This document shows positions 1 through 64,000 of a stretch of DNA of 64,000 nucleotides, in pieces. Numbering within the stretch: the first letter of the stretch is position 1; each line of letters starts with the position of its first letter. Made by a program: the position numbers and the translations under genes. The stretch lies in the sequence record SRR31156797_2189. One strand, given 5' to 3'. Below the pieces are notes generated by a model, which was not told where the DNA came from, did no database searches, and saw only the letters and a program-made list of their open reading frames with translations.

Positions 1-248
1 GCAAGAGGATCTCCCGGACCGGCTATAGATATGATGAACCCTTTCTCTTCAAGGCAACTGGCCTGTTCATCAACCCAAGCAAGAGATTCATGAGGCAGCA
101 TACAATTGGATCTCACCTGACCTGAGGCAACAAATTTTGTTCTGGAAACTTCCACTGGAGCAACCGGCAAATTTATGACCATATTGCCAAAATACGACTT
201 TTCATGGGTCTGATTATTTTTATAGGCTGTCATCGATAAGACACTCAT
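1..248 (-). CDS. NifB-like protein, N-terminal part (runs off the window); lacks the CxxxCxxC motif
   Basis: Manual translation from ATG at 248: MSVLSMTAYKNNQTHEKSYFGNMVINLPVAPVEVSRTKF...IISIAGPGDPLA. LPVAP and IAGPGDPLA are NifB hallmarks. Lies directly downstream of nifK; not in the ORF track. Confidence 0.7.
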   Translation of the reverse strand, partial: MSVLSMTAYKNNQTHEKSYFGNMVINLPVAPVEVSRTKFVASGQVRSNCMLPHESLAWVDEQASCLEEKGFIISIAGPGDPL

Positions 249-276
249 GCTCTCTTGGTCCTCAGGCAGATATACA

Positions 277-308
277 TGCAGCAGCGATCATTGCCGATCG
301 CTGCTGCA
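277..308. terminator. Perfect 13-bp stem-loop after nifK (mRNA-stabilising or partial terminator)
   Basis: TGCAGCAGCGATC-attgcc-GATCGCTGCTGCA; no U-tract follows on the - strand. Confidence 0.55.
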
Positions 309-319
309 CCGGGTGTGCA

Positions 320-1693
320 TTACAATACAAGTTCAAACTTGCTTGGACTATCATCACGGTCTTTTCTATCCAGCAACGCATCTGTAATTTTTTCTAGTAG
401 ACGCAGGCCGCCCATATAACCGACTGTCGGGAAATGCTGATGTCCCTGACGATCCAAGATAGGGAATCCCCAGCGAACAAACGGTAAGTCTTCATCGCGG
501 GCAATATATTTGCAGTAGGTGTTGCCCATGATGAGATCCACCGGATCATTTTTGATCCACTGGTGGAGCAGAAACATATCGCCCTTGGCTTTGACCTTCA
601 CCTCACAATCCATGTCTGCAGTCAATTCTTTAATCCGCTTTTCAAACTTCTTCCCTGGTGTTCCAGTCACAACGTAGACCGGACACATATCAATAGAAAC
701 AAGAAATTCAGTCATGGCAATCAACTGATCAGGGTCACCAACCAAGGCTACTTTTTTGCCGTAAAGCCATTGGTGCATATCAGAAATAAAATCAACCAGG
801 CGCCCGCGTTCAGCCGCCACTTCATCAGGTACGGTTGTTCCAGCCAAAGTGCGAAGAGCGTCTATAAATCTATCGGTTGCGCTCAAACCAAAAGGCATAT
901 CAAGAACCGAACAAGGCACCTTACATTTGGAATCAAGCAGCCTTGCGCCATCAGCAGAACACCATTCGCCAAGGGCCAGTGTCCCAATAGCCCCGCCACT
1001 TTCTTTAATATCTTCTATAGGCGTACCGGCATCTGGAAACATCGAATATTCGCCCGTCAGAGCGCCGTTGAGAACGCCAGAGGTATCGGGAAACATAGTG
1101 ATATTAATCCCGATGAGCTCAGCGAGCCTTTTGAGCTCAGCCATATCTGAAGGCTCAACCCAGCCTGGAATAATATTTACCTTGCCGTTCTTTTTCTCCT
1201 GCGGCTGGGCAAGAGCAGCCATTGCCTTGACCATGTTGGAAAAACCGGTCACATGCGATCCCACATAACTAGGAGTAGGTGCGCCGAAAACTGTCTTCCC
1301 TTCAGGTATCTTTTTTTCCTTGTTCGCTTTGTGAAAAATCTGCGGTAAATCATCGCCGATTGTTTCAGACAAACAGGTTGTATGAACCGCTATTACTTCA
1401 GGCTCATATACGGTAAATATATTATTAATAGCCTGGATCAGGTTTGCCTGTCCGCCAAACACCGATGCACCCTCGGTAAAGGAGCTGGTGGCAGCCGAGA
1501 TGGGCTCTTTGTAGTGCCTGGTCAACGTACTTCGATGATAAGCACAGCACCCCTGTGAACCGTGACTGTGCGGCAGGCACCCTTTAATGCCAAGCGATGC
1601 ATACATGGCACCAATGGGCTGACAGGTCTTGGCCGGATTAATCATCAAGGCTTTGCGATCAGCAATTTCTTTTGTTGTATGTCGTAGTAACAT
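320..1693 (-). CDS. nifK: Nitrogenase MoFe protein beta chain
   Basis: INPAKTCQPIGA, HGSQGCCAYHR and TTCLSETIGDD P-cluster motifs; follows nifD. Confidence 0.97.
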   Translation of the reverse strand: MLLRHTTKEIADRKALMINPAKTCQPIGAMYASLGIKGCLPHSHGSQGCCAYHRSTLTRHYKEPISAATSSFTEGASVFGGQANLIQAINNIFTVYEPEVIAVHTTCLSETIGDDLPQIFHKANKEKKIPEGKTVFGAPTPSYVGSHVTGFSNMVKAMAALAQPQEKKNGKVNIIPGWVEPSDMAELKRLAELIGINITMFPDTSGVLNGALTGEYSMFPDAGTPIEDIKESGGAIGTLALGEWCSADGARLLDSKCKVPCSVLDMPFGLSATDRFIDALRTLAGTTVPDEVAAERGRLVDFISDMHQWLYGKKVALVGDPDQLIAMTEFLVSIDMCPVYVVTGTPGKKFEKRIKELTADMDCEVKVKAKGDMFLLHQWIKNDPVDLIMGNTYCKYIARDEDLPFVRWGFPILDRQGHQHFPTVGYMGGLRLLEKITDALLDRKDRDDSPSKFELVL

Positions 1694-1718
1694 GATCGTA
1701 CCTTCCTAAAATTCTTTG

Positions 1719-3356
1719 TTATTCCCACACATATGTTGCGGAAAGTTCCGGATTTTCCTGCCAGGGAGCCTTCATGTAGCTCCAGATTTTGCTGTTCACC
1801 AGCCGGTCTATCTCACTATAAAAATTTACCGCTCCAACAAACCCGGCATACGGACCGCCAGAGTCGTAACTGTGCAACTGCTTCATTGGTACGCCCAGCT
1901 TCTGAATAGAATACTTCTCTTTAATTCCAGCACAAAAGAGATCCGGCTTCATCAGCTCAACCAATTTTTCGGCTTCATACTGATTTAAGTCATCAATAAC
2001 CAGAGTGCCCTCACTCATCTGTGGGTTCAAGCCCTCGTACTCTTTAAACTTCAGACCAGCCTTTTCGAGCGCCTCCATTTCTTCCGCTGTCTTCCGCGGG
2101 CTGTACAATTCCGGATCAGCCTCGACCTCAATTTCTTCAATATTTCGACTATCAGCATCAACTTTAAGATTAGGAATCACGTGGCGTCCTTCATAATCAT
2201 CCCGGTGTCCGAACTCATAACCTGCAGAAATGGTTTTCATACCCATTTCTTCAAACAGTTCCTGATAATGATGCGCACGCGAGCCGCCGACAAAAATCAT
2301 CGCTGTTTTACCTTCTGTCCGAGGAAGGACTAACTCCTGTGCGGCTTCAACAGCTGGCATTTCTTCTGCAATTACAGCCTCTACCTTATCGACCAGCTCC
2401 TGGTCGCCAAAGTACTGGGCAATTTTCCGTAGTGATTTTGCAGTTGCCTTTGCCCCGATAAAATTGATTTTAATCCAAGGGATACCGTATTTTGTCTCAA
2501 GCATGTCTGCGACATAGTTAATGGAGCGATGACACATGACACAACTGAGATCTGCCTGGTTAGCCGACGCAAACTGCTCATACGTCGAGTTACCGGAAAA
2601 TGTGGCAATATTGGTGATACCGCACTTCTTAAGGATACGGTCGATCTCAAAACCGTCACCACCGATGTTATATTCACCAAGGAGGTTGATCTTGTATTTA
2701 TCAGTTTTTTCGTTCTCACTTGTCCCAACAAGATGGGTAAATACCTGATTGTTGGCAATATGGTGACCAGCCGACTGGGATACGCCCTTATATCCTTCAC
2801 AACTGAAGGCGAAAACATTACAGTCACCAAACTTCTCTTTCATCTTCTTGGCAACAGCGTGGATATCATCCCCGATCAGGCCCACTGGGCAGGTTGCAAA
2901 AACAGCAATCCCTTTAGGGTGAAAGGTGTCGTATGCTTCCTGAATAGCCGCCTCAAGTTTTTTCTCACCACCGAAGATGATGTCTGAGTCCTGCATATCT
3001 GTGGTAAAAGAATACGGTATATAATTATCTTCTCCTTTTTCACCGGCATCATGTTGATTACGTCGAGTGAGCCAGGCGTAAAAGCTACAGCCCACCGGAC
3101 CATGCACCAGGTTAATAATATCACTGGTCGGCCCCATGATAACGCCTTTACAACCTGCGTAGGTGCAACCACGCATGGTGATAACACCGGGGATTGTTCG
3201 TACATTTGCCGTAATTTCTGGCGTGGTATTTTCGAGGGCCTCATTAATCATTATCTGCTTGGCACGTTTTCGGGCGACCTTAGGCGGATACTTTTCAAGG
3301 AGTTTCCCCTTGATATCATTTGGTTCCCACTGCACCATTTTTTCTGTTTTTCCCAT
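1719..3356 (-). CDS. nifD: Nitrogenase MoFe protein alpha chain (group II, with the C-terminal-half insertion)
   Basis: RGCTYAGC, HGPVGC, TCPVG (P-cluster); VMCHRS and QLHSYD (FeMo-co ligands); 545 aa with the insertion around RNIEEIEVEAD. Confidence 0.97.
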   Translation of the reverse strand: MGKTEKMVQWEPNDIKGKLLEKYPPKVARKRAKQIMINEALENTTPEITANVRTIPGVITMRGCTYAGCKGVIMGPTSDIINLVHGPVGCSFYAWLTRRNQHDAGEKGEDNYIPYSFTTDMQDSDIIFGGEKKLEAAIQEAYDTFHPKGIAVFATCPVGLIGDDIHAVAKKMKEKFGDCNVFAFSCEGYKGVSQSAGHHIANNQVFTHLVGTSENEKTDKYKINLLGEYNIGGDGFEIDRILKKCGITNIATFSGNSTYEQFASANQADLSCVMCHRSINYVADMLETKYGIPWIKINFIGAKATAKSLRKIAQYFGDQELVDKVEAVIAEEMPAVEAAQELVLPRTEGKTAMIFVGGSRAHHYQELFEEMGMKTISAGYEFGHRDDYEGRHVIPNLKVDADSRNIEEIEVEADPELYSPRKTAEEMEALEKAGLKFKEYEGLNPQMSEGTLVIDDLNQYEAEKLVELMKPDLFCAGIKEKYSIQKLGVPMKQLHSYDSGGPYAGFVGAVNFYSEIDRLVNSKIWSYMKAPWQENPELSATYVWE

Positions 3357-3378
3357 AACCTCTGCTCCTTAAAGGAAA

Positions 3379-3753
3379 TTACTGAATCGACTTTGCGCCG
3401 CGCTCGTTAGTCCGAACCCGAACAGCGTCTGGCATGGGGAGGACAAATATTTTGCCGTCACCCGCTTTACCCGTCTGGTTAATGGCTATGATTGCTTCCA
3501 CGATATCATCAACCTTCTCGTCTTCAGCAACGACAGTTACCATTCTCTTGGGATACAGGTTGCCCTTCTCCCCCAGCAGCGCTGCAGCTTCTTCATACCC
3601 TTCTTCAACGCCATCCATCAGCTTGCGATTGACAAACCCAACACCCCTGCCCTGTACTTCGTGGGCAAAAAAGGCGTCCACTCCGGCTTCGGTTAGTGCG
3701 GTTTTGGTTTTGTTCATCATATTCATACGCACAACAGCGATTATTTCTTTCAT
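3379..3753 (-). CDS. nifI2: PII-family nitrogen regulatory protein NifI2
   Basis: MKEIIAVVRMN, GRG, TGKAGDGKIFV PII motifs; second PII gene between nifH and nifD. Confidence 0.9.
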   Translation of the reverse strand: MKEIIAVVRMNMMNKTKTALTEAGVDAFFAHEVQGRGVGFVNRKLMDGVEEGYEEAAALLGEKGNLYPKRMVTVVAEDEKVDDIVEAIIAINQTGKAGDGKIFVLPMPDAVRVRTNERGAKSIQ

Positions 3754-4103
3754 GCGGCCACCTCCTCAGCAGAGGCCCCCTCTTTCACGCCGGAACTGAT
3801 GGTGTACACTTCTTCAACTTCCGATATAAAGATCTTACCGTCACCAAAAGCACCTTTCTTGCTTGATCTGGCAGTATCCATGATGGTATCAACGACAAAT
3901 TCTTTATCTCCTTCCGGCACAACACTAATCAACATTGTTTTTGGGATTTCATCGTAGGTAACTTCACCAATTTTGATACCGCGCTGCTTACCACGCCCTG
4001 CAACGGAATATTTTGTCACTGCTGGAAAGCCTGCGTCCATAAGTGCTGCAAGCACCTCATCAGACTTCTCCGGGCGAACAATTGCTCTAATCATGATCAT
4101 CAT
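3750..4103 (-). CDS. nifI1: PII-family nitrogen regulatory protein NifI1
   Basis: IRAIVRPEK, GRGKQRG, YDEIPK, GAFGDGKIF; first PII gene after nifH. Confidence 0.9.
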   Translation of the reverse strand: MMIMIRAIVRPEKSDEVLAALMDAGFPAVTKYSVAGRGKQRGIKIGEVTYDEIPKTMLISVVPEGDKEFVVDTIMDTARSSKKGAFGDGKIFISEVEEVYTISSGVKEGASAEEVAA

Positions 4104-4130
4104 TGCTTTTCTCCTGTAATATCAATTTTT

Positions 4131-4967
<837 letters not shown>

Positions 4968-5071
4968 CTACGTTGCTATGTTAATTGCTTACATTGCTTA
5001 TCTGCAGTTGTAACGCGGGATACCCCCGTTCCCTGCAGTAACTATTTTCCTTTGTTACTTTCCCTTTCTAA

Positions 5072-5089
5072 TAGCAAGGCCTGTGCCAA
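5072..5089 (-). promoter_or_regulatory. Sigma54 (-24/-12) promoter of the nifH operon
   Basis: Minus strand reads TTGGCACAGGCCTTGCTA, matching TGGCAC-N5-TTGC, about 115 bp upstream of the nifH ATG. Confidence 0.88.
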
Positions 5090-5205
5090 CAACCAACAAT
5101 CAAATTTAACATGTAATTTCAGCATATTAAAAAGGGAAGCCGTTTTAACTAGACAAAACAGCCCATATTGCTCCAGCCACTTTCCTTGCAAAAAAATGAC
5201 AAAAT

Positions 5206-5221
5206 TGTAAAGAAAGAGACA
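5206..5221. promoter_or_regulatory. NifA-type upstream activator sequence (TGT-N10-ACA)
   Basis: TGT AAAGAAAGAG ACA about 120 bp upstream of the sigma54 promoter, with an AT-rich spacer between. Confidence 0.6.
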
Positions 5222-5724
5222 GTATCGAAAGGTTGTCTCCCCACCAAATTGCACATTGTCAAAGGGGCAGGCTGCGTAGCTAGCCCGAAGAATGAGAGAG
5301 TAGGAAAAAGGTAGAAAATAATTATCTGGAAAAGGCGTTGTGCAGGAACAAAACGGGGGATTGCCCCCCTCTTAATTGATTATGACTACCGAATCGAAAG
5401 GCTGAAACCAGCTATTTTACGACAGATCCCTGCACACCAGCGTTCAAAAAAATACCACTCTGGCAACACGCATAACAGGGGTTTGATGACCAACTACTAC
5501 AAGAAGAGAGCGACTGCACACTGTTTTAACCTGACGAAAGGAGACAGTGTCTATTTTACTCCATGATTCTAAATATTTACAGAGAAGCTGGCGAGGTGAA
5601 AAACACTAGGGGCATCTACCAGGAGCATGTTTAACAACCAGATATCTACCTAGATATGGAAAACATGAAAAAATCAAGGTCGGTCTGGTCAGGATGAAGA
5701 TTCAGCCCTTTTCTTCCACAAACT

Positions 5725-6576
5725 TTAGAAGTGATACGCTATACCCAGACGCAACGCAACGTTATCCATGGGAAAATGACCTGTTTGTGTTGTATATATT
5801 TCGCCATCTAAAAAACCTGTGTATGTCGCGTCGGCATCAGCCTGGACATATTGCACAGAAAGGTCGAGAGCCCAGTTTTTTGAAAAGAGCCATTTTGCCC
5901 CTACCGTCATCTGCAGACCGACAACACTGTCTACCTCCATGTGATTATAGGCAGTTCCACCGTATTCCGATGAGAGTGTCCATTCAGGGTCGGCATCAAA
6001 CGTGCTAGAGTAAAAACCGATACCGACCCCTGCATACGGGAGGAAATTGGTTGAATTGGTATATTGGGCAAGCAGGGTGATAGTCGGTCCACTTATGATG
6101 ACGTTTCCATCGGTTTTGTCTTGCAGGGTCGACGTGTTGAAGGCTACGGTTTCCGCCTCTATTCGATCATAAGCTAATTCAAAACCAATGTACTTGTTGA
6201 AGTAATAGGAAACGTTAAATAATATCGGCGCAGCATTCTGTTTTTCATCCAGGCCGTAAATAGTCCCCAGATACGTGCCTGAGCCATATACTCCTCCCCG
6301 ACAACCGGAATCATCTTCGGTGAGCCCTCTTATTGCCGAACGAACACCAATCTGCAAATGATCTTTAATATGCTTATTGAAAAAATCACCGGAGGATACA
6401 TTGATGCTCTTTTCTGAGACCTCTGTTATTTCGCCAACGGCAACCTCTGTACTAATTTTTTTTTCAATATCCCCACTGTTGGTGGATATTGTTTTTTGAT
6501 CAGCACCGTATGCAGCAACGGTGGTAAGCAGCACAGCGGCCAGCGCCAAATATATTTGAATAAACTCTCTATTCAT
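5725..6576 (-). CDS. Outer-membrane beta-barrel protein, OmpW-like
   Basis: Signal peptide (MNREFIQIYLALAAVLLTTVAAYGA), alternating beta strands, PYAGVGIG, C-terminal LRLGIAYHF. ATG 6576 preferred over the track start 6621. Confidence 0.75.
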   Translation of the reverse strand: MNREFIQIYLALAAVLLTTVAAYGADQKTISTNSGDIEKKISTEVAVGEITEVSEKSINVSSGDFFNKHIKDHLQIGVRSAIRGLTEDDSGCRGGVYGSGTYLGTIYGLDEKQNAAPILFNVSYYFNKYIGFELAYDRIEAETVAFNTSTLQDKTDGNVIISGPTITLLAQYTNSTNFLPYAGVGIGFYSSTFDADPEWTLSSEYGGTAYNHMEVDSVVGLQMTVGAKWLFSKNWALDLSVQYVQADADATYTGFLDGEIYTTQTGHFPMDNVALRLGIAYHF

Positions 6577-7423
6577 GTTGGGTTCTACGACTCCTTTGCA
6601 AAAGGATATGATCAGGTGCAAAACCTGCGGTATTAAAATGGTAAAATAGACACCCGAGCGTAATCCGAGATTCTACGAGATTATCTGGCGGTTCCGCAGC
6701 AGGATGACCGGTAAATGGCGCAAAAAGCCCCGGCAATTTTCCATTTGTCCATTGTTCTAGAATGCAGCATTTCATGCTTGCCCTGTGGTTTGAGGTTAAG
6801 GTTACAATACGCTTCCCACTCTTTATGAGAGGAGTAAGAAAAGGGAAAGTACCAAAGAACAACCAGATCTCTTGTTTCACTTGTGATACATCAACAAGAT
6901 TAAATAAATGATGAATGTGGTAGAAAGATGAAGGAAATATGAATAAACAGAGGGCGCAGATGCTCCACCCGGCCCGGCAAAAAAGCACTCTTCCTCAGCA
7001 CCTAGTGGCATTTTGTTATCGTTTTACTCGCAGATTCGATCTACACCAGTTAACACCCAGGTTTTCTAGAATTGCACTCAGGACCCTGCCATTCTCAAAT
7101 GAATTGATAAAAGTGGCTGAGCTTTGTTAGTTTCAAAAAACAGTAGGTGCCCTCTATGAACCGTGTAGGTTAGTTTGTCCAAAACGCATCTGTTATCGAT
7201 AGAATTTTAAAAAAGCTTGGAAGAGCCTGCAAAAAGAGATAGGTTGTTCAGCGATTTGCTGAAAGAGAAAGTGTTGCGGAAAAGCAAACCAAGACTTCAG
7301 CTCCAATCACATTGCATGTCTGGAACACATCTCCATAACATTGGTCACATACGCAGTTACTCGTAGTACCGTTGGAATCCGCTTCTAGGCTTAATATTTC
7401 CCCCAAATTCCTAGGAGAAAACA

Positions 7424-8755
7424 ATGGCGCAAGAAATTCGACTGCTCAAATTACAAAACCTTTCCTCTGATGCGCGCAAAAAGTTATTGCTGCGTACAGA
7501 AAGCGACCTCGGGCAGTACCTTGAAACTGCACAAACAATTATCAAGGCTGTCCAAGAGGAAGGCGATAAGGCATTAGTGCGCTTTGGCCGTGATTTTGAC
7601 AAAGCTCCAATTGAATTGGGCGCCATCAAAGTTACAGATGAAGAATTTGCCCGTGCTGATGCTGCAGTTTCTAAAGAGCTGGTGGAGGCAATACGATTTG
7701 CCACTGAAAGTATCCGCATCTTTCATCAACAGCAGATGCCGGAACCGATGCGAATGGAGGAGATTCGGCCGGGAGTGTTTTGCGGTGAGAAGTATGCGCC
7801 AATCCCATCAGTCGCCTGCTACGTTCCCAGAGGTAAGGGATCGTTTCCCAGCGTATTAATGATGACGGCTGTTCCTGCTGTTGTTGCTGGTGTGGCAAAA
7901 GTTTGTGTACTTACCCCGGCAGGGCCTGATGGTCGGGTTGATGATGCGACTCTCTTTGCAGCTCAAGAGGTTGGGGTAAGCGAGGTATACAAATGCGGTG
8001 GTGCCCAAGCTGTCGCTGCAGTTGCTTATGGCACCGAAACAATCCCCAAAGTCGATAAGATTGTTGGCCCGGGGAGTCCCTGGGTCGTAGCAGCTAAACA
8101 GTTGCTTGCAGACATCATAGACCCCGGTACACCCGCAGGCCCAAGCGAATCAATTGTTTTTGCAGACAGTTCAGCAGATGGGGCATTAGCCGCTCTGGAC
8201 CTGATCATTGAGTCGGAACATGGCCCAGACTCTTCTGCTTACCTCGTCACAGATAGTGAGCAGGTAGCCCAAGCTGCACTGGAAGCAATTCCAAAATACT
8301 GGGAGCAGCTGGGTGAGAGCAGAAGATCTTTTTCCGAAACCGTGCTGTGTGGTGAACGCGGTGGTATTATCATTGCGGATGGCACCCGTGGCTGCATCGA
8401 TTTCATTAACGATTACGCGCCCGAGCACCTGATGATCCATAGCAGTGAACCTTTTGCTCATCTTGGCGCCATAACCAATGCCGGCGAAATTTTGCTCGGC
8501 GAGCACACCCCTATTTCACTGGGTAATTATGTGCTGGGTCCCAATGCAGTACTGCCGACTTCCGGTGCCGCCAAACTCCACTCTCCCCTTGGAGTATATG
8601 ATTACCTTAAGGCAACGGGTATCGGTTACGTAACTTCAAACGCATATCCTATCTTGGCCAGGCACACCCATGCCCTTGCCGTTTACGAAGGATTTGACGG
8701 CCATGCCCTTGCAGTTTCAGAGCTGCGAGATAAACTCCAGGGACAAAAGGGATAA
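7424..8755 (+). CDS. Histidinol dehydrogenase (HisD) family paralogue with altered active-site residues
   Basis: YVPRG, GGAQAVAAVAYGTETIPKVDKIVGPG, PAGPSE, APEHL, EGFDGH; deviates from canonical HisD at ESEH, LGNY and GPNAVLPT. RBS AGGAG present. Confidence 0.88.
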   Translation: MAQEIRLLKLQNLSSDARKKLLLRTESDLGQYLETAQTIIKAVQEEGDKALVRFGRDFDKAPIELGAIKVTDEEFARADAAVSKELVEAIRFATESIRIFHQQQMPEPMRMEEIRPGVFCGEKYAPIPSVACYVPRGKGSFPSVLMMTAVPAVVAGVAKVCVLTPAGPDGRVDDATLFAAQEVGVSEVYKCGGAQAVAAVAYGTETIPKVDKIVGPGSPWVVAAKQLLADIIDPGTPAGPSESIVFADSSADGALAALDLIIESEHGPDSSAYLVTDSEQVAQAALEAIPKYWEQLGESRRSFSETVLCGERGGIIIADGTRGCIDFINDYAPEHLMIHSSEPFAHLGAITNAGEILLGEHTPISLGNYVLGPNAVLPTSGAAKLHSPLGVYDYLKATGIGYVTSNAYPILARHTHALAVYEGFDGHALAVSELRDKLQGQKG

Positions 8756-8760
8756 ATACA

Positions 8761-9552
8761 ATGAACGGTGATCAAGCGACACCTCTGATTGCTCCAGGAT
8801 TTGGCCTTTTAGAAAAAAAGGCCTTGGTAACTGGTGCTTCAAGAGGAATCGGCAGAGCACTTGCTATTGGACTGGCTCAGGCCGGCGCAGAGGTTGTTCT
8901 TGCTGGTAGAGATACGCAAAGCCTCTCCAATGTTGCGGCGGAGATCAGCGGTGATTTTACTCGACCGACAGTACTGACCTTGGATGTGACCGATGTCGAG
9001 GATCTGCAACGCACAGTTGAAACCTGCTGCAGGAAGATCGGCGGCCTTGATATCCTTGTTAATAATGCAGGCTTTGAGCAGGTGGAAAATTCTCTGGAGC
9101 TTACTCCGTCAACCTGGGATGCCATCCTTAACACCAATCTGAAAGGTGCTTTTTTCATGGCACAGGCTGCGGCCAAGATTATGCTTGAGGGCGATGGTGG
9201 AAGTATTGTTAATGTCTGCTCTCTCGCTTCCAGTGTTGGTATCCCCACGGCAGTACCATATACAAGCTCCAAGAGCGGATTGCTTGGAATGACCCGGGCC
9301 CTGTCATCCGAGTGGGCACCTCAAGGCATCCGCGTTAACGGTATTGCTCCCGGATATTTTAGAACGGCAATGACCGATGTCTTTTTCCAGGATAAAGAAT
9401 GGGCAGAGGCTATGCTTGCTAAAATTCCTGTGGGAAGATTTGGTCGAGTGGAAGACCTCATAGGTGCAGTGATCTTTTTCTCCAGCCCAGCCGCAGAATA
9501 CATAACAGGACAGATGTTAACCATTGATGGTGGTTACCTGGCCTCTATTTAA
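8761..9552 (+). CDS. Short-chain dehydrogenase/reductase (gluconate-5-DH/KduD-like)
   Basis: TGASRGIG, NNAG, catalytic S...YTSSK, IAPGYFRT, IDGG. Confidence 0.92.
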   Translation: MNGDQATPLIAPGFGLLEKKALVTGASRGIGRALAIGLAQAGAEVVLAGRDTQSLSNVAAEISGDFTRPTVLTLDVTDVEDLQRTVETCCRKIGGLDILVNNAGFEQVENSLELTPSTWDAILNTNLKGAFFMAQAAAKIMLEGDGGSIVNVCSLASSVGIPTAVPYTSSKSGLLGMTRALSSEWAPQGIRVNGIAPGYFRTAMTDVFFQDKEWAEAMLAKIPVGRFGRVEDLIGAVIFFSSPAAEYITGQMLTIDGGYLASI

Positions 9553-9730
9553 GGACACCTTGAAAGTTGCTTTTTCGTCTCCTTTCGGCGTTGTGCTCAA
9601 AATTTTATCCTTGGAGGTAAGCGAGAACTCCGATATCAACCATATGCCTGTGATAAAATTTATCGCACTCCTCGGAGTTTTCGCTGACCTGACCCTGATC
9701 GAAAATTCTACTCTTTCAAGGCACCCTTAA
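9549..9730. mobile_element. MITE/REP-like palindromic element, copy A
   Basis: Imperfect terminal inverted repeats TTAAGGACACCTTGAAA / TTTCAAGGCACCCTTAA; internal inverted pair AGGTAAGCGAGAACTCCG / CGGAGTTTTCGCTGACCT; core shared with 12060-12217. Confidence 0.65.
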
Positions 9731-9744
9731 CCTAATATTTATTA

Positions 9745-10869
9745 ATGACGGAATCCGTGACACAAACCCCACCCCTTGTCGAATTAAACAACGTAACCAA
9801 ACAGTTTGGCAAAGTTACCGCTGTAGACAATGCAAATTTTACCTTGTCCCAAGGATCGGTTTTGACCATACTCGGGCCCAGCGGTTGCGGCAAAACCACT
9901 TTACTGAGAATGATCGCCGGTTTTGAATCGCCAACTACCGGTGATATTCGTATAAATGGTCAGCCAGTACAAACCGTCCCGCCGTATAAAAGGTCCATAG
10001 GCATGGTGTTTCAAAATCTTGCTCTTTTTCCACACATGAGCGCAGGAGAAAACATTGCATATCCTTTAAAAATGCGCCGGTTTCCCCCTCAGGATATTCC
10101 TGAGCTTGTTGAGCGTTACCTCGGGATTGTCCGTTTGTCTGGTATGGGTGAGAGGAAAATTCACCAGTTATCAGGAGGTCAGCAACAGCGAGTTGCCATT
10201 GCCCGAGCCCTGTCGTTTAATCCGGATTTACTGCTGCTTGATGAACCTCTATCAGCACTGGATAAAAAACTGCGCGAAGAGATGCAGCTTGAGTTCAGGC
10301 GGATTCAGCAGCAGCTCGGTGTAACCACCATCAATGTCACCCATGATCAGCGGGAGGCCCTGGTCATGTCTGATGAGATTATCGTCATGTCTGAAGGCGC
10401 CATTCAGCAGACAGCCGATCCTGTTTCTCTGTATCGACAACCAAGTAATCGGTTCGTTGCCTCATTTATTGGGTTAACCTCTCTTATCAGAGGAACGGTA
10501 GAAAAAAATGCAGAAGGCAAGGTTACCTTCCGTACGGGTGATATATCTCTTGAGGGCCAGGCAAGTGAACGTTTTCGATTTGGTGAAACCGTTGAAGGAG
10601 CCATACGCGCAGAACAAGTCCGTATCAGTAAAGGTATTGAGGGGGCTGAGGGGATGGATAACGTGCTTGATGGCGTTGTGGAACAACAGATTTTTGAAGG
10701 AGACCGGATGGTCTACCAGATTTCATGTTCTTCACTTGGCACAACTCCCCTGTACGTGTTTGATCATGACCCGAGCCATCATGTGCTCCATGCACATGGC
10801 GAGAAAGTAGTTGTGAGCTGGAAAGTGAGGGATCTATTAGTGTACCCATGCCAAAAATATCGCGTTTAA
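9745..10869 (+). CDS. ABC transporter ATP-binding protein (PotA-like, TOBE domain)
   Basis: GPSGCGKT, LSGGQQQRVAIARAL, LLLLDEPLSALD, VTHDQREAL. Confidence 0.93.
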   Translation: MTESVTQTPPLVELNNVTKQFGKVTAVDNANFTLSQGSVLTILGPSGCGKTTLLRMIAGFESPTTGDIRINGQPVQTVPPYKRSIGMVFQNLALFPHMSAGENIAYPLKMRRFPPQDIPELVERYLGIVRLSGMGERKIHQLSGGQQQRVAIARALSFNPDLLLLDEPLSALDKKLREEMQLEFRRIQQQLGVTTINVTHDQREALVMSDEIIVMSEGAIQQTADPVSLYRQPSNRFVASFIGLTSLIRGTVEKNAEGKVTFRTGDISLEGQASERFRFGETVEGAIRAEQVRISKGIEGAEGMDNVLDGVVEQQIFEGDRMVYQISCSSLGTTPLYVFDHDPSHHVLHAHGEKVVVSWKVRDLLVYPCQKYRV

Positions 10870-10902
10870 CACTTTGAACCACAGAACCCGAGGAGGAATT
10901 GC

Positions 10903-12006
10903 ATGAAGAACAAGCCGCAAAATAGCCTGACTCTTGACAGGCGGGACTTTTTGAAAACATCGGCCGTCGTTGCCGGTAGTGTCATGCTGGGGCCGTCCAT
11001 AGCCTTTGCTGAACAGAAAAAACCTAAGGAAATCATTGTTCGTGCCTGGGGAGGGTCTTGGGGAGAGGCACTCAAAGCAGGTGTAGCTGATGGATTTACT
11101 CAAGCAACGGGCATCAAGGTGCGCCTTGACTTTACAGAAGATAATGAAATCAAGCCCAAGATATGGGCAGCGGTTGATCAAGGCCGGATACCACCAATTC
11201 ACGTAAACTGGGATACTACTACTAACGCCACTATTTCCGCTTTGCGCGGCGTAACAGTAGACCTGAGCGACCTGAGCAACCTGAAAGGGCTGCTCCCTCT
11301 AGCCAAACCGGTTGGCCTGGAAGGGTATCCTCTGGTCAACACCTACGCCTATGTCTATGTTTGTGCTTACCGCCCGGAAGCCTTTCCTGGTGGTCCCCCT
11401 GAATCATGGAATGTACTGCTCGATCCTAAGTTCAAAGGAAGAGTTGCTCTTTATGATGACGGAATCGGTTTTAACCCGATAGCAGTTATAGCAGGCGGTG
11501 GGAGTGCTAAAGATATCCCGGGCAATATGGAACCAGGTTATGAATTTTACAAAAAATTGAAGGCAAATAAGCCGTTACTGGGAGAAGATTCGGATTTCAC
11601 CACCTGGTTTCAGAAAGGAGAAATCGATCTTGCCTGTACAATCAGCGTGAATGCACGTGCCGCTAAGCAAAGCGGTATTGATGTAGCATGGACTGTTCCC
11701 AAAGAAGGGTGCAAAGTGGATACAGATGGCTTGTGGGTACCTAAAGGGCTGCCCGCCAATGAGGAGTACTGGGCCAAGGAGTTTGTTAACTTTGCACTGA
11801 CTCAAGAAGCTCAAAAAGAATGGTGTTCCCTGTTAGGCCTGCCTCCTGTCTACCCAGGAATCGAGCCTCCTGCTGATCTGGTTGGAGATGTTTCTTACCC
11901 TACTAAACCTGAGGATTTTTCAAAACTGGTGCGCATACCTTCCAAGGTGTTGGTTGAAAACCAGCCTAAATGGTTTGCGAAGTTCAATGAAATTTTTCAG
12001 GGTTGA
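10903..12006 (+). CDS. ABC substrate-binding protein (PotD/PotF-like) with Tat signal
   Basis: DRRDFLK twin-arginine signal ending in AFA; WGGSWG, PESWNVLLDPKFKGRV, PKEG motifs. Confidence 0.88.
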   Translation: MKNKPQNSLTLDRRDFLKTSAVVAGSVMLGPSIAFAEQKKPKEIIVRAWGGSWGEALKAGVADGFTQATGIKVRLDFTEDNEIKPKIWAAVDQGRIPPIHVNWDTTTNATISALRGVTVDLSDLSNLKGLLPLAKPVGLEGYPLVNTYAYVYVCAYRPEAFPGGPPESWNVLLDPKFKGRVALYDDGIGFNPIAVIAGGGSAKDIPGNMEPGYEFYKKLKANKPLLGEDSDFTTWFQKGEIDLACTISVNARAAKQSGIDVAWTVPKEGCKVDTDGLWVPKGLPANEEYWAKEFVNFALTQEAQKEWCSLLGLPPVYPGIEPPADLVGDVSYPTKPEDFSKLVRIPSKVLVENQPKWFAKFNEIFQG

Positions 12007-12028
12007 TTAAGTCTGGTTAGTTGTTTTT

Positions 12029-12057
12029 GCCCGCTGCATGTTATTGCAGCGGGCTTT
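12029..12057 (+). terminator. Stem-loop after the SBP gene (partial terminator/stabiliser)
   Basis: GCCCGCTGCA-tgttat-TGCAGCGGGC followed by TTT. Confidence 0.6.
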
Positions 12058-12059
12058 AC

Positions 12060-12217
12060 GAGCCTGTTGGTTTACTTTCTTTTCGTCCAATCTCTTCGTT
12101 ATGCTGAAAAAACAATCCTCGGAGCTCAGCGAAGACTCCGATATCAAATATATGTCTGTGGTTATTTTTCCATCATACCCTGACCTTGAACGAGAATCCG
12201 CGTAAACGAACAGACTC
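12060..12217. mobile_element. MITE/REP-like palindromic element, copy B
   Basis: Terminal inverted repeats GAGCCTGTTGGTTTAC / GTAAACGAACAGACTC; core ATCCTCGGAGCTCAGCGAAGACTCCGATATCAAATATATGTCTGTG is similar to copy A. Confidence 0.62.
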
Positions 12218-12241
12218 TTTTATGTTTTCACAGGTATTTCT

Positions 12242-13192
12242 TTGGCTTCTGTAAATTCTTCTTCACAGTTACCCCTCAGGTGGCGTCTATTTGATATCGC
12301 AGAGCGCATAGCAGCTGCACTCTGGCCAAAAACAATGCACAAGTATAGCGGCTACCTGCTTCTGGTACCGGCAATTCTGCTTGTGTTTGTTCTGGTGCTA
12401 GGCCTGATCTACATTGGCGGCTACAGTCTGCACGAACTGGACCTTGCAACGTACCGGCTAAAGGAGGCATTCAGCCTAAGCAACTACAGTACTGCTATAT
12501 CCAGCACCACATACAAGTCCGTGGTTTTAAGATCAATTGGTGCATCGATGCTGGTGACCTTTTTCACGCTGCTGCTTGCATTTCCCTATGCTTACCTCAT
12601 GGTTCGGGCCAGGCGGGCTGCAACGAGAAAATTTTTACTGATTAGTCTTTTCCTCCCGTTTTTTATAGGTCAGATTGTCCGTGCCTATGGCTGGCTGATT
12701 ATCCTTGGACATGAAGGATTAATAAACACCGTCTTTACCGAACTTGGTTTGCCGGCTATGGATCTTATTTATAACTATCCAGCCGTGATCCTCGGCTTAG
12801 TGCAATATATGCTGCCTTTTGCAGTGCTCCTGCTAGCACCAGCGATTACAGCCATTAGCCACGATGTGGAACTGGCCTCTGAAAGCCTTGGGGCAAACTG
12901 GCTGAGAACGTTCATCCACGTGGTTCTCCCCATGGCAAAACCAGGACTGGTCGGTTCCTCTGTGGTGGTGTTCACACTCACCTTAACAGACTTTGCCATG
13001 CCGGAAATTCTAGGCGGCGGCACGACTGATTTTATTGCCAATGCCATTTATGATGGTTTTTTTCAGCTCTCTAACTCTGGCTTGGGGTCTGCACTAGCCA
13101 TGATTCTCGTAACCCTGGGAACGGCTTTTGTTGTGATCCTTTTTTTCATCGCCGGCACCGGGACGCTTGGTTTTAATGGGAGGGAGCAATGA
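12242..13192 (+). CDS. ABC transporter permease (PotB-like)
   Basis: Multiple TM helices, VRAYGW, EAA-like loop ELASESLGA, PEILGG. Confidence 0.9.
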   Translation: MASVNSSSQLPLRWRLFDIAERIAAALWPKTMHKYSGYLLLVPAILLVFVLVLGLIYIGGYSLHELDLATYRLKEAFSLSNYSTAISSTTYKSVVLRSIGASMLVTFFTLLLAFPYAYLMVRARRAATRKFLLISLFLPFFIGQIVRAYGWLIILGHEGLINTVFTELGLPAMDLIYNYPAVILGLVQYMLPFAVLLLAPAITAISHDVELASESLGANWLRTFIHVVLPMAKPGLVGSSVVVFTLTLTDFAMPEILGGGTTDFIANAIYDGFFQLSNSGLGSALAMILVTLGTAFVVILFFIAGTGTLGFNGREQ

Positions 13193-13989
13193 TTGGTTCT
13201 CGGAGCAAGGCATTGGTGTTGTGGACAATTGTTGGATTCGACTTGCTACTTTTGAGCCTGCCAACCCTGATCATCATAGGTGCTTCTTTTACTTCAGGTG
13301 ATATTGTCCAATTCCCGCCGGAGGGCTTCTCCCTGAAATGGTATAGTAAGCTCTGGCTGCTAGACGATTTTAAGTCGGCCTTTTGGAGAACCCTGTACGT
13401 CTCTATTATTTGTACATTGGTGAGTATACCAGCTGGGACTTTGGCGGCCATTGGACTGGCAAGGTATCGAATTCGGTTTCATACAACCATACAGGTCTAC
13501 CTGCTGCTTCCATTTACCATTCCACTGGTGGTATCCGGCTTGGGCATGATGATCTTTTTCGGTGAGATTCGGATCCTGGGTCAGCTGTGGCCGGTGGGAC
13601 TGGGCCTTTGTATTATCAATCTCCCTTTTATGATCTGGGCGGTGAGTGCAGCCGTAAATGGGCTGGATGACCAACTGGAAAATGCTGCAGCAAACTGTGG
13701 AGCGCCCCCCCTACAGGTTTTTCTAACTGTTACCCTCCCTGGAGTTATGCCAGGTGTTATCACCGGGGCACTGCTTATGTTTATCCTGGCCTTTAATGAA
13801 TTTCTGGTCAGCCTTTTTCTTACGGACGCCCGGACTGTTACCCTGCCAGTATCTATTTATAACTCTATCCGCAGTGTTATCACACCCGACCTGGCAGCTG
13901 TTTCAGTTGTTTATATTGCCATAGCCTTTATTGCAGTTTTGCTGTTGGACAAATTGGTTGGGCTGGAGTTATTTCTGAAATCAAAATAG
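13189..13989 (+). CDS. ABC transporter permease (PotC-like)
   Basis: FPPEGFSLKWY, LENAAANCGA EAA loop, FNEF, TLPV. Confidence 0.9.
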   Translation: MIGSRSKALVLWTIVGFDLLLLSLPTLIIIGASFTSGDIVQFPPEGFSLKWYSKLWLLDDFKSAFWRTLYVSIICTLVSIPAGTLAAIGLARYRIRFHTTIQVYLLLPFTIPLVVSGLGMMIFFGEIRILGQLWPVGLGLCIINLPFMIWAVSAAVNGLDDQLENAAANCGAPPLQVFLTVTLPGVMPGVITGALLMFILAFNEFLVSLFLTDARTVTLPVSIYNSIRSVITPDLAAVSVVYIAIAFIAVLLLDKLVGLELFLKSK

Positions 13990-13992
13990 GTT

Positions 13993-15249
13993 ATGCAAAA
14001 TATGAATCATATTGAGCTGCAGTTTGGACAGGTAACCAGCAAATATATAAATACCCCAAATGATTTTATAAGCCACATGCTTGAACATATTGCATGGCGT
14101 ATGGGATGCAGCATTCATCTGGAGTGGAACAACGAAAAATGGCAGGAATTGGGACAAGCCCTGGCACAAGAGATAATAAAGCTTGTTCCATTGCATCGAG
14201 AAGCCGCGACTCTGGGCATGATTGATGATGGAAGTGCTGAGGTGGGGGTAGAGCTTGATGTAACAGCAGGGCTTAGCCTGGAAACAGCAGCAGTTATTGA
14301 CATGGACTATTTCCTTTCCCTGCGCTGTGAGCAGCTTACCTCAGGACACCCCCTCGTGAAGGTCTTGCAAGGGATTGCTCAAGGCCTTGACGCCCGCATT
14401 TCGATTCTAGTGGGCAGTCTCAGCGATCCGCATCATACGTGGGAGGGAATCTTCCGAGGGCTTGGAACTGCACTGAGTCAACTCTATGCTCCTCCTGTAG
14501 AAAAGGCAGCGTTTTCTACAACCATACATGAAGGTCTGCAGTCTGAAGGGGTGCAGCTTATTCGGAGTTCATGCCAGGGTGCGGAGATAGAGCGCGAGAC
14601 TGCAGAAACTAAATTGCTGGTATCTGTTGATTATAACGCACGACCTAATGCTTCATTCTCCTACAAGGGTGCTCCTATTAAGCATTACGATGCCGCCGCC
14701 CTTGATGGACTACATGATCTATTGGAACGTATTGCAATTGAATGCGGCTTTCATCTCAGCCTTATATTCACAGCCAAGGCATTGAGCTCAAGCCATGTGT
14801 TGCTTGAAGATACCGGCATGGTGCTAGGTAGGGTTCTACGAGAGATTTTGGTACAACGAATGATGGACCAAGGAATTAATGGTGCGGGTTCTTCTTTAAA
14901 CGTACCGTCTGACATCCGGCAGCAAGCTATTTCCGTTGGTATCAGCGTTGAGGGACGAAAATCCTGTCTCTTTATCCCCTTTACGACTGACCGGGGGCAA
15001 TTGTATAAGAATTTTATTCTGGGGCACACTGTTTTTGGTGGCTTGTATTCCGAGGATCTGGATGACTTTTTCGATGGTTTTTCCTGGGGATTGGGTTGCT
15101 CGATCATGATTCATTGTAAAGAAACATTGGGACCAGAGGCCGCCTGGGGGATGATTTTCACACATTTTGGCAATGCCTTACGCGAAGTATTACGACCGAA
15201 TCCTAGCCGGAGAGGGGTTCCACCGGGGGTAAAGGCAAATCTTTATTAA
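13993..15249 (+). CDS. Tandem-duplicated imidazoleglycerol-phosphate dehydratase (HisB/IGPD)-like protein
   Basis: Half 1: FISHMLEH, MIDDG, SDPHHTWEGIFRGLG. Half 2: ERETAET, SSHVLLEDTGMVLG, EGRK, DFFDGF, MIH, FGNALRE, GVPPGVK. About twice the length of HisB. Confidence 0.78.
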   Translation: MQNMNHIELQFGQVTSKYINTPNDFISHMLEHIAWRMGCSIHLEWNNEKWQELGQALAQEIIKLVPLHREAATLGMIDDGSAEVGVELDVTAGLSLETAAVIDMDYFLSLRCEQLTSGHPLVKVLQGIAQGLDARISILVGSLSDPHHTWEGIFRGLGTALSQLYAPPVEKAAFSTTIHEGLQSEGVQLIRSSCQGAEIERETAETKLLVSVDYNARPNASFSYKGAPIKHYDAAALDGLHDLLERIAIECGFHLSLIFTAKALSSSHVLLEDTGMVLGRVLREILVQRMMDQGINGAGSSLNVPSDIRQQAISVGISVEGRKSCLFIPFTTDRGQLYKNFILGHTVFGGLYSEDLDDFFDGFSWGLGCSIMIHCKETLGPEAAWGMIFTHFGNALREVLRPNPSRRGVPPGVKANLY

Positions 15250-15447
15250 ATGGGAGATAAAAAGAAGTTGCCCCATTTTGTTTATGGAAATCCGCAGGTA
15301 GAGGTCTTAGCCTTTTTGGAGCAGACCACACCTGGAAAAAATTGTTCTACCGAGTTCAGCTTCATCATTTTAAGACATCCTTCAGCGTGAATTGCTACAC
15401 TAAATTACCAGTAGCCGCATATTTGATTTAGGCCGATTGTTTTGATA

Positions 15448-15484
15448 GTCTCACAATAAGAAAGATTATTTCCTATTGTGAGAC
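15448..15484. repeat. Inverted repeat / hairpin (15 of 16 bp)
   Basis: GTCTCACAATAAGAAA-gatta-TTTCCTATTGTGAGAC, about 200 bp after the operon end. Confidence 0.5.
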
Positions 15485-15760
15485 CCACAATAAAACCTAA
15501 ATTCCCCGCCCTTAAACTCTGAAGTTCTTTTTTATGAAACTGTTTTTCTCTCTAATCGCGACAACTTTGACGCTGTTACTCAATGTGTCCCTGGTGGGTG
15601 CCAAAACTCTTCTTTTTGTTCCTCTGTCCATGGAAAAAATGGAAACGGTGCTTAAAAATTTCGACCGCTAACAGAATATTTCACCGAGCATCTTGGCTTT
15701 GATATTAAATACATTTAGGTAGATGATCATTCGGAGTTGCTTGATAGATTTCGAAAATAA

Positions 15761-16251
15761 GGGATAGACTTTGACTACTTAGATCCTCTTCACGAACTTG
15801 GCAAGGTCGGTATTCCAGATTCTATTTTGCTGAAACCTGGCAAACTGACACCAGATGAATTCAAGGTTATGAAAACCCATGCATCTCTAGGGGCTAAAAC
15901 GCTGGAGTTGGTCTATGACCAATACCCCAACAGTACCTTTTTAAAAATGGGCATTGAGATAGCAAAATATCATCATGAAAAATGGAATGGCGCCGGATAT
16001 CCTTACTGTCTGGCGGGAGAGGCCATTCCTTTAAGTGCACGAAAATGTCACTGGTCGATGTCTATGATGGCTTACGAGCACGCAGACCGTACAAAGAGCC
16101 TTTTGATCATGAAAAGCGTAAGAATATTATTGTTAGCGAAAGTGACACAAACTTTGATCCCGAACTGATTAAAATTTTTCTGAAAATTCATACACACTTT
16201 GATGCGACAGTGACCTCATGGACAGCCAAGGAACAATTGGAATCGAGGTAA
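15761..16251 (+). pseudogene. HD-GYP c-di-GMP phosphodiesterase remnant (5' truncated, frameshifted)
   Basis: PLHELGKVGIPDSILLKPGKLT...HHEKWNGAGYP...LSAR, then a frame change near 16042 into SLVDVYDGLRARRPYK...FDP. In-frame TAA at 15758 with no upstream domain; HD reads HE. Confidence 0.82.
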
Positions 16252-16365
16252 CTCTTCAACGAGCATACGGAACTAACCAGCCGCTTGTTGATCTGGTTTA
16301 CCCCTTTGCTGCAAATACTCCTTAATAGGCCCGCAAAACTAAGAACGGAATAATTGGCGATAAAA

Positions 16366-17437
16366 ATGCAAACCACTGATCAGGATCCAGCGGCATTAAG
16401 TAGTGATCGAATCCTTCAACTCGAAAAGAAAAAACGTGTTTTCTTAATTTACGTTCTGAGTTTGATAGGCTCAGCAGTGTGCCTAATATTTGGGATTCAT
16501 AATTTAAGTGAGGGGCTGAATATCGTTGGTGTTACAGTGATTTCGATAGCAATATTAGCCTGTACGCCTGTACAAATCTTGCCTATTTTTTTTTACAGTG
16601 GCAATGCTGATTTTGCTGTTACTATCATGGGTGTCGTGCTTCTGGCACTAGGAGGATTTCTTTTAGTAAGTGGTGGATACTTCAACACTGGAATACTTTG
16701 GATATATCCACTGATAGCTATAGCAATTTTCACCAATAACTTTCGAACAGGACTCATCTATTCTTGTTTTTTTGTCACACCCTGCACATTATTACTTTTT
16801 ATTCCAGATAATCCACTCATGTTTGCAGCATATTCACTGACGGTAAAAATACGTTTTTTGGTAACTCTTACCGTCCTACTGATTTTATGCTTAACTGCAG
16901 AGTATTCAAATGAACACTTACGAAGGCAGGTACTAAGACTTCATAACCAACTTGTGTTGGCTGCTAATACTGATAGCTTAACACAGCTGCCTAACAGGAG
17001 ATATATATTCGATTTTTTTCGTTAATGACGAAATTCAAGGTCACACGGAAAATCATGCTGTCCTGTTATGCGATATAGATACCTTTAAGGACATCAATGA
17101 CTCATTAGGCCATGACGCAGGTGATAAAGTTCTACAGGAAGTAGCTTTTCGCCTGCGTCAATCTATCCGCAGCAGTGATGTCATAGCACGTTGGGGCGGG
17201 GAAGAATTTTTGGTATTACTACCAGACACTTCACCTGCCATTTCTCTTCAACGTGCTGATAAAATAAGAAAATCAATAGGCGATGCACCTATCAATCTAG
17301 ATGGGAAAGACTATAGAATTACTGTTAGTATCGGCGTTTCTTCCACAAACGGTAACCGAAGCGCACGTGCCATTTTGAAAAAGGCTGACGAAAAATTATA
17401 CCTCGCCAAAACTCAAGGGAGAAACCGTGTCTGCTAG
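16366..17437 (+). pseudogene. Membrane-anchored diguanylate cyclase split by one extra base in a T7 run
   Basis: TM region ending TDSLTQLPNRR, stop at 17025. Removing one T from 17013-17019 gives ...LLCDIDTFKDINDSLGHDAGD...RSSD...RWGGEEF...GRNRVC. Confidence 0.85.
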
Positions 17438-17591
17438 CGCTCCAAGCAATAGGGCGAAAGGCCTTGCGATGAGTGACAAAAGACTTCCCAGCAACCTCAC
17501 CTGAAACGCTCTCTTCCGATCGGGCTAGCTGGTGTACCGCACAACCTCTTGAAAAAAATCCTCCACGACTTTCCCCCATAAAAGGCGGAAA

Positions 17592-18203
17592 TTACCCCTT
17601 ACCTGTTCCCGGTTTACTGTATTTAATGAATAAGTCGAGTTCTTCTAGTTTTTTCTTATAACATCCCGGACAGATACCATGACTGAGGTCGCTACCGGTG
17701 GTTTTGCTCAGATACTGCTCAATACTAATCCAATTTTCTCCTTTTCCTTCCGTATCTGATACATCATCCCTGATTTTTTTACATTCACTACAGATAGATA
17801 GCAGATTCTCGTAAATCTTGAGAGTTTTTTCCATCCTCTGCATGGCCAGACAGCGCCCAACACGAAGAATCATTTCATCATGGTCATAAGGCTTTAACAG
17901 ATAGTCTGTTGCCCCTAAGCGCAATGCAGCGATCGCTGACTCCAGTCGTCCGTAACCTGTAAGAATAAAAACAGCCTGCCCTGGAGTCTTCTTTTTGATA
18001 GCATCCAGTAAATCAAGACCGTTCATTTCTCCCATTATGAGGTCTGTGATAATGAGGGAGTATTCCTGTTTGACGATCTTCTGCAAGGCGCTGTCCCCTC
18101 CTTCTGCAGTATCAACTAAATATCCCTCGTCAAGTAAATCTTGCTGCAGGGTATGACGTACAATGGGTTCATCGTCTACTATTAAAATGGAATGGTGTTC
18201 CAT
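17592..18203 (-). CDS. Response regulator (REC plus C-terminal Cys-rich putative Zn-binding domain)
   Basis: ILIVDDE, ITDLIM, LTGYG, YLLKP; C-terminal CSECKKIRD...W...SHGICPGC. Start may be 18203 or 18218. Confidence 0.88.
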   Translation of the reverse strand: MEHHSILIVDDEPIVRHTLQQDLLDEGYLVDTAEGGDSALQKIVKQEYSLIITDLIMGEMNGLDLLDAIKKKTPGQAVFILTGYGRLESAIAALRLGATDYLLKPYDHDEMILRVGRCLAMQRMEKTLKIYENLLSICSECKKIRDDVSDTEGKGENWISIEQYLSKTTGSDLSHGICPGCYKKKLEELDLFIKYSKPGTGKG

Positions 18204-18210
18204 TGTCACC

Positions 18211-20523
18211 TCACACATTCACAAGTGGCTTGACTGGCAAGAGTACCTTGACCACCGTTCCCTTCCCCGGAGTAGCCTGTACCTGGACATCACCACCATG
18301 ATTTCGGACAATGCTTTGCGACATCGCAAGCCCGGCCAATCCCCCTCTTTTAGCAGGAAAGGAAGAATCAACCGGGTCGAAAAGCCCCATAACTTCCTCT
18401 GCGTTAAGGCCTGGACCATCATCGGTTATAACAAATTGGACGTGATCGGGATGATGAGCTGTGGTCAAAACGATAGTCCCTCCTGTTTCCGGCATACCAT
18501 TAATGCTCCTAATAATCAAAGAAAGACAGACCTGCTTGAGCTGATCTTTTGCACCTTTCACCTGCAGTTCCCCTGTGTAGGAAAAATTCAAAGACACCTT
18601 ATTCTGCTTAAGATATTTCTTTAAAAATAGGGCAACACTATCCAGCACTTCATGCAGGTCAAACTCCACTTTTTCCGTTGTTGGCGGTACACTGAAATTT
18701 TGAAGTTCACGGACCATTTGCTCGATCCGACCGCATTCCGATAGTGCCAGCCGCATCAGAGAGGATTCCATCTCCTCCAACTCAGATTTACGAAGTACTC
18801 GCTGTAGAACATTTTTTATGCCGCACACAGGATTATTGAACTCGTGGGTAATCGAAGCTGTCAAAGCACCTATTGCGCTAAGCTTTTCCGACTGGATCAA
18901 TTGCTTTTGAGTATGATCTAAATCTCGCTGAATTTTTCTCTGAGCCGAAATATCCAAAAAAGTGAGTATTATCCCTCTCAGCTTGCCATCGGTGCGCAAA
19001 AACGGAACCGCATGGACGGTACAGGTCTTCTCCTGTCCGTTAATGGTGCGCTCAATATCTTCTACTATGTTTGCTGCCCCTGCTGCAAACATTCGTAAAT
19101 AACACTTGGCAGTATGACAATGGGCACACAACCACAACTCCTCACCAGTTTTCCCCAATATCTCTTGCTCACTCAAGCCGAGGAAGCGGCAAAAGGCATC
19201 GTTCATTCTGACAACCCGGCACTTGGTTGACAGCAAACAGAGAGGAATGGCAACATTGAAGATCTGATCGAGTTCATTATATGCCTTTAACACTTCTCTT
19301 TCAGCCTGTTTTGCAGCAGTAATATCAAAAGCCGTAAAAAGTAAATCTCCCTGAGTACTTTTTTCAGTCACTAAGGGCTGCACACTCAGCAATACATTGC
19401 AAAAGGTATTATCCTTTCTGCGCCATAACCCTTCAACAGGTTGGTCAACGCCATCCCCACCACTTCTGTTACCAAGCTCAGCAGGAGAAACTGATCCTTC
19501 AGGAGAGGCAAAAAGCAGCTCCCAATGATTGCCGACCAGTTCCTCAACCTCATACCCGGTGAGTTTCTGCATAGTATCATTGACATAGCTTAATACCCCA
19601 TGGTTCACTATCCCAATTCCAGCAGCAACAGTATTCAGTGCATTTTGCAAAAGTTGAGTATTTGCAAACAATTCCTGATTTCTGATTTCAACCATCTTTA
19701 CCAGACGCTGATTAAACAGATGGAGTTTTTCTTCATGCCGCTTTTGTTCTGTGATATCACGAGCAATCCCTTGAACGCCTGCGACTCCAGCCTTATTGTA
19801 GTAAGGGGTTGCATGAATCTCCATCCACACTGGAATTCCGTCTTGGCCGAAGGAATGAAGAATGACAGTTTCTTTTTCCTTCCCTGCAAGCAGTTCTGAA
19901 AATGCTCTACTGGCAAGTGCATGATCTTCATGGGCTATGCCTGACAGATAATGACGACCATGCCACTTTTCACGCTTGACACCGAGCAGTAAATCGCTGC
20001 CCGGGGACAAATAGGTAATGCGACCGGCAATATCGAGCCTAAAAAAGGTATCAGGTGAGGTCTCTGCAAATGAACGAAACAGTGCTTCACTCTGCTGCAG
20101 CTGTTTCTGCTGTTCCCTTTCTCTGGTAACAATTCTGCCGCGGCCCACAGTGCCAATCAACCTCCCCTGTTTATCAAAAAAGGGGGTTTTATATACTTCC
20201 AAATAAAGAAATTTTCCCTGGATGTTGCCAAACTCATCAAACCGCTGCGCTTTACGCTCTTTAATGACAATTTGGTCTGAATCTACACACAGTTCGCCAA
20301 AGGTATGCCAGTTAGGGTCATTTGGGTAAAGCTCCCGTTGCCGCTTGGCAAAAAAGAGATCTGTTTTACCCAGAGGTTCTTCTTCCCCCTCAGCTATCAG
20401 CAGTCTTTCACAAATAGTTCTATTGACAAAGAGGTATCGCCCTTCCAGATCTTTTGCCCACAGAAGATCTGGTGAATTATCCGTAAACAGGCGGTATATC
20501 TTATCGTTGGGTAAATCATTCAT
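18211..20523 (-). CDS. Cytoplasmic multi-PAS sensor histidine kinase (atypical ATP-binding domain)
   Basis: About four PAS/PAC repeats, SEKLSAIG...HEFNNP H-box, DDGPG G1 box; N and G2 boxes degenerate. Confidence 0.88.
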   Translation of the reverse strand: MNDLPNDKIYRLFTDNSPDLLWAKDLEGRYLFVNRTICERLLIAEGEEEPLGKTDLFFAKRQRELYPNDPNWHTFGELCVDSDQIVIKERKAQRFDEFGNIQGKFLYLEVYKTPFFDKQGRLIGTVGRGRIVTREREQQKQLQQSEALFRSFAETSPDTFFRLDIAGRITYLSPGSDLLLGVKREKWHGRHYLSGIAHEDHALASRAFSELLAGKEKETVILHSFGQDGIPVWMEIHATPYYNKAGVAGVQGIARDITEQKRHEEKLHLFNQRLVKMVEIRNQELFANTQLLQNALNTVAAGIGIVNHGVLSYVNDTMQKLTGYEVEELVGNHWELLFASPEGSVSPAELGNRSGGDGVDQPVEGLWRRKDNTFCNVLLSVQPLVTEKSTQGDLLFTAFDITAAKQAEREVLKAYNELDQIFNVAIPLCLLSTKCRVVRMNDAFCRFLGLSEQEILGKTGEELWLCAHCHTAKCYLRMFAAGAANIVEDIERTINGQEKTCTVHAVPFLRTDGKLRGIILTFLDISAQRKIQRDLDHTQKQLIQSEKLSAIGALTASITHEFNNPVCGIKNVLQRVLRKSELEEMESSLMRLALSECGRIEQMVRELQNFSVPPTTEKVEFDLHEVLDSVALFLKKYLKQNKVSLNFSYTGELQVKGAKDQLKQVCLSLIIRSINGMPETGGTIVLTTAHHPDHVQFVITDDGPGLNAEEVMGLFDPVDSSFPAKRGGLAGLAMSQSIVRNHGGDVQVQATPGKGTVVKVLLPVKPLVNV

Positions 20524-20739
20524 GGCATAAGCAGTGGTTATTTTCCTGACAGGGCTGCGATTATTGGCTTTTGTGAAAAGTACGACATAACAAATAGTCT
20601 ACAAAAGGAAGAAACATATAAATACCAATAACTAATCAAGTACATAGTACTATGACAGGATAGCATAACAATTTCAAACAACCAATCACCAACGTTACAT
20701 ACTTAGATGCAGTTAAGGGATCACTTCCTGGAGTTCTCC

Positions 20740-21816
20740 TCATACCAGCCCCAAGAGAAAATCAGCAATATGATCAGCACCATTGTCCTGAAGAGAAGAA
20801 GGCATCTTCCCCTTGATCGCCATGAGGGTATCGAGTTCTTCCAACCACATTCCGCTGAAAAATGCTTCTCTGGTTATTTGCCTCGAGGCCATATGCTCTA
20901 TCGCAAAGTCGCATAGAGGTGCAGCCTCTGGGAAATCAGGCCTTGATACATGGGCAAACACACTCTCTGCCTGGTAAACCTCAGCCAGGGTGGAATAACC
21001 GACCTTGCCAACCACGATATCTGAAGCAGCTACAAGATCTGGATGATACACAGAAGAGCACCTGTCAAGATAGCAGACATTTCCGGCAATAGTTGTTCTT
21101 CCTTCATGCCCAGTGACAACAAACGAATACCCTTTTTTATCACTCATCCCTACCGATGGAAACGTATCCCGATTCCCACCGCCCATTGTAATAAGTACCA
21201 GTTTATTACCCCCCTGGTTAAATCTGCTCCGCAATGATGGTACTGAATTCTTTATGCTCCTTGCAACTGGTGGAACGCATAAATCACAGTGAGTTGACAG
21301 GCAGACAGGTTCTGTCTGTACATGAAAATCAGCCTGTTGAAAAATGCCGGCAAGGTACTGTATGTGCGGTCGAAGAGAGGCACTCCTCTTTTCATAGGCT
21401 GCATAGATCCAGTCCCATGTGAAATTTTCCACCAAAACCGAGGGGACTTTGGCCTGTTGTCCTGCCAGGATGCCAAGTGGTGCAATATCACAGACCACCA
21501 ATGAACAGTGGCCGAAGAGTTCAGCGCAAGCAGTTACTTTCACCTCATCCAAAGGATAGAATTCATCCAGTGCTGCTGATGTGGCTAGAAGATCCTCCTC
21601 CAGCCCTGTCCGTTGCACCATGCCGATATCGGTAAGTATGGGATGGAAGGTAAAAGGAGTCTCCAAAGATTGATTGAAAAACCATTTCGGAACAGTGGTG
21701 ACAATAACAAACTCCACATTCCCTTTTTTGGCTAAAGCCTGCATAATGGCCGCTGCTCTTGCAGCATGCCCAAAGCCATGTGCAGTAATACAAAAGCCAA
21801 TTTTCATTGACCTCAT
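20740..21816 (-). CDS. GT-B fold glycosyltransferase-like protein (resembles the N-terminal domain of L-arabinokinase)
   Basis: ITAHGFGHAAR, ENFTWDWIY, DLVAASDIVVGKVGYST. Confidence 0.7.
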   Translation of the reverse strand: MRSMKIGFCITAHGFGHAARAAAIMQALAKKGNVEFVIVTTVPKWFFNQSLETPFTFHPILTDIGMVQRTGLEEDLLATSAALDEFYPLDEVKVTACAELFGHCSLVVCDIAPLGILAGQQAKVPSVLVENFTWDWIYAAYEKRSASLRPHIQYLAGIFQQADFHVQTEPVCLSTHCDLCVPPVARSIKNSVPSLRSRFNQGGNKLVLITMGGGNRDTFPSVGMSDKKGYSFVVTGHEGRTTIAGNVCYLDRCSSVYHPDLVAASDIVVGKVGYSTLAEVYQAESVFAHVSRPDFPEAAPLCDFAIEHMASRQITREAFFSGMWLEELDTLMAIKGKMPSSLQDNGADHIADFLLGLV

Positions 21817-23369
21817 TCTTCTGGCGGAGGTGGGACAGGAAGGGTTACTGTAAACTGGCTCCCCGCTCCCACCTGGCTATGTACAGTTATCTGCCCATTG
21901 TGTTTTTCAACAATACTTTTGGCAATAGCCAAACCGAGGCCGGTCCCTCGATTTTTCTCTGTATAAAACGGCGTGAAAATCTGTTCCAGTTTATCAGGCT
22001 CAATACCAGGTCCCGTATCATCAACTCTCAACTGCACCTGTCTCTGCTCTCGATCAAACTCGCTTTTCACGGTCAATCGACCACCTTGTCCCATTGCCTG
22101 AACGGCATTAAAAACGATATTAAAAACCACTTGGTAAATCTGCTCACTATCCATAAGAACAAGGGGAAGATCTGGCTGGAGGTCCACATCTACGGCAATC
22201 TGTTTTTTAGTAAATTCAGAGTCCATGAAACGTACAACCCGTTCACCCACATTGTTTATCGAGTCCTGTTTCACAGCAGCTTCCTGTGGACGTGCAAAAT
22301 CAAGAAATTCCCGTACAATATTATCCAGTCGTGTTGTTTCCTCCACAATAATGCCAGCAAGGTGTTCATTGCCAGGGGCAACAGACGAAATCCGTTTGCG
22401 TAAAATTTCAGCTGTGGACCGGACAATACCAAGCGGATTTTTAATCTCATGGGAAACGGATGCCACCATTTTACCTAGTGATGCCAGACGTTGTGCTTTA
22501 TTGAGTTGTTCTTCCAGTTGAATACGCTCTGCTGCGCGCGTCGCCATCGTGCGGTTTGCCTTGACAACAATCAAACTAAGAATTGCAAAGAGAACGACCA
22601 TGATGGATAAAGAAAAAACTATAATCCTCGCTTGAAGTTTAATTATAGCCTTTAAGTCGTCTGAAAGATTTTGACGTATTTCAACAACACCCATTATCTC
22701 GCCGGTACGTTTCCCCAAACGATCTTCCTGATGAAAAGGGACAAAGGTTTTGAGCGTGCAAAAAACCTCGGGCATTCCAGGCAGCAAGCTCAATAGCGAA
22801 CCACCGGTGATGACGATGGTTGTATTTTCCCCCTCTAACGCTTTTTGGTATTCAAGACCACCCATGTTAAGTTTGCCCATCCATTCTGACTTAGTAGAAT
22901 AGCTGATCCTGTTTTCACCTGCATCAAAGATGGTGACTGAATCGATGCGCAATCCACGAGTAATATTGCGAACAATCTGATCAAGCCGGTTGTATTGTTT
23001 CTCTTCGGAAAGAGCTATGCGACCATAGCGTACAACGGTGGGCAAAACAAACTGGAGAAAAACCTGCCGATTAAGATTATCAGCAAAAAGTTGTGAATAG
23101 GCCTCACTTCTTTGAAGCAGTACACTTCGGGCGTTATTTGAAATCATCCAGGAGAGGACAACGGAGGTAATCAACATGGCCAGCAGGGCCGTAAAGGAGA
23201 AATACTTGACCAGCTCAAACGGCAAAAGCCCGTCACCTTTTCTGCCGTTTTTCAAAAATTTTCCGAGCCGATGAATATCAGGACGGGGTATCTTCGCCAC
23301 ATATGCCGCAACGGCGGCATAGAGTTGTTTCGCATGGCGGAGTAAATTGCCCTGCCATTGATTTTGCAT
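21813..23369 (-). CDS. Membrane-bound sensor histidine kinase (NtrB/AtoS-like); true start probably downstream of 23369
   Basis: Two TM segments, SHEIKNPL, NIVFNAVQAM, DTGPG, FTPFYTEK, GTGLGLAI. Confidence 0.9.
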   Translation of the reverse strand: MQNQWQGNLLRHAKQLYAAVAAYVAKIPRPDIHRLGKFLKNGRKGDGLLPFELVKYFSFTALLAMLITSVVLSWMISNNARSVLLQRSEAYSQLFADNLNRQVFLQFVLPTVVRYGRIALSEEKQYNRLDQIVRNITRGLRIDSVTIFDAGENRISYSTKSEWMGKLNMGGLEYQKALEGENTTIVITGGSLLSLLPGMPEVFCTLKTFVPFHQEDRLGKRTGEIMGVVEIRQNLSDDLKAIIKLQARIIVFSLSIMVVLFAILSLIVVKANRTMATRAAERIQLEEQLNKAQRLASLGKMVASVSHEIKNPLGIVRSTAEILRKRISSVAPGNEHLAGIIVEETTRLDNIVREFLDFARPQEAAVKQDSINNVGERVVRFMDSEFTKKQIAVDVDLQPDLPLVLMDSEQIYQVVFNIVFNAVQAMGQGGRLTVKSEFDREQRQVQLRVDDTGPGIEPDKLEQIFTPFYTEKNRGTGLGLAIAKSIVEKHNGQITVHSQVGAGSQFTVTLPVPPPPEE

Positions 23370-25056
23370 ATTCCTTCCAGAGATATCCAGGCTTCAGCCC
23401 ATGATCAACGATTTCCCAGCACATGCGTTCATCGCATTCTCGAGATCTAACAGCATACTGCCAACTACTAAGACCATGCTGTTTAAGAGCCTGTTTAAAT
23501 GATAACCGGCCCATGCCGACGTCGAGCAGTAACGGGGCAATCCGCCTGTCTGCTCTAGCATACACGGCCTGCTGTAAAACCCGTTCAGGGCGATCGACCT
23601 TGATCCGCAAATTGGGCACTTTACTCAAGGCTTTTCGAAGATACTTTATTTTTTGTTTCAACGCCATGACTGACTGAGCAGATGACTGCGTTAGACCTGC
23701 CTGCTCAGCATCAATTCCACCAAAAGAACAATATTGAAAAGGGGTCCACGGTTTTGGCACAAAAGAATTCACGGATAAACTTATCTCCGTCAGCCTGCCA
23801 CGTTTGCGGCCAATGGGCAAAAGCGCTTCCTGTACTTTCTTTACAAGGCTAACAAACTCCTCCAGATCATGATCGGTTTCCGTAGGTAATCCGATCATAA
23901 GATAGAGCTTCAAATGGAAGATACCTATTTCTGCCAGCCGGGTAGCGGCAGAAAACAAATCTGCTTCACTCAGTCCTTTATTGATGAGGTTTCGTAACCT
24001 TTCTGAAGCACCATCTGGAGCAATGGCAACACTCTTGAGATTAGAAGCAGCAAGTAGTGATAGCAATTTGTCAGAAATATGATCTGCCCGCAGGGAAGAG
24101 AAAGAAAGCGAACAGTTATTTGTGTGCAGATACTGGGCAATAGTATCAAGGGTATCTGCATGAGCCATCTCCATGCCAAGCATTCCCACACGTTTGATAC
24201 TTTCAGGTCGCTCTGCAAATGCTTTTAATATCGCATCACTGTTCCATAGCCTGGGAGGCCGATAAATGTAGCCAGCAGCACAAAATCGACAGCCCCGACT
24301 GCAGCCGCGACCGAGTTCCACCATGTACATATTGAGTTCGGCTTCTGGTGACAGAAGTTGTGAATGTCCTGCTCTATCCTGCGGCGGCGCGATGACCTTT
24401 TTAACCCGATCCGGAGTTCCTGGAGGTGTCAGTACTTGCGTTATCCTTCCCAGCTCATCATAGGCAATACTATACAGGGTTGGCACATAGCATCCCTGGC
24501 ATTGACTTGCCACTTGTTGCAAGATGTCTTGCCGGTCTGCACCGAGACACTTCTGCACCACAGCGAGCAAACCTGCTAATATACCTTCTGCCTCACCAAT
24601 AACCATGATATCGGCAAAAGGTGCGAGTGGTTCGGGATTCATAAACACCGCCACCCCACCGAGTATCACGAGAGGGTTGCCTGGTCCAATTACAGCAGAT
24701 CTTTTGTCCGCAAAGGGTTCAACCCGTCCAGCTGGAAGCATTGCAGCCAACCGGGGATAATCCTCTTCAAAACTTATGGAACCACAAATTACGGGGAAAT
24801 CACTGAGAGCTCGTCCGCTTTCAAGGGAACGAAAAGAGGAACCTGCATCAGGATAGACAAACCTTTCACAGACAATCCCATCGTAGGCATTGAGCAGATT
24901 ATAGACAATCTGCAACCCGAGGTTGGAAACCGCTACGGAATAAACATTGGGGTAAATTAAGGCAACTGGCAGACGGTTTGCCCATTTTTTATGGACAGTA
25001 CCAATTTCTTGAGAAAGTAAGGGGAACAAGTATACAATACACCGGTTGAACTGCAC
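23278..25056 (-). CDS. Radical SAM protein of unknown function
   Basis: ELGRGCSRGCRFC, SNLGLQ, YLMIGLPTET, FVPKPWTPFQ, C-terminal C..CRRCGIC; start uncertain. Confidence 0.82.
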   Translation of the reverse strand: MQFNRCIVYLFPLLSQEIGTVHKKWANRLPVALIYPNVYSVAVSNLGLQIVYNLLNAYDGIVCERFVYPDAGSSFRSLESGRALSDFPVICGSISFEEDYPRLAAMLPAGRVEPFADKRSAVIGPGNPLVILGGVAVFMNPEPLAPFADIMVIGEAEGILAGLLAVVQKCLGADRQDILQQVASQCQGCYVPTLYSIAYDELGRITQVLTPPGTPDRVKKVIAPPQDRAGHSQLLSPEAELNMYMVELGRGCSRGCRFCAAGYIYRPPRLWNSDAILKAFAERPESIKRVGMLGMEMAHADTLDTIAQYLHTNNCSLSFSSLRADHISDKLLSLLAASNLKSVAIAPDGASERLRNLINKGLSEADLFSAATRLAEIGIFHLKLYLMIGLPTETDHDLEEFVSLVKKVQEALLPIGRKRGRLTEISLSVNSFVPKPWTPFQYCSFGGIDAEQAGLTQSSAQSVMALKQKIKYLRKALSKVPNLRIKVDRPERVLQQAVYARADRRIAPLLLDVGMGRLSFKQALKQHGLSSWQYAVRSRECDERMCWEIVDHGLKPGYLWKEYAKSMAGQFTPPCETTLCRRCGICGEDTPS

Positions 25057-25115
25057 ATCAATCTACAGCTGGCACCATCACAAAACCAAGCATGGACAGT
25101 GCAACTGCACTTTTA

Positions 25116-25160
25116 ATTAGAAGGGTATCCGTAAATGTAATTTTCGGATACCCTTCTAAT
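25116..25160. repeat. Perfect 16-bp inverted repeat downstream of ftsZ
   Basis: ATTAGAAGGGTATCCG-13 nt-CGGATACCCTTCTAAT. Confidence 0.6.
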
Positions 25161-25196
25161 AGAGTTCAGGGGGCAAGGTACCCTTCCCCATAAAAA

Positions 25197-26420
25197 TTAA
25201 TTTGCCTTCTTTCGCAGGTACGCGGGCTCATCATAATCGTGGTTTTCACGATCTTCAAATATCGGTCTTGGCATCGACGGCAGTCCTTGAGGCTGCCTGT
25301 TAGGTTTTGCAGTGGCAAAGTTGTTACTCTCCACTGCTGACGATTTCCCTTCGGAATCCCCTGCGGGTTTTGCCTGGGCTGTTGTGGCAGTGGACTGCGC
25401 CGGTTCAGGATTTCTCCTTACTACTTCGAGCTGAGATATTGTTTCCGTTTCATCAATGCTTGAAATGCCAGTCGCGATCACGGTTACCCGCAGTTCATCT
25501 CCCAGCGATTCATCAAACAAGGCTCCGATAATAATATTGGCGTCATCGTGAGCCTTTTCCTGAATCAGGGCAGACGCTTCCATGAACTCATTCATGGTCA
25601 AGGTCTCTTCGGCAGCCGAAATATTAATAAGGATTCCCCTTGCGCCATCAATACCGACATCTTCCAGTAATTGATTATCAATGGCCCGCTTGGCAGCTTC
25701 ACTGGCACGATTTTCACCTTCAGCAGCACCGGATCCCATGATCGCCGGCCCGACTTCTTTCATGACGGTCTTGAGATCGGCAAAATCCACATTGATATGA
25801 CCAGGGAGATTAATAAGGTCGGTAATCCCTTTTACAGCCTGTAAAAGAACATTATCCACCATCTTCATCATATCCACCAAGGTGGAATTTTTGTTCATCA
25901 AACCAAGCAACCGGTCATTGGGCACGGTGATAATGGTGTCGGCATACTCTTTGAGTTTTTCCCAGCCAGCTTCAGCATTACGCATTCGCTTTTTGGCCTC
26001 GAAGTAGAACGGCTTGGTTACAACGGCAACGGTGAGAGCTCCGGCTTCTTTGCTAAGTTTTGCAATTTCCGGTGCAGCTCCTGTCCCCGTGCCCCCGCCA
26101 AGTCCGGCGGTGACAAAAACCATATCCGCACCTCGCATAGCTTGCTGGAGGTCCTCATAGCTTTCCTGGGCGGATTCCTTTCCCATCTCGGGATCAGCAC
26201 CGGCACCCATGCCTTTGGTTATCCCTGGCCCCAGTTGCAGACGGATATCAGCACGTGATTTCTCAAGTGCCTGCATATCCGTATTAGCCACAATAAACTC
26301 TACTCCGGCCAACCGGTTTTCAACCATTGTGTTAATAGCATTACCTCCACCGCCACCAACACCGATTACCTTGATTACTGCAACAGACTCTTCTTCAGCC
26401 ATTCTAAACGGCATGCTCAT
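25197..26420 (-). CDS. ftsZ: Cell division protein FtsZ
   Basis: [24 protein letters not shown]-terminal DEPAYLRK. Confidence 0.99.
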
Positions 26421-26501
26421 CTCCCATGAACAATATTCCTAGATTAATTGCACTCGAATATACCATCAATTGTTCCTAGACCAAAGGTATTTTAAGGAAA
26501 T

Positions 26502-27725
26502 CTATACAATTTGTTTTACCCAATTTTTCAGCTTACTCATCATACTGCTATTCTCTTTTGGCACGTAATGATTTGCCTTACTGCCATATAGAACCATCCC
26601 TACTCCGGTGGTACAACGAGGGGAGTTAACATCCTCCATCCTGCCTTCCAGCCCCGAGGGATAGCCAATCCTCACTGGCAAATCAAAAATCTGCTCTGCC
26701 ATCTCAACGACATTGGCTAACAAGGCGGTACCACCGGTTATAACAACCCCGGCATTAATCCGGTTACGATAACCTGACCCATAAATGTTCTTATTGACCA
26801 TCTGCAGGATTTCTTCCATCCTGGCCTCAAGAATCTCGACCATTACCCGCTGCGAAACCTTTCTTGGCTTACGATCCCCCACAGTAGGAACTTCAATGAT
26901 CTGATTTTCTTTTATCATTGATGACAGAGCACCACCGTACAGATATTTTAATTCTTCCGCCTCCTGAAGCGGTGTACGAAGCCCTACACTCAAATCACTG
27001 GTTAAATTGTTGCCTCCAAGGGCCAACTCCCAGGTATGCTTGATAGTACCATTACAAAAAATGGCAAGATCCGTTGTCCCACCACCTATATCAATTAAGA
27101 CTACACCCAGTTCCATTTCATCCCTACTTAAAACCGCATGCGAGGAGGCTACCGATTCCAACACGATCTCAGATACAGCCAACCCGGACCGATTACAGCT
27201 CGTGACCAAGTTATGCAGTGCGGTAACATCGGCGGTAACAATATGTACATTCGTCACCAAGCGTACGCCAGTCATTCCCAAAGGATTTTGAATACCGGTA
27301 TGATCATCTACCATATATTCCTGAGGCAGGACATGAACTATCTGCTGGTTATCAGATATTTTCACGGTCTGGGCAGCCCTGATCACCGCCTCAATATCCT
27401 TTTCCTTTATTTCCTGATTATTAACGGCAATAATTCCTGGAGAATTAAATCCCTTGATATGATTTCCGGCAATACCGACGTAAACAGTCTCAATATCACA
27501 ACCAGCTTGATCGGAGGCAGCGGCAACCGCTTGACGAATCGCCTTAACAGTTGCCTCAATATTAACGACAACACCATTCTTCAACCCTGATGATGCGGCA
27601 GTCCCAACCCCAACCACCTCGACCCTGTCTTCGAAAATTTCACCGACAACTGCCAAGATTTTGGTTGTGCCTATATCCAGACCGGCTATCAACTCACCGG
27701 ATTCACGTACTTCAATTTCTTCCAT
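26502..27725 (-). CDS. ftsA: Cell division protein FtsA
   Basis: GLDIGTTK, DIGGGTTD, TGG, C-terminal amphipathic SKLKNWVKQI. Confidence 0.97.
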   Translation of the reverse strand: MEEIEVRESGELIAGLDIGTTKILAVVGEIFEDRVEVVGVGTAASSGLKNGVVVNIEATVKAIRQAVAAASDQAGCDIETVYVGIAGNHIKGFNSPGIIAVNNQEIKEKDIEAVIRAAQTVKISDNQQIVHVLPQEYMVDDHTGIQNPLGMTGVRLVTNVHIVTADVTALHNLVTSCNRSGLAVSEIVLESVASSHAVLSRDEMELGVVLIDIGGGTTDLAIFCNGTIKHTWELALGGNNLTSDLSVGLRTPLQEAEELKYLYGGALSSMIKENQIIEVPTVGDRKPRKVSQRVMVEILEARMEEILQMVNKNIYGSGYRNRINAGVVITGGTALLANVVEMAEQIFDLPVRIGYPSGLEGRMEDVNSPRCTTGVGMVLYGSKANHYVPKENSSMMSKLKNWVKQIV

Positions 27726-27730
27726 GCTAT

Positions 27731-28678
27731 CTACCTGTCAAGTTCAGCTCGAGCAACTAAGACCTTATTTTCCATGTAATCCATCCGGATGGATGCAATC
27801 CCTTCTATCTTTTTTTTACGGTACAGCCGTTCCAGAATTTTTACCAGACGGTAGTACTTTGTGTAAATCTTCTCTGTACCGAAATAGATGGGAAAAGGCT
27901 GATCAACCAAATAAACCACCAACCCTTGTTTATTATCCACATGTACTTCAGAGATTGACTGTATAGGGAGAATGGCATTGCCTTTAGCCGCCAGCTTCAA
28001 CAATACCAGTGCCGATTCTGCCGCGGTGCCTTGCGGCAATTGTTTCACTGATTTTGCTGTCTCCCACTTAACACCTGTAATAACAGGATAATCAAAATCT
28101 TGTCCCAAACGCAAGGGCGCAAATAACACCCCCTTGTTATTAAGATAAAACAACTCACTTCCGGAAACATTTTCGACATTAATCAATGCCAGTGGCCGAT
28201 GCTCCCTTACCTTTATTTCGAACGCCGATGGCCATCGCCTCGTCAGGGTAACCCTATCTATCCAGGGCAAGCTGCTGATCTCCCTTGCTGCGGCCTTTGT
28301 GTCCACTGCAAAAAGACTCACACCCTGCTCAATGTTGCCCTTTTTCAAAATCTGCGACTGATTACTTACCCTGTTGCCTTTTACCTGAATGTCTGTGAGC
28401 CGAAAAACATCTGAGCGTATAAGCAGTCCATAGCTCCCCCAACAAAAAAAGCCGACAACAGCACAAAGAAAAAGCAGGGTTATAACTCCCCTTGAGTACC
28501 ATTTGACCTGCTCCTGACGCTGGAGACCGGCGATAGACTTCTGCACGCCCGGTGGTGAAGGGTTATGCCTTTTCCTGGAAATTTTCCCTTTTAAACAATC
28601 CAGTATGCGCACCAATCTCCCCTTCGGTTTTTTCTTTGCAGGGTGAGGAGAAAAACCTCCTGGTGTGTAGGCAACCAT
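27731..28678 (-). CDS. ftsQ: Cell division protein FtsQ/DivIB
   Basis: Basic N-tail, single TM, POTRA (LPWI...RRWP...VREHRP); immediately upstream of ftsA. Confidence 0.88.
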   Translation of the reverse strand: MVAYTPGGFSPHPAKKKPKGRLVRILDCLKGKISRKRHNPSPPGVQKSIAGLQRQEQVKWYSRGVITLLFLCAVVGFFCWGSYGLLIRSDVFRLTDIQVKGNRVSNQSQILKKGNIEQGVSLFAVDTKAAAREISSLPWIDRVTLTRRWPSAFEIKVREHRPLALINVENVSGSELFYLNNKGVLFAPLRLGQDFDYPVITGVKWETAKSVKQLPQGTAAESALVLLKLAAKGNAILPIQSISEVHVDNKQGLVVYLVDQPFPIYFGTEKIYTKYYRLVKILERLYRKKKIEGIASIRMDYMENKVLVARAELDR

Positions 28679-28695
28679 ACTTTTTCGGGTATCCT

Positions 28696-29628
28696 TTAAT
28701 AAATGTGTACTTCTGGCTCTAACTGAACCCCTGTTTCCTCTTTAACCTTTTTCTGTATAAAAACCATAAGCTCAACTATATCAGCAGGAATCGCATCACC
28801 ACTGTTGATGATGAAATTAGCGTGTTTGCCTGAGATTTTGGCTCCTTTCAGTTGAAAACCTTTCAGACCAACGGATTCAATCAATCGCCCGGCCGAATCG
28901 TCCTTGGGATTTTTAAAAAAAGAACCGGCTGATCCCGCCCCCCCAGGTTGGTGTACCTTCCGCCAATGGGCATATTCTCGACATCGACCTTTAACCTTTT
29001 CTCCATCTCCTGATGCCAGCTGCAAAGTGCAACCGACTATAACATATCTCTGCCCTGCTGATTCACGGGGAAAGCTGGTTGTTCGATAACCGAACGCAAT
29101 CTCTTCTGCCTGTACTTCCAGTATCTGCCCAGTGCCAGACACCAAGCTCACGGAATGCACTATATCAGCCATTTGACTACCGTGGGCGCCTGCATTCATG
29201 CGTATGGCTCCCCCTAATGTCCCGGGAATACCGGTTGCCCACTCCATGCCAGCCAACGCCTTTTGAGAACAAAAAGAAACCACCTGCCCTAACCTGCACC
29301 CACCACCAACAGTGACAAAAACACTACCAACAGCCGCGGTACTCTTTTTCTCTACCGTCCTAATTTCTGTAAACACATCCCCGAGTCGTATAAACAAACC
29401 TTCAAAGTAGTCGGTGACGAGGATATTTGATCCTCCGCCGAGCACGGCCCACTGCACACCGTTTGATTCCAACCAAGCAAGGAGAGCCCCCAGTTCGTCT
29501 AGTTTTTCCACCTTAACCAAGGCCTCCGCCCTGCCACCAACCTTGAATGTCGACCGGCTCCCCATATCCACATCCCACTGTACTTGTGAAACGCGCTGCT
29601 CCAATTGCTTGCGCTGGCTATCGATCAT
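28696..29628 (-). CDS. murB: UDP-N-acetylenolpyruvoylglucosamine reductase
   Basis: GGGSNIL, GIPGTLGGAIRMNAGAHG, SAGSFFKNP, KHANF, LEPEV. Confidence 0.96.
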   Translation of the reverse strand: MIDSQRKQLEQRVSQVQWDVDMGSRSTFKVGGRAEALVKVEKLDELGALLAWLESNGVQWAVLGGGSNILVTDYFEGLFIRLGDVFTEIRTVEKKSTAAVGSVFVTVGGGCRLGQVVSFCSQKALAGMEWATGIPGTLGGAIRMNAGAHGSQMADIVHSVSLVSGTGQILEVQAEEIAFGYRTTSFPRESAGQRYVIVGCTLQLASGDGEKVKGRCREYAHWRKVHQPGGAGSAGSFFKNPKDDSAGRLIESVGLKGFQLKGAKISGKHANFIINSGDAIPADIVELMVFIQKKVKEETGVQLEPEVHIY

Positions 29629-29636
29629 GAATCAAG

Positions 29637-31019
29637 CTACTTCTTTTCAGCAATAAGGTGAAGCACTTGCTCACCGGTACGTACAATATTCCCTGCTCCT
29701 AATGTCAAGAGCAGGTCATTTTCCTGCAAAAGCGGAAGCAGCTCGGCGGGTGAATCAATAAGCCCTTGAATATAGTAGGTATTTCGCTGTCCATGTTTCT
29801 GTATTGCATCCTGCAAAGCCACGCTAGTTACACCGTCAATAGGCGCTTCACTTGCTGGGTAAATATCAGTAAGGACCAACACGTCCGCCCGATGAAAAGC
29901 AGTCACAAACTCATCAAACAAACCCTGGGTTCTACTGTAACGGTGGGGCTGAAAAGCAACGACAAGTCTCTTTTCCGGCCAGCCTTCTCGAACCGCATCA
30001 AGCGTTGCTCGAATTTCTGTTGGATGATGTCCATAATCATCTACTACCAGCACACCCTCAACCTCGCCTTTAAGCTCAATACGACGCTCTACGCCTTGGA
30101 ATCCCTGCAGCGCCATAGCGATAGTGGAGAAATCAATCTCAAGCTCCAACCCCACAGCGATGGCTGCCAGACTGTTATAGATAGTATGCCGTCCCGGGCG
30201 GTTGAGGGTTACCTGACCCAACTCCTCCTGCCGTCTCTTAACGGTAAATCTGGTGCCGCCATCCGTTGATACAATCCGGGTGGCATAAAGGTCCGCCTGT
30301 TCAGTCAGGCCGTAGGTTATGGTTCTTTTATGAATCTTTGGCAGAAGCGCGGCGATATTTTTATCGTCAAAACAGACGATCGCAACTCCATAAAAGGGTA
30401 ATCGGTTAATAAACTCAAGAAAAACATCTTTAATGTGATCAATGTCCCGGTAGTAATCCAAGTGCTCCAAATCAATATTTGTCACCACTTCAATCACTGG
30501 AGACAATTTCAAAAAAGAACCATCACTCTCATCGGCTTCTGCAACCAGGAATTCACCTTCACCCAGTTTTGCATTGCCCCCCAGGCTTGCGACCTTGCCA
30601 CCAACCACGATGGTCGGATCCAATTCAGCCTCTCCCAAAATGGTGGCAACCAAAGAAGTAGTAGATGTCTTACCATGACTACCGGCAATAGCTATACCAT
30701 ATTTCTTTAACCTCATAAGCTCGGCAAGCATCTCTGCCCGCTGAATGACAGGTACATGCTCCTCCCTTGCCTGAGCTACTTCAGGATTATCTTCTGCAAT
30801 AGCGGTGGAGGTAACTACCACATCAGCATTCCCTACCCACTGACGCTCGTGGCCACGATAGATTTTAGCACCAAGCTGCTCCAAATTCCTCGTTATATCT
30901 GTTGCCTGGAGATCGGACCCACTTACGGTATAACCTAGATTCAAAAGCAGTTCGGCGATTCCGGACATTCCAATCCCACCGATTCCGACAAAATGAATAT
31001 GTTTTGTTTTTCTGTACAT
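29637..31019 (-). CDS. murC: UDP-N-acetylmuramate--L-alanine ligase
   Basis: [38 protein letters not shown] 31019 preferred. Confidence 0.97.
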
Positions 31020-31023
31020 TGCT

Positions 31024-32130
31024 CTAAATACCCGGTTTGCCTGCCTTGGTTTTTTTTTCAATAAGGCGCAAGCACTGCTCTACGATTCGATCAGTAGCTT
31101 CCGGCACTCCCATTTCACGCATCTTAGCTGCCATTGTTCGTAACTCACCTTCCGGCTTCAACAATATACTACAGAGCACCTCCGCCAGTTCATGCCCTGA
31201 AAGGGTATCCTGCTGCCGTATCAAGCACCCACCCCCCTTGGCATAATACTCAGCATTGGTCTGCTGATGATCATCCGCTGCGTGAGGGTAAGGGATAAGA
31301 ACAGCTGGAAGTCCAGCCACGGCAAGTTCCGCCAGTGTTGTTGCACCTGCTCTTGAAACCACAAAATGAGCACGCTTGTAAAGCTCAGCCATATCTTTAA
31401 AAAACGGCTGCACCTCCACCGCCACATCCAGGTCGCCATAGGCTTCGGCAACCGTCTCGTAATCTTGCTCACCGGTTTGATGTATAATATGAAAGCTGTG
31501 TCCTTTCCCAACCAATTCTCTAACGGCTTCAACAAAGAGGGAATTAACCCTGTGCGCGCCCTGACTCCCGCCCAAAACAAGTAATGTCAACGGGCTCTGC
31601 CACACTTTTCCTGCTACAGCTTTTTCCAGTATTTCTTGACGTACAGGGTTGCCCGTCTGTACCACCTTTGCGGCCGGAAACGTGTCACCGCATGGCATTG
31701 ATATGCAAATAGTGTCTGCGATTCTTCCTGCCAACCTGTTTGCAAGCCCTGGTACTGAATTTTGTTCATGGATGCACACTGGCACACCAAGCATTTTTGC
31801 TGCCAGCATCACAGGGCCGGTAACATAGCCGCCCACTGCAAAAACCAGATCGGCCTTAAACCTTCTCAAAATTTTGATAGCAGTCAGCACTGCTATTGGC
31901 TGTTGAAACAAGCTGCGAGCTTTTTCGACAACCGTTGTTCCTTTTAATCCGCTGCAATGAAGCACCACTGTCTCCACATCTGTCCCGGCAAGAACCTGCT
32001 GGTCCAATGCTCTTGCAGTACCAATAAACATGACCTCTGTTTGCGGTACAGCATGCTGCATTGCCTTTGCCAGAGCAAGCCCAGGAAACAAATGACCGCC
32101 AGTCCCCCCGCCAGTAACAACTAAACGCAT
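31024..32130 (-). CDS. murG: MurG glycosyltransferase
   Basis: [35 protein letters not shown]. Confidence 0.97.
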
Positions 32131-32333
32131 TCTGCACATCCCTGGTAGTTTGATTGCAGTGCGCTGCCTTCATGACCTGCAGCTAAAAAATTCTCAATCT
32201 CGACCATGGCTTCATGGAAACACTGTGGACAATAACCATGGGAAGCAACAGCTCCTTCGTCAATATAGTTGATATATTGCCATGAACCATCGTGCTCAAC
32301 CTTGCTGCAAACACAACATACTTTAATTGTCAT
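32121..32333 (-). CDS. Small Cys-rich putative Zn-binding protein at the usual ftsW position
   Basis: CCVCSK...W...SHGYCPQC; overlaps the murD stop and murG start (translational coupling pattern); same motif pattern as the C-terminus of the response regulator at 17592. Confidence 0.7.
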   Translation of the reverse strand: MTIKVCCVCSKVEHDGSWQYINYIDEGAVASHGYCPQCFHEAMVEIENFLAAGHEGSALQSNYQGCAECV

Positions 32334-33714
32334 TGAGTCCGCCTTTTTCCTTCTCCAGCCTCAAGCGCTGCACACTTTCCATGAATACCCTTCCACGCTC
32401 TTCATACCCAGAATACATGTCAAAACTTGCACATCCAGGGGCAAGCAGAACCAGGTCCCCTTCCTTTGCAAATGTACAAGCAGACTGTACAGCAGCATCC
32501 ATTGACTCTACCAGGGTAACAGGCACAATATCCTCAAAAACATGCTTCATTTTTTCTGCCGCCTCCCCTAGCAATATTAGGTGACTCACCTTTTGTGCTA
32601 TAATATCGCGCAAAAACTGCCAGTCACCACCCTTTTCTCTGCCGCCAGCGATCAAGACCACCGACTCTGAGCACCCTTGCAGCGCGGCATGCAATGCCCC
32701 ACAATTTGTCGCTTTAGAATCATTTATATATCGAACACCATCAATTACTGCTACTTCAGTCATTCTATGCAGTGGCGGCTGAAAAACATTGAGTCCGCTT
32801 TGAATCTGCTCTCTACTGCATCCGGCAAGCCTCACGGCAAGAATGGCTGCTGCTGCGTTGAGGCGATTCACAAAAGAATTGAGGTGCGTACATTCCAAAT
32901 TATAGGTTTCCTGCCTCAATATCCCATCTTCCATAAGCCTCAAATTAACAAGATCCCCTTTGATGGATGCAGCACACTCCTTATCCATCCCAAACCTATA
33001 GACTTCAACATTGTCGACGCTGCTGACTCCAGCCAACCTGGCGTCATCTCCGCCTAAAATTAGTCGATCCCCTAATCGCTGGTGGCCAATCAGTTTTAGC
33101 TTGGCCTCCACATATGCCTCCACAGTATGGTGGCGATCCAGATGGTCCGGCGAGATATTTAAAATCAGACCAATATCAGGTCTAAAAGCACCTGCTAAAT
33201 CCAGTTGAAAGCTTGAAAGTTCAAGAACAACTACATCCGGCTGTTCCTTGCTTGTAAAATACTCAAGTAAGGGGGTGCCGATATTACCGCCTACAAAAAC
33301 TTTTTGTTTAGCATGGGCCAACAACCAGCCAACAAGAGAAGTCACTGTCGTTTTCCCATTTGAACCAGTAATGCCAATGACGGGGACCTCGAAATTTCCG
33401 GCGGCAAGTCCTAGTTCACCTACAATTTCAACTCCCTTTTGCCTCACGGCATTCAGTACAGGTAAATCCAGCGGAATCCCGGGACTGGGTACTACAAAGT
33501 CAAAAGAAGTCAGAAATTCTTCTGTGTGCCCTCCAAATTCAAAAATAACCCCCTTGCTCTGCAGACCCGCAATCATATCTGCATGGAGTTTGTCAGAGGT
33601 ACTGCCTTCAGATACACCGACACATAGGTCACGATCGAGCAGGTACCGAACAACTGACTGCCCTGCTTTTCCGCATCCGATCACCACACCTTTCATACCT
33701 GGAACAAGAAGCAC
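32323..33714 (-). CDS. murD: UDP-MurNAc-L-Ala--D-Glu ligase
   Basis: SPGIP, ITGSNGKTT, GGNIG, ELSSFQL, DHLDRH, NDSKATN, APGCASFD. Confidence 0.97.
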   Translation of the reverse strand: MLLVPGMKGVVIGCGKAGQSVVRYLLDRDLCVGVSEGSTSDKLHADMIAGLQSKGVIFEFGGHTEEFLTSFDFVVPSPGIPLDLPVLNAVRQKGVEIVGELGLAAGNFEVPVIGITGSNGKTTVTSLVGWLLAHAKQKVFVGGNIGTPLLEYFTSKEQPDVVVLELSSFQLDLAGAFRPDIGLILNISPDHLDRHHTVEAYVEAKLKLIGHQRLGDRLILGGDDARLAGVSSVDNVEVYRFGMDKECAASIKGDLVNLRLMEDGILRQETYNLECTHLNSFVNRLNAAAAILAVRLAGCSREQIQSGLNVFQPPLHRMTEVAVIDGVRYINDSKATNCGALHAALQGCSESVVLIAGGREKGGDWQFLRDIIAQKVSHLILLGEAAEKMKHVFEDIVPVTLVESMDAAVQSACTFAKEGDLVLLAPGCASFDMYSGYEERGRVFMESVQRLRLEKEKGGLNDN

Positions 33715-33716
33715 TC

Positions 33717-34796
33717 TTACCTCAACTTTAAAGTAGCCAAACCGACCAACCCAAGTATGATCGAAATAATCCAGAACCTGACGACTACCTTTGGCTCAAC
33801 CCACCCTTTTTTCTCAAAATGGTGATGAATTGGGGCCATTAGAAAAATTCGTTTTCCCCCTGTGAGCTTAAAATATCCCACCTGAAGGATGACGGAAACT
33901 GCTTCCAATACAAAAATACCGCCAACAATGGCCAACAGTAGTTCTTGTTTGGTAATAATGGATACGGCACCAAGTGTACCTCCAAGGGAAAGCGACCCAA
34001 CATCTCCCATGAAAATTTGGGCAGGATAGGTATTAAACCACAGAAAGCCTAAGCACGCCCCAACCAAGGTGCCACAGTACACAGCAACTTCACCTGCACC
34101 ATGCACAAAAGGAACCTGCAGGTACTGGGCAACCACCATATTGCCAGCTACATAAGAAAAAACGAGATATACGGATCCAGTAATAACGATCGGACCTGCA
34201 GCTAGTCCATCCAGGCCGTCGGTCAGGTTAACAGCATTGGAAGCGCCGACAATAACCAGCACAGCAAAAGGAATATACCACCAACCCAAATCTGGCAAAA
34301 TGCCCTTAAAAAAGGGAAGACTCAGTACCCCGTCATAAACGGGATGTAAAATAAGATACAGGCCGACAATGGAAGCACCCAGCACCTGCAGCGCTAGTTT
34401 TTCCCTGGCTGTCAGCCCTCTGGAATTCCCCTTACGTATCTTTTTCCAATCATCCACAGAACCGATAATGCCAAAAAAAGCACTAACCCCGAGCAGCAGC
34501 CACACCAGACCATTGGTTAAGTCAGCCCAAATAATGGTTGAAAAAATCATAGCTGCTAAGATAAGAACGCCCCCCATGGTAGGTACACCCTGTTTTGAAA
34601 AATGCGACTCAGGACCGTCCTCTCTTATCACCTGACCAATCTGTTTCTTTTTAAGCCAGGTAATAAAAATCGGGCCGACAATGATCACAAAAAGAAGGGC
34701 CGTGATTGAGCTGCCAATGGCCCGAAACGTAATGTAACGGAAAACATTGAGCCAGCTGTAATCGATGTGAAGAGGATAAAGGAAGTTATAGAGCAT
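33717..34796 (-). CDS. mraY: Phospho-MurNAc-pentapeptide transferase
   Basis: [34 protein letters not shown]. Confidence 0.98.
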
Positions 34797-34807
34797 AATG
34801 CATCCCG

Positions 34808-37800
34808 TTAAATTTTCAGGAGCCGTTCCAGCTCTTCAATCATAGTTTCCATTCGCATCCCCCGAGACCCCTTGGCAAGCAGCCAGTCATTACCAGTAAC
34901 CACCCCGTTGGCGATCTGATGGTACAACCAGGCAGCAATAGCCTTTGGATCGGGAAAAACATAAATACACTGTTCTGCCATTCCTGCAGCTAATGCTCCC
35001 TTGGATACACTGGCTGCATACTCACCGGTAACGGCAAGCACGTCGTAGCCAAGTTCCGCCACCAGGCACCCTACTTGTTCATGTGCTTCTCCAGCCGTAT
35101 CTCCTAGCTCAAGCATATCTCCCAGTGCAGCAATGCGCTGCCCCTGCTCGCCAAAAGACGCTACTGTACGCAAAGCAGCAGCCATGGATGCAGGATTCGC
35201 ATTATAGGTGTCGTTTATCACCTGCAACCCTCCAGGGAGGGTAATTGCCACCATGCGTTTATCATAACCTGAATAGGACTCAAGGCCGACAACGATATCT
35301 GCAAGTGGAAGACCCGCGGCAACCGCAATTGCTGCTGCTGCTGCTGCGTTGCTCACATTGTGCTTACCAGGGACCTGCAGCGAAACCCGTTTTTTTTCAC
35401 CCAGCACATCCAGGGTGAAGTTTGTCCCCAAGTGTCCTTTATTAAAAATACGCGTCACTTGAACCGCGGGCTTGTATCTTCTGCCTGTTGCGGTAACGGC
35501 AAACCCGATTTTTTCCCCCTGATCCCCCTTGACCAACCTGCGCACATGATAATCATCATAGTTAACGACCTTTGTATTCTCTGGCCGCATGCCAGCAAAC
35601 AATTCACCTTTTGCGCTCGCAACACCTTCAACGGTTCCAAGGCCAAGGAGATGTGCTGGCTGCACATTATTAATGCAGCCAATATCAGGATCTGCAATGG
35701 CTGCCAGCTTGCCAATCTCGCCAAAGCAGTTCATTCCCATCTCCAGAATCGCAGTTTTGTGTGCCAAAGTCACCGGTAGCAGTGATAATGGGAGTCCTAT
35801 CAAGTTATTGAAATTCCCCTCGGTTTTCAACACCGACTTCCCAGGGTTTTGCTTTTCCTCACTGCAAGCAGCAAAAACTGCAGAGGTCATTTCCTTGACA
35901 GTTGTTTTCCCTGAACTGCCGGTTATGGACACCACAAGCAGCCTTTTCCCCAACAACCTGCGCCGGTAACCGGCAAGCGCTCCAAGAGCGGCAAGTGTAT
36001 CCTGAACCTTTACAACCAATACCTTGCCATTGACAGGGCTCCACTCCTGGTCAACCACAACCACGGCTGCGCCTTTTTCAATTGCTAGCTCTACGTAATC
36101 GTGACCATTAAATTGCTCACCATGAAGCGCCACAAAAATATCACCGGGTTCTATGGACCGTGAATCTGTTGACACTCGATTATAGAAAGCCGTCTCTTTT
36201 CCTGAAATTACCTGACCTTTGGTCGCGGCCAACAGGTGCTTAGCAGACCATGCTAACAACCCCTGCAACGCTTCAAATCGATCATCGAAGTAATGCTTTT
36301 CGCGGCCAATTATCTGGTATGCTTCATGCCCCTTTCCGGCAATCACAATCCAATCCTCATTTTCTGCCTGACTGCAGGCAAGGGTAATTGCCCTGTGCCT
36401 GTCACTAACCACAGAAAAACTTTTTGTTTTTTGCGACCGTCCAAAGAGCTCTTCAGCTGGTACCAAAGCAGCTCCTGAGGCTTCTACACCCGGAACAATA
36501 TCTGCTATTATCCGTTCAGGATCTTCGGTTCTCGGATTGTCTGAAGTGACAACAGTACGATCTGCCCACTGGCCTGCAATCCTTCCCATTTCGTGGCGTT
36601 TGCCGCGATCACGATCACCACCACAACCAAACACGCAAACTAACTTTCCGTCACAGAGTTCCTGGGCAGTCCTCAAGACATTATCCAGAGCGTCAGGTGT
36701 GTGCGCATAATCAACAAAGACAGCAGGTTGTCCCCCTGATTGCTGCTCATTTAACACCACCTGCTCCATTCTACCAGGAACGTTTTCAAGACCTGCCAGC
36801 CCATCACTTACCTGCTGACAATTCAACCCCAGTGCACGACTGATTCCTGCGGCAGTCATCATGTTGAGGATATTAAACTCTCCTGTCAAAACAGACTCCA
36901 CACTCACCTTTTGATCAACAAAGTGGAGGGTGCACCGCGTACCGCTGCTGCTTTGTACTATTTCGCCAGCCCAAATATCATTTTCAGGTTCCAAACCGCA
37001 TCGACACACCTTCAAAGATTGAAGAGCATCAGCAAGTCTAGCTCCCCAATTTTCTCCTTTATCATTTTTTCTACTCACAATGACAGCAGAGCCATCTTTT
37101 TTAAGATGGTGATGAAACAATCGCTGCTTTACCTCAAAATACTCTTCAAAATCATGATGGTAGTCCAAATGATCCCTGCTTAAATTTGTAAAAGCAGCAA
37201 CATCGAAGAGCAGTGAGCCCAATCGTTTTTGATGAAGGGCATGGGAAGAGACTTCCATGAGTACATGTGTCACCCCATTATCAGCCATTACTCGCAGCGT
37301 CTTCTGCAGGGTCACAGGGTCTGGGGTGGTCAGGGGTGCCTCCTGCAGCACCACTGTATTCCCCTTCTCCACATACCTGTAATTAACCGTGCCGATTACC
37401 CCCGGTACGTATCCGGCTTCATCCAGTATTTTTTCAAGCAACCACGTACAGGTTGTCTTACCGTTTGTCCCTGTCAAGCCCGCGAGCACCATATTCTCAG
37501 CTGGCCTTCCATAAAAGACAGCTGCCAATTCCGCTAAAGCAGCCCGTGAATCTTCAACCAGTACAACCAGAACGTTTTCCCCAAAAGATTGGAAATTTTT
37601 GATACAATTTTTCTCGGCAACCACCAGGATAGCGCCTTGCGCAATCGCATCTTTTATAAATGTATGTCCGTCGTGGTGTTCACCCTTTACCGCTATAAAA
37701 ACACTTCCCGAACACACCTCCCTGCTGTTACAGGTCAGAAGGGCAAGCTCCTGTTCCACATCAACATCTCCGCCTATCTGGGCAGATGGCTCGAATGCCG

Positions 37801-37825
37801 TAAGTAAAGTTTTTAAGGTCGGCAT
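34808..37825 (-). CDS. murE-murF: Fused MurE-MurF ligase
   Basis: N-half: GTNGKTT, MEVSSH, DYAHTPD, GCGGDRD, DNPR, AGKGHE. C-half: [40 protein letters not shown]. Single 1005-aa frame. Confidence 0.95.
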
Positions 37826-37831
37826 GTACAG

Positions 37832-39682
37832 TTAAATCCCTTTTTGCAGAGTCAAAAAACACTCATCAATACTGGCCAGTGGTTCACCTGGAGCTGGATC
37901 CTGTTTTATAATCTTTCCGCTTCCGCTGATTCTCACCCTAATATTATGAGTGTTGATTCTTTGTAACCCCTTGCGCAAGCTCAATCCAACCAGCTCCGGC
38001 ATATGCACTGTTGCCGCCACTGCTGTCTCCACAGGTTCTTGAAAATCGAGTCGTTTACTAATAAAAAATTGATGGAAATTCTCAGGACTTTTTTGTTGCG
38101 TATACGCTGGCCGCTCCATTTGCGGCGCCTGCATCACCTTGCTCAAAATATCTTTGCCTATATTGGCCAGTTTTTCTTTTTTCTTGTTTTTCGGCTGCGG
38201 CATCAAGCTGTCTTTTTCAACTGCCATTACCAGCATATAACGCGGCATTTTCACAGGTAAAAGCCCCATGTAAAACTCCTGCATCAGATAATGTGACAGC
38301 CCGTTGCTCACCTTTATGCCAACATGTGAAGTCGTCATGTCAACCAGCCCTTCCTTCCCGCTTTTTTTAAGGCCTTCATTCCTAAACAACTCCCTGCGCA
38401 CGATGATCCCTGAAGCGGGATCAAGAATATGCTCTCGCTCAGCTCTTTTTTGGTCTCTTACATATTCTCTATCTGTCCCGTGGTCATATATTCCTTCCAG
38501 AACATAGGGCGCTATTCGCCAGCCCCCATTAACAAGGCTTGCCAGTGCTACGCTCATTTGCGCGCCGGTAAGGGTGTCTTCCGCAGGATCTTTTACCGAT
38601 TCTCTTCCCAGCTGTTCGTCTCTAGGGTTCGTCCCCCACCGGTCCAGCACCGGTTTTTTTAGCCCTAACTGCGTCTCAAACTTTTGCAGGGTTTGTTCAT
38701 CTACACCATACCGAGGAGCGGCTACTGTCGGAGGCAGCATTTTTTTCATTGCCAGTCCTTCCCTGGTTATAGCTGCAGCCTTTGCAATAATCGGTTCAAT
38801 GAGCGCCTTGTGCAAATCGTGTCGATAGACCCTGTTCAACCGCACCTGTTCATCAGCCTGCCAAAAATAATTGGGATTAAAAGAAGGGTAATTCATTACC
38901 GCCAATACCTTACCGGTAAACGGCTCCAGCAAAACCCCCATTCCCTTGGCTGCGCCCTGTTGAACAAGATAACTTCGGAAACGCTTTTCAAGCTGCTTTT
39001 GAAGATCAATATCAAGGGTCAACACCACATCCGTCGCCTTTTTGCCTAGAATAGGCTGATCAGTCAAATCGATTTCTTTTACATCCTCTTTTCTAAACGC
39101 TCCTGGCTGAAGCAGTGTGTCATACCTCCCCTCAACCCCTGCCAGCCCAATCCCCTCGCCTACAAAGCCGAGTACATGTGATGCGGCTGTATGAGCCGGG
39201 TAAAAACGTACTTCTTCGGACTTGCAGTATATCCCCGGCAGGTCGGCCTTATTGACCTCCGCCGCCTGGTCACTGTCCAGATCATCTGCTAATTCAATAA
39301 CGCGTTGACGACTCTTGAGTTGAATTTCCAGTATTTTCGGGCTTTCTTCCAACACCTGTCCCAGAAGCACAGCCGCCTCTTTTCGGTCTCTTATTTCAGC
39401 CGGGTGCACAAACAAAGAGAACAATCGATACGAAACAGCCAGTTCTTTCAACGATCTGTCGTAAATAGTGCCTCTTAAAACAGGTTCAGCGGGCGAATCG
39501 CCCGCTGCGAACCATGTTTTTTTGTCTACTAAGGCCATCATTCCTTTACTTAAATCCTGAAGAACAGCAGGATTTAAGTACAAGAACACACCGCTTATTA
39601 TTAACAAAACACAAACAAAAGCACTAAGACGCCGTCGTCTTTTTCGCTTCTTTATTAGTCGTGGAGAAAGAGTACTGACCAT
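37832..39682 (-). CDS. FtsI/PBP3 homologue with degenerate transpeptidase domain and C-terminal PASTA
   Basis: TM, RGTIYDR, RFYP, GLAGVE, LTLDIDLQ, GKVLA, NGG...P and PASTA present; no SxxK, SxN or KTG at the expected positions; syntenic with ftsI. Confidence 0.85.
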   Translation of the reverse strand: MVSTLSPRLIKKRKRRRRLSAFVCVLLIISGVFLYLNPAVLQDLSKGMMALVDKKTWFAAGDSPAEPVLRGTIYDRSLKELAVSYRLFSLFVHPAEIRDRKEAAVLLGQVLEESPKILEIQLKSRQRVIELADDLDSDQAAEVNKADLPGIYCKSEEVRFYPAHTAASHVLGFVGEGIGLAGVEGRYDTLLQPGAFRKEDVKEIDLTDQPILGKKATDVVLTLDIDLQKQLEKRFRSYLVQQGAAKGMGVLLEPFTGKVLAVMNYPSFNPNYFWQADEQVRLNRVYRHDLHKALIEPIIAKAAAITREGLAMKKMLPPTVAAPRYGVDEQTLQKFETQLGLKKPVLDRWGTNPRDEQLGRESVKDPAEDTLTGAQMSVALASLVNGGWRIAPYVLEGIYDHGTDREYVRDQKRAEREHILDPASGIIVRRELFRNEGLKKSGKEGLVDMTTSHVGIKVSNGLSHYLMQEFYMGLLPVKMPRYMLVMAVEKDSLMPQPKNKKKEKLANIGKDILSKVMQAPQMERPAYTQQKSPENFHQFFISKRLDFQEPVETAVAATVHMPELVGLSLRKGLQRINTHNIRVRISGSGKIIKQDPAPGEPLASIDECFLTLQKGI

Positions 39683-39687
39683 TTCAC

Positions 39688-40050
39688 CTACATCTGATGC
39701 ACCTGCCCTTTGGTGGGCACGTAAAGTTCTAGGCGCGCCCCAGCAGCGGCCTGAATATGGCTTTCTGACGCAAGCTGTGCCCGTTTTGCTAACAAGACCA
39801 TATGCAAATCATCAAGCGCTTTCTGCTGGTGCTGCACCTGTTGAAGCATCTGATGAGTCCTTTGAATCTGCCAACTAAAAAGTTGACTTGTGCCGGCAAC
39901 GACCAGCGACACACCAATCAAGATAGCTAACAAGGGCCTCTGCAATTGTTTAGGCGGAGAAATCGCCAAAGATTTACGCCTGACTTTCCGCCTGGCCAAA
40001 GAAGTATTACATGTCGGCCGATAGGGCTTAACACTAATATTTGTTATCAT
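39688..40050 (-). CDS. ftsL: Cell division protein FtsL (putative)
   Basis: Basic tail, TM, coiled coil; between rsmH and the PBP gene; GGAGG RBS before ATG 40050. Confidence 0.72.
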   Translation of the reverse strand: MITNISVKPYRPTCNTSLARRKVRRKSLAISPPKQLQRPLLAILIGVSLVVAGTSQLFSWQIQRTHQMLQQVQHQQKALDDLHMVLLAKRAQLASESHIQAAAGARLELYVPTKGQVHQM

Positions 40051-40091
40051 AACATTGCCTCCGCAATTTAATGAGAACGAAAGTCGCTTCT

Positions 40092-40988
40092 TCAAAAACG
40101 CCGTTTTGCCACCCTCATTTTGGCACTGCGCGCTCTCGGGTTGCTTGTTAATTCTTTTTGGGAAGCCTGCACCGGTTTTTTGGTCATGACTTGATATGCA
40201 TCACTTTTTGCAAAACCCTGTTTTACAATTCTGTCTTCGATGGAATGGAAACTGATCATGCACATCGCGGCGTCCTCTGCAAGCACCTGGGGGGCTGCGC
40301 CAATCAACTTTGTTATATTTTCAAACTCACGATTGACTGCTATGCGCAAGGCCTGGAAAACCTTAGTTGCCACATGTATCTTTTTAGGATGGTACTTGAC
40401 AGGAACAGCGCGAGATACAATACCAGCCAACTGTGCTGTCGTATGTATCGGCTCACTTTCCCGTGCTTCAACAATGAACCTTGCTATACGCCTGGCTTGT
40501 CGTTCTTCTCCGTAATGATAAAATATATCAGCAAGTTCTGCCTCACTCAACTCCGCGATAAGTATTGCAGCAGTAAGAGTGATTTCCTGGCTCATACGCA
40601 TATCCAACGGTGCATCAGCTTTAAATGTAAAGCCTCTTTCACTGCGATCTAGATGAAGAGAAGATACGCCCAGGTCCGCTACTAAACCGTTCACCCGGTC
40701 TACGCCAATGCGATCCAACTCCTCTAGTAGATGGGTATACGATGCCTGGACCAAGACAAATTGACTACCAAAATTAGCTAGCCGCTTGGCAGCAAGCTCG
40801 GCAGCATCACTGTCCCACTCAAATCCGATCACCCTTTCTATACCGGGTTCGAGAGTCAACAAAGCCTCGGTATGCCCCCCAAGTCCTAAAGTGGCATCCA
40901 CATACACCCCCCCAGGCACTGGTGACATCCAGTACAAAACCTCTTGGGTGAGTACCGGAACATGTATTTCTCGGCCTCGACTCCCCAT
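40092..40988 (-). CDS. rsmH: 16S rRNA m4C1402 methyltransferase
   Basis: HVPVL, DATLGLGGH, DLGVSS, LDMRM, FQALRIAVN, SFHSIEDR, NPRARSAK. Confidence 0.97.
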   Translation of the reverse strand: MGSRGREIHVPVLTQEVLYWMSPVPGGVYVDATLGLGGHTEALLTLEPGIERVIGFEWDSDAAELAAKRLANFGSQFVLVQASYTHLLEELDRIGVDRVNGLVADLGVSSLHLDRSERGFTFKADAPLDMRMSQEITLTAAILIAELSEAELADIFYHYGEERQARRIARFIVEARESEPIHTTAQLAGIVSRAVPVKYHPKKIHVATKVFQALRIAVNREFENITKLIGAAPQVLAEDAAMCMISFHSIEDRIVKQGFAKSDAYQVMTKKPVQASQKELTSNPRARSAKMRVAKRRF

Positions 40989-40995
40989 AATAGCC

Positions 40996-41484
40996 CTAAA
41001 GAATTCCTAAAGAAGAAAGCCCGGAGTTGAAATCCGGAAAACGATTTCTAGTCTTGCGAGTCTGCTCAATCCAAGCAGTTTTATCCCATATTTCGAAATG
41101 GTGGAGCATACCGTTCAAGACTACATCCGTGTCGATCTCAAACTCAGACCTTAACGTTGCAGGTACAAGAATCCGGCCTTGTTTATCCAATGTGCACTCT
41201 GTCACACCTGAGATAACATAGCGGACAAAATCTCCAAAACCAGGTTCCATCTGCCCCTGCCCGATGAGTTTCTCTTCAAGTTCTTCCCACTCAGAAACAG
41301 GATAGGCCCTAAGGCATTTTTCCCAGTTGGTCACAACAAGGGTCTCTGTATACTCTTGGCGCAATACTTCCCTGAATCTGGTAGGAATATTGAGACGCCC
41401 CTTGCTGTCAAGTGTGTGCTCGGAACGACTGCGAAATCTGTATTCTGAAATTTTGCCTTTCAATGCACCATCCGTAGTCACCAC
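40996..41484 (-). CDS. mraZ: Transcriptional regulator MraZ
   Basis: Two DxxGR motifs (LDSKGR, LDKQGR) and FEIW; first gene of the dcw cluster; start uncertain. Confidence 0.95.
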   Translation of the reverse strand: MVTTDGALKGKISEYRFRSRSEHTLDSKGRLNIPTRFREVLRQEYTETLVVTNWEKCLRAYPVSEWEELEEKLIGQGQMEPGFGDFVRYVISGVTECTLDKQGRILVPATLRSEFEIDTDVVLNGMLHHFEIWDKTAWIEQTRKTRNRFPDFNSGLSSLGIL

Positions 41485-41487
41485 ACA

Positions 41488-41522
41488 ACCCTTTTAAACC
41501 ACTCTGCACCACTTAATACCAT
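41488..41522 (-). promoter_or_regulatory. Putative MraZ-binding direct repeats
   Basis: Minus strand ATGGT-attaa-GTGGT-gcaga-GTGGT-ttaaa-AGGGT: (G)TGG repeats with 10-bp period directly upstream of mraZ, like described MraZ boxes. Confidence 0.68.
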
Positions 41523-41932
41523 TTTTTATACTAACCAGGTGGGTGCGTCAAGGAAATTCCTCAGAAGATCAATGGGTTGCCATGCCTCTTTAAGGCGCAA
41601 ACACACAACATGTTGTGGCCGCTAGAACCCAAAGGCACTACAAAAGTGTCCGCTTCAGGACATTACCAATTACAAACAACGGTGACTTTGTTTGTTAGCA
41701 AGGATCAAGAGGTTGATATAAAGACATTTTTCCCTAAAAAAATTAAAGAAAAAAAAAGAGCAGGGTGGATTTACAAAAAACGAGGGTACAAAGTGGGGGA
41801 AAAAGAAAAACAGCCTGAAAAACAAGCAAAGACTACAACGTAATCATCTGCTTTTCCAGTAATCAATTTTTGAAACTAGAAAAGAACCTGAAACCAAAAG
41901 AACACAAGGTCATCAACACGGAACCAGCAAAT

Positions 41933-44563
41933 TTAATTGCCTGCAACCTCCACGCGGTTCCGGCCATTTTCTTTAGCCGCATAAAGCGCGTTATCAGCTG
42001 CTTTCAGTAGCGCATCTGCCGAATCTCCATGTTCTGGACAGGTTGCCGCACCTATCGAGATTGTCACCTGCAGCATTTGAGCACCATGGGGTATGGATAT
42101 TTGTTCAGCAACGTCCCCGAGCAGCATACTAGCCCGATGGAGGGCCTGCTTTCTATCGGTTGCAGCAAGAATCAAAACAAACTCTTCACCGCCATATCTG
42201 CACGCAAGGTCCTCACCCCTTGAGTTTTCCCCAAGATACTTACCAAGAGCCTTCAACACGTCGTCACCAACTTCATGACCATAAGTATCATTAAAAGATT
42301 TAAAGTGGTCTATATCAAGCATAAGGATACTAAAAGGGACGCCATGCCTCTGTTGCCTGAAAAATTGGCGACGAAGAATCTCATCCATATGACGTCGATT
42401 GGAAAGGCCTGTTAAACTGTCCTTAAGCGACAACTGTTCTAGTTCCTCACGTAGTTTAAGATTTGCCAGGGTAAGAGAAAGGTGCTCTGCAAGCCTTATT
42501 CCCAGAGTAAACTTTCTCTTGCAGACCTCCTCATGCAATTCCTGCTGGATGGCATCGCCGGTATGTATCTCAAAGTGCATTAATCCAGTAGTAACACCAT
42601 GAGCCTGCAAAGGAATACAAATATAGCTCCCTGTCTTTGGAGCAACATGCGCACAAAGAAGCTGACTTTTATCAGGCAGCAGCATATACGGTTTCCCTTG
42701 ACGAAGGGCCCAGCAGTCATAGGGGTGAACCGAGGTTACGGGATCGTTCTCGGTAACAGGAGGGACACAACGATCAAGAATCTGCTGGGACGTATCAAAA
42801 AGATAGAGACAACAATCATCTCCGGGATAAATAACACTCAGATATTGATTGATTATCGGAAATGTTTCGCTAATAGTGCTGCAAGCCTGCAGCATATCGC
42901 TCATTTCGTGGATGCGCTTATTTTCCACGTCCTGCAATTCCAGCTGGGTTACCCAACCTGACAATTCTGCTGTGCGCAAGGCGACCCTTTGCTCCAACTC
43001 CTCCTGAATTGTCGCCTGAGCCTGCTGGGCGAGTTTTAGTGCATTGATATCGGACAAAAACCCCTCTATTCTCTCAATGCTCCCCTTATCATCAAAAATG
43101 GCTTTGGCGCTTAACATACACCAGATGCGCTGATTGTTTTGCTGCAGCAATTGTAACTCACAACTCTTTACCGATGTATCACTAAGGAGCGATTTAAGGA
43201 AAGATCCCCACTGATTGGTATCTACCAGTACATCCCGCTGAAAGACCAGCTTTGCTCGCAGCAATGAATCAATACTGTCAAACCCAACCATAGCAGCAAA
43301 AGATGGATTAACATTTAGTATGGAGCCTTGACTGTCCAGTTGAAAAATTCCCTCAACTGAATTCTCAAAAATAGACCTGAAGTTCTTTTCCGACTCATGG
43401 AGCAAGAGAGTTGATTCCTCTAACTGATCCATAGTGGCATTGAAATAGGCTGCCACCCGTCCAAGTTCTCCCCCTCCTTCATGCTGCAATCTTCCAGAAA
43501 AATCACCCTTTGCCATGAGATCCAGGTTCACAATGAGTTCATGGAGTGGTTTGGTAAGAGATGTACTTATCAGCCAGCTAAGCAACAATATAATGGCAAA
43601 CATAAACGCAGCCGAAACGAAAATCAAAAAGCTTACGGTCTTCAGCGGCTTATAGAATTCATCCAGGTAACTCGATGAGGCAATAATCCAATCAAGCCCT
43701 TCAATATAATTAAAAAAAACCAACTTTTCACGTGGCACAAGCTCACCGGGATTTTGCCACGGGTAAATGATGGTACCGTTTTTCCTTTGAATCATCTCCT
43801 GGATAAACTTGTGCCCATCTGAATCTTCAGAATGATAGACATTTCGGCCTTCAAGCAACGGATGAATAAGGAGTGTACCTTTGCTATCCATTACATACGA
43901 GTACCCAGTTTCTCCAAATCTAACAGAGAGGATACTTTGCCTTAGATCACCTTTTTGAATAAGTGTATTAAACTCGTCTCGATAGGAAGAGGCGGAAATT
44001 ATCCAATCCCAAGGTCCAAAATATTTCATATAGAGGGCTTTAGGGCGCAACTGCTCCTCACCCGCCCCACCCCACTCGTACTCCAGGTAACCGGATCTCT
44101 GTTGTTTCTGCTGATTGACAAAATCAAACCTGGACAAATCCTGACCGACAAAACCATCCTCAGGATGAACACGCATAACGCCGCTACTGTCTATGCAATA
44201 TATATAGCCGGTCCTACCAATGGTCTGGCTGGAAAGAATTTTCGAAGCCAGCGCTTTTGCTTCTGCCTCCGAATACCTTCCCTGCTGATGCCAGGCATAA
44301 ATCCTGCTGACGATCTCAAAATTCTTCTCTGCAGTAGCTCGAAGGTGGTTTGTTATAGATGCATTTACAGCGGCTCGGGCCATGTGCAAAATGGTTGACG
44401 TAGCGTTCTGCAACTCACTTTCAATATTATCTTCTATGGTCTCACGGACGTAGATATACAAAAAGGTATTGCCCAAAACTATGACCAGAAAAAAGGCGAA
44501 AAGATAGCTATAGAGCAGCTTCAACCTTATCGACAGGCCCTGCATTTTTCCCCAAAAAGCCAT
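41933..44563 (-). CDS. Diguanylate cyclase with Cache, HAMP, PAS and GAF domains
   Basis: Two TMs around Cache repeats (TGYIY, TGYSY, WDWII), HAMP, PAS (FENSVEGIF), GAF (CWALRQG), DSLTGL, RGED I-site, GGEEF. Confidence 0.93.
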   Translation of the reverse strand: MAFWGKMQGLSIRLKLLYSYLFAFFLVIVLGNTFLYIYVRETIEDNIESELQNATSTILHMARAAVNASITNHLRATAEKNFEIVSRIYAWHQQGRYSEAEAKALASKILSSQTIGRTGYIYCIDSSGVMRVHPEDGFVGQDLSRFDFVNQQKQQRSGYLEYEWGGAGEEQLRPKALYMKYFGPWDWIISASSYRDEFNTLIQKGDLRQSILSVRFGETGYSYVMDSKGTLLIHPLLEGRNVYHSEDSDGHKFIQEMIQRKNGTIIYPWQNPGELVPREKLVFFNYIEGLDWIIASSSYLDEFYKPLKTVSFLIFVSAAFMFAIILLLSWLISTSLTKPLHELIVNLDLMAKGDFSGRLQHEGGGELGRVAAYFNATMDQLEESTLLLHESEKNFRSIFENSVEGIFQLDSQGSILNVNPSFAAMVGFDSIDSLLRAKLVFQRDVLVDTNQWGSFLKSLLSDTSVKSCELQLLQQNNQRIWCMLSAKAIFDDKGSIERIEGFLSDINALKLAQQAQATIQEELEQRVALRTAELSGWVTQLELQDVENKRIHEMSDMLQACSTISETFPIINQYLSVIYPGDDCCLYLFDTSQQILDRCVPPVTENDPVTSVHPYDCWALRQGKPYMLLPDKSQLLCAHVAPKTGSYICIPLQAHGVTTGLMHFEIHTGDAIQQELHEEVCKRKFTLGIRLAEHLSLTLANLKLREELEQLSLKDSLTGLSNRRHMDEILRRQFFRQQRHGVPFSILMLDIDHFKSFNDTYGHEVGDDVLKALGKYLGENSRGEDLACRYGGEEFVLILAATDRKQALHRASMLLGDVAEQISIPHGAQMLQVTISIGAATCPEHGDSADALLKAADNALYAAKENGRNRVEVAGN

Positions 44564-44801
44564 GGCACCTCGGTAGTCATCTCAGTTTTTCATTTGCCGT
44601 CAGGTCAGTATAGCACAACATGTCAACAATACTCAACTCGCCGACAGAGTATGTTACCTACTCAAATATTTCTAAAAAAATGCAAAGGAATAACTATATA
44701 CAGATAAAGTGGATCGACAAGAACTGACGAAACACTCTAAGTGTGAGAAACCAGGGCCAGGGGAGAACAATGGGGAGAGACAGGGCAACAAAGAGGACAG
44801 A

Positions 44802-45848
44802 TCAATCAAAAAGTCGCGCCTGACGGAGCTGCGTTGGCACCGTATAATCAAAATGCTCATAGGCAGCTTCAGTGACCATCCTGCCACGCGGCGTACGGAT
44901 CAAAAAGCCAGACTGAATAAGAAAGGGTTCGTAGACATCTTCCAGGGTGTTTTTTTCTTCACATACGGCAGTGGCAAGTGTTTCCAGACCGATAGGCCCC
45001 CCCTGAAATTTATCTATCAAGGTTAACAAAATCCGGCGATCCATGTCGTCAAGGCCCAGCCGATCGACGTTCAACATATGCAACGCCTTATCAGCTATAG
45101 GACCAGTAATGATATCCTGACCAGCCACCTCGGCAAAGTCGCGGACTCTCCGCAAAAGACGATTGGCAATCCTTGGCGTACCACGGGAACGCCTGCCCAG
45201 TTCCAGTGCTCCTTCTTGGTCTATCTTGACACCAAACAACCCCGCAGCTCGCTGGACGATTGTTTTTAATTCCTCTGGAGCATAAAACTCAAGTCGCAAA
45301 ATAACGCCAAACCTATCGCGAAGCGGCGGGGTTAGCAAACCCGTTCTTGTCGTTGCCCCTACCAAAGTGAATCTGGGCAAGTCCATTTTCACTGAACGAG
45401 CCCCCGGGCCCTGTCCAATAACCAGATCCAGTTGATAATCCTCCATGGCAGGATAGAGAATTTCTTCCACCACATGATTCAACCGATGTATTTCATCGAT
45501 AAAAAGTACATCCCCTGCCTGCAAGCTGGTTAGAATTGCAGCCAGATCACCGGGACGCTCAATAACCGGGCCTGAAGTAACCTTGATGTTTGCATGCATT
45601 TCGTTGGCTATAATATAGGCAAGGGTGGTTTTCCCAAGACCTGGGAACCCATGAAAAAGTACATGATCTAATGGTTCACCACGCCTACGGGCAGCCTCGA
45701 CAAAAACACGCAGGCTTTGTTTCAGCTGTTCCTGTCCAATATACTGGTCAAGCCTGTCAGGACGCAACTCCAGCCCTGGCTGCTGATCAGCCTGCAGCTC
45801 AGAGCTTGACACCAGGCGCTTGCCGGTGAGGTCTTCTTCAAAATTCAT
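44802..45848 (-). CDS. ruvB: Holliday junction helicase RuvB
   Basis: [42 protein letters not shown]. Confidence 0.98.
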
Positions 45849-45882
45849 CGGTCACCTGCTACTCTACAACTACTTTTGCCTA

Positions 45883-46503
45883 TCATGCCAACCCCTGCAA
45901 AGCAAGGCGGATAAGCTCTTCCACTGCCATTGTATCGGCACCCTCACTATGTTGTTTCTGTACCCGGCGCAAAGCCTGCCATGCAAGATGTTGGGGATAG
46001 CCAAGATTTACCAGGGCCGACACAGCATCCTGTACAGCATTCCCCTGAGCAGGGCGTCCTATTACCGCAGATGGCGGCCCTTCAACTCCTGGAGGCGCTA
46101 AACGACCGACCTTTTCACCCAACTCGACGCACAACCGCTGCGCTGTTTTCTTACCAACTCCAGAAATTGCGGTTAAACGAGCATAATCTTCCATGCTGAT
46201 CGCAGCACTCAGTTCCTCAGCCCCAAGCCCTGAGAGGATTGCGAGCGCCAGCTTGGGACCGATGCCTGAAACAGTGACCAGCAAAAGAAATAACCCTTTT
46301 GTCTCCTGATTCTCGAACCCAAAAAGAGTAATCGCATCCTCACGGACATTGGTATGAATCAGCAAAAAGCACTCTTCACCGACTTCTGGGAGTAAATCAT
46401 AGGTTCGGGAAGAAATAAACACCTCGTACCCTACGCCCTGCACGTCAAGGACAATAGAGCCAGACGTCTTAAAACGTAAAATACCTTTGAGAGAAGCAAT
46501 CAT
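45883..46503 (-). CDS. ruvA: Holliday junction protein RuvA
   Basis: GVGYEV, VREDA, VSGIGPKLAL, GVGKKTA, ALVNLGY. Confidence 0.97.
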   Translation of the reverse strand: MIASLKGILRFKTSGSIVLDVQGVGYEVFISSRTYDLLPEVGEECFLLIHTNVREDAITLFGFENQETKGLFLLLVTVSGIGPKLALAILSGLGAEELSAAISMEDYARLTAISGVGKKTAQRLCVELGEKVGRLAPPGVEGPPSAVIGRPAQGNAVQDAVSALVNLGYPQHLAWQALRRVQKQHSEGADTMAVEELIRLALQGLA

Positions 46504-46618
46504 GAAAGTGTGGCGGAAATGCCTAAAAAATCAAGCCAGTATATTGCCGGCCTTGCTAACAGACAAATGCTGTTTGCAGCTCCAGGATTAAAGTATCCAG
46601 TATCAACCATAGCAGCCC

Positions 46619-47122
46619 TCAACAATTCAATCGATCCCCATACCGTATGTGATGAGCATGGCAAATGGCCACCGCAAGGGCATCGGCTGCGTCGCTGGAA
46701 GGGCTTTTCTCCAGCTCAAGCAGCACTTTGACCATATGCTGCACTTGCTTTTTATCTGCCTGCCCATAACCAGAGATGGCCTGTTTGACTTTCCTCGCTG
46801 TATAATCAAAAGCTTCCATGGAATGCTGCATAACAGCAACAATGGCAGCCCCTCTTGCATGCCCTAGTTTCAGGGCCGAGCGAGGGTTGCGATCGACGAA
46901 AACATCTTCGATTGCTGCCACCTCGGGCTTATGAGTGAGAATAACCTCATTCAATCCATTAAAAATAACTGAAAGGCGTTTGGAAAAATCCTCTTCATGG
47001 GTAGTGCGTATGGTACCGCATGCAACAAATCCGATATTGTGCCCCTGGGCAGCAATCACCCCATATCCGGTTACCCTGGATCCAGGATCTATCCCAAGGA
47101 TACGCACTACCTTATCAGGCAC
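46619..47122 (-). CDS. ruvC: Crossover junction endodeoxyribonuclease RuvC
   Basis: ILGIDPG, AIEDVF, LGHARG, DAADALAVAICH. Confidence 0.97.
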   Translation of the reverse strand: MPDKVVRILGIDPGSRVTGYGVIAAQGHNIGFVACGTIRTTHEEDFSKRLSVIFNGLNEVILTHKPEVAAIEDVFVDRNPRSALKLGHARGAAIVAVMQHSMEAFDYTARKVKQAISGYGQADKKQVQHMVKVLLELEKSPSSDAADALAVAICHAHHIRYGDRLNC

Positions 47123-47124
47123 AC

Positions 47125-47874
47125 TCAGGAAAGAGCCTCTATCAACTCATCTGGGATGTCAAAATTGGCGTGTACCTTCTGCACGTCATCATGGTCTTCA
47201 AGATTCTCCAGCAATTTCAACAGTGATTTGGCTGGCTTTTCTTCACTTACCTCAATCACGTTTTTAGGAATCATGGAAATAGTGGCCTCGGTACATGCCA
47301 CTTCTTTTTTCTCAAGTTCGTCAACCACTTCGCTGAAATCTTCAGGTTCCGTAAGAATCTGAAAGTTATCTTCCTCTTCAACTACGTCTTCTGCGCCTGC
47401 TTCCAGAGCAATGTCCATTAACGCTTCTTCGTCAACCCCTTCTTTATCGACTAGAATGGAACCTTTCTTGTCAAACATCCACGCAACACAGCCTGACTCA
47501 CCAAGATTACCACCGCTTTTTGCAAAAAAATGTCGAACATCGGCAACGGTTCTGTTCTTGTTATCAGTCATTGTTTCAACCAGGACAGCAACACCACCTG
47601 GTCCATAGCCTTCATAGAGGATCTCTTCATAAACCGCACCGTCAAGATCACCAGTCCCCTTCTTAATAGCCCTATCGATATTGTCTTTAGGCATATTTTC
47701 AGACTTTGCGGCTGTTATCGCACTTCGCAGACGAGGGTTACCATCGGCATCTCCACCGCCCATTTTGGCGGCAATGGTAATTTCTTTAATCAATTTAGTG
47801 AAAATCTTTCCACGCTTGGCATCGTTTGCCCCTTTCTTCCGCTTGATGGTGCTCCATTTAGAATGTCCAGACAC
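47125..47874 (-). CDS. yebC: YebC/PmpR family protein
   Basis: [40 protein letters not shown]. Confidence 0.96.
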
Positions 47875-47988
47875 TGCGAAACTCCCCCTCTTTAGTATTT
47901 ATCTCAAACCATGTCGTTAATGGTTATTTTCTGCTGTATCCAGTGATAAGCTCTTCTTGGTCGGCGATAGCCTAAAGAAAAAACTCTT

Positions 47989-48600
47989 TTACTTCTGCTT
48001 GGCTTTAGGACGAAATCCCCGCCCAAGAATAAAGACCTCTCGGCTTTCTTTACGCGAACTCTTTGGCTTAACCACTTTTACCGTCTGAAAAAAAGGCTTA
48101 CACTCCTCTACCACATCAGGAAAGTCCTCTCCCTGAAAGGCTTTTACGTACAATGTTCCGTTTTCATGCAACAGATCCACAGAAAGCTCCAGTACTCTGC
48201 GCACCAACCGCATCGATTGCTGATGATCTGCATATTGGCTACCGGTTGTCCTAGGCGCCATATCGCTAAGAACGACATGAAAACCAGGCCATTTTTCACG
48301 GAGCAGGGCAACCATATCGTCGGCGTAGACATCATAACAGAGCCAATGAATTTCAGCATTGGGTTTTTGACTAGGAAAATCAGTTGGCTGAAGATCCACC
48401 CCAACTACGGCTCCTCGTTCACCTGCTACCTCTGCCGCATACAAACTCCAGCTTCCGGGATGGCAACCGAAATCAATAATCCGCTGCCCTTTTTTCATGA
48501 ACCTGTATTTCTGCTGCACCTCGTCAAGCTTATATACAGAGCGGGCTGGATAGTTGTCTTTCTTTGCCTTTTTAAAATAAAAATCATTTACCTTACGCAT
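47989..48600 (-). CDS. rlmE: 23S rRNA Um2552 methyltransferase RlmE/FtsJ
   Basis: YPARSVYKL, DFGCHPGSW, SDMAP, KAFQG, KPKSSRKESRE. Confidence 0.93.
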   Translation of the reverse strand: MRKVNDFYFKKAKKDNYPARSVYKLDEVQQKYRFMKKGQRIIDFGCHPGSWSLYAAEVAGERGAVVGVDLQPTDFPSQKPNAEIHWLCYDVYADDMVALLREKWPGFHVVLSDMAPRTTGSQYADHQQSMRLVRRVLELSVDLLHENGTLYVKAFQGEDFPDVVEECKPFFQTVKVVKPKSSRKESREVFILGRGFRPKAKQK

Positions 48601-48817
48601 TCTCTCTCCACTTTACCTTAGTGTCCCGTCAACGCTGATCTGTCGTATCTTACTTATCCTTTCCCGCACCTGAGTTTACGGATCATGAGCCACATCGCCC
48701 AACTATGCAACCCGTGGCCCGAAAGCCCAGCCATATAAATGATATTGCGAGCATTATTTTTACAAAACAACACTGATACGGGAAAAAGGGCCTTCTCGGA
48801 AAGCCTCCTAGCGTCTC

Positions 48818-50311
48818 CTACATATCTACCGCAATGGACGCAGCCATTGCCAAAGCCTCATCACGGGTTTTTACCAACCGTTCCATCTGTGCCTCCAAAA
48901 CCGCTTCCAGAATCACTTTAAAATGCGGTCCAGGAACAAGAGCCAATTCACGAATAAGATCGTTTCCGGTGAGCAACGCTCTCCCAGCAAGAACCGGTGC
49001 TACATTCTCCACCTGCACAAAATCCACCTGTGCAAACAATTGCCCAAGCTCACTTTCCATGTCCTGTGGCCGCATAACCCCTTGGCCGGCTCTTGCATCA
49101 GCCATGGCCAACAGGAAAAGACCAGCAAGCTCATCTCCCATACTTTTAATCAAACGAATACAGGCCTTGGTCGACACACTGCCGGTACGAGCCACGTTGA
49201 GCAAGTGAAACGGACGCATGTGATGGCTAATCAATTTTGCCACCTTCTCAACAGCTTGATTGCTCCACCGCTGCCTCTTCCCTATTTCCCTGACAATCCG
49301 TGCCCCTTCATTATCATGATTATAAAAGGTTATTCGATCATCCCGGCTATGATCTATAGCATGGGTCACAGGCTTGCCCACGTCATGGAGAAGGGCTGCC
49401 CAGGTAAGTATGGCGGTACGGCCTTCGCTGGCAACGTACTTTGCTAGGGCATCTTTCTGCTCAGGATAGCCATGGGTTGTTGACCGAAGAAGCATCTCCA
49501 TTTGGGCCAGGGTTTCTATATTGTGAAAAAAAACGTCCAGATGATGACTGGTCGGCTGCTGCATACCAATCCCCTCGTACAACTCCGGCAATATCTTCCA
49601 CAACAACTTAGTCTCAGTCATTTCCCTGAGAGTAGCAGCAGCACGCCCAGAGCCCATAATTAAATCCAACTCATGACAAATTCGCTCTGGAGCGACTTTG
49701 TCAATAAGGTTTGCTTGACACCTGACGAGTTCTTCTGTCTCTGATTTTATGCCAAATCCAAGCACCGCTGCAAAACGGTAAACCCGCAATAAACGCAAAG
49801 GGTCACGCTCAAAGGCCTTCTCTGAGGTTACGCGAATATTTCTCGCCGCAATATCTGCTAAACCACCCGACGGATCGACAATTGGCAAAAAACAACATTC
49901 CCCACCCCGCCCATTTTCCAACAGAGGGTCAAGACAGATACCAAGGGAGTTGATGGTTAAATCCCGCTTTTTTAATTCCTGAACAAAAGTCGCAGCCCCT
50001 TCGCGAAAGGTCGAAAAATCAACACTCACCCCTTGAAACACAACCCGGGCCGCATCTTCTTCCCGACCAAGAGGAACTAAAGCCCCGCCTGTTTGCGCAG
50101 CTACCTCCCTTGCCCACACCTGTGCCCCAGCAGGCACAGTAATATCAATATCTCCCGGAATGTAACCAAGAAGCAGATCGCGGACCGTTCCCCCAGCGAG
50201 ATACACAGATTGACCACTTTGCTCCTGTAATGCAGCAAGCTTGGTGCATAGCCAGTGCGGCAGGACACGGCTTACCTCTTTTCCAGCCACTGTTTCCTGC
50301 CCTTGATCCAT
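48818..50311 (-). CDS. tRNA nucleotidyltransferase with HD domain (probably CC-adding type)
   Basis: GGTVRD, DID, RDLTINS, DPLRLLR, ERI, LLHDVGKP; AAGGAG RBS before ATG 50311. Confidence 0.88.
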   Translation of the reverse strand: MDQGQETVAGKEVSRVLPHWLCTKLAALQEQSGQSVYLAGGTVRDLLLGYIPGDIDITVPAGAQVWAREVAAQTGGALVPLGREEDAARVVFQGVSVDFSTFREGAATFVQELKKRDLTINSLGICLDPLLENGRGGECCFLPIVDPSGGLADIAARNIRVTSEKAFERDPLRLLRVYRFAAVLGFGIKSETEELVRCQANLIDKVAPERICHELDLIMGSGRAAATLREMTETKLLWKILPELYEGIGMQQPTSHHLDVFFHNIETLAQMEMLLRSTTHGYPEQKDALAKYVASEGRTAILTWAALLHDVGKPVTHAIDHSRDDRITFYNHDNEGARIVREIGKRQRWSNQAVEKVAKLISHHMRPFHLLNVARTGSVSTKACIRLIKSMGDELAGLFLLAMADARAGQGVMRPQDMESELGQLFAQVDFVQVENVAPVLAGRALLTGNDLIRELALVPGPHFKVILEAVLEAQMERLVKTRDEALAMAASIAVDM

Positions 50312-50324
50312 ATAAAAATACTCC

Positions 50325-51371
50325 TTACTCAATCCGCCACGGCTCAAATACAGACTCAGCAAGCGGCTCATAAACTTGAGATAAACGCCCATTTCCCGTG
50401 GTAACAGTCACCTCTGCGGGTTTTGCCTTGCCGTTTACTTTTTTGCTGTAGGCAACAGCTATTCCGGCACCAGCATTAAGCACATCCTCTTTATGATGCT
50501 CGTCTACCTGCGCGTCACCAAAGCGCAGCAACGCAGTTGGCCCGGGATGAGTTGTCATTTCAAACAACCAGTCACCTGGCCTCCAATAAGAGGCTATCCG
50601 GCTATTCTCTTTTTCATCTCTTCCTACCACCAGCCAACATTTATCAAAAAGCAAAAATTGTCGCCCAACAAGCAATAAATTGACATCATCAACAGAAATA
50701 TCTTTAGAGTCAGGTGTGTAGGCACCGGAGTAATATTTCTCTATCCGTCCACCAAGGTTACAATCCGTAAGTATACAGCCACCTGCGGCGTTTGGATATT
50801 CCTTTATCCCCAAGGATGCTGCCAATGCTATCTGCGGTTTTCTTCCCCTGCCCGAGAAGGCAAAAAGTTGTCCTCTATCTACAAGTCCATCCTGTTCAAC
50901 CTTTGTCGGTACAAGCAGCTTGGCGCTCAAAGGCCGCAGTAAAAGTCCAGTAAGACCTGTATCTCGCTCTATAAGACGCAAGGTATCTTTCCTCTGAGAC
51001 ATGGGTCGCTGCCCCACCACCTCACCGGTCACAAGAAAAGAAGCATTATAATGCGCCATCAGTTCCTTGGCCCTGGTCAACATAAGTATCTTACAGTCAA
51101 TACAGGGATTAAAATTTTTCCCGAACCCATGGATGGGATTACGCAGCAGATCCAGGTACCCTTCACTCAGGTCAATCAGCTCAACACTGATACCGTACTT
51201 CCGTTCCATCTCAGCGGCATAAGCTTCTTTCTTTTCGAGGAGATCATAATCAAAAAACGGGGTAACGAATTTCAACGCAACCACCTTAATCCCCTGCTCT
51301 GCAATAACCCGGCAGGCAAGAATTGAATCAAGCCCTCCAGAAAAAAGCCCTAAGGCTACCGTTTGTTTCAC
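50325..51371 (-). CDS. PP-loop tRNA thiolation-family protein (ThiI/MnmA-like, no THUMP domain)
   Basis: FSGGLDS, NPCIDCK, TGEVVGQRPMSQ, AGGC, VGR. Confidence 0.78.
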   Translation of the reverse strand: MKQTVALGLFSGGLDSILACRVIAEQGIKVVALKFVTPFFDYDLLEKKEAYAAEMERKYGISVELIDLSEGYLDLLRNPIHGFGKNFNPCIDCKILMLTRAKELMAHYNASFLVTGEVVGQRPMSQRKDTLRLIERDTGLTGLLLRPLSAKLLVPTKVEQDGLVDRGQLFAFSGRGRKPQIALAASLGIKEYPNAAGGCILTDCNLGGRIEKYYSGAYTPDSKDISVDDVNLLLVGRQFLLFDKCWLVVGRDEKENSRIASYWRPGDWLFEMTTHPGPTALLRFGDAQVDEHHKEDVLNAGAGIAVAYSKKVNGKAKPAEVTVTTGNGRLSQVYEPLAESVFEPWRIE

Positions 51372-53062
51372 GCGCTACTCCTTTTCTGCCTACGCTCGGC
51401 CAGTTCTTTTGCATACATCATTGTCTGACCGGTGGGATCCTCTCCACCAAGCATCCTTGCCAGCTCTATAACTCTTTCATTTTCATCAAGCCTGACCAAC
51501 ACCGTTTTGGTTCGTCCGCCCTGAATACGTTTTTCAATTCTGAAATGGATATCAGCACCTGCCGCTATTTGAGGTAAATGGGTAATACAAAAAACCTGAT
51601 GATGCCCGGAAAGCTCACAAATTTTACCAGCAACCGCTTCTGCGGCCTGACCGCCAATACCCGCGTCAACCTCGTCAAAAATAACCGTATCAACCTGGTC
51701 ACGACGTGCAAGGATACATTTCATAGCCAGCATCAAGCGTGATAATTCACCGCCTGAAGCTATTCGTGCCAGTGATTTAGGGGGCTCACCAGGGTTAGCT
51801 GAAAAAAGAAACTCCACCGTGTCCCGACCAGTGGCCTGTACCCCATCCAGACCAAGCCCTTCGGGAACCTCCATCTTTACATTAAAAACAGCCTGGTTAA
51901 AACTCAAGGAACCCAGCTCCATTTCCATGGCGTGTCCAAGCCTTTGAGCAGTGGCTTTTCTTGCCTCTGAAAGATCAGTTGCTTTTAACAATGCCTTGGT
52001 GCTGACTTTTTCAAGTTCTATCTCCAGGGTATCGATCCTTTCTTCAAGCCCTTCCAGCTCGCTCACCTCCAAACGAACCTTTTCTGAAAATGCAATGACC
52101 TCTTCCAAAGTGGGGCCATATTTTCTCTGCAGCTGCTTTAACAACGCCAACCGCTCTGCAATAGCCTCCATCCGTGACGCATCCGTTGGAATCGTCTGGA
52201 GGTAAGCGCTCAGTTCCTGCTCAATATCACTGATTTCATAACAGGCTGAAACAGCTCGCTCTGCGAGTTCGGAAACTGAGGGATCAAGGGTTGTCAGTTG
52301 CCCCAGATCCTTTCTAACCTCAGAGAGGGTATCCAAAATAGTACCCGAAAAGAGCTGTCGGGCCTTTTTGGTAATCTGGAGCAGTGTTACTGAAGATTTG
52401 AGCTTATCCCGCTCTTTTAACAGTTCTTCATCCTCTCCCGGCACGAGCCGGGCATTTTCTATCTCTTCCAGTTGAAAAAGAAGAAAATCTTTCTGTTGTT
52501 CTTTCTCCTGTTCTTTTTCAAGCAACTGCCGAAGGTCAGAGGAAAGTACCTGCCACTGTTTAAACAGGCGGCTAAACTGCTCTCTCTGCGGCCAGTGCTC
52601 GCCATAGGTATCAAGAAAATCCAAATGATGACGAGTGTTGAGCAGTTGCTGGTTGTCGTGCTGGCTAGCAATATTAACCAAACCGTCGGCCAACTCCCTG
52701 GCCACCCGGGCTGTGACAAGCTGATCGTTGATATACAGCTTACTTCGGCCTTGGCTGGTAATCACCCTGCGTACAATACAAGTCGTACCATCATTTAATG
52801 CATGATCACCCAGCACATCCCGCAAAGCGCCCTGCTCCTCTCTAATCTCAAACAGCGCCTCAATGTATGCCTGGTCACAGTCACTGCGTACCCAAGACGA
52901 AGAGCTCCTGCCGCCTCCCAGAAGATGTATTGCCTGCAAAATAATAGATTTCCCGGCACCTGTTTCACCTGTTAACACAATTAACCCCGTTGCACGTTCC
53001 GACACATCAAAATGAAGTGCATCAACTAAGGCGAGGTTTTGTACTCTGAGTTCATGGAGCAT
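51368..53062 (-). CDS. recN: DNA repair protein RecN
   Basis: TGETGAGKS, SANPGE, ASGGELSR, IFDEVDAGIGG, ITHLPQ, ELARML. Confidence 0.97.
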   Translation of the reverse strand: MLHELRVQNLALVDALHFDVSERATGLIVLTGETGAGKSIILQAIHLLGGGRSSSSWVRSDCDQAYIEALFEIREEQGALRDVLGDHALNDGTTCIVRRVITSQGRSKLYINDQLVTARVARELADGLVNIASQHDNQQLLNTRHHLDFLDTYGEHWPQREQFSRLFKQWQVLSSDLRQLLEKEQEKEQQKDFLLFQLEEIENARLVPGEDEELLKERDKLKSSVTLLQITKKARQLFSGTILDTLSEVRKDLGQLTTLDPSVSELAERAVSACYEISDIEQELSAYLQTIPTDASRMEAIAERLALLKQLQRKYGPTLEEVIAFSEKVRLEVSELEGLEERIDTLEIELEKVSTKALLKATDLSEARKATAQRLGHAMEMELGSLSFNQAVFNVKMEVPEGLGLDGVQATGRDTVEFLFSANPGEPPKSLARIASGGELSRLMLAMKCILARRDQVDTVIFDEVDAGIGGQAAEAVAGKICELSGHHQVFCITHLPQIAAGADIHFRIEKRIQGGRTKTVLVRLDENERVIELARMLGGEDPTGQTMMYAKELAERRQKRSSA

Positions 53063-53300
53063 GACGACTGACCTTAAAGGATAATACCTTTTTAATTCTT
53101 ATATCTGTATATGCCGCTAAGGGGAGCTGGTGCCCTCCCCCCTTTCTAACCAACAGTAGGGATAAAACCTGCGTAACGCAACCAGCACCCGCCTGTTCCA
53201 ATTTTACCAGCTCTGAGGCAAGCGACATTCCCCTTGACGGGTTCTTTGACACACAGTATTTTCAACGGGATACCTATCTTTTACCATAAAGGGAGTTGCC

Positions 53301-53804
53301 GTGTCTACCAGTCCACAATTAAGCGCCAGTCTTGAGGATTACATTGAAGCTATTTACCATATTATTACAGAAAAGCAGGTTGCGCGCGGAAAAGACATTT
53401 CTTCACGGCTTGACGTCAGCGGTCCTTCCGTAACGGAAGCACTTCGAGCACTGTCTAAAAAAGGGCTCATCAACTACGTTCCTTATGAAGTCATCACCAT
53501 GACAGAAAAAGGGCGTGAGGTTGCTGAAGATGTCATCGAACGGCACAACGCATTAAAAAAATTCTTTACGGAAGTACTGGCACTCGACAATGAGACAGCC
53601 GAAGAAGGGGCATGTAAGATTGAACACACTGCACCTCGGGAAATAATTAACAGGATGGTGCAGTTCATTCAATTCCTTAAAATCTGTCCCAGAGGCGGGG
53701 AAGAGTTGATTACCGGCTTTGCCAGTTTCTGCCAAAAAGGTGAGCCTCGAGATACCTGTGCCGAATGTATCTCGCAATGCTTTGCCCCTAAGCAGGAACA
53801 GTAA
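53301..53804 (+). CDS. DtxR/MntR family metal-dependent transcriptional regulator
   Basis: SLEDYIEAIY, HTH, RHNAL..FF, ACKIEH; Cys-rich C-terminus; GGGAG RBS before GTG. Confidence 0.92.
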   Translation: MSTSPQLSASLEDYIEAIYHIITEKQVARGKDISSRLDVSGPSVTEALRALSKKGLINYVPYEVITMTEKGREVAEDVIERHNALKKFFTEVLALDNETAEEGACKIEHTAPREIINRMVQFIQFLKICPRGGEELITGFASFCQKGEPRDTCAECISQCFAPKQEQ

Positions 53805-53820
53805 CAGCTGCTGTTCACCT

Positions 53821-54051
53821 TTACACGTTGTTCTGCAGCAACCCCACGATTTCAGCTGACTCAGGAAAACGTCCTGATTCCTTCTTAGAAAACAAGATGT
53901 TACCATCCAAAACGACCTCAAAAATACCGTCTGACCCAGGAATCAAAGTTACCTCAACCTGCTTGTTGAATGCCTGCTTTAACGCAGCTCCCAAACTGGA
54001 AGCACGTGGTTTATAGTTTCACTGTGAACAGTATTCTATTGTTACTCTCAT
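53821..54051 (-). CDS. SelW/SelT/SelH (Rdx family) selenoprotein, 76 aa, CxxU
   Basis: MRVTIEYCSQ-U(TGA 54021-54019)-NYKPRASSLG...GSDGIFEVVLDGNILFSKKESGRFP...; Rdx motifs on both sides of the in-frame TGA, followed by a SECIS-like hairpin. Confidence 0.9.
53982..54007 (-). promoter_or_regulatory. Putative bacterial SECIS element
   Basis: Minus strand ACGT-GCTTCCA-GTT-TGGGAGC-T-GCGT hairpin starting 11 nt after the UGA, with G in the apical loop. Confidence 0.7.
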
Positions 54052-54218
54052 ACCACAATCCATTATTTTTTGGGCAAAACGCCATTGTTCTTTCTATTAA
54101 CAGCGCGCTATACTAGCATATTGGTTAACCGGTGCAATGGATATGGAATACTTTTTTTTGCCACGCACCTTTTTTCACCACACTTACTTACTCACAGTTT
54201 CTCCAAAATCTAAGACCT

Positions 54219-55445
54219 ATGCCGGTATATGAATTCACAGCACTCGACAGCTCTGGGAAAAAGACTAAAGGCATTCTTGATGCTGATTCTCTAACTGCAG
54301 CACGGCAAAAAATACGGGCGCAGGGAAATTATCCTGTAGAAATTAAAGAGACTACTGCCAGGAAGAAGACACAGAAATCATCTTCCGCTCTTTCCTTTCA
54401 TATAGGGAAAAAAATTAATCCACAGGAAATCCACGTTTCCACCCGCCAGCTTGCAACTTTATTGGGGGCAGGCATCCCCCTTATCCAGGCTCTTGACGGC
54501 CTTATCGAGCAGACGAGTAATCGTTACCTCCAAAAATGTGTTGCCCAGATAAAAGACGCTGTCAACGAAGGGAACTCTTTTACCGCTGCCTTAGAAGAGC
54601 ATCCTCGTCTTTTTTCTAAAATCTACATTAATATGGTCAGAGCAGGAGAAGCATCAGGCTCACTTGATGTAGTTCTCGAAAGGCTGGCAGAATTTGGTGA
54701 AAATCAGGCTGCGCTCCGTTCAAGGGTCAAAGCAGCGTTGCTCTATCCCATTTTCATGGCCTTTGTCGGCATCGCTGTTCTGGTCCTCTTGATTACCTTC
54801 ATTGTCCCCAGTATAACCTCTGTTTTTGAAGGGACTCAGCAGGCCCTTCCCTTACCGACCATCCTCCTCATCGGCACCAGTTCCCTGCTTCAAAAATACT
54901 GGTGGCTCCTCCTCTTGGTTATTACAGGAGTATTCTTTGGCATTACTGCCTTTCTCCGCAGGCCGGAAGGTAAAAAAATGTGGGATACATGTAAACTCTC
55001 TCTCCCAGGTTTAAAAGATTTAAATATCAAAATTGCCTCAGCCAGGTTCGGCCGAACCCTGGCCAGCCTGCTCAGCTCAGGTGTCCCCCTCACTGCCTCC
55101 CTGCAGATAGTAAAAAACATCGTCAACAACAGCGTGCTTGCAGAAATTATTGAACAGGCAGGAGAGGAACTCGAAAAAGGGAAGAGTCTGTCACATATTT
55201 TTAAAGGCAGCGCCTATTTCCCACCAATGCTGGTCCAGATGATTGCAGTTGGAGAACAGAGTGGTGCCTTGGAAAAAATGCTTGAAAAAGCTGCAGACAG
55301 CTATGAAAAAGAAGTTGAAGCCAAGATTCTGGCCCTCACCTCAATGATTGAACCGATCATGATCCTGGTGATGGGAGTGGCAGTCAGCTTTATCGTTATC
55401 TCCATTCTGCTGCCTATTTTTGAAATGAACCAGCTTATCAGGTAA
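54219..55445 (+). CDS. gspF: Type II secretion inner-membrane protein GspF
   Basis: MPVYEFTALD, RQLATLL.AG.P, AGEASG.L, YP, GEQSG.L, EP...LLPIF; ATG 54219 preferred. Confidence 0.93.
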   Translation: MPVYEFTALDSSGKKTKGILDADSLTAARQKIRAQGNYPVEIKETTARKKTQKSSSALSFHIGKKINPQEIHVSTRQLATLLGAGIPLIQALDGLIEQTSNRYLQKCVAQIKDAVNEGNSFTAALEEHPRLFSKIYINMVRAGEASGSLDVVLERLAEFGENQAALRSRVKAALLYPIFMAFVGIAVLVLLITFIVPSITSVFEGTQQALPLPTILLIGTSSLLQKYWWLLLLVITGVFFGITAFLRRPEGKKMWDTCKLSLPGLKDLNIKIASARFGRTLASLLSSGVPLTASLQIVKNIVNNSVLAEIIEQAGEELEKGKSLSHIFKGSAYFPPMLVQMIAVGEQSGALEKMLEKAADSYEKEVEAKILALTSMIEPIMILVMGVAVSFIVISILLPIFEMNQLIR

Positions 55446-57162
55446 CGCGGAAGACCTCCTCCAAAGTCGTCTGCCCAGTCAGTATCTTTCTTAATCCATC
55501 CTGGCGCAGGGTCTTCATACCGGTTTCCTCCATAGAGAGAGCCTTGCGCTTTATCAAACCGGCATCAGAGGTGGTCAGGGTATACTGTTTCAGCTCGTCG
55601 GTTAAAATCATCAATTCAAAAATCGCAATTCTGCCCTTATAACCTGTTTCAAAACACTCTGGGCACCCTTTCCCCCGGTACAGACTTTTATCGCCGACAT
55701 CCTCTACAGTTAAGCCTGCTTTCTCTAAATATTGTTTGGTCGGCACAAAAGATTCCCTGCAATTCGGACAAATCTGACGAACCAAACGCTGGGCAAGAAT
55801 GGCATTTACAGAAGAGGATACCAGAAACGGCTCTACTCCCATGTCAATTAAACGGGTTATGGCACTGGCAGCATCATTGGTATGCAAGGTGGAAAATACA
55901 AGGTGTCCGGTAAGTGCTGCCTGAATTGCAATTTCAGCTGTTTCAAGATCACGAATCTCACCAACCAGAATTACATCAGGGTCCTGGCGAACTATAGTCC
56001 GCAAACCACCGGCAAAGGTAAGGCCAATTTTGGCGTTCACCTGCATCTGCGAAATGCCATCCATTTGATACTCAATGGGATCTTCAACCGTTATGATATT
56101 GATGTCCGGATTATTCAGAATACCAAGAGCAGAATAGAGGGTGGTTGTTTTTCCGCTGCCAGTGGGCCCCGTAACCAGAACAATGCCATGAGGTTCCTTT
56201 ATAAGCTGCAGAAAATGGGCAAGATCCTTGGCCACAAGTCCCAGTTCTTCCAACGGTAGGTAGACACTTGACTTGTCAAGCAGGCGCATCACCACCCGTT
56301 CGCCAAAAGCGGTAGGCAATGTAGAGACACGGATATCTATATTTTTATCGGCAATACGAATCTCGATTCGCCCATCCTGGGGCAGCCTCTTCTCCGCAAT
56401 ATCCATCTTCGCCAGTATCTTGACACGAGAAATTAACTTTCCCAAAACATGCCTGGGTGGCGAATACATATCGTAAAGAATGCCATCGACCCTTTTCCTG
56501 ATCTTGACCCTATTTTTATAAGGCTCGATATGCACGTCACTTGCATTATCACGCACCGCCTGTGAAAGCACCAGATTCACCAGCTTGATCACGGGTGCAT
56601 CGCTGGTATCATCCAACAAGTCTGCAGTTTCTTCTATCTGGGAAAAGATGCTATCAGGGTCTTCTTCATGCATATCCTGCATAACCTGATCTGCAGCATC
56701 GTCACTGGTCATGTCATAGGCAGTATTGATAGCTATGAAAATTTCATTTTGGGGTGCCAGTACCATTTCCATTCCTTCCCATTGCAGCAGGCGTTTGAGA
56801 TCATCAAGCTGCTGTACAAAAAAGGGCTCTGCAAGGGCAACATACGAACGCTCTGGCGTTGCCACCGGAATCATCTTAAAACGTTTAAGATAACCAATAG
56901 GTACCCGCTTAACAAAAAAGGGCTCAATTTCTTTTGGCAGGGTCGTAATCACTTCCAAGTTGCATTGAATGCTTCTTGCCTGCAGCAATTCCTCTTCCGT
57001 TACCAGCTTCTCCAATATCAGGATCTCACCTATACGGCCCCCCTTTTCCTTCTGGCTCTCCAAGGCGGCGACAAGAGCTGTTTCATCCAACCCGAACTGC
57101 TCCTGTAATATTTTTCCGATCGGCTGCATATCCCCAACCATTGTTCCAGGATTACCTTTCAT
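55438..57162 (-). CDS. gspE: Type II secretion ATPase GspE
   Basis: ASDVHIEP, DIAEKRLPQDGR, GPTGSGKTT, TVEDPIE, RQDPD, STLHTND, tetra-Cys motif. Confidence 0.95.
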   Translation of the reverse strand: MKGNPGTMVGDMQPIGKILQEQFGLDETALVAALESQKEKGGRIGEILILEKLVTEEELLQARSIQCNLEVITTLPKEIEPFFVKRVPIGYLKRFKMIPVATPERSYVALAEPFFVQQLDDLKRLLQWEGMEMVLAPQNEIFIAINTAYDMTSDDAADQVMQDMHEEDPDSIFSQIEETADLLDDTSDAPVIKLVNLVLSQAVRDNASDVHIEPYKNRVKIRKRVDGILYDMYSPPRHVLGKLISRVKILAKMDIAEKRLPQDGRIEIRIADKNIDIRVSTLPTAFGERVVMRLLDKSSVYLPLEELGLVAKDLAHFLQLIKEPHGIVLVTGPTGSGKTTTLYSALGILNNPDINIITVEDPIEYQMDGISQMQVNAKIGLTFAGGLRTIVRQDPDVILVGEIRDLETAEIAIQAALTGHLVFSTLHTNDAASAITRLIDMGVEPFLVSSSVNAILAQRLVRQICPNCRESFVPTKQYLEKAGLTVEDVGDKSLYRGKGCPECFETGYKGRIAIFELMILTDELKQYTLTTSDAGLIKRKALSMEETGMKTLRQDGLRKILTGQTTLEEVFRVT

Positions 57163-57210
57163 ACAATTTGCCGACTGCCAAGTTTCTTACTCTGTCCATT
57201 TATCGCCATG

Positions 57211-59466
57211 CTATTGTTGCCCACCACCGGTACGCAGGTGCTCTATGTTGTCTCGAGCAAGCTCCTTTAAGGCATCATAGGGACTTTGCTGCCACTCATC
57301 CTGCTGTTCCTTGCCAGAATCCAATTCCAGGACTTTTTCATACATTTCTCTCGCTCCGGCCACGTTGCCTTCACGTTCGTAAACAACCCCCAGATTAATG
57401 GTGGCGTAAGGGTTTTCAGGATCAATACCCAGGGCCTGAACAAAATAGTCCTTCGCCTCTAAAAATTCACCACGCTGCAGTTTGGCAAACCCGAGGTCAG
57501 TGAGCGCGGCAGCATGCTCCGAATTTGGTTTTCTATGAAAAAACTGATCAGGTATTTCTGAAGACCCCGGCTGTACCTGCTCAATGAGATCACGCTTTTG
57601 ATAGTAAATCTGTGCTACCTCGGCCGGATTTTGAACGATATGGGGGGTGATAAAGATGAACAAGTTTGTTTTAGTTTCTTTCTCGCTACGAGACTTAAAC
57701 AGCCAACCGAGGAGGGGAATATCGCCGAGCAGCGGCACTTTGTACTCCCCTGTATCGGTATCCTGGCCAATCATCCCTCCCAGGACCACGGTTTCCTCGT
57801 TATGAACGACCACAGTCGTATCAGCTGTCCTGGTAAAGGTCGTAGGGCGTCCTTCTTCTGCCCCAGATTTAACCTTGATCACCTCCACTCCGATTTCCAA
57901 GCGAACCACATCGGCTTGGTTAATCTGGGGGGTAATGGTCAACGTGGTAGCGACATCCTTATATTCATAGTTGGTGTAATCCTGCTGAGCTGTCGTTGTA
58001 TTTTGACTGGTAATATAAGGGACATTTTCCCCCACCTTGATGACAGCCTTCTTATTATCAGTGGTTAAAATCTGTGGGGTAGCTATAATATTAACATCTT
58101 CATCTTGCTTATAGGCATTGATAACCGCCCCCAGGTTGGGAAAAGTAATACCTGCTATCTCCACCCCCTGCTTCAATACCCCCATGGTAAATCCCGAAGG
58201 CAAAACAGGAGGTGTTTCGTTAAACCCCTGCAGAACCCCGTAGGGGTTATCTTTGGTACCACTAAAACCGCCTATTACCGTACCGGTTTCATCAGCAAAA
58301 GACCCAGAGCCGCCATACTGAATCCCTAGTCCAAAATCTTTAGTAACCTGCACTTCCATAATAAGGGCTTCCATATAGACCATGCGCCGCGGGATATCCA
58401 ACTTCTTGATAACATCCTCAAGGACCAGGTATTCCTCTCTGGGAGCAGTAATAATCAAGGCATTGGTTTCAGGATCCGCCATTATCTGTGTGTCAGAGGA
58501 CAGCAGTGGCCCAGCCTTTCCGGGGGCCTGCTTGGTGCCGGCTGTATTCTTCCCAGGCAGGCTGGTCAAGACCTTGACCATTTCTTCAGCATTGGCATGC
58601 TGAAGATAATACACACGTATCTTACCCTCACCCCTGGGGACTTGACGATCAAGCTCCTTGAGTAAATTCTGAATCTTATCAATTTGCGCCTTTGGAGCGA
58701 AAATAATCAATTGGTTGGTGCGTTCGTAAGGAATAACTTTAATTGTTTCCGTTCGCTTCCCTTTTACAACTCGTTTTGCAAATAATTCCCGAATGGATTT
58801 GGCTACTGTGACCGCATCAGCATGTTCCAGGGTAATGGTCACGGTCTCCTCGCCGATGGATGGGACATCAACGACCTTAATTATTTCCATCAACCGTGAA
58901 ATATTGGACTGCACATCAGTAATAATCAGCATTCCCGATTGAGCATGGGAAATAAGAACACTGGTTTTAGAAACAAGAGGAGACAGAATTTTCTTGAGGT
59001 CATCTGCGTTGGAATGGATCAGGGGTATGATCTGGGTCACGACCCGATCTTCCGGCATGTCAGCATCACCCTGGTACAGGGTTGAAATATTTTTAGATCG
59101 AGCCTGAACAGCAGGTACAATTTTGATCACCGAACCACTTGGGATGGTTGTAAAACCATGGACCTCCAACACAGATTCAAAAACCCGGTAGGCATCTTCT
59201 TCGCTGATCCTGGTTGGGGAAATAATGGTCACATTGCCTTTCACAGCCCTATCGACAATAAAGTTTTTCCCTGTGAGTTCGCTGATATATTTTATAAATA
59301 AATTAATGTCGACATCATTAAAATCGATAGTAACATACTTTTGCGGTGCCATTTTCCGCGATGCTCCGTACACTTCGCCGAAACTACCGGTGAAAAGCAG
59401 ACAGCAACTCAAGCAAACCAGAGATAAAACCAATTTCTTTATCATAAAGCCACACCCGCTCTTCAT
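57211..59466 (-). CDS. gspD: Type II secretion secretin GspD with C-terminal TPR extension
   Basis: IDFNDVDI N0 domain, N repeats, LDIPRRMV.MEALI, PQILT.DN, KVPLLGDIPLLGWLF, FITPHI, then TPR helices; start uncertain. Confidence 0.93.
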   Translation of the reverse strand: MKSGCGFMIKKLVLSLVCLSCCLLFTGSFGEVYGASRKMAPQKYVTIDFNDVDINLFIKYISELTGKNFIVDRAVKGNVTIISPTRISEEDAYRVFESVLEVHGFTTIPSGSVIKIVPAVQARSKNISTLYQGDADMPEDRVVTQIIPLIHSNADDLKKILSPLVSKTSVLISHAQSGMLIITDVQSNISRLMEIIKVVDVPSIGEETVTITLEHADAVTVAKSIRELFAKRVVKGKRTETIKVIPYERTNQLIIFAPKAQIDKIQNLLKELDRQVPRGEGKIRVYYLQHANAEEMVKVLTSLPGKNTAGTKQAPGKAGPLLSSDTQIMADPETNALIITAPREEYLVLEDVIKKLDIPRRMVYMEALIMEVQVTKDFGLGIQYGGSGSFADETGTVIGGFSGTKDNPYGVLQGFNETPPVLPSGFTMGVLKQGVEIAGITFPNLGAVINAYKQDEDVNIIATPQILTTDNKKAVIKVGENVPYITSQNTTTAQQDYTNYEYKDVATTLTITPQINQADVVRLEIGVEVIKVKSGAEEGRPTTFTRTADTTVVVHNEETVVLGGMIGQDTDTGEYKVPLLGDIPLLGWLFKSRSEKETKTNLFIFITPHIVQNPAEVAQIYYQKRDLIEQVQPGSSEIPDQFFHRKPNSEHAAALTDLGFAKLQRGEFLEAKDYFVQALGIDPENPYATINLGVVYEREGNVAGAREMYEKVLELDSGKEQQDEWQQSPYDALKELARDNIEHLRTGGGQQ

Positions 59467-59549
59467 ATAACAGCCCCTTTCACAACTCCACCTCTTATAA
59501 CCGGAAACACAGCCTCTTTTAACAACCTGCGACAAACTGACGTTCTCTA

Positions 59550-60278
59550 TTACTTTTCAAGAGCCGCCTCAAACTCTTCACTCTCCTCATCTACGAATTC
59601 CTCTAGACCTTCGTCTTCAGCCATGAGAGGCTCCTCGGGTTCCTCCACCGCTTCTGGAAGCTGTGTACGCCCTTCCCGAAAGCTGATACGTCTTTTAGGC
59701 CTCACCACAGGGACCCTTTTTTGAGCAGCGGCTCTCCCCTTGTTTTGCGTAACCGTTCGTCCTCTGTTGGCGATAGGGGCTGGAGGGCCGCCCCCTCCCT
59801 TTCTTTCCTTAATGCTCAGAGATTCAGTGCGTCCATTCACATCCAAGATCACTCTTCCTCTGCCAATCTTTCGTATCCTGGCATTTTGCACGCTATCCCC
59901 GATACGAAAAAGATCCTGCTTTTTTTCCTGTTCATCGATGATAATCGCTCGGGCATCCATATCATCACCGACAACGGTACCGAGCAGCACCAGCTTCAAT
60001 GAAGTTTCTTCATGGTTTTCATCTTCAGCAGGAAGAGGCTCCTTGTCACCTATCTCCAACAATGCCTGGAAAATATTTCTGCTGACAATGACCTCATAAT
60101 CCCCCGACGGAACTGAATTAACGACAACTGTTGCACTTCTATCCTCAGCAGGTTTGACAACCTCGCTCCCTGCAGGAATAAGTGCCACAAGCCCCTGTTC
60201 AACCCGCTCGTACCAAAGAGATACCCCTACGTAGACCAAGGTTGTCAGGGAAAGAATGGTTAACAGTACCCGTATCAC
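59550..60278 (-). CDS. gspC: GspC-like protein (no PDZ domain; acidic tail)
   Basis: N-terminal TM, RNIF, LKLVLLGTVVG...AII HR domain; directly upstream of gspD. Confidence 0.78.
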   Translation of the reverse strand: MIRVLLTILSLTTLVYVGVSLWYERVEQGLVALIPAGSEVVKPAEDRSATVVVNSVPSGDYEVIVSRNIFQALLEIGDKEPLPAEDENHEETSLKLVLLGTVVGDDMDARAIIIDEQEKKQDLFRIGDSVQNARIRKIGRGRVILDVNGRTESLSIKERKGGGGPPAPIANRGRTVTQNKGRAAAQKRVPVVRPKRRISFREGRTQLPEAVEEPEEPLMAEDEGLEEFVDEESEEFEAALEK

Positions 60279-60280
60279 TG

Positions 60281-61213
60281 TTACTGCTCCGTCCTGATTG
60301 TCGCAGCCTGAAACAATGAAGACAACTCACCAAAGTTAACTCCTGGGTGAACTGCGTCTCCAGTAATCTTAAACGCTGCTCCTTCATCCTGCAGTTGAGT
60401 CCGCATTATGGACAAAAGCTCACCACCGGTTACATGAGCAAAAAACTCAGTTCGTGGTATCATAGTTCCGACAAAATCCAAGGCAGTTTCAGCATAAGGA
60501 ATGCGCGGCTCAATTTCCCCTGTAAAGTTTGCGGTGAACAATTTCGATGCCACCTGTCCCCCCTTAACAAACAGTTTTTCCTCATTGCCCGTTACAATAA
60601 AATTCAACTGCGAAAAAGGGAGCAATTTATGACCAAGAATATCTTTCTTCAGCCCCACTTGACCGTTATCAATACTCACTTTCACATCCAGATCATTTAC
60701 CGATGTGAGGTTGCCCTGCACCTTACCCTTAAATTGTGCGTTGATATTCCCCTGAATTTCTCTTTCCAGAATTTCTTTTATGCCGCTGACCGAACCAAGC
60801 TGCACATCTTTGAGCTGCCCTGCAACAGCAAAGGCACCCATGTTTTGATTTGACCTAACGCTTCCAGAGACACTCCCCCCACTGACCTCTGCTGTATAGC
60901 TTATTTCAGGCTGTCGACTCAACAGACTGGCAACTTCCGGTTGCAGTTCAAAGGTTTCAACCTTCAACAACCCATTGCTCTCTGCAGATGAAAAAATCTC
61001 CATCCCCCTCAGGACCAGTTTTCCAGGAAAACCAATTTCCACCTTAGCCAACTCCACCCTCGCGTGTGGGAAACGTGCAGTTAGATAGTCTGGAATCCAC
61101 TGCTGAAAAAAATCCGCAGGAAACAGTACCCACAACATGACAACGGTAGCTGTTACCGTATACAAGGAATACCCCATTATATTTCTTCCCCAACGGAGAG
61201 TCTTTGCTATCAT
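60281..61213 (-). CDS. gspN: GspN-like type II secretion protein
   Basis: N-terminal TM ending ..LFP, beta-rich body; position between gspM and gspC. Confidence 0.68.
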   Translation of the reverse strand: MIAKTLRWGRNIMGYSLYTVTATVVMLWVLFPADFFQQWIPDYLTARFPHARVELAKVEIGFPGKLVLRGMEIFSSAESNGLLKVETFELQPEVASLLSRQPEISYTAEVSGGSVSGSVRSNQNMGAFAVAGQLKDVQLGSVSGIKEILEREIQGNINAQFKGKVQGNLTSVNDLDVKVSIDNGQVGLKKDILGHKLLPFSQLNFIVTGNEEKLFVKGGQVASKLFTANFTGEIEPRIPYAETALDFVGTMIPRTEFFAHVTGGELLSIMRTQLQDEGAAFKITGDAVHPGVNFGELSSLFQAATIRTEQ

Positions 61214-61286
61214 CAGCCAGCACTCACATGCATTTATTTGTGTTGATCACGACCACGGGATACCTACTGACATTCTTTCCCCCTCT

Positions 61287-61823
61287 CTAGTTAACAGTAC
61301 TGACAACCTTATCAACGCTGACAATCTGCAAAATAACATCCAGAGTACCTTCCTCCTTATTGTTCTCCTGAATAGTAATGCGTTTGATACCGACCAGATT
61401 TTGAGGAGACTCTGTGGTTTTAAGAAAAGCAACAAGCTGTTTAAGACTTATAGCCTGTAATTTCATTTCAACCATACTTTGCTTCAGCACCTCATCAGCA
61501 GTGAGCTCCGAGGGCTTCATATATGCAATCCGCTCTTTAATCTTAATATCGTCCGCATTTTTCTCTAAAAAAGAAAACAGGCTGAACCCGGCTACACGTT
61601 CATTAAGCTGACTGGCAATGGAATTGCTTTTTTGACTGAAAAGGGCATAACGCTGCTGCATTTGTTCCATTTCACCAAGCTGTCGCTGCCGGGTGACAAC
61701 ATTTTTTTTCATTTTTTCACGATTTTCCACCAAAGGGAAAAAGATGAATTGCAGGAGCAAAAAAAATGCAAGACTGACCCCTGCAATGATCACAGCGTTC
61801 TTTTCCCGTGATGTCATCTGCAT
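61287..61823 (-). CDS. gspM: GspM-like type II secretion protein
   Basis: TSREK followed by TM, coiled coil and small periplasmic domain; follows gspL. Confidence 0.75.
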   Translation of the reverse strand: MQMTSREKNAVIIAGVSLAFFLLLQFIFFPLVENREKMKKNVVTRQRQLGEMEQMQQRYALFSQKSNSIASQLNERVAGFSLFSFLEKNADDIKIKERIAYMKPSELTADEVLKQSMVEMKLQAISLKQLVAFLKTTESPQNLVGIKRITIQENNKEEGTLDVILQIVSVDKVVSTVN

Positions 61824-63286
61824 CAGCTCTCACCCAACTCCAGTTGTATCTCAAACCGGATCTTCCTGGTCTTTTTATCTGCTGTTGCAGATACAATCTG
61901 CACGCCACTGTACAATGGGGACTGTGACAAAAGACTTTTAATTTCATTAACCGTATTAAAGGTAGCCGTCATCCCACGTATGCGTATTGCCTTTTGATCT
62001 ATCACCATTCTTGAGACTTGGAGCGACAAAGTATCTGGGATGCGTGATGAAATATCTGCCAGAAAGTCCAATATCCTTTGCTGGTCGGTATAAACAGGCA
62101 TGTTGGTTTCAGAAGACTCCAGTTCTCTCAGGGCAACCTTCATCTGCACGTAAGGATCCTGGATACGGGTAGCACGGGTAAACTGCTCCCGGTAGAGCAG
62201 TTCCATCTGCTGCCGTAACCGATGACTCTTTGCGGTTAAATTTCTATTTTCGAGAGTGTAATAGCCGACAATACAACCTATACAAACAAGGATAGCTGCT
62301 GCCGCTGCGGTTACCTGCTTCCTTGACTTAAAAATTGTCTTCTTGGGCGCCAGCTCTCCCTGCCGGAAATTAAATCCCGTATTCTTGCCCACTCGATAGA
62401 GCGAGAGGCTCAACGCTGCAGCAAATTCTCCCCGCGGTAGGCTGTCGGTATCCTCTGGAACATTGAGCTCCACCAAGGAAGTGAGATCCACATGCTCCAC
62501 CACCGTCCCCAACTGTAGTTCTAGCGCGCTGCACACCTCTGCATTTTCGATAAAATCTCCGGTTACAAGCGTTTGCTCTAGTTTGTCTACCGGAAAACCC
62601 ATGGATTGCAGAAAACCCATCGTTCGGCCTACAGCCTGCTGAAACACCTCCAACTGTGCCCCAATATCGTTAACATCATACCCGTCATGCATCATCTGTG
62701 GCAGAGCAGGTAATTTACGACAGAACTGACAAATACCGTTGTGGATCAACAACAGGGTAGCTGAGGTAGTATAAGCCTCCAATATAAGGTGCCACCCTTT
62801 CTTAAAATGGTGTCCAACTAACTCTGCAACAGCAACCGCAGCAGGCAGGACAACTTCAGGCTCGGCACCATGTTGTTGGAGGCGGTCAAGGACATCACCC
62901 ACCATCGCTTTTTCGGCGGCAAAAGCAAGGAGAGTGCTGCTAGAATTTGTTTTCCCAAGTATATTAAAATCTGTGACCACGTCTTCCATGGGCTGGATCA
63001 ATTGATCTTCCAACTCAAAAGGCAGGGTCTGGGTAATATTTTTTTTATCGGAAAAAGGCAGCTCCAAACTGCGCACACTCACAGCAGCAAGCGGCAGCCC
63101 GCAAACACATTCTCCACCTTGCCAGCCAAGCTTTTCAAGAAGTCCTTCCACCGGTGCAGCTGCATCATCCGAGGGAAAGGGGACAGAAGCACTAGAGTCC
63201 AGCACCACGGTCTTGCCCTGTTGTTCTGTCACAACACCAGTAAGGCAATCGTCACCGTAATATAACCCAAGAAACTTCTTATTCAT
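61823..63286 (-). CDS. gspL: GspL-like protein (actin-like cytoplasmic domain, TM, PilN-like domain)
   Basis: RSLELPF, TLPFELE, FNFRQGE, single TM, PilN-like C-terminus. Confidence 0.78.
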   Translation of the reverse strand: MNKKFLGLYYGDDCLTGVVTEQQGKTVVLDSSASVPFPSDDAAAPVEGLLEKLGWQGGECVCGLPLAAVSVRSLELPFSDKKNITQTLPFELEDQLIQPMEDVVTDFNILGKTNSSSTLLAFAAEKAMVGDVLDRLQQHGAEPEVVLPAAVAVAELVGHHFKKGWHLILEAYTTSATLLLIHNGICQFCRKLPALPQMMHDGYDVNDIGAQLEVFQQAVGRTMGFLQSMGFPVDKLEQTLVTGDFIENAEVCSALELQLGTVVEHVDLTSLVELNVPEDTDSLPRGEFAAALSLSLYRVGKNTGFNFRQGELAPKKTIFKSRKQVTAAAAAILVCIGCIVGYYTLENRNLTAKSHRLRQQMELLYREQFTRATRIQDPYVQMKVALRELESSETNMPVYTDQQRILDFLADISSRIPDTLSLQVSRMVIDQKAIRIRGMTATFNTVNEIKSLLSQSPLYSGVQIVSATADKKTRKIRFEIQLELGES

Positions 63287-63486
63287 CTCTGTCTCGTTAA
63301 CTTCCCAATTTGTAATTATTTAGCGAATAACAAAAAACTCGTATCAACCTCGACCTGTAATTGTTGAGCAGTGCTCAAAAGCCGTATAAGCAGGATGAAA
63401 ACGATAGCAATGCTACGTTTTCCTGCCTGATCGTGGGAAGAGGTAAACGCGGACTCCCCAGGGTGCTGCTGAACAGTTACCCTGGT

Positions 63487-64000
63487 TTATTGAATCCGCC
63501 AGTGCAGAAGTGTCTGCTCCATGTTTTCTGCTCGCAGGAGTACCCCCCTGCCAATGCGCTTAGCGCCGTCGTCTTCGGCTGTAAGGGTAACGGCAAAGGC
63601 CTTGGCCGTGGTTGTAAGCAGAGCTTCATCCAGTGTTATATCCCCGGGAAAACCACTGACCCCTCTGTACCAGGATATGGCTTTAAGATTTTCGCTATTA
63701 TCCGGCTCTTCCCTATATGCTTTCAAATCGCTAATCATTTCTTCACTCAACTCAGGTTCCAGGGCTGCTAGAACCGTTCCTGGAGCTGTATTCAAATTAA
63801 TTTTGCCGTCATCAACCGCTACGGTAATATACCCTCCAATGCCCTCATACTCTTCGTCACCATAAAAAAGCTCAGGTGTCATACCCTTTACAAACAAAAG
63901 TTCTTCTATTGCCAGCATGGGTCCATTTCGACAAGTGTATCCTGGAGAGAGTGATTGATAATATGCATTTTCCGCGCCATTTCCTCGTGCTTCATCATCT
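63487..64000 (-). CDS. gspK: GspK minor pseudopilin, C-terminal part (runs off the window)
   Basis: Frame is open to the window edge: DDEARGNGAENAYYQSLSPGYTCRNGP, EELLFVKG, KINLNTA. Confidence 0.85.
   Translation of the reverse strand, partial: DDEARGNGAENAYYQSLSPGYTCRNGPMLAIEELLFVKGMTPELFYGDEEYEGIGGYITVAVDDGKINLNTAPGTVLAALEPELSEEMISDLKAYREEPDNSENLKAISWYRGVSGFPGDITLDEALLTTTAKAFAVTLTAEDDGAKRIGRGVLLRAENMEQTLLHWRIQ

Follow-up and report, generated by a model that had tools for sequence, protein, structure and literature searches.

Gene content and organization of the locus

The locus raises the question of whether two enzymes of histidine-biosynthesis families serve one pathway with the ABC importer encoded beside them and, if so, on which compound. 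An earlier note on the window (a 64,000-nucleotide stretch of sequence record SRR31156797_2189) had described seven co-oriented genes at positions 7424-15249, encoding a HisD paralogue, a short-chain dehydrogenase/reductase (SDR), a full PotABCD-like importer with a Tat-exported binding protein, and a double HisB. This description was confirmed from the open reading frames (ORFs), Pfam/NCBIfam and AlphaFold2 (Table 1), and no further his gene was found among the Pfam-scanned window ORFs of at least 100 amino acids. Successive gaps across the seven ORFs are 5, 192, 33, 235, -4 and 3 nt. The hairpin beyond the binding-protein gene is possibly an attenuator within the operon or an mRNA stabilizer. 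Our preferred reading, to which a probability of roughly 45% is given, is that the seven genes form one operon for the uptake of an imidazole-bearing alcohol and its conversion to histidine.

Table 1. Features of the seven-gene locus, with positions in the window.
Feature	Position	Strand	Basis
AGGAG ribosome-binding site, 6 nt upstream of the ATG of the first gene	7413..7417	+	Letters read directly
HisD-family NAD-dependent dehydrogenase, variant HisD*, 443 aa	7424..8755	+	Pfam/NCBIfam and alignment
SDR, 263 aa	8761..9552	+	Pfam adh_short_C2
ABC importer ATPase with TOBE_2, PotA/PhnT2-like, below equivalog cut-offs	9745..10869	+	Pfam/NCBIfam
Periplasmic solute-binding protein, PotD/PotF type (SBP_bac_8), twin-arginine signal DRRDFLK	10903..12006	+	
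Candidate hairpin of 10 pairs followed by T-rich tail, just 3' of the binding-protein gene	12047..12079	+	Consensus scan only
ABC permease, PotB-like	12242..13192	+	Pfam/NCBIfam
ABC permease, PotC-like	13189..13989	+	Overlaps the PotB-like gene by 4 nt
Tandem IGPD (dIGPD), 418 aa, two complete IGPD folds, no HAD domain	13993..15249	+	

The HisD variant

HisD* was readily assigned to the histidinol dehydrogenase family (Pfam Histidinol_dh, 446.5 bits; TIGR00069, 436.7 bits with a cut-off of 243.8). When aligned with E. coli HisD (1K75), it was found to keep the Zn ligands H262 and H419, the catalytic pair E326/H327 and E414. The axial Gln259 is replaced by Glu and the equatorial Asp360 by Asn, a charge-conserving swap, and His367 by Ala (E263, N368 and A375 in its own numbering). 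The substrate loop, G-S-A-P-L in E. coli, is G-K-G-S-F with a preceding Arg (R136-G-K138-G-S-F).

The altered active site reported earlier is thus real, but it gives no sign of repurposing, because the signature is family-wide and the variant is often the sole HisD-family gene. The window copy has E/N/A at E. coli positions 259/360/367 together with the loop R(S)-G-K-G-S-F, and so do 48 of 55 full-length HisD genes from fetched dIGPD loci, with the catalytic E326/H327 retained. In 35 of 38 his-operon-type genomes no HisD-family match other than HisD* is present, and HisD* is likewise the sole HisD-family gene in six of the 10 genomes with the seven-gene cluster (G007, G009, G011-G014), counts which rest partly on MAGs of unknown completeness. 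In those six genomes it must therefore handle histidinol. Importer-linked and his-operon HisD* are separated by 15 fixed differences, none of which falls in the metal or catalytic signature. Ordinary hisD and HisD* are both present in Actinoplanes (in one operon) and in Plantactinospora, a hint of incomplete equivalence between the two.

A precedent for a repurposed HisD is HpsN, the DHPS-3-dehydrogenase of hps/cuy sulfonate clusters, which likewise belongs to the HisD family, is encoded alongside SDRs and a transporter through which an alcohol is imported, and acts on the non-imidazole compounds DHPS and L-cysteinolate (PMC11382572, PMC12814064). By analogy, the operon may catabolize a non-imidazole amino alcohol or polyol (serinol, aminopropanediol, or a sulfonated or phosphonated analogue) as a source of N or C, with HisD* as a general, HpsN-like 2-amino-/2-hydroxy-alcohol dehydrogenase. 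This is considered unlikely. HisD* is nearer to true HisD (1K75, matched over its full length at 252 bits) than to HpsN (8v35, 171 bits; 8wwe, 200 bits), and it lacks the HpsN motif G-R-Y-A/S-H, which ends in His126. HpsN also keeps the Gln and Asp metal ligands, both of which are changed in HisD*. The handling of histidinol in six cluster genomes and the unchanged signature of importer-linked HisD* argue in the same direction.

Fold and active site of the tandem IGPD

Two IGPD stretches were detected in the last gene product (PF00475, 54.6 bits; cut-off 27), with domain limits at about residues 1-168 and 193-418. In the AlphaFold2 model (pLDDT 93.8, pTM 0.93), residues 3-168 resemble S. aureus IGPD (2ae8_F; Z 20.6, rmsd 2.2, 157 aligned) and residues 193-418 resemble A. 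thaliana IGPD2 (4mu4; Z 20.8, rmsd 2.9, 193 aligned). As modelled, the "double HisB" is real at the fold level, the fold of A. thaliana IGPD2 and the M. tuberculosis enzyme (4GQU) being present twice. The protein nevertheless scores 45.6 bits with the NCBIfam HisB equivalogs, for which the cut-off is 231.

HHXXE was reported in both halves of each of the 535 IGPDs examined in a 2020 survey (PMC7284861). The tandem form departs from this, each of its domains lacking half of the canonical motifs. The N domain carries equivalents of A. thaliana H47, Q51, H55, H169, H170, E173 and K177, and the C domain those of E21, H73, E77, R99 and K201. Between them, the two domains on the one chain conserve the Mn ligands of 4MU4 (H47, H169, H170, E173, H73 and E77), the catalytic E21 and the phosphate binders, while the equivalents of H74 and H145 are Val and Asp. 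Such complementary losses imply a single, putatively composite active site to which both domains contribute, including its predicted metal site. Since every phosphate-binding residue is kept, a phosphorylated substrate is implied. IGPD chemistry needs an imidazole bridging two metals (PMC4509728), and the conservation of those ligands in the tandem IGPD is a further point against a non-imidazole substrate.

An inactive, purely structural or regulatory remnant could also be envisaged. The tandem IGPD has diverged faster than any other product of the operon (51-82% identity within the 10 clusters, against 70-92% for HisD*), half of the motifs have gone from each domain, and every cluster-bearing genome has an ordinary IGPD. 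Even so, a remnant is hardly credible: the losses are complementary and not random, the gene is present in 10 of 10 clusters, and conservation across 80 sequences reaches at least 97% at about 70 positions, among them those of all mapped metal, catalytic and phosphate residues. The catalytic residues match those of his-operon copies, from which the window protein is separated by just four fixed differences. Judged by their sequences, the HisD and HisB versions of the operon are unusual but apparently working.

Family and distribution of the tandem IGPD

The tandem IGPD is not confined to this operon. It was confirmed at 292 loci. Of 45 genomes that lack the seven-gene cluster, 44 contain no other PF00475 match (42 of 43 when two unpublished genomes are left out), among them the closed genomes of Thiohalocapsa, Actinoplanes and Ca. 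Electronema halotolerans. It seems, then, to be the sole HisB in many bacteria. In genomes without the cluster its gene adjoins a HisC-like transaminase, HisD* or hisS. Most relatives are ~640 aa long, with an N-terminal HAD phosphatase, and are located with hisC and hisD. These follow the logic of the bifunctional HisB of E. coli, in which phosphatase is joined to dehydratase, but their HAD part is of the HAD-IA/beta-phosphoglucomutase type and their dehydratase part is doubled. The window protein differs further in having no HAD domain at all, and the bifunctional-HisB model NF003937 gives it 44.6 bits with a cut-off of 443. In a quick tree, a single clade (99) unites the dIGPDs of the 10 clusters, adjacent to his-type copies from Desulfobacterales. 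No paper describing such a protein was found, and the doubled form of HisB is regarded as undescribed.

Importer and SDR

The importer has the same four-component architecture as the PotABCD spermidine/putrescine importer, and all four parts best match Pot families; however, every equivalog cut-off is missed (PotA 355.8 against 482, PotD 42.5 against 582, PotB 129.5 against 348 and PotC 115.8 against 326 bits). Both permeases belong to BPD_transp_1. The ATPase (ABC_tran and TOBE_2) scores 345 bits with a 2-aminoethylphosphonate model, close to its PotA value. The binding protein (SBP_bac_8, 128.6 bits) differs from that of PotABCD in its Tat signal, which is visible in the letters and recognized by PF10518 (24.1; cut-off 22.7) and TIGR01409 (22.9; cut-off 16.7). 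Among solved structures, its closest relatives have polyamines, agropine and mannopine as ligands; this and the phosphonate score favour the non-imidazole compounds considered above, and the usual preference of PotD/PotF-type proteins for polyamines or opines likewise counts against our preferred reading. The SDR (adh_short_C2, 215.7 bits; nearest solved structure 4j2h, 288 bits) has orthologues in all 10 seven-gene clusters and in the alphaproteobacterial clusters described below.

Conservation of the cluster in Desulfobacterota

The co-occurrence on which the earlier proposal depended was borne out, the complete set of seven genes being found together at 10 of the 80 loci retained, all 10 in Desulfobacterota genomes. 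There are two gene orders, and in both the tandem IGPD lies directly 3' of the second permease, at a distance of 3-12 nt; the genes flanking the cluster vary from genome to genome. Of all the products, the binding protein varies least (80-95% identity). An ordinary IGPD was also found in 10 of 10 cluster-bearing genomes, and the tandem copy is therefore not needed for housekeeping. The nine cluster-bearing MAGs searched all have hisG, a match to hisA/hisF and the ordinary IGPD, and the nearest relative, Desulfogranum marinum, has canonical hisD (545 bits) and hisB (222 bits) elsewhere. The suggested nif association was not upheld, NifH lying within 10 kb solely in the closest relative.

It is conceivable that there is no shared pathway and that HisD* and the tandem IGPD are housekeeping histidine genes co-transcribed with an unrelated polyamine-type importer and SDR. 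Both enzyme families do act as sole HisD or HisB elsewhere, the tandem IGPD matches his-operon copies in its catalytic residues, and the transporter is PotABCD-like. This view is distinctly improbable in light of the retention of all seven genes in both orders with short permease-IGPD gaps, a tandem copy superfluous for housekeeping, and a binding protein conserved above all other products. The HisD*-SDR-importer linkage is, in addition, conserved across two phyla whose proteins are orthologous, and in a quick tree the importer-linked HisD* of the two group in a clade of their own (SH-aLRT 100).

Orthologous alphaproteobacterial clusters

Alphaproteobacterial clusters of a hisD paralogue, SDR and ABC genes had been mentioned in the earlier note; they exist and are true orthologues (binding protein 65-81% identical, HisD 55-57%). 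The cluster, which is uncharacterized, is carried on rhizobial megaplasmids. On S. meliloti pSymA (SMa0387-SMa0402) it comprises hisC3, an SDR, ABC genes SMa0391-0396, hisD2, a Zn-dehydrogenase and a GntR/HutC regulator, with counterparts known in Agrobacterium, Shinella, Rhizobium and Paroceanicella. Identities of this set to the window proteins are 54-55% for the SDR, 59-60% for the ATPase, 70-81% for the binding protein, 56-74% for the permeases and 55-57% for HisD*, which has the same signature. The tandem IGPD is absent from them (tblastn), and they contain a HisC-type transaminase, HutC-type repressor, APH-like kinase, Zn-dependent dehydrogenase and FMN oxidase, all five of which are absent from the window; in the Rhizobiaceae clusters the added genes include an FMN-dependent 2-hydroxy-acid oxidase and a transaminase. 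No homologue of the kinase-like gene was found in the five cluster-bearing genomes searched.

The S. meliloti transaminase passes a hisC equivalog cut-off (651.8; cut-off 540) and the regulator that of HutC (257.7; cut-off 220). An imidazole-type substrate, as proposed earlier, is compatible with these genes, which argue against non-imidazole catabolism. The kinase-like gene, Zn-dependent dehydrogenase and hydroxy-acid oxidase, on the other hand, look catabolic, and the S. meliloti orthologues resemble nitrogen-stress genes: in a tolC mutant they dropped roughly 10-fold alongside ntrBC, according to the one paper that discusses the transporter, where it is termed "of unknown function" (PMC2912261). 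SMa0392 has been named among possible polyamine-uptake proteins (PMC3484140).

Proposed pathway

The import-and-convert interpretation of the earlier note survives insofar as the unit is conserved and the imidazole theme fits, but not in its repurposing or its nif link. In the histidine-forming pathway that we prefer, the substrate would be a small nitrogen-containing alcohol, most probably a C3 compound that bears an imidazole and resembles histidinol or imidazole glycerol in class; we infer both the ligand and the order of steps. The operon would be a mosaic of a HisD*, SDR and PotABCD-type importer module, common to rhizobial megaplasmids, and a stand-alone tandem IGPD, presumably acquired from the Desulfobacterales form of a family whose members, when fused to a HAD phosphatase, would be the only HisB of the cell in many bacteria. 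The ligand would be captured by the Tat-exported binding protein and imported via the ABC system. The tandem IGPD may then dehydrate a vicinal diol at its composite two-domain site, in a reaction that depends on metal and imidazole. The SDR might adjust a secondary alcohol or ketone (a guess), and HisD* would complete the pathway by taking the primary alcohol through a four-electron oxidation, from histidinol to histidine. Where a lineage has no ordinary hisD, HisD* would also serve de novo histidine synthesis. Against this pathway stand the ordinary IGPD found besides the tandem copy in all 10 cluster genomes and the lack of an aminotransferase, kinase or phosphatase in the operon, though a phosphorylated substrate is implied.

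In one version of the scheme of the earlier note, an imidazole polyol would be imported and then undergo dehydration, reduction of the ketone and oxidation of the terminal alcohol to an acid (e.g., imidazole lactate), serving as an N or C source and not for histidine salvage. This is held to be very improbable, as its intermediates are unphosphorylated whereas no phosphate-binding residue has been lost from the tandem IGPD, and the deltaproteobacterial clusters contain no further catabolic gene. A dehydratase, an SDR and a four-electron dehydrogenase would suit such a chain, and the additional Rhizobiaceae oxidase and transaminase could convert imidazole lactate to histidine.

Organization of the operon

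The seven co-oriented genes described in the earlier note were borne out by ORF calls together with Pfam and NCBIfam searches, with seven plus-strand ORFs separated by intergenic gaps of 5, 192, 33, 235, -4 and 3 nt (see the table of features). The absence of any other his gene nearby was also confirmed, the scanned ORFs of the 64-kb window containing none. The ATPase, the two permeases and the periplasmic binding protein make up a binding-protein-dependent ABC importer (Pfam). The binding protein carries a Tat signal (PF10518, 24.1 against a cut-off of 22.7; TIGR01409, 22.9 against 16.7), which reads DRRDFLK, then a hydrophobic stretch and AFA. Only in its architecture does the transporter resemble Pot, as all Pot equivalog cut-offs were missed (PotA 355.8 against 482, PotB 129.5 against 348, PotC 115.8 against 326 and PotD 42.5 against 582). 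The SDR fell below the KduD and gluconate-5-dehydrogenase equivalogs (KduD, 234.9 against 338.85) and passed the broad subfamily NF005559 alone (229.5 against 215).

Features of the window and of the operon
Feature	Position	Strand	Remarks
nifK-like and nifD-like genes, two P-II genes, nifH	320-4958	-	
Sigma-54 -24/-12 consensus, TGGCACAGGCCTTGC	5074-5088	-	Upstream of nifH; the one perfect match
OmpW/OmpA-like beta-barrel protein	5725-6621	-	Between nifH and operon
139-aa ORF without family	6569-6988	-	Between nifH and operon
Seven-gene operon	7424-15249	+	
AGGAG		+	6 nt 5' of first ATG of operon; read in sequence
ABC ATPase of operon			With TOBE domain; PF00005 above cut-off
Binding protein of operon			SBP_bac_8; PF13416 above cut-off
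Two permeases of operon			2 x PF00528 above cut-off
Short HD_5-domain ORF	15827-16168	+	Directly downstream of operon
223-aa ORF without family match	16354-17025	+	Downstream of operon
ftsZ	25197-26420		End of dcw cluster
1005-aa protein, apparently fused MurE-MurF	34808-37825	-	Two complete Mur-ligase domain sets
mraZ	40996-41484		Start of dcw cluster
Type II secretion genes	54132-63286		GspF, GspE, secretin with TPR repeats, GspC, M and L-like

Directly 3' of the binding-protein gene is a hairpin ending in T-rich sequence; no Rfam family was matched anywhere in the window. A search of sequencing runs listed one DNA run that contains this DNA and is possibly its source, and no RNA run. Upstream of the first operon gene, no sigma-54 consensus was found and no run of His codons is visible. 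A sigma-70 scan gave fewer matches than in shuffled sequence. A conserved operator could not be defined, as the DNA 5' of this gene aligns with that of the closest relative alone. The stretch holding the two downstream ORFs has a lower G+C content (about 0.40). On the other side of the operon, the stretch at 5725-6988 is apparently absent between nifH and the operon in Desulfogranum marinum, as judged by coordinates and ORFs.

The HisD-family enzyme

The HisD-family protein scored 446.5 bits with PF00815 (cut-off 27) and 436.7 bits with TIGR00069 (cut-off 243.8). Alignment to E. coli HisD (1K75, whose numbering is used) indicated that the catalytic Glu326 and His327 are retained, as are His262 and His419 among the Zn ligands, PEHL being conserved in all 58 HisD sequences compared. 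Gln259 is replaced by Glu, Asp360 by Asn and His367 by Ala, and the Zn ligand set of the E. coli, Medicago and HpsN structures (Gln259, His262, Asp360, His419'; PMC11382572) is incomplete in the window enzyme. The substrate loop G-S-A-P-L of 1K75 is replaced by G-K-G-S-F, with an Arg just before it. HpsN is described as having the Gln and Asp ligands, an inactive D352A mutant and the motif G-R-Y-A/S-H, in which the last residue, His, binds Zn or the sulfonate (PMC11382572), whereas the window enzyme has G-K-G-S-F at those positions. It scored highest with true HisD (252 bits), followed by (R)-DHPS dehydrogenase 8wwe (200 bits) and HpsN (171 bits). Because ligands, loop and motif differ, the enzyme as read from its sequence matches neither ordinary HisD nor HpsN and is named HisD*. 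An HpsN or cysteinolate pathway was ruled out by motif and score.

The E/N/A signature is common to the window HisD* and all 48 HisD genes on the fetched loci that are 44–92% identical to it, the Arg being replaced by Ser in four. Importer-linked and his-operon HisD* proteins are separated by 15 fixed differences, none of them in the metal or catalytic signature, with P373, V376 and S380 flanking the signature.

A third HisD type (Gln259 to Arg, Asp360 and His367 kept), 31–36% identical to the window enzyme, was observed in seven genomes directly upstream of a stand-alone tandem IGPD (loci L020, L035, L049, L053, L055, L076 and L078). These MAGs are labelled CPR/Patescibacteria, Peregrinibacteria, Bdellovibrionales and Woesearchaeota, and in each it is the sole HisD-family match.

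The tandem IGPD and its predicted active site

The tandem IGPD of 418 aa was found to contain two weak IGPD stretches (PF00475, 54.6 bits against a cut-off of 27) and to miss the NCBIfam HisB equivalog cut-off (best match NF002111, 45.6 bits against 231). An AlphaFold2 model built with 75 homologues had a pLDDT of 93.8 and a pTM of 0.93, and the top Foldseek matches to it were all IGPDs. With VIA-align, residues 3-168 were superposed on Staphylococcus aureus IGPD 2ae8_F (Z 20.6, rmsd 2.2, 157 aligned) and residues 193-418 on Arabidopsis thaliana IGPD2 4mu4 (Z 20.8, rmsd 2.9, 193 aligned). Profile–profile alignment to single-domain IGPDs gave probabilities of 99.7 and 99.9 for the N and C domains, respectively. 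No HAD domain was detected in the window protein by Pfam, unlike bifunctional HisB, which has an N-terminal histidinol-phosphatase domain. The HAD-fused relatives of the tandem IGPD (HAD.dIGPD) carry HAD-IA, another subtype.

The ligands listed for A. thaliana IGPD are H47, H169, E173 and H74' for Mn1, H73, E77, H145 and H170 for Mn2, and Q51, H55, K177, R99, R121, S199 and K201 for phosphate, with E21 and E173 being catalytic (PMC4509728). This list was laid onto the window protein as tabulated below.

Residues of A. thaliana IGPD and corresponding positions in the tandem IGPD
A. thaliana	Window	Domain
H47	H28	N
Q51	H32	N
H55	R36	N
H169 / H170	H147 / H148	N
E173	E151	N
K177	R155	N
E21	E205	C
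H73	H268	C
H74	V269	C
E77	E272	C
R99	R322	C
H145	about D358	C
K201	K414	C

Each domain has lost reciprocal motifs, the N domain keeping the second motif alone (DPHHTWE) and the C domain a single-His first motif alone (SSHVLLED). The motif (D/N)xHHxxE is not present in both half-domains of each IGPD unit of this protein; a 2020 survey reported HHXXE in both halves of all 535 IGPDs that it examined (PMC7284861). The retained mapped residues are at least 97% conserved over 80 tandem IGPD sequences. The map suggests one composite binuclear site per chain, in which Mn1 would be one protein ligand short. Four fixed differences (G226/V, L270/V, W365/G and N416/T) separate the cluster copies from other tandem IGPDs.

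Distribution and genomic context

A word-index search with the tandem IGPD returned 490 homologues, many of about 640 aa with an N-terminal HAD-IA domain, and a profile search of 1.84 billion representatives gave 317 matches, including about 25 full-length cluster representatives. With each species represented by a single genome, confirmation succeeded for 292 of 356 candidate stretches, and of these 292 loci the best 80 were kept; some of the taxon labels (CPR, Woesearchaeota) may reflect binning. A gene-neighbourhood survey of homologues had been proposed in the earlier note, and tblastn with the seven window proteins found the full set in 10 of the best 80 loci (L001-L009 and L067), labelled Desulfobulbaceae, Desulfocapsaceae, Desulfobacterales, Desulfosarcina or "Deltaproteobacteria". 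Of the best 80 loci, 58 contain a HisD-family match. The tandem IGPD gene lies directly 3' of the second permease in every full-set locus; in L005, L007, L008 and L009 the SDR is found 3' of the tandem IGPD and not 3' of HisD*. Flanking genes vary among the seven of the ten loci with flanks scanned. The proximity to nif, which had been considered no more than suggestive, proved to be particular to one locus, NifH being found on the fetched DNA of L001 alone among the ten, and nif linkage was ruled out. No Desulfobacterota with the importer module and without the tandem IGPD were found using the binding-protein orthologue (E <= 1e-60); D. marinum (G001) aside, this orthologue was present in 0/400 sampled genomes of the phylum and 0/400 of the order.

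An ordinary IGPD (199–222 bits) accompanies the tandem copy in all 10 cluster-bearing genomes, G001 and G006-G014 (PF00475 search). No ordinary IGPD was detected in 44 of the 45 other tandem-IGPD genomes (42 of 43 without the unpublished G046 and G048), most genomes being MAGs of unstated completeness. The exception is G044, with a match near a contig start (C539), and G052 has one weak 22-bit PF00475 match in a 237-aa frame. Three of the 44 are closed genomes, namely Thiohalocapsa PB-PSB1, Actinoplanes sp. and Ca. Electronema halotolerans. HisD* proteins 44–50% identical to that of the window occur in 38 genomes and are the sole match (E <= 1e-20) in 35 of them; the exceptions are two Micromonosporaceae which also have ordinary hisD (G004 and G047) and G044 (a fragment).

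The expectation that canonical hisD and hisB exist elsewhere in the genome, checked in the relatives, stood for the ordinary IGPD (10/10) and for the ordinary hisD of G001, G006 and G010; it failed for hisD in six of the ten cluster-bearing genomes (G007, G009 and G011-G014), where HisD* is the sole HisD-family gene. Missing bins are unlikely to explain all six, since hisG, a hisA/hisF match (at least two in eight) and an ordinary IGPD were found in all nine cluster-bearing MAGs.

Extra HisD-family paralogues 29–31% identical to the window's (TIGR00069, 418–426 bits) were seen in G008 and G010 (loci L004 and L006) and may be HpsN-like; G008 has two such distant copies.

In other tandem-IGPD genomes the genes for the tandem IGPD and HisD* are found in his-operon settings. 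The orders observed are HAD.dIGPD – transaminase – .. – HisD* in Thiohalocapsa, HisD* – HAD.dIGPD – transaminase in Magnetococcales, HAD.dIGPD – HisD* – hisS in a Desulfobacterales genome and HAD.dIGPD – HisD* in Thioploca. The transaminases beside HAD.dIGPD have hisC as best family at 259–270 bits, just under the cut-off of 276.55. Because of this context and the genome-wide absence tallies, the tandem IGPD and HisD* are very probably working histidine enzymes in the his-type genomes.

In Actinoplanes sp. HUAS TT8 (locus L065, 7813-13639), ordinary hisD, HAD.dIGPD, a hisC-like transaminase and HisD* stand in a row, with dnaE 5' of the his genes and hisA and hisF about 5 kb further on; the closed genome is without ordinary IGPD. 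Both HisD types also occur in Plantactinospora (G047).

Alphaproteobacterial counterpart

The alphaproteobacterial clusters of hisD, SDR and ABC genes mentioned in the earlier note are real, six of the window proteins having orthologues there (tblastn), and matches to the binding protein at 65–81% identity were found on 66 plasmid records. The tandem IGPD is absent from these clusters (tblastn with the window proteins); their HisD has the HisD* signature. In Rhizobiaceae a divergent hisC-type transaminase is followed by SDR – ATPase – binding protein – two permeases – hisD – Zn-dependent dehydrogenase, then hutC – "hypothetical" – alpha-hydroxy-acid oxidase. The order in Paroceanicella is PQQ dehydrogenase – "hypothetical" – SDR – UTRA regulator – ABC – hisD, and the "hypothetical" proteins of the two groups are 48% identical to each other. 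In the Sinorhizobium meliloti cluster the regulator exceeds the HutC equivalog cut-off and the transaminase a hisC equivalog cut-off.

The conserved "hypothetical" protein of loci L083-L086 (406–431 aa), always part of the rhizobial cluster, has a kinase-type loop (HGDAHNANVW) and a weak APH match (19.3 bits).

In S. meliloti 1021 the cluster corresponds to SMa0387 (hisC3), SMa0391-0396, SMa0398 (hisD2) and SMa0402, all about 10-fold down in a tolC mutant along with ntrBC, in a report that terms the transporter "of unknown function" (PMC2912261). SMa0392 mRNA is given as a target of the AbcR1/2 sRNAs (PMC8844928), and SMa0392 is placed among "possibly polyamine" uptake proteins (PMC3484140); in PMC12542648 the SMa genes appear in list form alone. 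Nothing on the function of the SMa cluster, hisD2, hisC3 or histidinol utilisation was found in the literature searched.

Phylogeny and origin

Trees came from quick IQ-TREE runs, rooted at the midpoint and with SH-aLRT values as support, and should be taken only as indicative. In the 60-row HisD tree, HisD* formed a clade (support 99), within which 11 deltaproteobacterial and 2 alphaproteobacterial importer-linked proteins grouped together (support 100), the alphaproteobacterial ones being basal. In the tandem IGPD tree (80 rows) the 10 cluster copies formed one clade (99) among HAD-fused copies of Desulfobacterales (support only 85). Owing to these placements the operon looks like a mosaic, in which a HisD*-SDR-importer module common to two phyla is combined with a tandem IGPD that was recruited locally and lost its HAD domain.

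Among proteins P0200-P0227 of the tandem-family profile search, 11 single-domain proteins of about 205–232 aa were observed with all tandem-specific motifs in one domain (HMLExIAWR, single-His xHVIxED, GVNGAGS, SFEGR, DPHHxWEAxFRAFG and NPxRxGxxxGxKGTL). Records with this single-domain "IGPD*" are from Peregrinibacteria, NC10, Acetivibrio sp. MSJd-27, Chloroflexaceae and Hadarchaeum. Because all these motifs sit in one domain, IGPD* is probably the ancestor type of the tandem form, which looks like a duplication of that lineage followed by complementary loss.

Proposed function and significance

HisD* and the tandem IGPD are variant but apparently functional members of histidine-pathway families, and HisD* would also carry out the housekeeping step in genomes that lack any other hisD. 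The importer is linked to HisD* across phyla, and imidazole-related partners recur around it (HisC- and HutC-type in alphaproteobacteria, IGPD in deltaproteobacteria). On these grounds the most economical reading is that an imidazole-bearing alcohol is taken up and converted to histidine. Two observations sit ill with it. The tandem IGPD keeps its phosphate binders, yet no homologue was found in five cluster-bearing deltaproteobacterial genomes with the alphaproteobacterial kinase-like gene as query, and all cluster-bearing genomes have an ordinary IGPD besides the tandem one. A speculative way round these problems is that HisD* acts before the tandem IGPD. An imidazole triol would be oxidised by HisD* to a carboxylate, from which the tandem IGPD would form imidazole pyruvate by dehydration; W365, L270 and N416, which are bulkier in the cluster copies, would be suited to an anionic group of shorter length.

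Taken jointly, the tandem IGPD and HisD* may constitute an unrecognised alternative module for late histidine synthesis, replacing ordinary HisB, of which the window holds an importer-wired salvage copy (probability about 0.35). A single-His IGPD* would have been duplicated and its motifs lost complementarily, leaving one composite active site per chain. The module would have taken the place of ordinary HisB in cable bacteria, giant sulfur bacteria, Magnetococcales, purple sulfur bacteria and some actinomycetes. The importer-wired copy would salvage imidazole intermediates of the histidine pathway that other cells release, so that histidine precursors might be cross-fed in sediments and rhizospheres.

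Tandem IGPDs are named "hypothetical protein" or "HAD-IA family hydrolase" in public records and IGPD or HAD hydrolase in JGI. No publication describing a tandem or doubled IGPD was found in the literature searched, and nothing on hisB in genome papers of the large-bacteria taxa concerned. Should the tandem IGPD work as a HisB, genome calls of "hisB missing, histidine auxotroph" would be wrong for several mostly uncultured, ecologically prominent groups (cable bacteria, Thioploca, Thiomargarita, Beggiatoa and Magnetococcales). IGPD is of interest as a target for herbicides and antibacterials and as a model of metal-switch catalysis, and a natural pseudo-heterodimer with a putative single composite site, in which Mn1 has one ligand fewer, would offer such work a useful comparison. 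The operon and its genetically tractable S. meliloti counterpart represent an import pathway conserved across two phyla, through which the salvage or cross-feeding of intermediates in histidine synthesis could come to light.

Elsewhere in the window, the apparent MurE-MurF fusion is located inside the dcw cluster extending from mraZ to ftsZ.

What the first reader, a model, noticed from the sequence alone, without database searches (positions are those of the whole stretch)
13993..15249. Tandem HisB/IGPD fusion with complementary loss of metal ligands (one composite active site)
Seen: half 1 keeps FxxHML and the second HHxxE motif (DPHHTWE) but has lost the first (reads WNNEKWQE). Half 2 keeps the first motif in altered form (SSHVLLED, one His to Val), the later His (MIH) and the GR arginine, but has lost FxxHML and the second motif. 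Known: IGPD Mn sites are formed between subunits, one giving the HML His plus motif 2 and another giving motif 1 plus the later His. Inference: duplication and subfunctionalisation leave one functional interface per chain. The His-to-Val change and loss of the RYG arginine (reads GINGAG) suggest a changed metal site and a possibly non-phosphorylated substrate.
Basis: partly seen in the sequence, partly recalled or inferred. Interest (0 to 1): 0.82.

Follow-up and report, generated by a model that had tools for sequence, protein, structure and literature searches.

The report
Single-chain double IGPD, one active site
This gene encodes two fused copies of the histidine-pathway enzyme imidazoleglycerol-phosphate dehydratase, each of which has kept only the half of the catalytic residues that the other has lost; it belongs to a widespread, so far unnamed family that seems to be the only such enzyme in many bacteria.

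Summary
ORF 13993-15249 (418 aa) has two IGPD folds. Half 1 keeps only the H47/H169/H170/E173 side of the Mn site. Half 2 keeps only the H73/E77 side, plus E21, R121 and the C-loop Lys. This split is near-invariant in 140 homologues.

New here:
- The family has about 416-aa stand-alone forms and about 640-aa forms with an N-terminal HAD phosphatase.
- The fused form lies beside hisC and hisD. One protein is a HisC-HAD-IGPD2 triple fusion, and one stand-alone copy sits in the hisB slot of a his operon.
- 10 of 10 fused-type genomes showed no canonical IGPD.
- His74-to-Val and Arg99-to-Gly are inherited from a single-domain IGPD subtype that itself sits in his operons. They therefore do not argue for a dephospho substrate.

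Best reading: a real IGP dehydratase built as a single-chain pseudo-heterodimer with one active site per chain.

In this window it is an accessory copy. It lies in a conserved operon with a variant HisD, an SDR and a PotABCD-like importer. The closest relative also has canonical hisB and hisD. The operon's role is unknown, and no activity, metal content or oligomer state was measured.

The parts
13993..15249 (+). Tandem IGPD gene (418 aa plus stop). It starts 4 bases after the stop of the upstream permease gene.
13993..14496 (+). Half 1 (residues 1-168): an IGPD fold that plays the 'chain A' role. It starts about at the position of canonical E21, so it has no R-x-T-x-E-T strand.
   Evidence: VIA Z 19.6-20.1 to 1rhy_B, 2ae8_D and 5dnl_A; alignments
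14065..14100 (+). FISHMLEHIAWR (residues 25-36). H28 is the H47 ligand. H32 stands at the Q51 position and R36 at the H55 position (phosphate pocket).
   Evidence: H28 in 139/140, H32 in 138/140, R36 in 140/140
14125..14148 (+). WNNEKWQE (residues 45-52): the degenerate first HHxxE motif of half 1.
   Evidence: The positions of H73, H74 and E77 are variable across the family
14425..14457 (+). DPHHTWEGIFR (residues 145-155): the intact second motif. H147, H148 and E151 correspond to H169, H170 and E173. R155 stands at the K177 position.
   Evidence: All four are 140/140
14497..14568 (+). Linker (residues 169-192). It is poorly conserved but confidently modelled, and it replaces the C-loop of half 1.
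14569..15246 (+). Half 2 (residues 193-418): an IGPD fold that plays the 'chain A'' and 'chain C' roles.
   Evidence: VIA Z about 21 to 6khh, 4mu4 and 4gqu
14593..14607 (+). RETAE (residues 201-205): the canonical R-x-T-x-E strand. E205 corresponds to catalytic E21.
   Evidence: E205 in 140/140
14710..14727 (+). LHDLLE (residues 240-245): the degenerate FxxHML motif of half 2.
   Evidence: The H47 position is variable
14788..14811 (+). SSHVLLED (residues 266-273). H268 corresponds to H73, V269 replaces H74, and E272 and D273 correspond to E77 and D78.
   Evidence: H 140/140, V 137/140, E 140/140, D 139/140
14950..14961 (+). EGRK (residues 320-323). R322 corresponds to R121, the phosphate-binding Arg given by the third subunit in canonical IGPD.
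   Evidence: R322 in 140/140; role from PMC6029752 and PMC10978614
15052..15072 (+). EDLDDFF (residues 354-360): an invariant acidic stretch covering the H145 ligand position (D358).
   Evidence: D357 in 140/140, D358 in 139/140; alignments
15130..15150 (+). GPEAAWG (residues 380-386): the degenerate second motif of half 2.
   Evidence: The positions of H169, H170 and E173 are variable
15199..15243 (+). C-loop NPSRRGVPPGVKANL (residues 403-417). K414 corresponds to K201. pLDDT is below 50 at 413-418, as for a mobile loop.
   Evidence: K414 in 135/140
7424..8755 (+). Variant histidinol dehydrogenase (HisD*), the first gene of the operon.
   Evidence: PF00815 446.5 bits; TIGR00069 436.7 bits against a cut-off of 243.8; E, N and A at E. 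coli Q259, D360 and H367
8761..9552 (+). Short-chain dehydrogenase, of the sugar/polyol dehydrogenase kind.
9745..10869 (+). ABC ATPase, PotA-like, with a TOBE domain.
10903..12006 (+). Periplasmic solute-binding protein (SBP_bac_8, TAT signal), distantly PotD-like.
12242..13192 (+). ABC permease, PotB-like.
13189..13989 (+). ABC permease, PotC-like.

Best explanation
The gene encodes a single-chain 'pseudo-heterodimeric' imidazoleglycerol-phosphate dehydratase.

In canonical IGPD, two identical subunits face each other across a two-fold axis and build two identical di-Mn sites. Each site uses the H47/H169/H170/E173 face of one subunit and the H73/H74/E77/H145 face of the other. A third subunit adds R99, R121 and the C-loop.

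Here the two partners are fused. One of the two sites has been kept and the other has decayed:
- Half 1 supplies H28, H147, H148 and E151, plus the phosphate-pocket residues H32, R36 and R155.
- Half 2 supplies H268, E272, D273, an acidic residue at the H145 position, the catalytic Glu (E205), R322 and the C-loop Lys (K414).

One metal therefore has three protein ligands instead of four (Val at H74). The chain should carry one active site and two Mn ions, and should dehydrate IGP to imidazole-acetol phosphate.

Inferred, not shown: 12 chains could build the same 24-domain shell as canonical IGPD, with tetrahedral instead of octahedral symmetry. The third-subunit residues would then come from half 2 of a neighbouring chain.

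In this organism the gene is an accessory copy. It is co-transcribed with a variant HisD, an SDR and a PotABCD-like importer. This probably forms a second late-histidine or salvage module fed by an imported compound that I could not identify.
For: Shown here:
- Both halves have the IGPD fold.
- Complementary conservation in 140 sequences. In half 1, H47 is kept in 139/140 and H169, H170 and E173 in 140/140, with R at the K177 and H55 positions in 140/140. In half 2, E21, H73, E77 and R121 are kept in 140/140, D358 in 139/140 and K201 in 135/140. The reciprocal positions vary.
- This split matches the published chain assignment of ligands (PMC6029752, passages; PMC4509728 Table 2; PMC10978614 section 6).

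Family function:
- HAD-fused forms lie next to Aminotran_1_2 and/or Histidinol_dh genes in 10 of 10 fused loci scanned (L006, L007, L008, L011, L013, L014, L015, L018, L020, L025).
- L005 is a 991-aa fusion whose N-terminal part passes TIGR01141 hisC (330.9 bits against 276.55).
- In L016 a 426-aa tandem gene lies between hisD and hisH in a his operon.
- No canonical-scoring IGPD was found in 10 of 10 fused-type genomes (G003-G005, G010-G015, G097), nor in G002.
- In a sample of 51 genomes of one order, 46 had the canonical form only, 3 the tandem form only and 2 neither.
- Five fused-type genomes were checked further. All 5 have HisA/HisF, 4 of 5 have HisG, and each has a single HisD.

Origin of the odd residues:
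- Single-domain relatives with Val at H74, Gly at R99 and Arg at K177 sit in his operons in 3 of 3 loci examined (L053, L058, L060).

Window clade versus fused clade:
- Only 6 positions distinguish them, and none is a ligand or catalytic position.
Against: - No activity, metal or oligomer data exist for any member.
- A figure legend in PMC4509728 labels Glu21 as chain A, the same chain as Gln51 and Lys177. In this family that Glu is invariant only in half 2, the A'/C side, and half 1 lacks it. Either the catalytic acid is delivered differently here or the chain assignment needs checking.
- One Mn ligand (H74) and one phosphate ligand (R99) are missing.
- All NCBIfam HisB equivalog models score far below their cut-offs (best 45.6 bits against 231).
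- The window's own clade is not needed for histidine synthesis in its closest relative. D. marinum has a canonical IGPD (222.4 bits) and a second, canonical HisD (556.8 bits).
- In the order of G001, the tandem gene was found in 1 of 61 sampled genomes.
- The transporter and SDR in the operon are unexplained by a plain IGPD role.
- Many of the genomes are MAGs, so 'no canonical copy found' is not proof of absence.
Confidence: 0.62

Rival explanations
1. The window's clade is a neofunctionalised dehydratase. It acts on an imported IGP-like compound, for example unphosphorylated imidazole glycerol or another heteroaryl polyol. The SDR and the HisD-like dehydrogenase process that compound further. 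This is the first reader's 'changed substrate' idea, restricted to the transporter-linked clade.
For: - The core operon (HisD*, four ABC genes, tandem IGPD) was confirmed by Pfam in the window, L003 and L024. An SDR is present in the window and L003 but was not seen in L024.
- L001 and L002 show the same ORF layout.
- The operon co-occurs with canonical IGPD in 4 of 5 genomes with a stand-alone copy (G001, G006, G007, G009, not G008). G009's own context was not scanned.
- The operon has no kinase, HisC or phosphatase.
- The SDR is nearest to sugar/polyol dehydrogenases.
Against: - Every ligand, catalytic and phosphate-pocket residue is identical to that of the his-linked fused clade.
- Only 6 clade-specific positions exist (Y224, G226, I229, M276, W365, N416), and none is a known functional position.
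- The Gly at R99 and Val at H74 that prompted the idea are also present in his-operon members.
Confidence: 0.25
2. It is a catalytically dead IGPD-like protein with a scaffolding or regulatory role, for example as a partner of the canonical IGPD or a sensor of histidine intermediates.
For: - Two of the canonical active-site residues are lost (H74, R99).
- The catalytic Glu sits on the unexpected half.
- HisB equivalog scores are very low.
Against: - A full complementary site is under strong purifying selection.
- Relatives are the only IGPD found in genomes that have the rest of the pathway.
- Relatives are fused to HisC and a phosphatase.
Confidence: 0.05
3. It is an artefact: two adjacent hisB genes joined by a frameshift or an assembly error.
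For: None beyond the unusual length.
Against: - The same continuous two-domain frame occurs in 139 other proteins of 385 aa or more, from many sources.
- It also occurs in 25 genome loci.
- The two halves are only 15.7% identical to each other.
Confidence: 0.01

Closest known systems
Canonical monofunctional IGPD / HisB (PF00475; e.g. A. thaliana IGPD2 4MU4, M. tuberculosis HisB 4GQU)
   Same: - Same fold in both halves (Z about 20-21).
- Same ligand chemistry for 6 of 8 Mn ligands.
- Same R-x-T-x-E strand, R121 and C-loop Lys.
- Family members occupy the hisB place in his gene clusters.
   Different: - Two domains in one chain, 15.7% identical to each other and 16-19% to a canonical IGPD.
- Each domain keeps only one face of the site, so one site per two domains.
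- Val at H74, an acidic residue at H145, Gly at R99, Arg at K177 and at H55.
- Del Duca et al. 2020 found HHxxE in both half-domains of all 535 IGPDs they aligned (PMC7284861, passages). That does not hold for either domain here.
Single-domain 'His-Val' IGPD subtype (relatives of P0198; Peregrinibacteria and other MAGs; named hypothetical protein by NCBI and IGPD by JGI)
   Same: - Shares the family's peculiar residues: HV in motif 1, G-x-N-G-A for R99, HHxWE...R, IAW(R/H), and an AGVKGTL C-loop.
- Lies in his operons in 3 of 3 loci examined.
- It is probably the stock from which the tandem form arose.
   Different: About 215 aa with one domain that keeps both faces of the site, so presumably homomeric.
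Bifunctional HisB of E. coli type (histidinol-phosphatase fused to IGPD)
   Same: About half of the family (73 of the 140 aligned) carries an N-terminal HAD phosphatase domain in front of the dehydratase.
   Different: - The window's protein has no HAD domain.
- The HAD domain of the fused relatives is of the HAD-IA / beta-phosphoglucomutase kind (TIGR02009 94.9 bits, below its cut-off of 153). From recall, E. coli HisB-N is of a different HAD kind.
- Its histidinol-phosphatase activity is inferred only.

Membership tests
IGPD (PF00475, EC 4.2.1.19) | IGPD fold: a four-helix bundle between two four-stranded sheets | tested here: met
   Both halves match: Pfam 54.6 bits in 2 stretches; VIA Z about 21 for 193-418 and about 20 for 1-168.
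IGPD (PF00475, EC 4.2.1.19) | Two (D/N)xHHxxE motifs in each domain | tested here: not met
   Half 1 has only the second motif (DPHHTWE). Half 2 has only an altered first motif (SSHVLLED). One complete pair exists per chain, not per domain.
IGPD (PF00475, EC 4.2.1.19) | Eight Mn ligands (H47, H73, H74, E77, H145, H169, H170, E173) forming a di-Mn site between two domains | tested here: inconclusive
   Six are identical, one is replaced by an acidic residue (D358) and one is lost (V269). Their geometry could not be measured because no coordinates are returned.
IGPD (PF00475, EC 4.2.1.19) | Catalytic Glu21 | tested here: inconclusive
   Present and invariant as E205 in half 2 only. A published legend places E21 on the chain that half 1 imitates.
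IGPD (PF00475, EC 4.2.1.19) | Phosphate pocket (Q51, H55, R99, R121, K177, S199, K201) | tested here: inconclusive
   R121 and K201 are kept. K177 is Arg, H55 is Arg and Q51 is His. R99 and S199 are both Gly. The same pattern occurs in his-operon relatives.
IGPD (PF00475, EC 4.2.1.19) | NCBIfam HisB equivalog score above cut-off | tested here: not met
   Best score is 45.6 bits against a cut-off of 231.
IGPD (PF00475, EC 4.2.1.19) | Role in histidine biosynthesis (gene context, sole copy) | tested here: inconclusive
   Met for fused and his-operon relatives. Not met for the window's clade, which lies in a transporter operon beside a canonical hisB elsewhere in the genome.
IGPD (PF00475, EC 4.2.1.19) | Mn-dependent 24-mer with 432 symmetry; IGP dehydratase activity | not testable with these tools
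   The only assembly job gave no verdict (see Tried and rejected).
Bifunctional HisB (HolPase-IGPD) | N-terminal HAD phosphatase domain | tested here: not met
   There is no HAD domain in the window's protein. It is present in 73 of the 140 aligned relatives.

The most novel reading that the evidence does not exclude
The family is a natural case of symmetry reduction in a protein cage. Twelve two-domain chains would rebuild the 24-domain IGPD shell with tetrahedral instead of octahedral symmetry. Half-1 trimers and half-2 trimers would sit on alternate three-fold axes, giving 12 instead of 24 active sites. Half 2 would serve both as metal partner within its chain and as phosphate or lid donor to a neighbouring chain.

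Together with a co-evolving variant HisD and a new HAD-IA histidinol-phosphatase, it would form an unrecognised 'late histidine module'. That module would replace hisB, hisD and the phosphatase in large sulfur bacteria, many Desulfobacterales, Magnetococcales and some Actinomycetota.

In the window's lineage the module has been re-used, with an importer and an SDR, for salvage of an external imidazole compound.
Probability: 0.3. Interest if true: 0.85.

Novelty: new variant of a known kind. Interest (0 to 1): 0.7.

Why it matters
IGPD is a textbook enzyme and a herbicide and antibacterial target. It is described as a homo-24-mer with two HHxxE motifs per subunit.

- A widespread form in which duplication, fusion and complementary decay have left one site per two domains is a clean natural experiment. 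It bears on how symmetric oligomeric enzymes evolve, and on which residues of the di-Mn site are dispensable (H74, R99).
- These proteins are named 'hypothetical' or 'HAD hydrolase' and fall far below HisB model cut-offs. Genomes that rely on them will therefore look like histidine auxotrophs in pathway reconstructions. At least one published survey uses annotated IGPD as its marker of histidine prototrophy (PMC10804674, passages).
- The linked variant HisD and the HAD-IA domain are further candidates for missing or misread steps.
- The transporter-linked operon in this window points to a still unknown uptake or salvage route.

Tried and rejected
- Complex prediction with two copies of the protein gave no verdict (score 0.09 against a mark of 0.32). 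It is neither evidence for nor against oligomerisation.
- The window's own genome is not held, so a canonical hisB in this organism could not be looked for. tblastn of the D. marinum canonical IGPD against the 64-kb window found nothing significant (best E 1.2).
- Rfam found no RNA family at gathering score anywhere in the window, so no leader or riboswitch was seen before the operon.
- I first assumed the two metal-sharing subunits were related by a four-fold axis. [quoted passage not shown]
- A tree of half 1, half 2 and single-domain IGPDs did not resolve the origin. Half 1 sits on a very long branch (1.57), and half 2 groups with six single-domain sequences.
- Searches of CPR genomes for the single-domain subtype found none (class sample of 41, order sample of 4). 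The context came from metagenome contigs instead.
- Possible split forms, with half 1 alone or half 2 alone (e.g. P0160, 242 aa), were seen among database proteins.
- The solute-binding protein has only distant PotD-like matches in the PDB (best E 2.2e-12), so no ligand could be inferred.
- ESM Atlas gave only IGPD clusters.
- Literature: two full-text searches found no description of a tandem or double IGPD or of the HAD-IGPD2 fusion. Subscription journals and supplements were not seen.
Full report
**What is there.** Window 13993-15249 (+) is an intact 418-aa ORF. It starts four bases after the stop of an ABC permease gene.
- Pfam IGPD (PF00475) matches at 54.6 bits in two stretches.
- NCBIfam HisB models match residues 8-164 and 197-410 separately, all far below their cut-offs (best 45.6 against 231).
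- A sequence search of the PDB gives only weak hits: P. furiosus IGPD to half 1 and M. tuberculosis IGPD to half 2.
- An AlphaFold2 model from a 140-sequence alignment is very confident (pLDDT 95.4, pTM 0.94).
- Foldseek's first 28 ranks are all IGPD, with target-normalised TM about 0.8.
- VIA-align matches residues 193-418 at Z about 21 and residues 1-168 at Z 19.6-20.1 to different IGPD entries.

So the protein is two complete IGPD folds joined by a linker of about 24 residues. The halves are 15.7% identical to each other and 16-19% identical to a canonical IGPD.

**The motif pattern.** I placed them on the A. thaliana numbering in two steps. First I aligned the halves to the canonical IGPD of Desulfogranum marinum (locus L026). 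Then I placed that sequence on the A. thaliana numbers by its conserved motifs, from recall; no A. thaliana sequence was aligned here.

The ligand sets come from PMC4509728 Table 2 (passages): Mn1 is bound by H47, H74, H169 and E173, and Mn2 by H73, E77, H145 and H170.

The split between subunits is stated in PMC6029752 (passages). In A. thaliana numbers:
- Chain A gives H47, H169, H170, E173, K177 and H55.
- Chain A' gives H73, H74, E77 and H145.
- Chain C gives R99, R121, S199 and K201.

[quoted passage not shown] Two subunits therefore build two equivalent sites across a two-fold axis.

- Half 1 keeps the whole chain-A set: H28, H147, H148 and E151, with R155 at K177, R36 at H55 and H32 at Q51. 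It has lost the A' set and both arginines.
- Half 2 keeps H268, E272, D273, an acidic stretch over H145 (D357, D358), E205 (E21), R322 (R121) and K414 (K201). It has Val at H74 and Gly at R99 and S199, and has lost the chain-A set.

**Not chance.** A search of 5.8 billion proteins gave 490 hits. An exhaustive search of 1.84 billion cluster representatives gave 122 hits, 46 of them at E 1e-30 or better.

I aligned the window's protein with the 139 hits numbered up to P0142 that are at least 385 aa long. I dropped P0015, P0136 and P0141, which are shorter, and everything after P0142, which is mostly fragments or single-domain proteins. Counts over these 140 sequences (invariant columns confirmed):

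| Half | Position (A. thaliana) | Residue kept | Count |
|---|---|---|---|
| 1 | H47 | His | 139/140 |
| 1 | H169, H170, E173 | as canonical | 140/140 each |
| 1 | K177 | Arg | 140/140 |
| 1 | H55 | Arg | 140/140 |
| 1 | Q51 | His | 138/140 |
| 2 | E21, H73, E77, R121 | as canonical | 140/140 each |
| 2 | D78 | Asp | 139/140 |
| 2 | H74 | Val | 137/140 |
| 2 | H145 region | D357, D358 | 140/140, 139/140 |
| 2 | K201 | Lys | 135/140 |
| 2 | R99 | Gly | 123/140 |

The reciprocal positions have no conserved residue. For example, the H145 position of half 1 is Leu in 111/140, and the H73 position of half 1 is His in only 6/140. This is the signature of one selected composite site.

**What the family does elsewhere.** The family has two architectures: about 416-aa stand-alone proteins (67 of the 140) and about 640-aa proteins with an N-terminal HAD domain (73 of the 140). 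I fetched 25 genome loci.
- In 10 of 10 fused loci scanned with Pfam, the gene lies beside a class I/II aminotransferase and/or a histidinol dehydrogenase gene.
- In L005 (a Thiomargarita MAG) the protein is a 991-aa aminotransferase-HAD-IGPD-IGPD fusion. Its first part passes the hisC equivalog model (330.9 against 276.55 bits).
- In L016 (a Peribacteria MAG) a 426-aa stand-alone tandem gene sits in the order hisG-hisD-[tandem]-hisH-hisA-hisF-hisIE.
- Whole-genome scans with PF00475 found no canonical-scoring copy in 10 of 10 fused-type genomes (G003, G004, G005, G010-G015, G097), nor in G002. For G097 only the 650-aa frame was seen.
- In an even sample of 51 genomes of the order of G012, 46 had a canonical copy only, 3 the tandem form only and 2 neither. 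None had both.
- Five fused-type genomes were checked further. All 5 have HisA/HisF, 4 of 5 have HisG, and each has exactly one HisD, the one next to the fusion.

This is the pattern of a displacement of hisB. Many of these genomes are MAGs, which is the main caveat.

**Where the odd residues come from.** Of the 23 single-domain proteins (185-235 aa) that the tandem query pulled in, 21 have a non-His residue at H74 (V, L, I, T, A or P). Most of them also have Gly at R99 and Arg at K177 and at H55. All 21 keep H47, H73, E77, R121, H169, H170 and E173 in one domain.

Relatives of one of them (P0198) number 460 at E 1e-10 or better. They come largely from Peregrinibacteria and other uncultured groups. 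In metagenome contigs I examined 3 loci, and all 3 are his contexts:
- L053: hisG-hisC-hisD-[it]-hisH-hisAF-hisIE.
- L060: hisA-hisF-hisIE-hisD-[it].
- L058: [it]-hisC.

The alignment confirms the His-Val motif in them. So Val at H74 and Gly at R99 predate the duplication and occur in proteins that hold the hisB place. They are no sign of a dephospho substrate.

**This window's copy.** The operon is:

| Coordinates | Gene |
|---|---|
| 7424-8755 | HisD-like |
| 8761-9552 | SDR |
| 9745-10869 | PotA-like ATPase |
| 10903-12006 | PotD-like binding protein with TAT signal |
| 12242-13192 | permease |
| 13189-13989 | permease |
| 13993-15249 | tandem IGPD |

- The core (HisD-like gene, four ABC genes, tandem IGPD) was confirmed by Pfam in L003 (53% identity, SDR after the IGPD) and in L024 (52%, IGPD frame broken, no SDR seen).
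- It is seen as the same ORF layout in L001 (D. marinum, 82%) and L002 (63%).
- Genomes with this stand-alone clade also hold a canonical IGPD in 4 of 5 cases (G001, G006, G007, G009, not G008). G009's own context was not scanned.
- D. marinum also has a second, canonical HisD (556.8 against 455 bits).
- In an even sample of its order, the tandem gene was found in 1 of 61 genomes (G001 itself). Of the other 60, 58 had a canonical match, two of them partial.

So here the gene is an accessory, sporadically distributed copy.

Its active-site residues are the same as in the his-linked clade. Only six positions separate the 60-tip clade holding the window from the 72 fused sequences outside it, and none is at a ligand or catalytic position. 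I therefore expect the same chemistry. What the importer brings in, and why an SDR is kept, I could not work out.

**The variant HisD.**
- All 15 HisD genes next to a tandem IGPD (5 transporter-type, 10 fused-type) have Glu, Asn and Ala at the E. coli positions Q259, D360 and H367.
- I checked the numbering on the 1k75 alignment. The roles of these residues are recalled, not read.
- The canonical D. marinum HisD has Gln, Asp and His at those positions. The L016 HisD has Asp and His at the latter two.
- The variants form one clade. They are 44-49% identical to the window's copy and 35-37% identical to the canonical one.

The dehydratase and the dehydrogenase thus travel together as a module.

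**How it most likely works.**
- Shown: two IGPD folds, a complementary residue set, its conservation, and the gene contexts.
- Inferred: half 1 and half 2 pack like the A/A' pair across what was the two-fold axis. One of the two sites survives with two Mn ions. One of those Mn ions has three protein ligands.
- Further inferred: chain-C residues (R322, K414) are kept only in half 2. A two-colouring of the octahedral shell that makes every two-fold pair mixed also makes each three-fold trimer uniform. A 12-chain particle with tetrahedral symmetry would therefore reproduce every contact, with half 2 of a neighbouring chain as lid and phosphate donor.
- The only job that bore on assembly gave no verdict (see Tried and rejected).

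**Open tension.** A legend in PMC4509728 labels Glu21 as chain A. The family keeps that Glu only in half 2. I could not resolve this without coordinates. Half 1 does have family-specific invariant acids (E31, E83, E113) that might substitute.

**Literature.**
- Read as passages: PMC4509728, PMC10978614, PMC6029752, PMC5828572, PMC7284861 and PMC10804674.
- PMC7284861 reports HHxxE in both half-domains of all 535 IGPDs examined.
- Two full-text searches found no description of a tandem IGPD or of the HAD-IGPD2 fusion.
- Subscription journals and supplements were not seen.

**Verdict.** The 'dephospho substrate' idea is not supported. The protein is a new architectural variant of a known enzyme and belongs to a large unnamed family. 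In this genome it sits in an unexplained transporter operon.

Noticed in passing
window 7424-8755; also L001, L002, L003, L024 and ten fused-type loci: The histidinol dehydrogenase next to every tandem IGPD examined (15 of 15) is a distinct clade. It has Glu, Asn and Ala at E. coli positions Q259, D360 and H367. It is the only HisD in 5 of 5 fused-type genomes checked.
   Followed up: partly
window 15761-16251: An HD-GYP (HD_5) gene lacks its N-terminal part and is split over two reading frames (15761-16168 and 15979-16251). It is a probable pseudogene or a frameshift error.
   Followed up: no
window 16354-17437: A membrane-anchored GGDEF gene is split over two frames (16354-17025 and 16982-17437).
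   Followed up: no
L005 3855-6827: A 991-aa triple fusion, HisC-HAD-IGPD-IGPD, in a Thiomargarita MAG. It would cover three consecutive histidine steps in one chain.
   Followed up: partly
L016 6092-7627: In the Peribacteria his operon, HisG is fused to an inositol-monophosphatase-like domain. From recall, that fold includes the HisN-type histidinol-phosphatases.
   Followed up: no
P0104 and other fused proteins, residues about 15-225: The HAD domain of the fused forms is of the HAD-IA / beta-phosphoglucomutase kind (TIGR02009 94.9 bits, below its cut-off). It passed no equivalog model in the scan, so it is a candidate new histidinol-phosphatase type.
   Followed up: no
P0186 (358 aa), P0225 (405 aa): More distant and shorter two-domain IGPD-like proteins show the same complementary pattern, so the architecture reaches beyond the family aligned here.
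   Followed up: no
P0160 (242 aa), P0143, P0145, P0164: Database proteins consist of half 2 alone or half 1 alone. They may be split two-gene forms or mere fragments.
   Followed up: no
ESM Atlas hit, not in the window: The nearest Atlas cluster is a 526-aa IGPD family of diatoms (score 0.91). Its architecture was not examined.
   Followed up: no
window 4131-4958 (-): A NifH/frxC-family gene (410 bits) lies upstream of the operon. The same neighbour is present in D. marinum (L001 1966-2790).
   Followed up: no

Follow-up and report, generated by a model that had tools for sequence, protein, structure and literature searches.

Open reading frame and Pfam analysis of the window, a 64,000-nucleotide stretch of DNA from sequence record SRR31156797_2189, revealed a complete dcw cluster running from mraZ to ftsZ on the minus strand (41484-25197; Table 1). 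It belongs to a Desulfogranum-like bacterium in the class Desulfobulbia, a relative of sulfate reducers. Its murE-murF fusion was found as a single unbroken match in all 12 Desulfobulbaceae loci containing the entire gene. Full Pfam matches confirmed that ftsQ, ftsA and ftsZ are intact, as a preliminary description of this DNA had stated. That description had also listed ftsL as intact; the ORF between rsmH and the ftsI homologue has the expected position and size, with a single membrane helix ahead of a helical stretch, and an ORF is found at the same place in 14/14 Desulfobulbaceae-type loci (29-87% identity), but no Pfam or NCBIfam model, FtsL included, matched it. The name FtsL-like is thus given by position, size and topology.

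Table 1. Genes of the dcw cluster in the window and domains of the pseudo-FtsI protein
Feature	Position	Strand	Evidence
mraZ, first dcw gene	40996..41484	-	Pfam MraZ 102.7 bits
rsmH (mraW), 16S rRNA methyltransferase	40092..40988	-	Pfam Methyltransf_5 332.9 bits
FtsL-like small bitopic protein, 135 aa, TTG start	39688..40095	-	Position and topology
Pseudo-FtsI, class B PBP homologue, 616 aa (P0001)	37832..39682	-	Pfam PBP_dimer, PASTA, weak Transpeptidase
Pseudo-FtsI membrane anchor, about residues 21-36	39575..39622	-	Hydrophobic stretch 22-35; model helix 7-36
Pseudo-FtsI pedestal (PBP dimerisation) domain, residues 67-275	38858..39484	-	Pfam PBP_dimer 56.4 bits
Pseudo-FtsI transpeptidase-like domain without active site, residues 276-545	38048..38857	-	Alignment; fold retained (predicted)
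Pseudo-FtsI C-terminal PASTA domain, residues 559-616	37835..38008	-	Pfam PASTA 28.7 bits
murE-murF fusion, 1005 aa	34808..37825	-	Pfam Mur_ligase, Mur_ligase_M, Mur_ligase_C, two stretches each
mraY	33717..34796	-	Pfam Glycos_transf_4 127.2 bits
murD	32323..33714	-	Pfam Mur_ligase_M, MurD-like_N, Mur_ligase_C
Cys-rich 70-aa ORF in usual ftsW slot (P0002)	32121..32333	-	ORF call
murG	31024..32139	-	Pfam Glyco_transf_28, Glyco_tran_28_C
murC	29637..31061	-	Pfam Mur ligase domains
murB	28696..29628	-	Pfam MurB_C, FAD_binding_4
ftsQ	27731..28678	-	Pfam POTRA_1 62.5 bits, FtsQ_DivIB_C 33.5 bits
ftsA	26502..27725	-	Pfam FtsA 147.7 bits, SHS2_FTSA 97.9 bits
ftsZ	25197..26420	-	Pfam Tubulin 161.6 bits, FtsZ_C 99 bits

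The usual slot of ftsW, between murD and murG, had been reported to hold a 70-aa ORF in its place, and this was borne out. Only 184 bp separate the stop of murD from the start of murG, so that an ftsW of about 1.1 kb cannot fit, and the 70-aa ORF overlaps both genes (11 nt with the end of murD, and 19 nt with the start of murG). No SEDS or PBP domain was found in the other 35 window ORFs of at least 150 aa. The slot is also without ftsW in each of the 12 Desulfobulbaceae loci reaching it (gap of 194-311 bp) and in 5/5 deeper members of the order (24-128 bp). The 70-aa ORF has an orthologue in each of these 12 loci, with C6, C7, C9, W18, H32, Y34, C35, P36, C38 and M43 invariant and a dN/dS of 0.168; it matched no Pfam or NCBIfam family, and the deeper members have neither this ORF nor ftsW. 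We conclude that the Cys-rich ORF is an insertion at the family level and no functional replacement of FtsW.

The gene at the ftsI position encodes a class B PBP (bPBP) homologue, here called pseudo-FtsI, in which the PASTA domain scored above its Pfam cut-off of 23.2 bits, and the Transpeptidase profile was matched with just 26.8 bits, over profile positions 158-298. Alignment with five intact FtsI from other Thermodesulfobacteriota and one PBP2 placed Leu294 and Pro297 at the serine and lysine of SxxK, a deletion of about 33 residues across the region that includes SxN, and Met-Thr-Thr (449-451) at KTG. The earlier claim of an intact 616-aa frame with pedestal and PASTA domains, lacking all three motifs, thus holds at the aligned positions, but not for the letters as such, as the strings SLRK, SFN and KSG occur elsewhere in the protein. 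None of them is at a motif position: SLRK (568) lies inside the PASTA domain, SFN (267) is part of a conserved PSFNPN stretch, and KSG (440) falls in a low-confidence loop (pLDDT below 50) and is not conserved, any K[ST]G past residue 350 being found in 10 of 131 relatives. The AF2 model of pseudo-FtsI (pLDDT 77.3) aligned with SpoVD over 409 residues (VIA Z 31.0, rmsd 4.0) and with P. aeruginosa FtsI in the FtsWIQBL complex (8bh1_B) over 407 residues (VIA Z 28.4). Pseudo-FtsI is thus predicted to keep the transpeptidase-domain fold without any catalytic motif.

Among 131 FtsI-position homologues, the SxxK serine position is never Ser (Leu in 127) and the KTG lysine position is Phe or Tyr in 119, while SxxK and KTG are kept in all six intact bPBPs of the same alignment. 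The SxN columns are gaps in 131/131 homologues and aligned in five of the six intact bPBPs, the PBP2 row also being a gap there. Catalytic motifs are missing in 5/5 deeper order members as well. Such a protein could be a pseudogene in decay, or an artefact of annotation or assembly, with the ftsW gap an assembly deletion, as might be suspected from the very weak transpeptidase match and from the NCBI labels of relatives, merely 'PASTA domain-containing protein' or 'hypothetical protein'. This explanation is contradicted by the intact 616-codon frame here and the unbroken frames in 131 relatives (full-length among the relatives listed), by the same dcw gene order in 17 independent assemblies, by dN/dS and by the confident, PBP-like predicted structure; we regard its probability as negligible. 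The dN/dS of pseudo-FtsI between the window and Desulfogranum marinum was 0.085 (murD 0.122, murG 0.123), rough values since dS is near 1 for this pair, and three further pairs gave 0.34, 0.20 and 0.22 (murD 0.30, 0.21 and 0.12), so that the range of 0.085-0.34 is within that of murD and murG. With frames intact in 131 relatives and dN/dS like that of murD and murG, the FtsI homologue is by these comparisons a maintained pseudoenzyme under purifying selection, in line with the earlier suggestion that the pseudo-PBP was kept though non-catalytic. By part, dN/dS between the window and D. marinum was 0.051 in the pedestal, 0.082 in the dead transpeptidase domain and 0.055 in PASTA; the N-terminal 60 residues including the membrane helix are the least constrained part (0.29). 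The pedestal ranks among the two best conserved parts, with a mean pairwise identity among 33 homologues of 0.54 (PASTA 0.55).

The preliminary description had allowed that ftsW may simply be elsewhere. In that case a canonical ftsW and an intact ftsI would lie outside the dcw cluster, and the dcw copy would be a divergent paralogue, a view helped by the fact that just 64 kb of the window's genome is visible. All genome-wide counts were obtained by proxy from relatives, the nearest being D. marinum (84% identity in pseudo-FtsI). SEDS genes were counted by PF01098, a profile that would miss any non-homologous or strongly diverged polymerase, in genomes of which many are draft assemblies of unknown completeness: exactly one match was found in 142/151 genomes of the order, two in 7 and none in 2, in contrast to at least two in 78/101 genomes sampled from the phylum. 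In the five relatives examined closely, the single match always adjoins the strongest PF00905 match (PBP2). The sole SEDS of D. marinum scored 402 bits with rodA TIGR02210 (cut-off 336.7) and fell below the cut-off of ftsW TIGR02614 (287.9 versus 337.5 bits), and its neighbour scored 724 bits with pbp2_mrdA; the ftsW cut-off was reached by none of 81 genomes in the class sample. Five of the seven two-SEDS genomes were re-examined: two have a single split gene and one a 19-bit chance match, while G103 has an accessory cluster of the FHA-SEDS-PbpA type and G030 a SEDS-transpeptidase fusion. Rare accessory SEDS genes thus exist in the order, which would favour a rearrangement, but these two are neither dcw-type nor FtsW-like. 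PBP_dimer proteins number exactly two in 77/81 order genomes (one in 3, zero in 1, three in none), of which one matches strongly (138-180 bits) and the other weakly (33-60 bits); the two are PBP2 and the pseudo-FtsI homologue. In D. marinum, RodA is the one SEDS and PBP2 the one intact bPBP. Against these counts, a plain rearrangement is highly improbable.

The same counts rule out, for this lineage, septal synthesis by a relocated SEDS-bPBP pair; of the synthases proposed earlier, this leaves RodA-PBP2, class A PBPs and L,D-transpeptidases. The earlier statement that both septal synthase partners are affected was upheld. We conclude that the trait belongs to the whole order/class Desulfobulbales/Desulfobulbia and is not peculiar to the window's genome. 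As judged by profile searches, the dcw-encoded SEDS polymerase FtsW is absent in the Desulfobulbia lineage, and RodA-PBP2 is the only SEDS-bPBP pair left in the relatives. FtsZ, FtsA, FtsQ and the FtsL-like protein persist in the window, and FtsB/DivIC was found in 5/5 relatives, as were YkuD L,D-transpeptidases and at least two GT51 proteins. In D. marinum, one GT51 protein of about 620 aa scored 621.6 bits with PBP_1a_fam, and the second universal one (1140 aa) has a weak, partial transpeptidase match (33.6 bits).

With FtsW lost and FtsI catalytically dead, the septum in Desulfobulbia would have to form by a non-standard route. Our main reading, to which we give a probability of about 0.78, is a lineage without FtsW in which pseudo-FtsI is retained as a non-catalytic divisome subunit and other synthases build the septum. 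The pedestal would link to FtsQ/L/B, the PASTA domain may read peptidoglycan or lipid II, and septal glycan polymerisation and cross-linking would be carried out by other synthases, probably class A PBPs and/or RodA-PBP2. By analogy with Clostridioides difficile, the conserved class A PBP(s) may be the main septal synthase, positioned or regulated through the pseudo-FtsI/FtsQLB module, a proposal we put at slightly below even odds. It is weakened because the membrane anchor and pedestal are kept, to our knowledge the hallmark of SEDS pairing in every studied case, because vegetative division of C. difficile needs no FtsI-like scaffold, and because the transpeptidase match of the 1140-aa GT51 protein is weak and partial.

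The retained membrane helix and pedestal, which normally dock onto and activate the SEDS protein, would fit an arrangement in which RodA, as the sole SEDS, served both elongation and division, with PBP2 as partner for the side wall and pseudo-FtsI at the septum. Pseudo-FtsI would then bring RodA to the FtsZ/FtsQLB ring, and RodA would make septal glycan strands, for which PBP2, class A PBPs or L,D-transpeptidases would provide the cross-linking in trans. The strong constraint on the pedestal, the predicted superposition on FtsI of the FtsWIQBL complex and the unusual conservation of RodA (71-88% identity among 119 listed non-identical homologues) are consistent with this arrangement. However, the helix expected to contact the SEDS protein lies in the least constrained N-terminal 60 residues, RodA adjoins PBP2 with no genomic link to dcw, and we know of no organism with RodA working septally alongside an FtsI-type partner. 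The mre-pbpA-rodA genes were described as a single cluster (PMC7873302). Precedents quoted in a survey (PMC12516126) would favour such use of RodA: in Salmonella, a single glycosyltransferase can work with more than one bPBP, and in B. subtilis (PBP2b, with PBP3) and C. difficile (SpoVD, with PBP3) a canonical bPBP that is catalytically inactive is still enough for division when cross-linking comes from another bPBP. Overall, we consider septal use of RodA possible but doubtful, and a mix of mechanisms or something else unlikely.

The canonical core for septal synthesis is the FtsWIQBL complex of E. coli and P. aeruginosa (PDB 8bh1). The Desulfobulbia system resembles it in the bPBP gene at the dcw position between ftsL and murE, in the predicted anchor-pedestal-transpeptidase fold of pseudo-FtsI, and in having FtsQ and the FtsL-like protein in the window cluster and FtsB in relatives. 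It differs in that no FtsW gene was found in the window cluster or in the relatives' genomes, the bPBP is without SxxK, SxN and KTG, and pseudo-FtsI has a C-terminal PASTA domain, which is also present in 5/5 aligned intact FtsI of other Thermodesulfobacteriota.

That four Desulfobulbaceae genomes lack ftsW was already in print in 2021 (PMC7873302); no literature report of the dead FtsI or of the class-wide scope was found. 'Desulfob' does not occur in the main text of the survey PMC12516126, whose supplementary tables may list these taxa. In the available text of PMC10693644 and PMC13584725, C. difficile is claimed as the only experimentally supported walled FtsZ user dividing without FtsW-FtsI: vegetative division has no functional FtsW/FtsI, and class A PBP1 makes the septum. 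There too, no SEDS-bPBP pair is essential besides RodA-PBP2, next to the mre genes, and the candidate septal synthase that remains is a class A PBP. However, C. difficile is a monoderm spore former whose dcw cluster still encodes SpoVE-SpoVD, an active SEDS-bPBP pair put to use in sporulation, whereas the Desulfobulbia are diderm non-spore formers in which this SEDS gene is gone altogether, the bPBP is dead yet conserved, and the trait is class-wide. The inactive bPBPs of PMC12516126 show that what is essential in a division bPBP can be its non-enzymatic part, but these are laboratory point mutants with the SEDS partner still present, while inactivation in Desulfobulbia is natural, ancient and extensive (a deletion and all motifs lost), with the cognate SEDS partner absent. 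Hyphomicrobiales, as described in the same survey, likewise lost one of the two SEDS-bPBP machines lineage-wide, with class A PBPs thought to replace it; they are the mirror image, RodA and MrdA of the elongation pair being lost and FtsW-FtsI kept, while in Desulfobulbia the elongation pair remains and the division pair is the one lost.

ORF calling and Pfam searches revealed an unbroken dcw cluster on the minus strand of the window. The preliminary description had reported that ftsW is missing from its usual slot, and this was confirmed: 184 bp separate the end of murD from the beginning of murG, and this interval is occupied by a 70-aa Cys-rich ORF (P0002) that overlaps both neighbours, so that there is no space for an ftsW gene of about 1.1 kb. 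No gene of the SEDS family (PF01098; FtsW/RodA/SpoVE) was found between murD and murG in the window, and no SEDS or PBP domain was found among the 35 other window ORFs of at least 150 aa.

Features of the dcw cluster in the window
Feature	Coordinates	Strand	Basis or content
dcw gene order	41484-25197	-	mraZ, rsmH, FtsL-like ORF, P0001, murE-murF, mraY, murD, P0002, murG, murC, murB, ftsQ, ftsA, ftsZ
FtsL-like ORF, 135 aa	39688-40095	-	position, size, topology
P0001, class B PBP homologue, 616 aa	37832-39682	-	ORF and Pfam
murE-murF fusion, 1005 aa	34808-37825	-	each Mur ligase domain twice in one frame
murD	32323-33714	-	ORF and Pfam
P0002, 70-aa ORF	32121-32333	-	ORF; no family
murG	31024-32139	-	ORF and Pfam

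The earlier view that ftsL, ftsQ, ftsA and ftsZ are intact holds for the last three, which are present in the cluster, but the ORF at the ftsL position lacks a profile match. It gave no Pfam or NCBIfam match to FtsL or DivIC even at E up to 10, and fits FtsL in position, size and topology only; the position is kept in all relatives. Geerlings et al. (PMC7873302) count ftsL as missing from three of the four genomes that they cover, probably because the FtsL-like ORF escapes the FtsL and DivIC models, and a dedicated profile would mend the annotation. The murE-murF fusion was common to all 12 Desulfobulbaceae loci holding the whole gene; MurE-MurF chimeras are a known type, described mostly in Proteobacteria (PMC10214165). 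In two more distant (deeper) members of the order the best match to the fusion covers the MurF half alone, and therefore the fusion may not be order-wide.

The gene of P0001 (hereafter pseudo-FtsI) sits in the dcw cluster between ftsL and murE, which is the position of an FtsI orthologue by synteny. Its product has a membrane anchor (hydrophobic residues 22-35; helix 7-36 in the AlphaFold2 model), a pedestal (PBP_dimer PF03717, residues 67-177, 56.4 bits against a cut-off of 24.4) and a PASTA domain (PF03793, residues 559-607, 28.7 bits against 23.2). The Transpeptidase model PF00905 was matched with 26.8 bits (cut-off 22.1), along no more than the latter half of the profile. Scores for the NCBIfam models SpoVD TIGR02214 (116.6 bits, cut-off 688), MrdA TIGR03423 (106.5, cut-off 455) and FtsI NF011685 (76.3, cut-off 737) were all below threshold, and these matches span only about the first 300 residues. 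A PDB sequence search likewise gave 46 matches ending near residue 270-300, the best being SpoVD (E 2e-26).

Alignment of pseudo-FtsI with five intact FtsI proteins of other Thermodesulfobacteriota and the PBP2 of the nearest relative revealed that the serine of SxxK is replaced by Leu294 and the lysine by Pro297, that about 33 residues including SxN are deleted, and that Met-Thr-Thr stands in place of KTG. The strings SLRK (568), SFN (267) and KSG (440) do occur, all of them off the motif positions. Alignment and Pfam thus agree with the preliminary description of an intact 616-aa frame with pedestal and PASTA domains and without SxxK, SxN or KTG. The AlphaFold2 model, built with 33 homologues (mean pLDDT 77.3), matched PBP2x in Foldseek (E 2.6e-30). 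In VIA it matched C. difficile SpoVD with Z 31.0 (rmsd 4.0 over 409 residues) and the FtsI subunit of the P. aeruginosa FtsWIQBL complex with Z 28.4, both comparisons covering model residues 62-522; the modelled fold is that of a class B PBP throughout. JGI names proteins of this family 'cell division protein FtsI (penicillin-binding protein 3)', a label that the dead active site corrects.

The loss of the motifs extends through the whole family. In an alignment of 131 members (121 from the protein search, pseudo-FtsI included, and 10 translated from loci), none has serine at the catalytic position (Leu in 127, Thr in 2, Ile in 1 and Met in 1), and no S..K string was found within 25 columns of it in any member. 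All 131 are gapped at the SxN columns, and in 119 of them Phe or Tyr takes the place of the KTG lysine. The six intact class B PBPs in the same alignment all keep SxxK and KTG, and SxN is aligned in five, the sixth being the PBP2 row with a gap at these columns. The FtsI-position proteins of five deeper members, with 24-46% identity to pseudo-FtsI, all lack the three motifs at the aligned places.

Measurement of dN/dS had been proposed as a check on the pseudo-PBP, and the values obtained (0.085-0.34) are those of a gene maintained under selection. Compared with Desulfogranum marinum, the pseudo-FtsI gene has a dN/dS of 0.085 overall (dS about 1), with 0.051 for the pedestal, 0.082 for the dead domain, 0.055 for PASTA and 0.29 for the N-terminal 60 residues; for the same pair murE-murF gave 0.122, murD 0.122, murG 0.123 and mraY 0.021. 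Three more species pairs gave 0.34, 0.20 and 0.22 for the pseudo-FtsI gene against 0.30, 0.21 and 0.12 for murD. The best conserved parts are the pedestal and PASTA, with mean pairwise identities of 0.54 and 0.55. Given the loss of Ser and SxN in all 131 members, the murD-like dN/dS and the conserved pedestal and PASTA, we conclude that pseudo-FtsI is not a pseudogene; it is an ancient, maintained pseudoenzyme under selection.

The small ORF in the ftsW slot is also a real, conserved gene within Desulfobulbaceae. An orthologue of P0002 is present in 13 of 13 Desulfobulbaceae loci including the window, with Cys6, Cys7, Cys9, Trp18, His32, Tyr34, Cys35, Pro36, Cys38 and Met43 invariant and a dN/dS of 0.168. 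Its predicted model (pLDDT 81), with short beta hairpins and, after them, a helix at 36-56, would fit a small zinc-binding module; in a fold search with the model no PDB entry came within E 0.001, and Zn(Cys)4 regions of PerR/Fur ranked first (E about 1.2). With the Pfam threshold relaxed to E 10, the only row was a RING-finger one of 15.7 bits, no model covering P0002, and a word-index protein search found one close match only. A profile search retrieved 1672 representative clusters with an E limit of 0.001 and 149 with a limit of 1e-10, the 150 clusters listed having lengths of 53-129 aa, and P0002 thus belongs to a large family of short, Cys-rich proteins that has no name. In other Thermodesulfobacteriota its domain of about 50 residues was matched weakly (24-37 bits) inside unrelated larger frames. 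P0002 was considered as a substitute for FtsW and rejected, having no membrane segment and being absent from five of five deeper members that also lack ftsW.

To place the locus, species-representative genomes were scanned with pseudo-FtsI and 15 loci were obtained, the nearest (84% identity) from D. marinum DSM 2058, classified in the NCBI taxonomy under Desulfobulbaceae, Desulfobulbales, Desulfobulbia. All genome-wide statements below are drawn from such relatives and apply to the window's own organism by proxy. Gene order was identical in the 14 Desulfobulbaceae-type loci, and the 12 Desulfobulbaceae loci that reach the slot have murD-murG gaps of 194-311 bp, each with a P0002 orthologue. 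In five deeper members of the order the gap is 24-128 bp, and both ftsW and the small ORF are missing; in the single Ignavibacteriaceae outgroup locus murD and murG lie about 1.1 kb apart.

A count of SEDS genes and class B PBPs across Desulfobulbales had been suggested. PF01098 matched once per genome in five of five relatives, directly downstream of the strongest PF00905 match. In D. marinum this sole SEDS protein scored 402.1 bits with the RodA model TIGR02210 (cut-off 336.7) and 287.9 with the ftsW model (cut-off 337.5), and its class B PBP neighbour scored 724 bits with PBP2/MrdA TIGR03423. Among 151 genomes of the order, one SEDS match was found in 142, two in 7 and none in 2. Five of the seven two-SEDS genomes were re-examined, leaving aside G137 and G148 with at least one listed match at a contig end: two had a split single gene, one a chance match (19 bits) and two an accessory SEDS. 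The ftsW cut-off was reached by none of the 81 genomes of a class-level sample (largely the same genomes as the order sample), a strict cut-off passed by only 3 of 14 control genomes. The method does detect two SEDS genes where they exist, since 74 of 101 genomes of the phylum sample scored two (three in 4, one in 22, none in 1). PBP_dimer PF03717, which is specific to class B PBPs, matched two proteins in 77 of 81 order genomes, one in 3, none in 1 and three in none; the pairs consist of a strong match (138-180 bits; PBP2) and a weak one (33-60 bits; the FtsI homologue).

With one SEDS and two PBP_dimer proteins in nearly every genome counted, no relocated FtsW-FtsI pair was found in the Desulfobulbales relatives, and septal synthesis by such a pair, one of several options in the preliminary description, has to be given up for this lineage. 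Another point of that description stands, namely that both septal partners are affected, FtsW being absent and the Ser and SxN motifs of FtsI gone in every family member. The interpretation was largely right, but its scope was too narrow: loss of FtsW together with a dead FtsI is a trait of the class Desulfobulbia, not a quirk of a single genome.

In a SEDS tree the sole SEDS of Desulfobulbales formed its own clade (99/100) outside a clade (91/76) of four SEDS, three of them dcw-linked and one, from genome G185, not placed beside its ftsI. The tree was otherwise poorly resolved, with 7 of 16 inner branches open and one row (G169_dcw) being a wrong-frame translation on a very long branch, and the RodA assignment therefore rests on NCBIfam scores and synteny. 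Two unusual SEDS loci were seen in the order. An accessory cluster encoding an FHA protein, SEDS, a peptidase and a PbpA-type PBP, like actinobacterial operons, lies at L079:771-5368 in genome G103, and a single 1143-aa frame at L080:1647-5078 in genome G030 fuses a SEDS domain to a transpeptidase domain.

In the relatives, then, FtsW is absent, FtsI is non-catalytic yet conserved, and RodA-PBP2 is the sole SEDS-class B PBP pair. FtsZ, FtsA, FtsQ, the FtsL-like protein and FtsB are retained, with FtsB/DivIC encoded in five of five relatives. We infer that pseudo-FtsI stays as a structural or regulatory subunit of the divisome; the pedestal would make the canonical contacts to FtsQ/L/B, its PASTA domain may contact peptidoglycan or lipid II, and the septal wall would be made by synthases other than FtsW-FtsI.

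Candidates for this role are encoded in the relatives. Class A PBP genes were found in five of five, as were at least two GT51 glycosyltransferase proteins per genome, and YkuD-type L,D-transpeptidases number 1-4 per genome. One of the GT51 proteins is the PF00905 match of about 620 aa, a class A PBP (PBP_1a_fam 621.6 bits in D. marinum). In C. difficile, RodA-PBP2 works in elongation only, and septation depends on PBP1, an enzyme of class A, as its driver (PMC10693644); by analogy, a class A PBP may be the main septal synthase in Desulfobulbia, a reading to which we assign a probability of about 0.45. In E. coli the glycosyltransferase activity of PBP1b is reported to be under FtsBLQ regulation (PMC6325244).

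The anchor and pedestal kept by pseudo-FtsI are precisely the regions through which a class B PBP docks to a SEDS protein and activates it, and division class B PBPs inactivated in the laboratory still function when cross-linking is supplied in trans (PMC12516126). These points favour the main rival, which we hold to be somewhat less probable than the class A reading, in which RodA is time-shared between PBP2 for the side wall and pseudo-FtsI for the septum, with cross-links made in trans. The dead FtsI would then serve purely for targeting and activation, as a subunit linked to FtsQLB and FtsZ. Were RodA shared in this way, pseudo-FtsI would be the first natural pseudo-PBP adaptor of a SEDS protein and RodA the first of its kind to act as septal polymerase, in an arrangement conserved class-wide, cable bacteria included.

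Among walled bacteria, FtsW-FtsI is regarded as a near-universal septal synthase and as essential. C. difficile has been presented as the exception to this rule (PMC10693644, PMC13584725). The divisome described here shares with it the lack of a functional FtsW-FtsI and, by proxy in the relatives, RodA-PBP2 as the sole SEDS-class B PBP pair; it differs in that Desulfobulbia are diderm, that the condition is class-wide, and that FtsI is naturally dead but conserved. These data indicate that Desulfobulbia are a second, independent and much broader exception, comprising an entire class of free-living diderms with Desulfobulbus, Desulfogranum and the cable bacteria. The class-wide dead FtsI is a natural experiment on the non-catalytic parts of a division PBP, and with this class one could test if class A PBPs or RodA are able to serve as primary septal synthases in Gram-negatives. 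It is also predicted that FtsI-specific beta-lactams would find no division target in Desulfobulbia.

The finding was partly anticipated in print. Geerlings et al. (2021, PMC7873302) report that two Electrothrix and two Desulfobulbus-type genomes lack zipA, ftsW and ftsN, and treat these absences as unremarkable; their account of the divisome and its final steps has FtsI recruited and septal synthesis carried out by its activity as in E. coli, a role that the dead FtsI corrects for the cable-bacteria cell cycle. Desulfobulbia go unmentioned in the main text of a 2025 survey of class B PBPs and SEDS proteins across Bacteria (PMC12516126). No description of a non-catalytic FtsI in Desulfobulbia, or of its class-wide scope, turned up in full-text literature searches, and a search for pseudoenzyme PBPs was likewise empty.

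Pseudo-FtsI may not be the only altered PBP of the lineage. A second GT51 protein of 1134-1173 aa occurs in five of five relatives. The 1140-aa protein of D. marinum (L078:1155-4577) has a strong transglycosylase match of 188 bits and a weak, partial match to the N-terminal part of the transpeptidase (33.6 bits), followed by about 600 residues without a family, and could represent another PBP that has degenerated or diverged strongly.

Directly upstream of mraZ in the window, an 876-aa dCache-HAMP-PAS-GGDEF diguanylate cyclase is encoded on the minus strand (41933-44563). Nitrogenase genes lie at 320-4958 on the minus strand, with two nifD/nifK-like Oxidored_nitro proteins (320-1693 and 1719-3356) and nifH (4131-4958). 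The region 54132-63999 holds a type II secretion or type IV pilus-like set (GspF, GspE, secretin, GspC, M, L/PilN and K), of which the secretin carries C-terminal TPR repeats.
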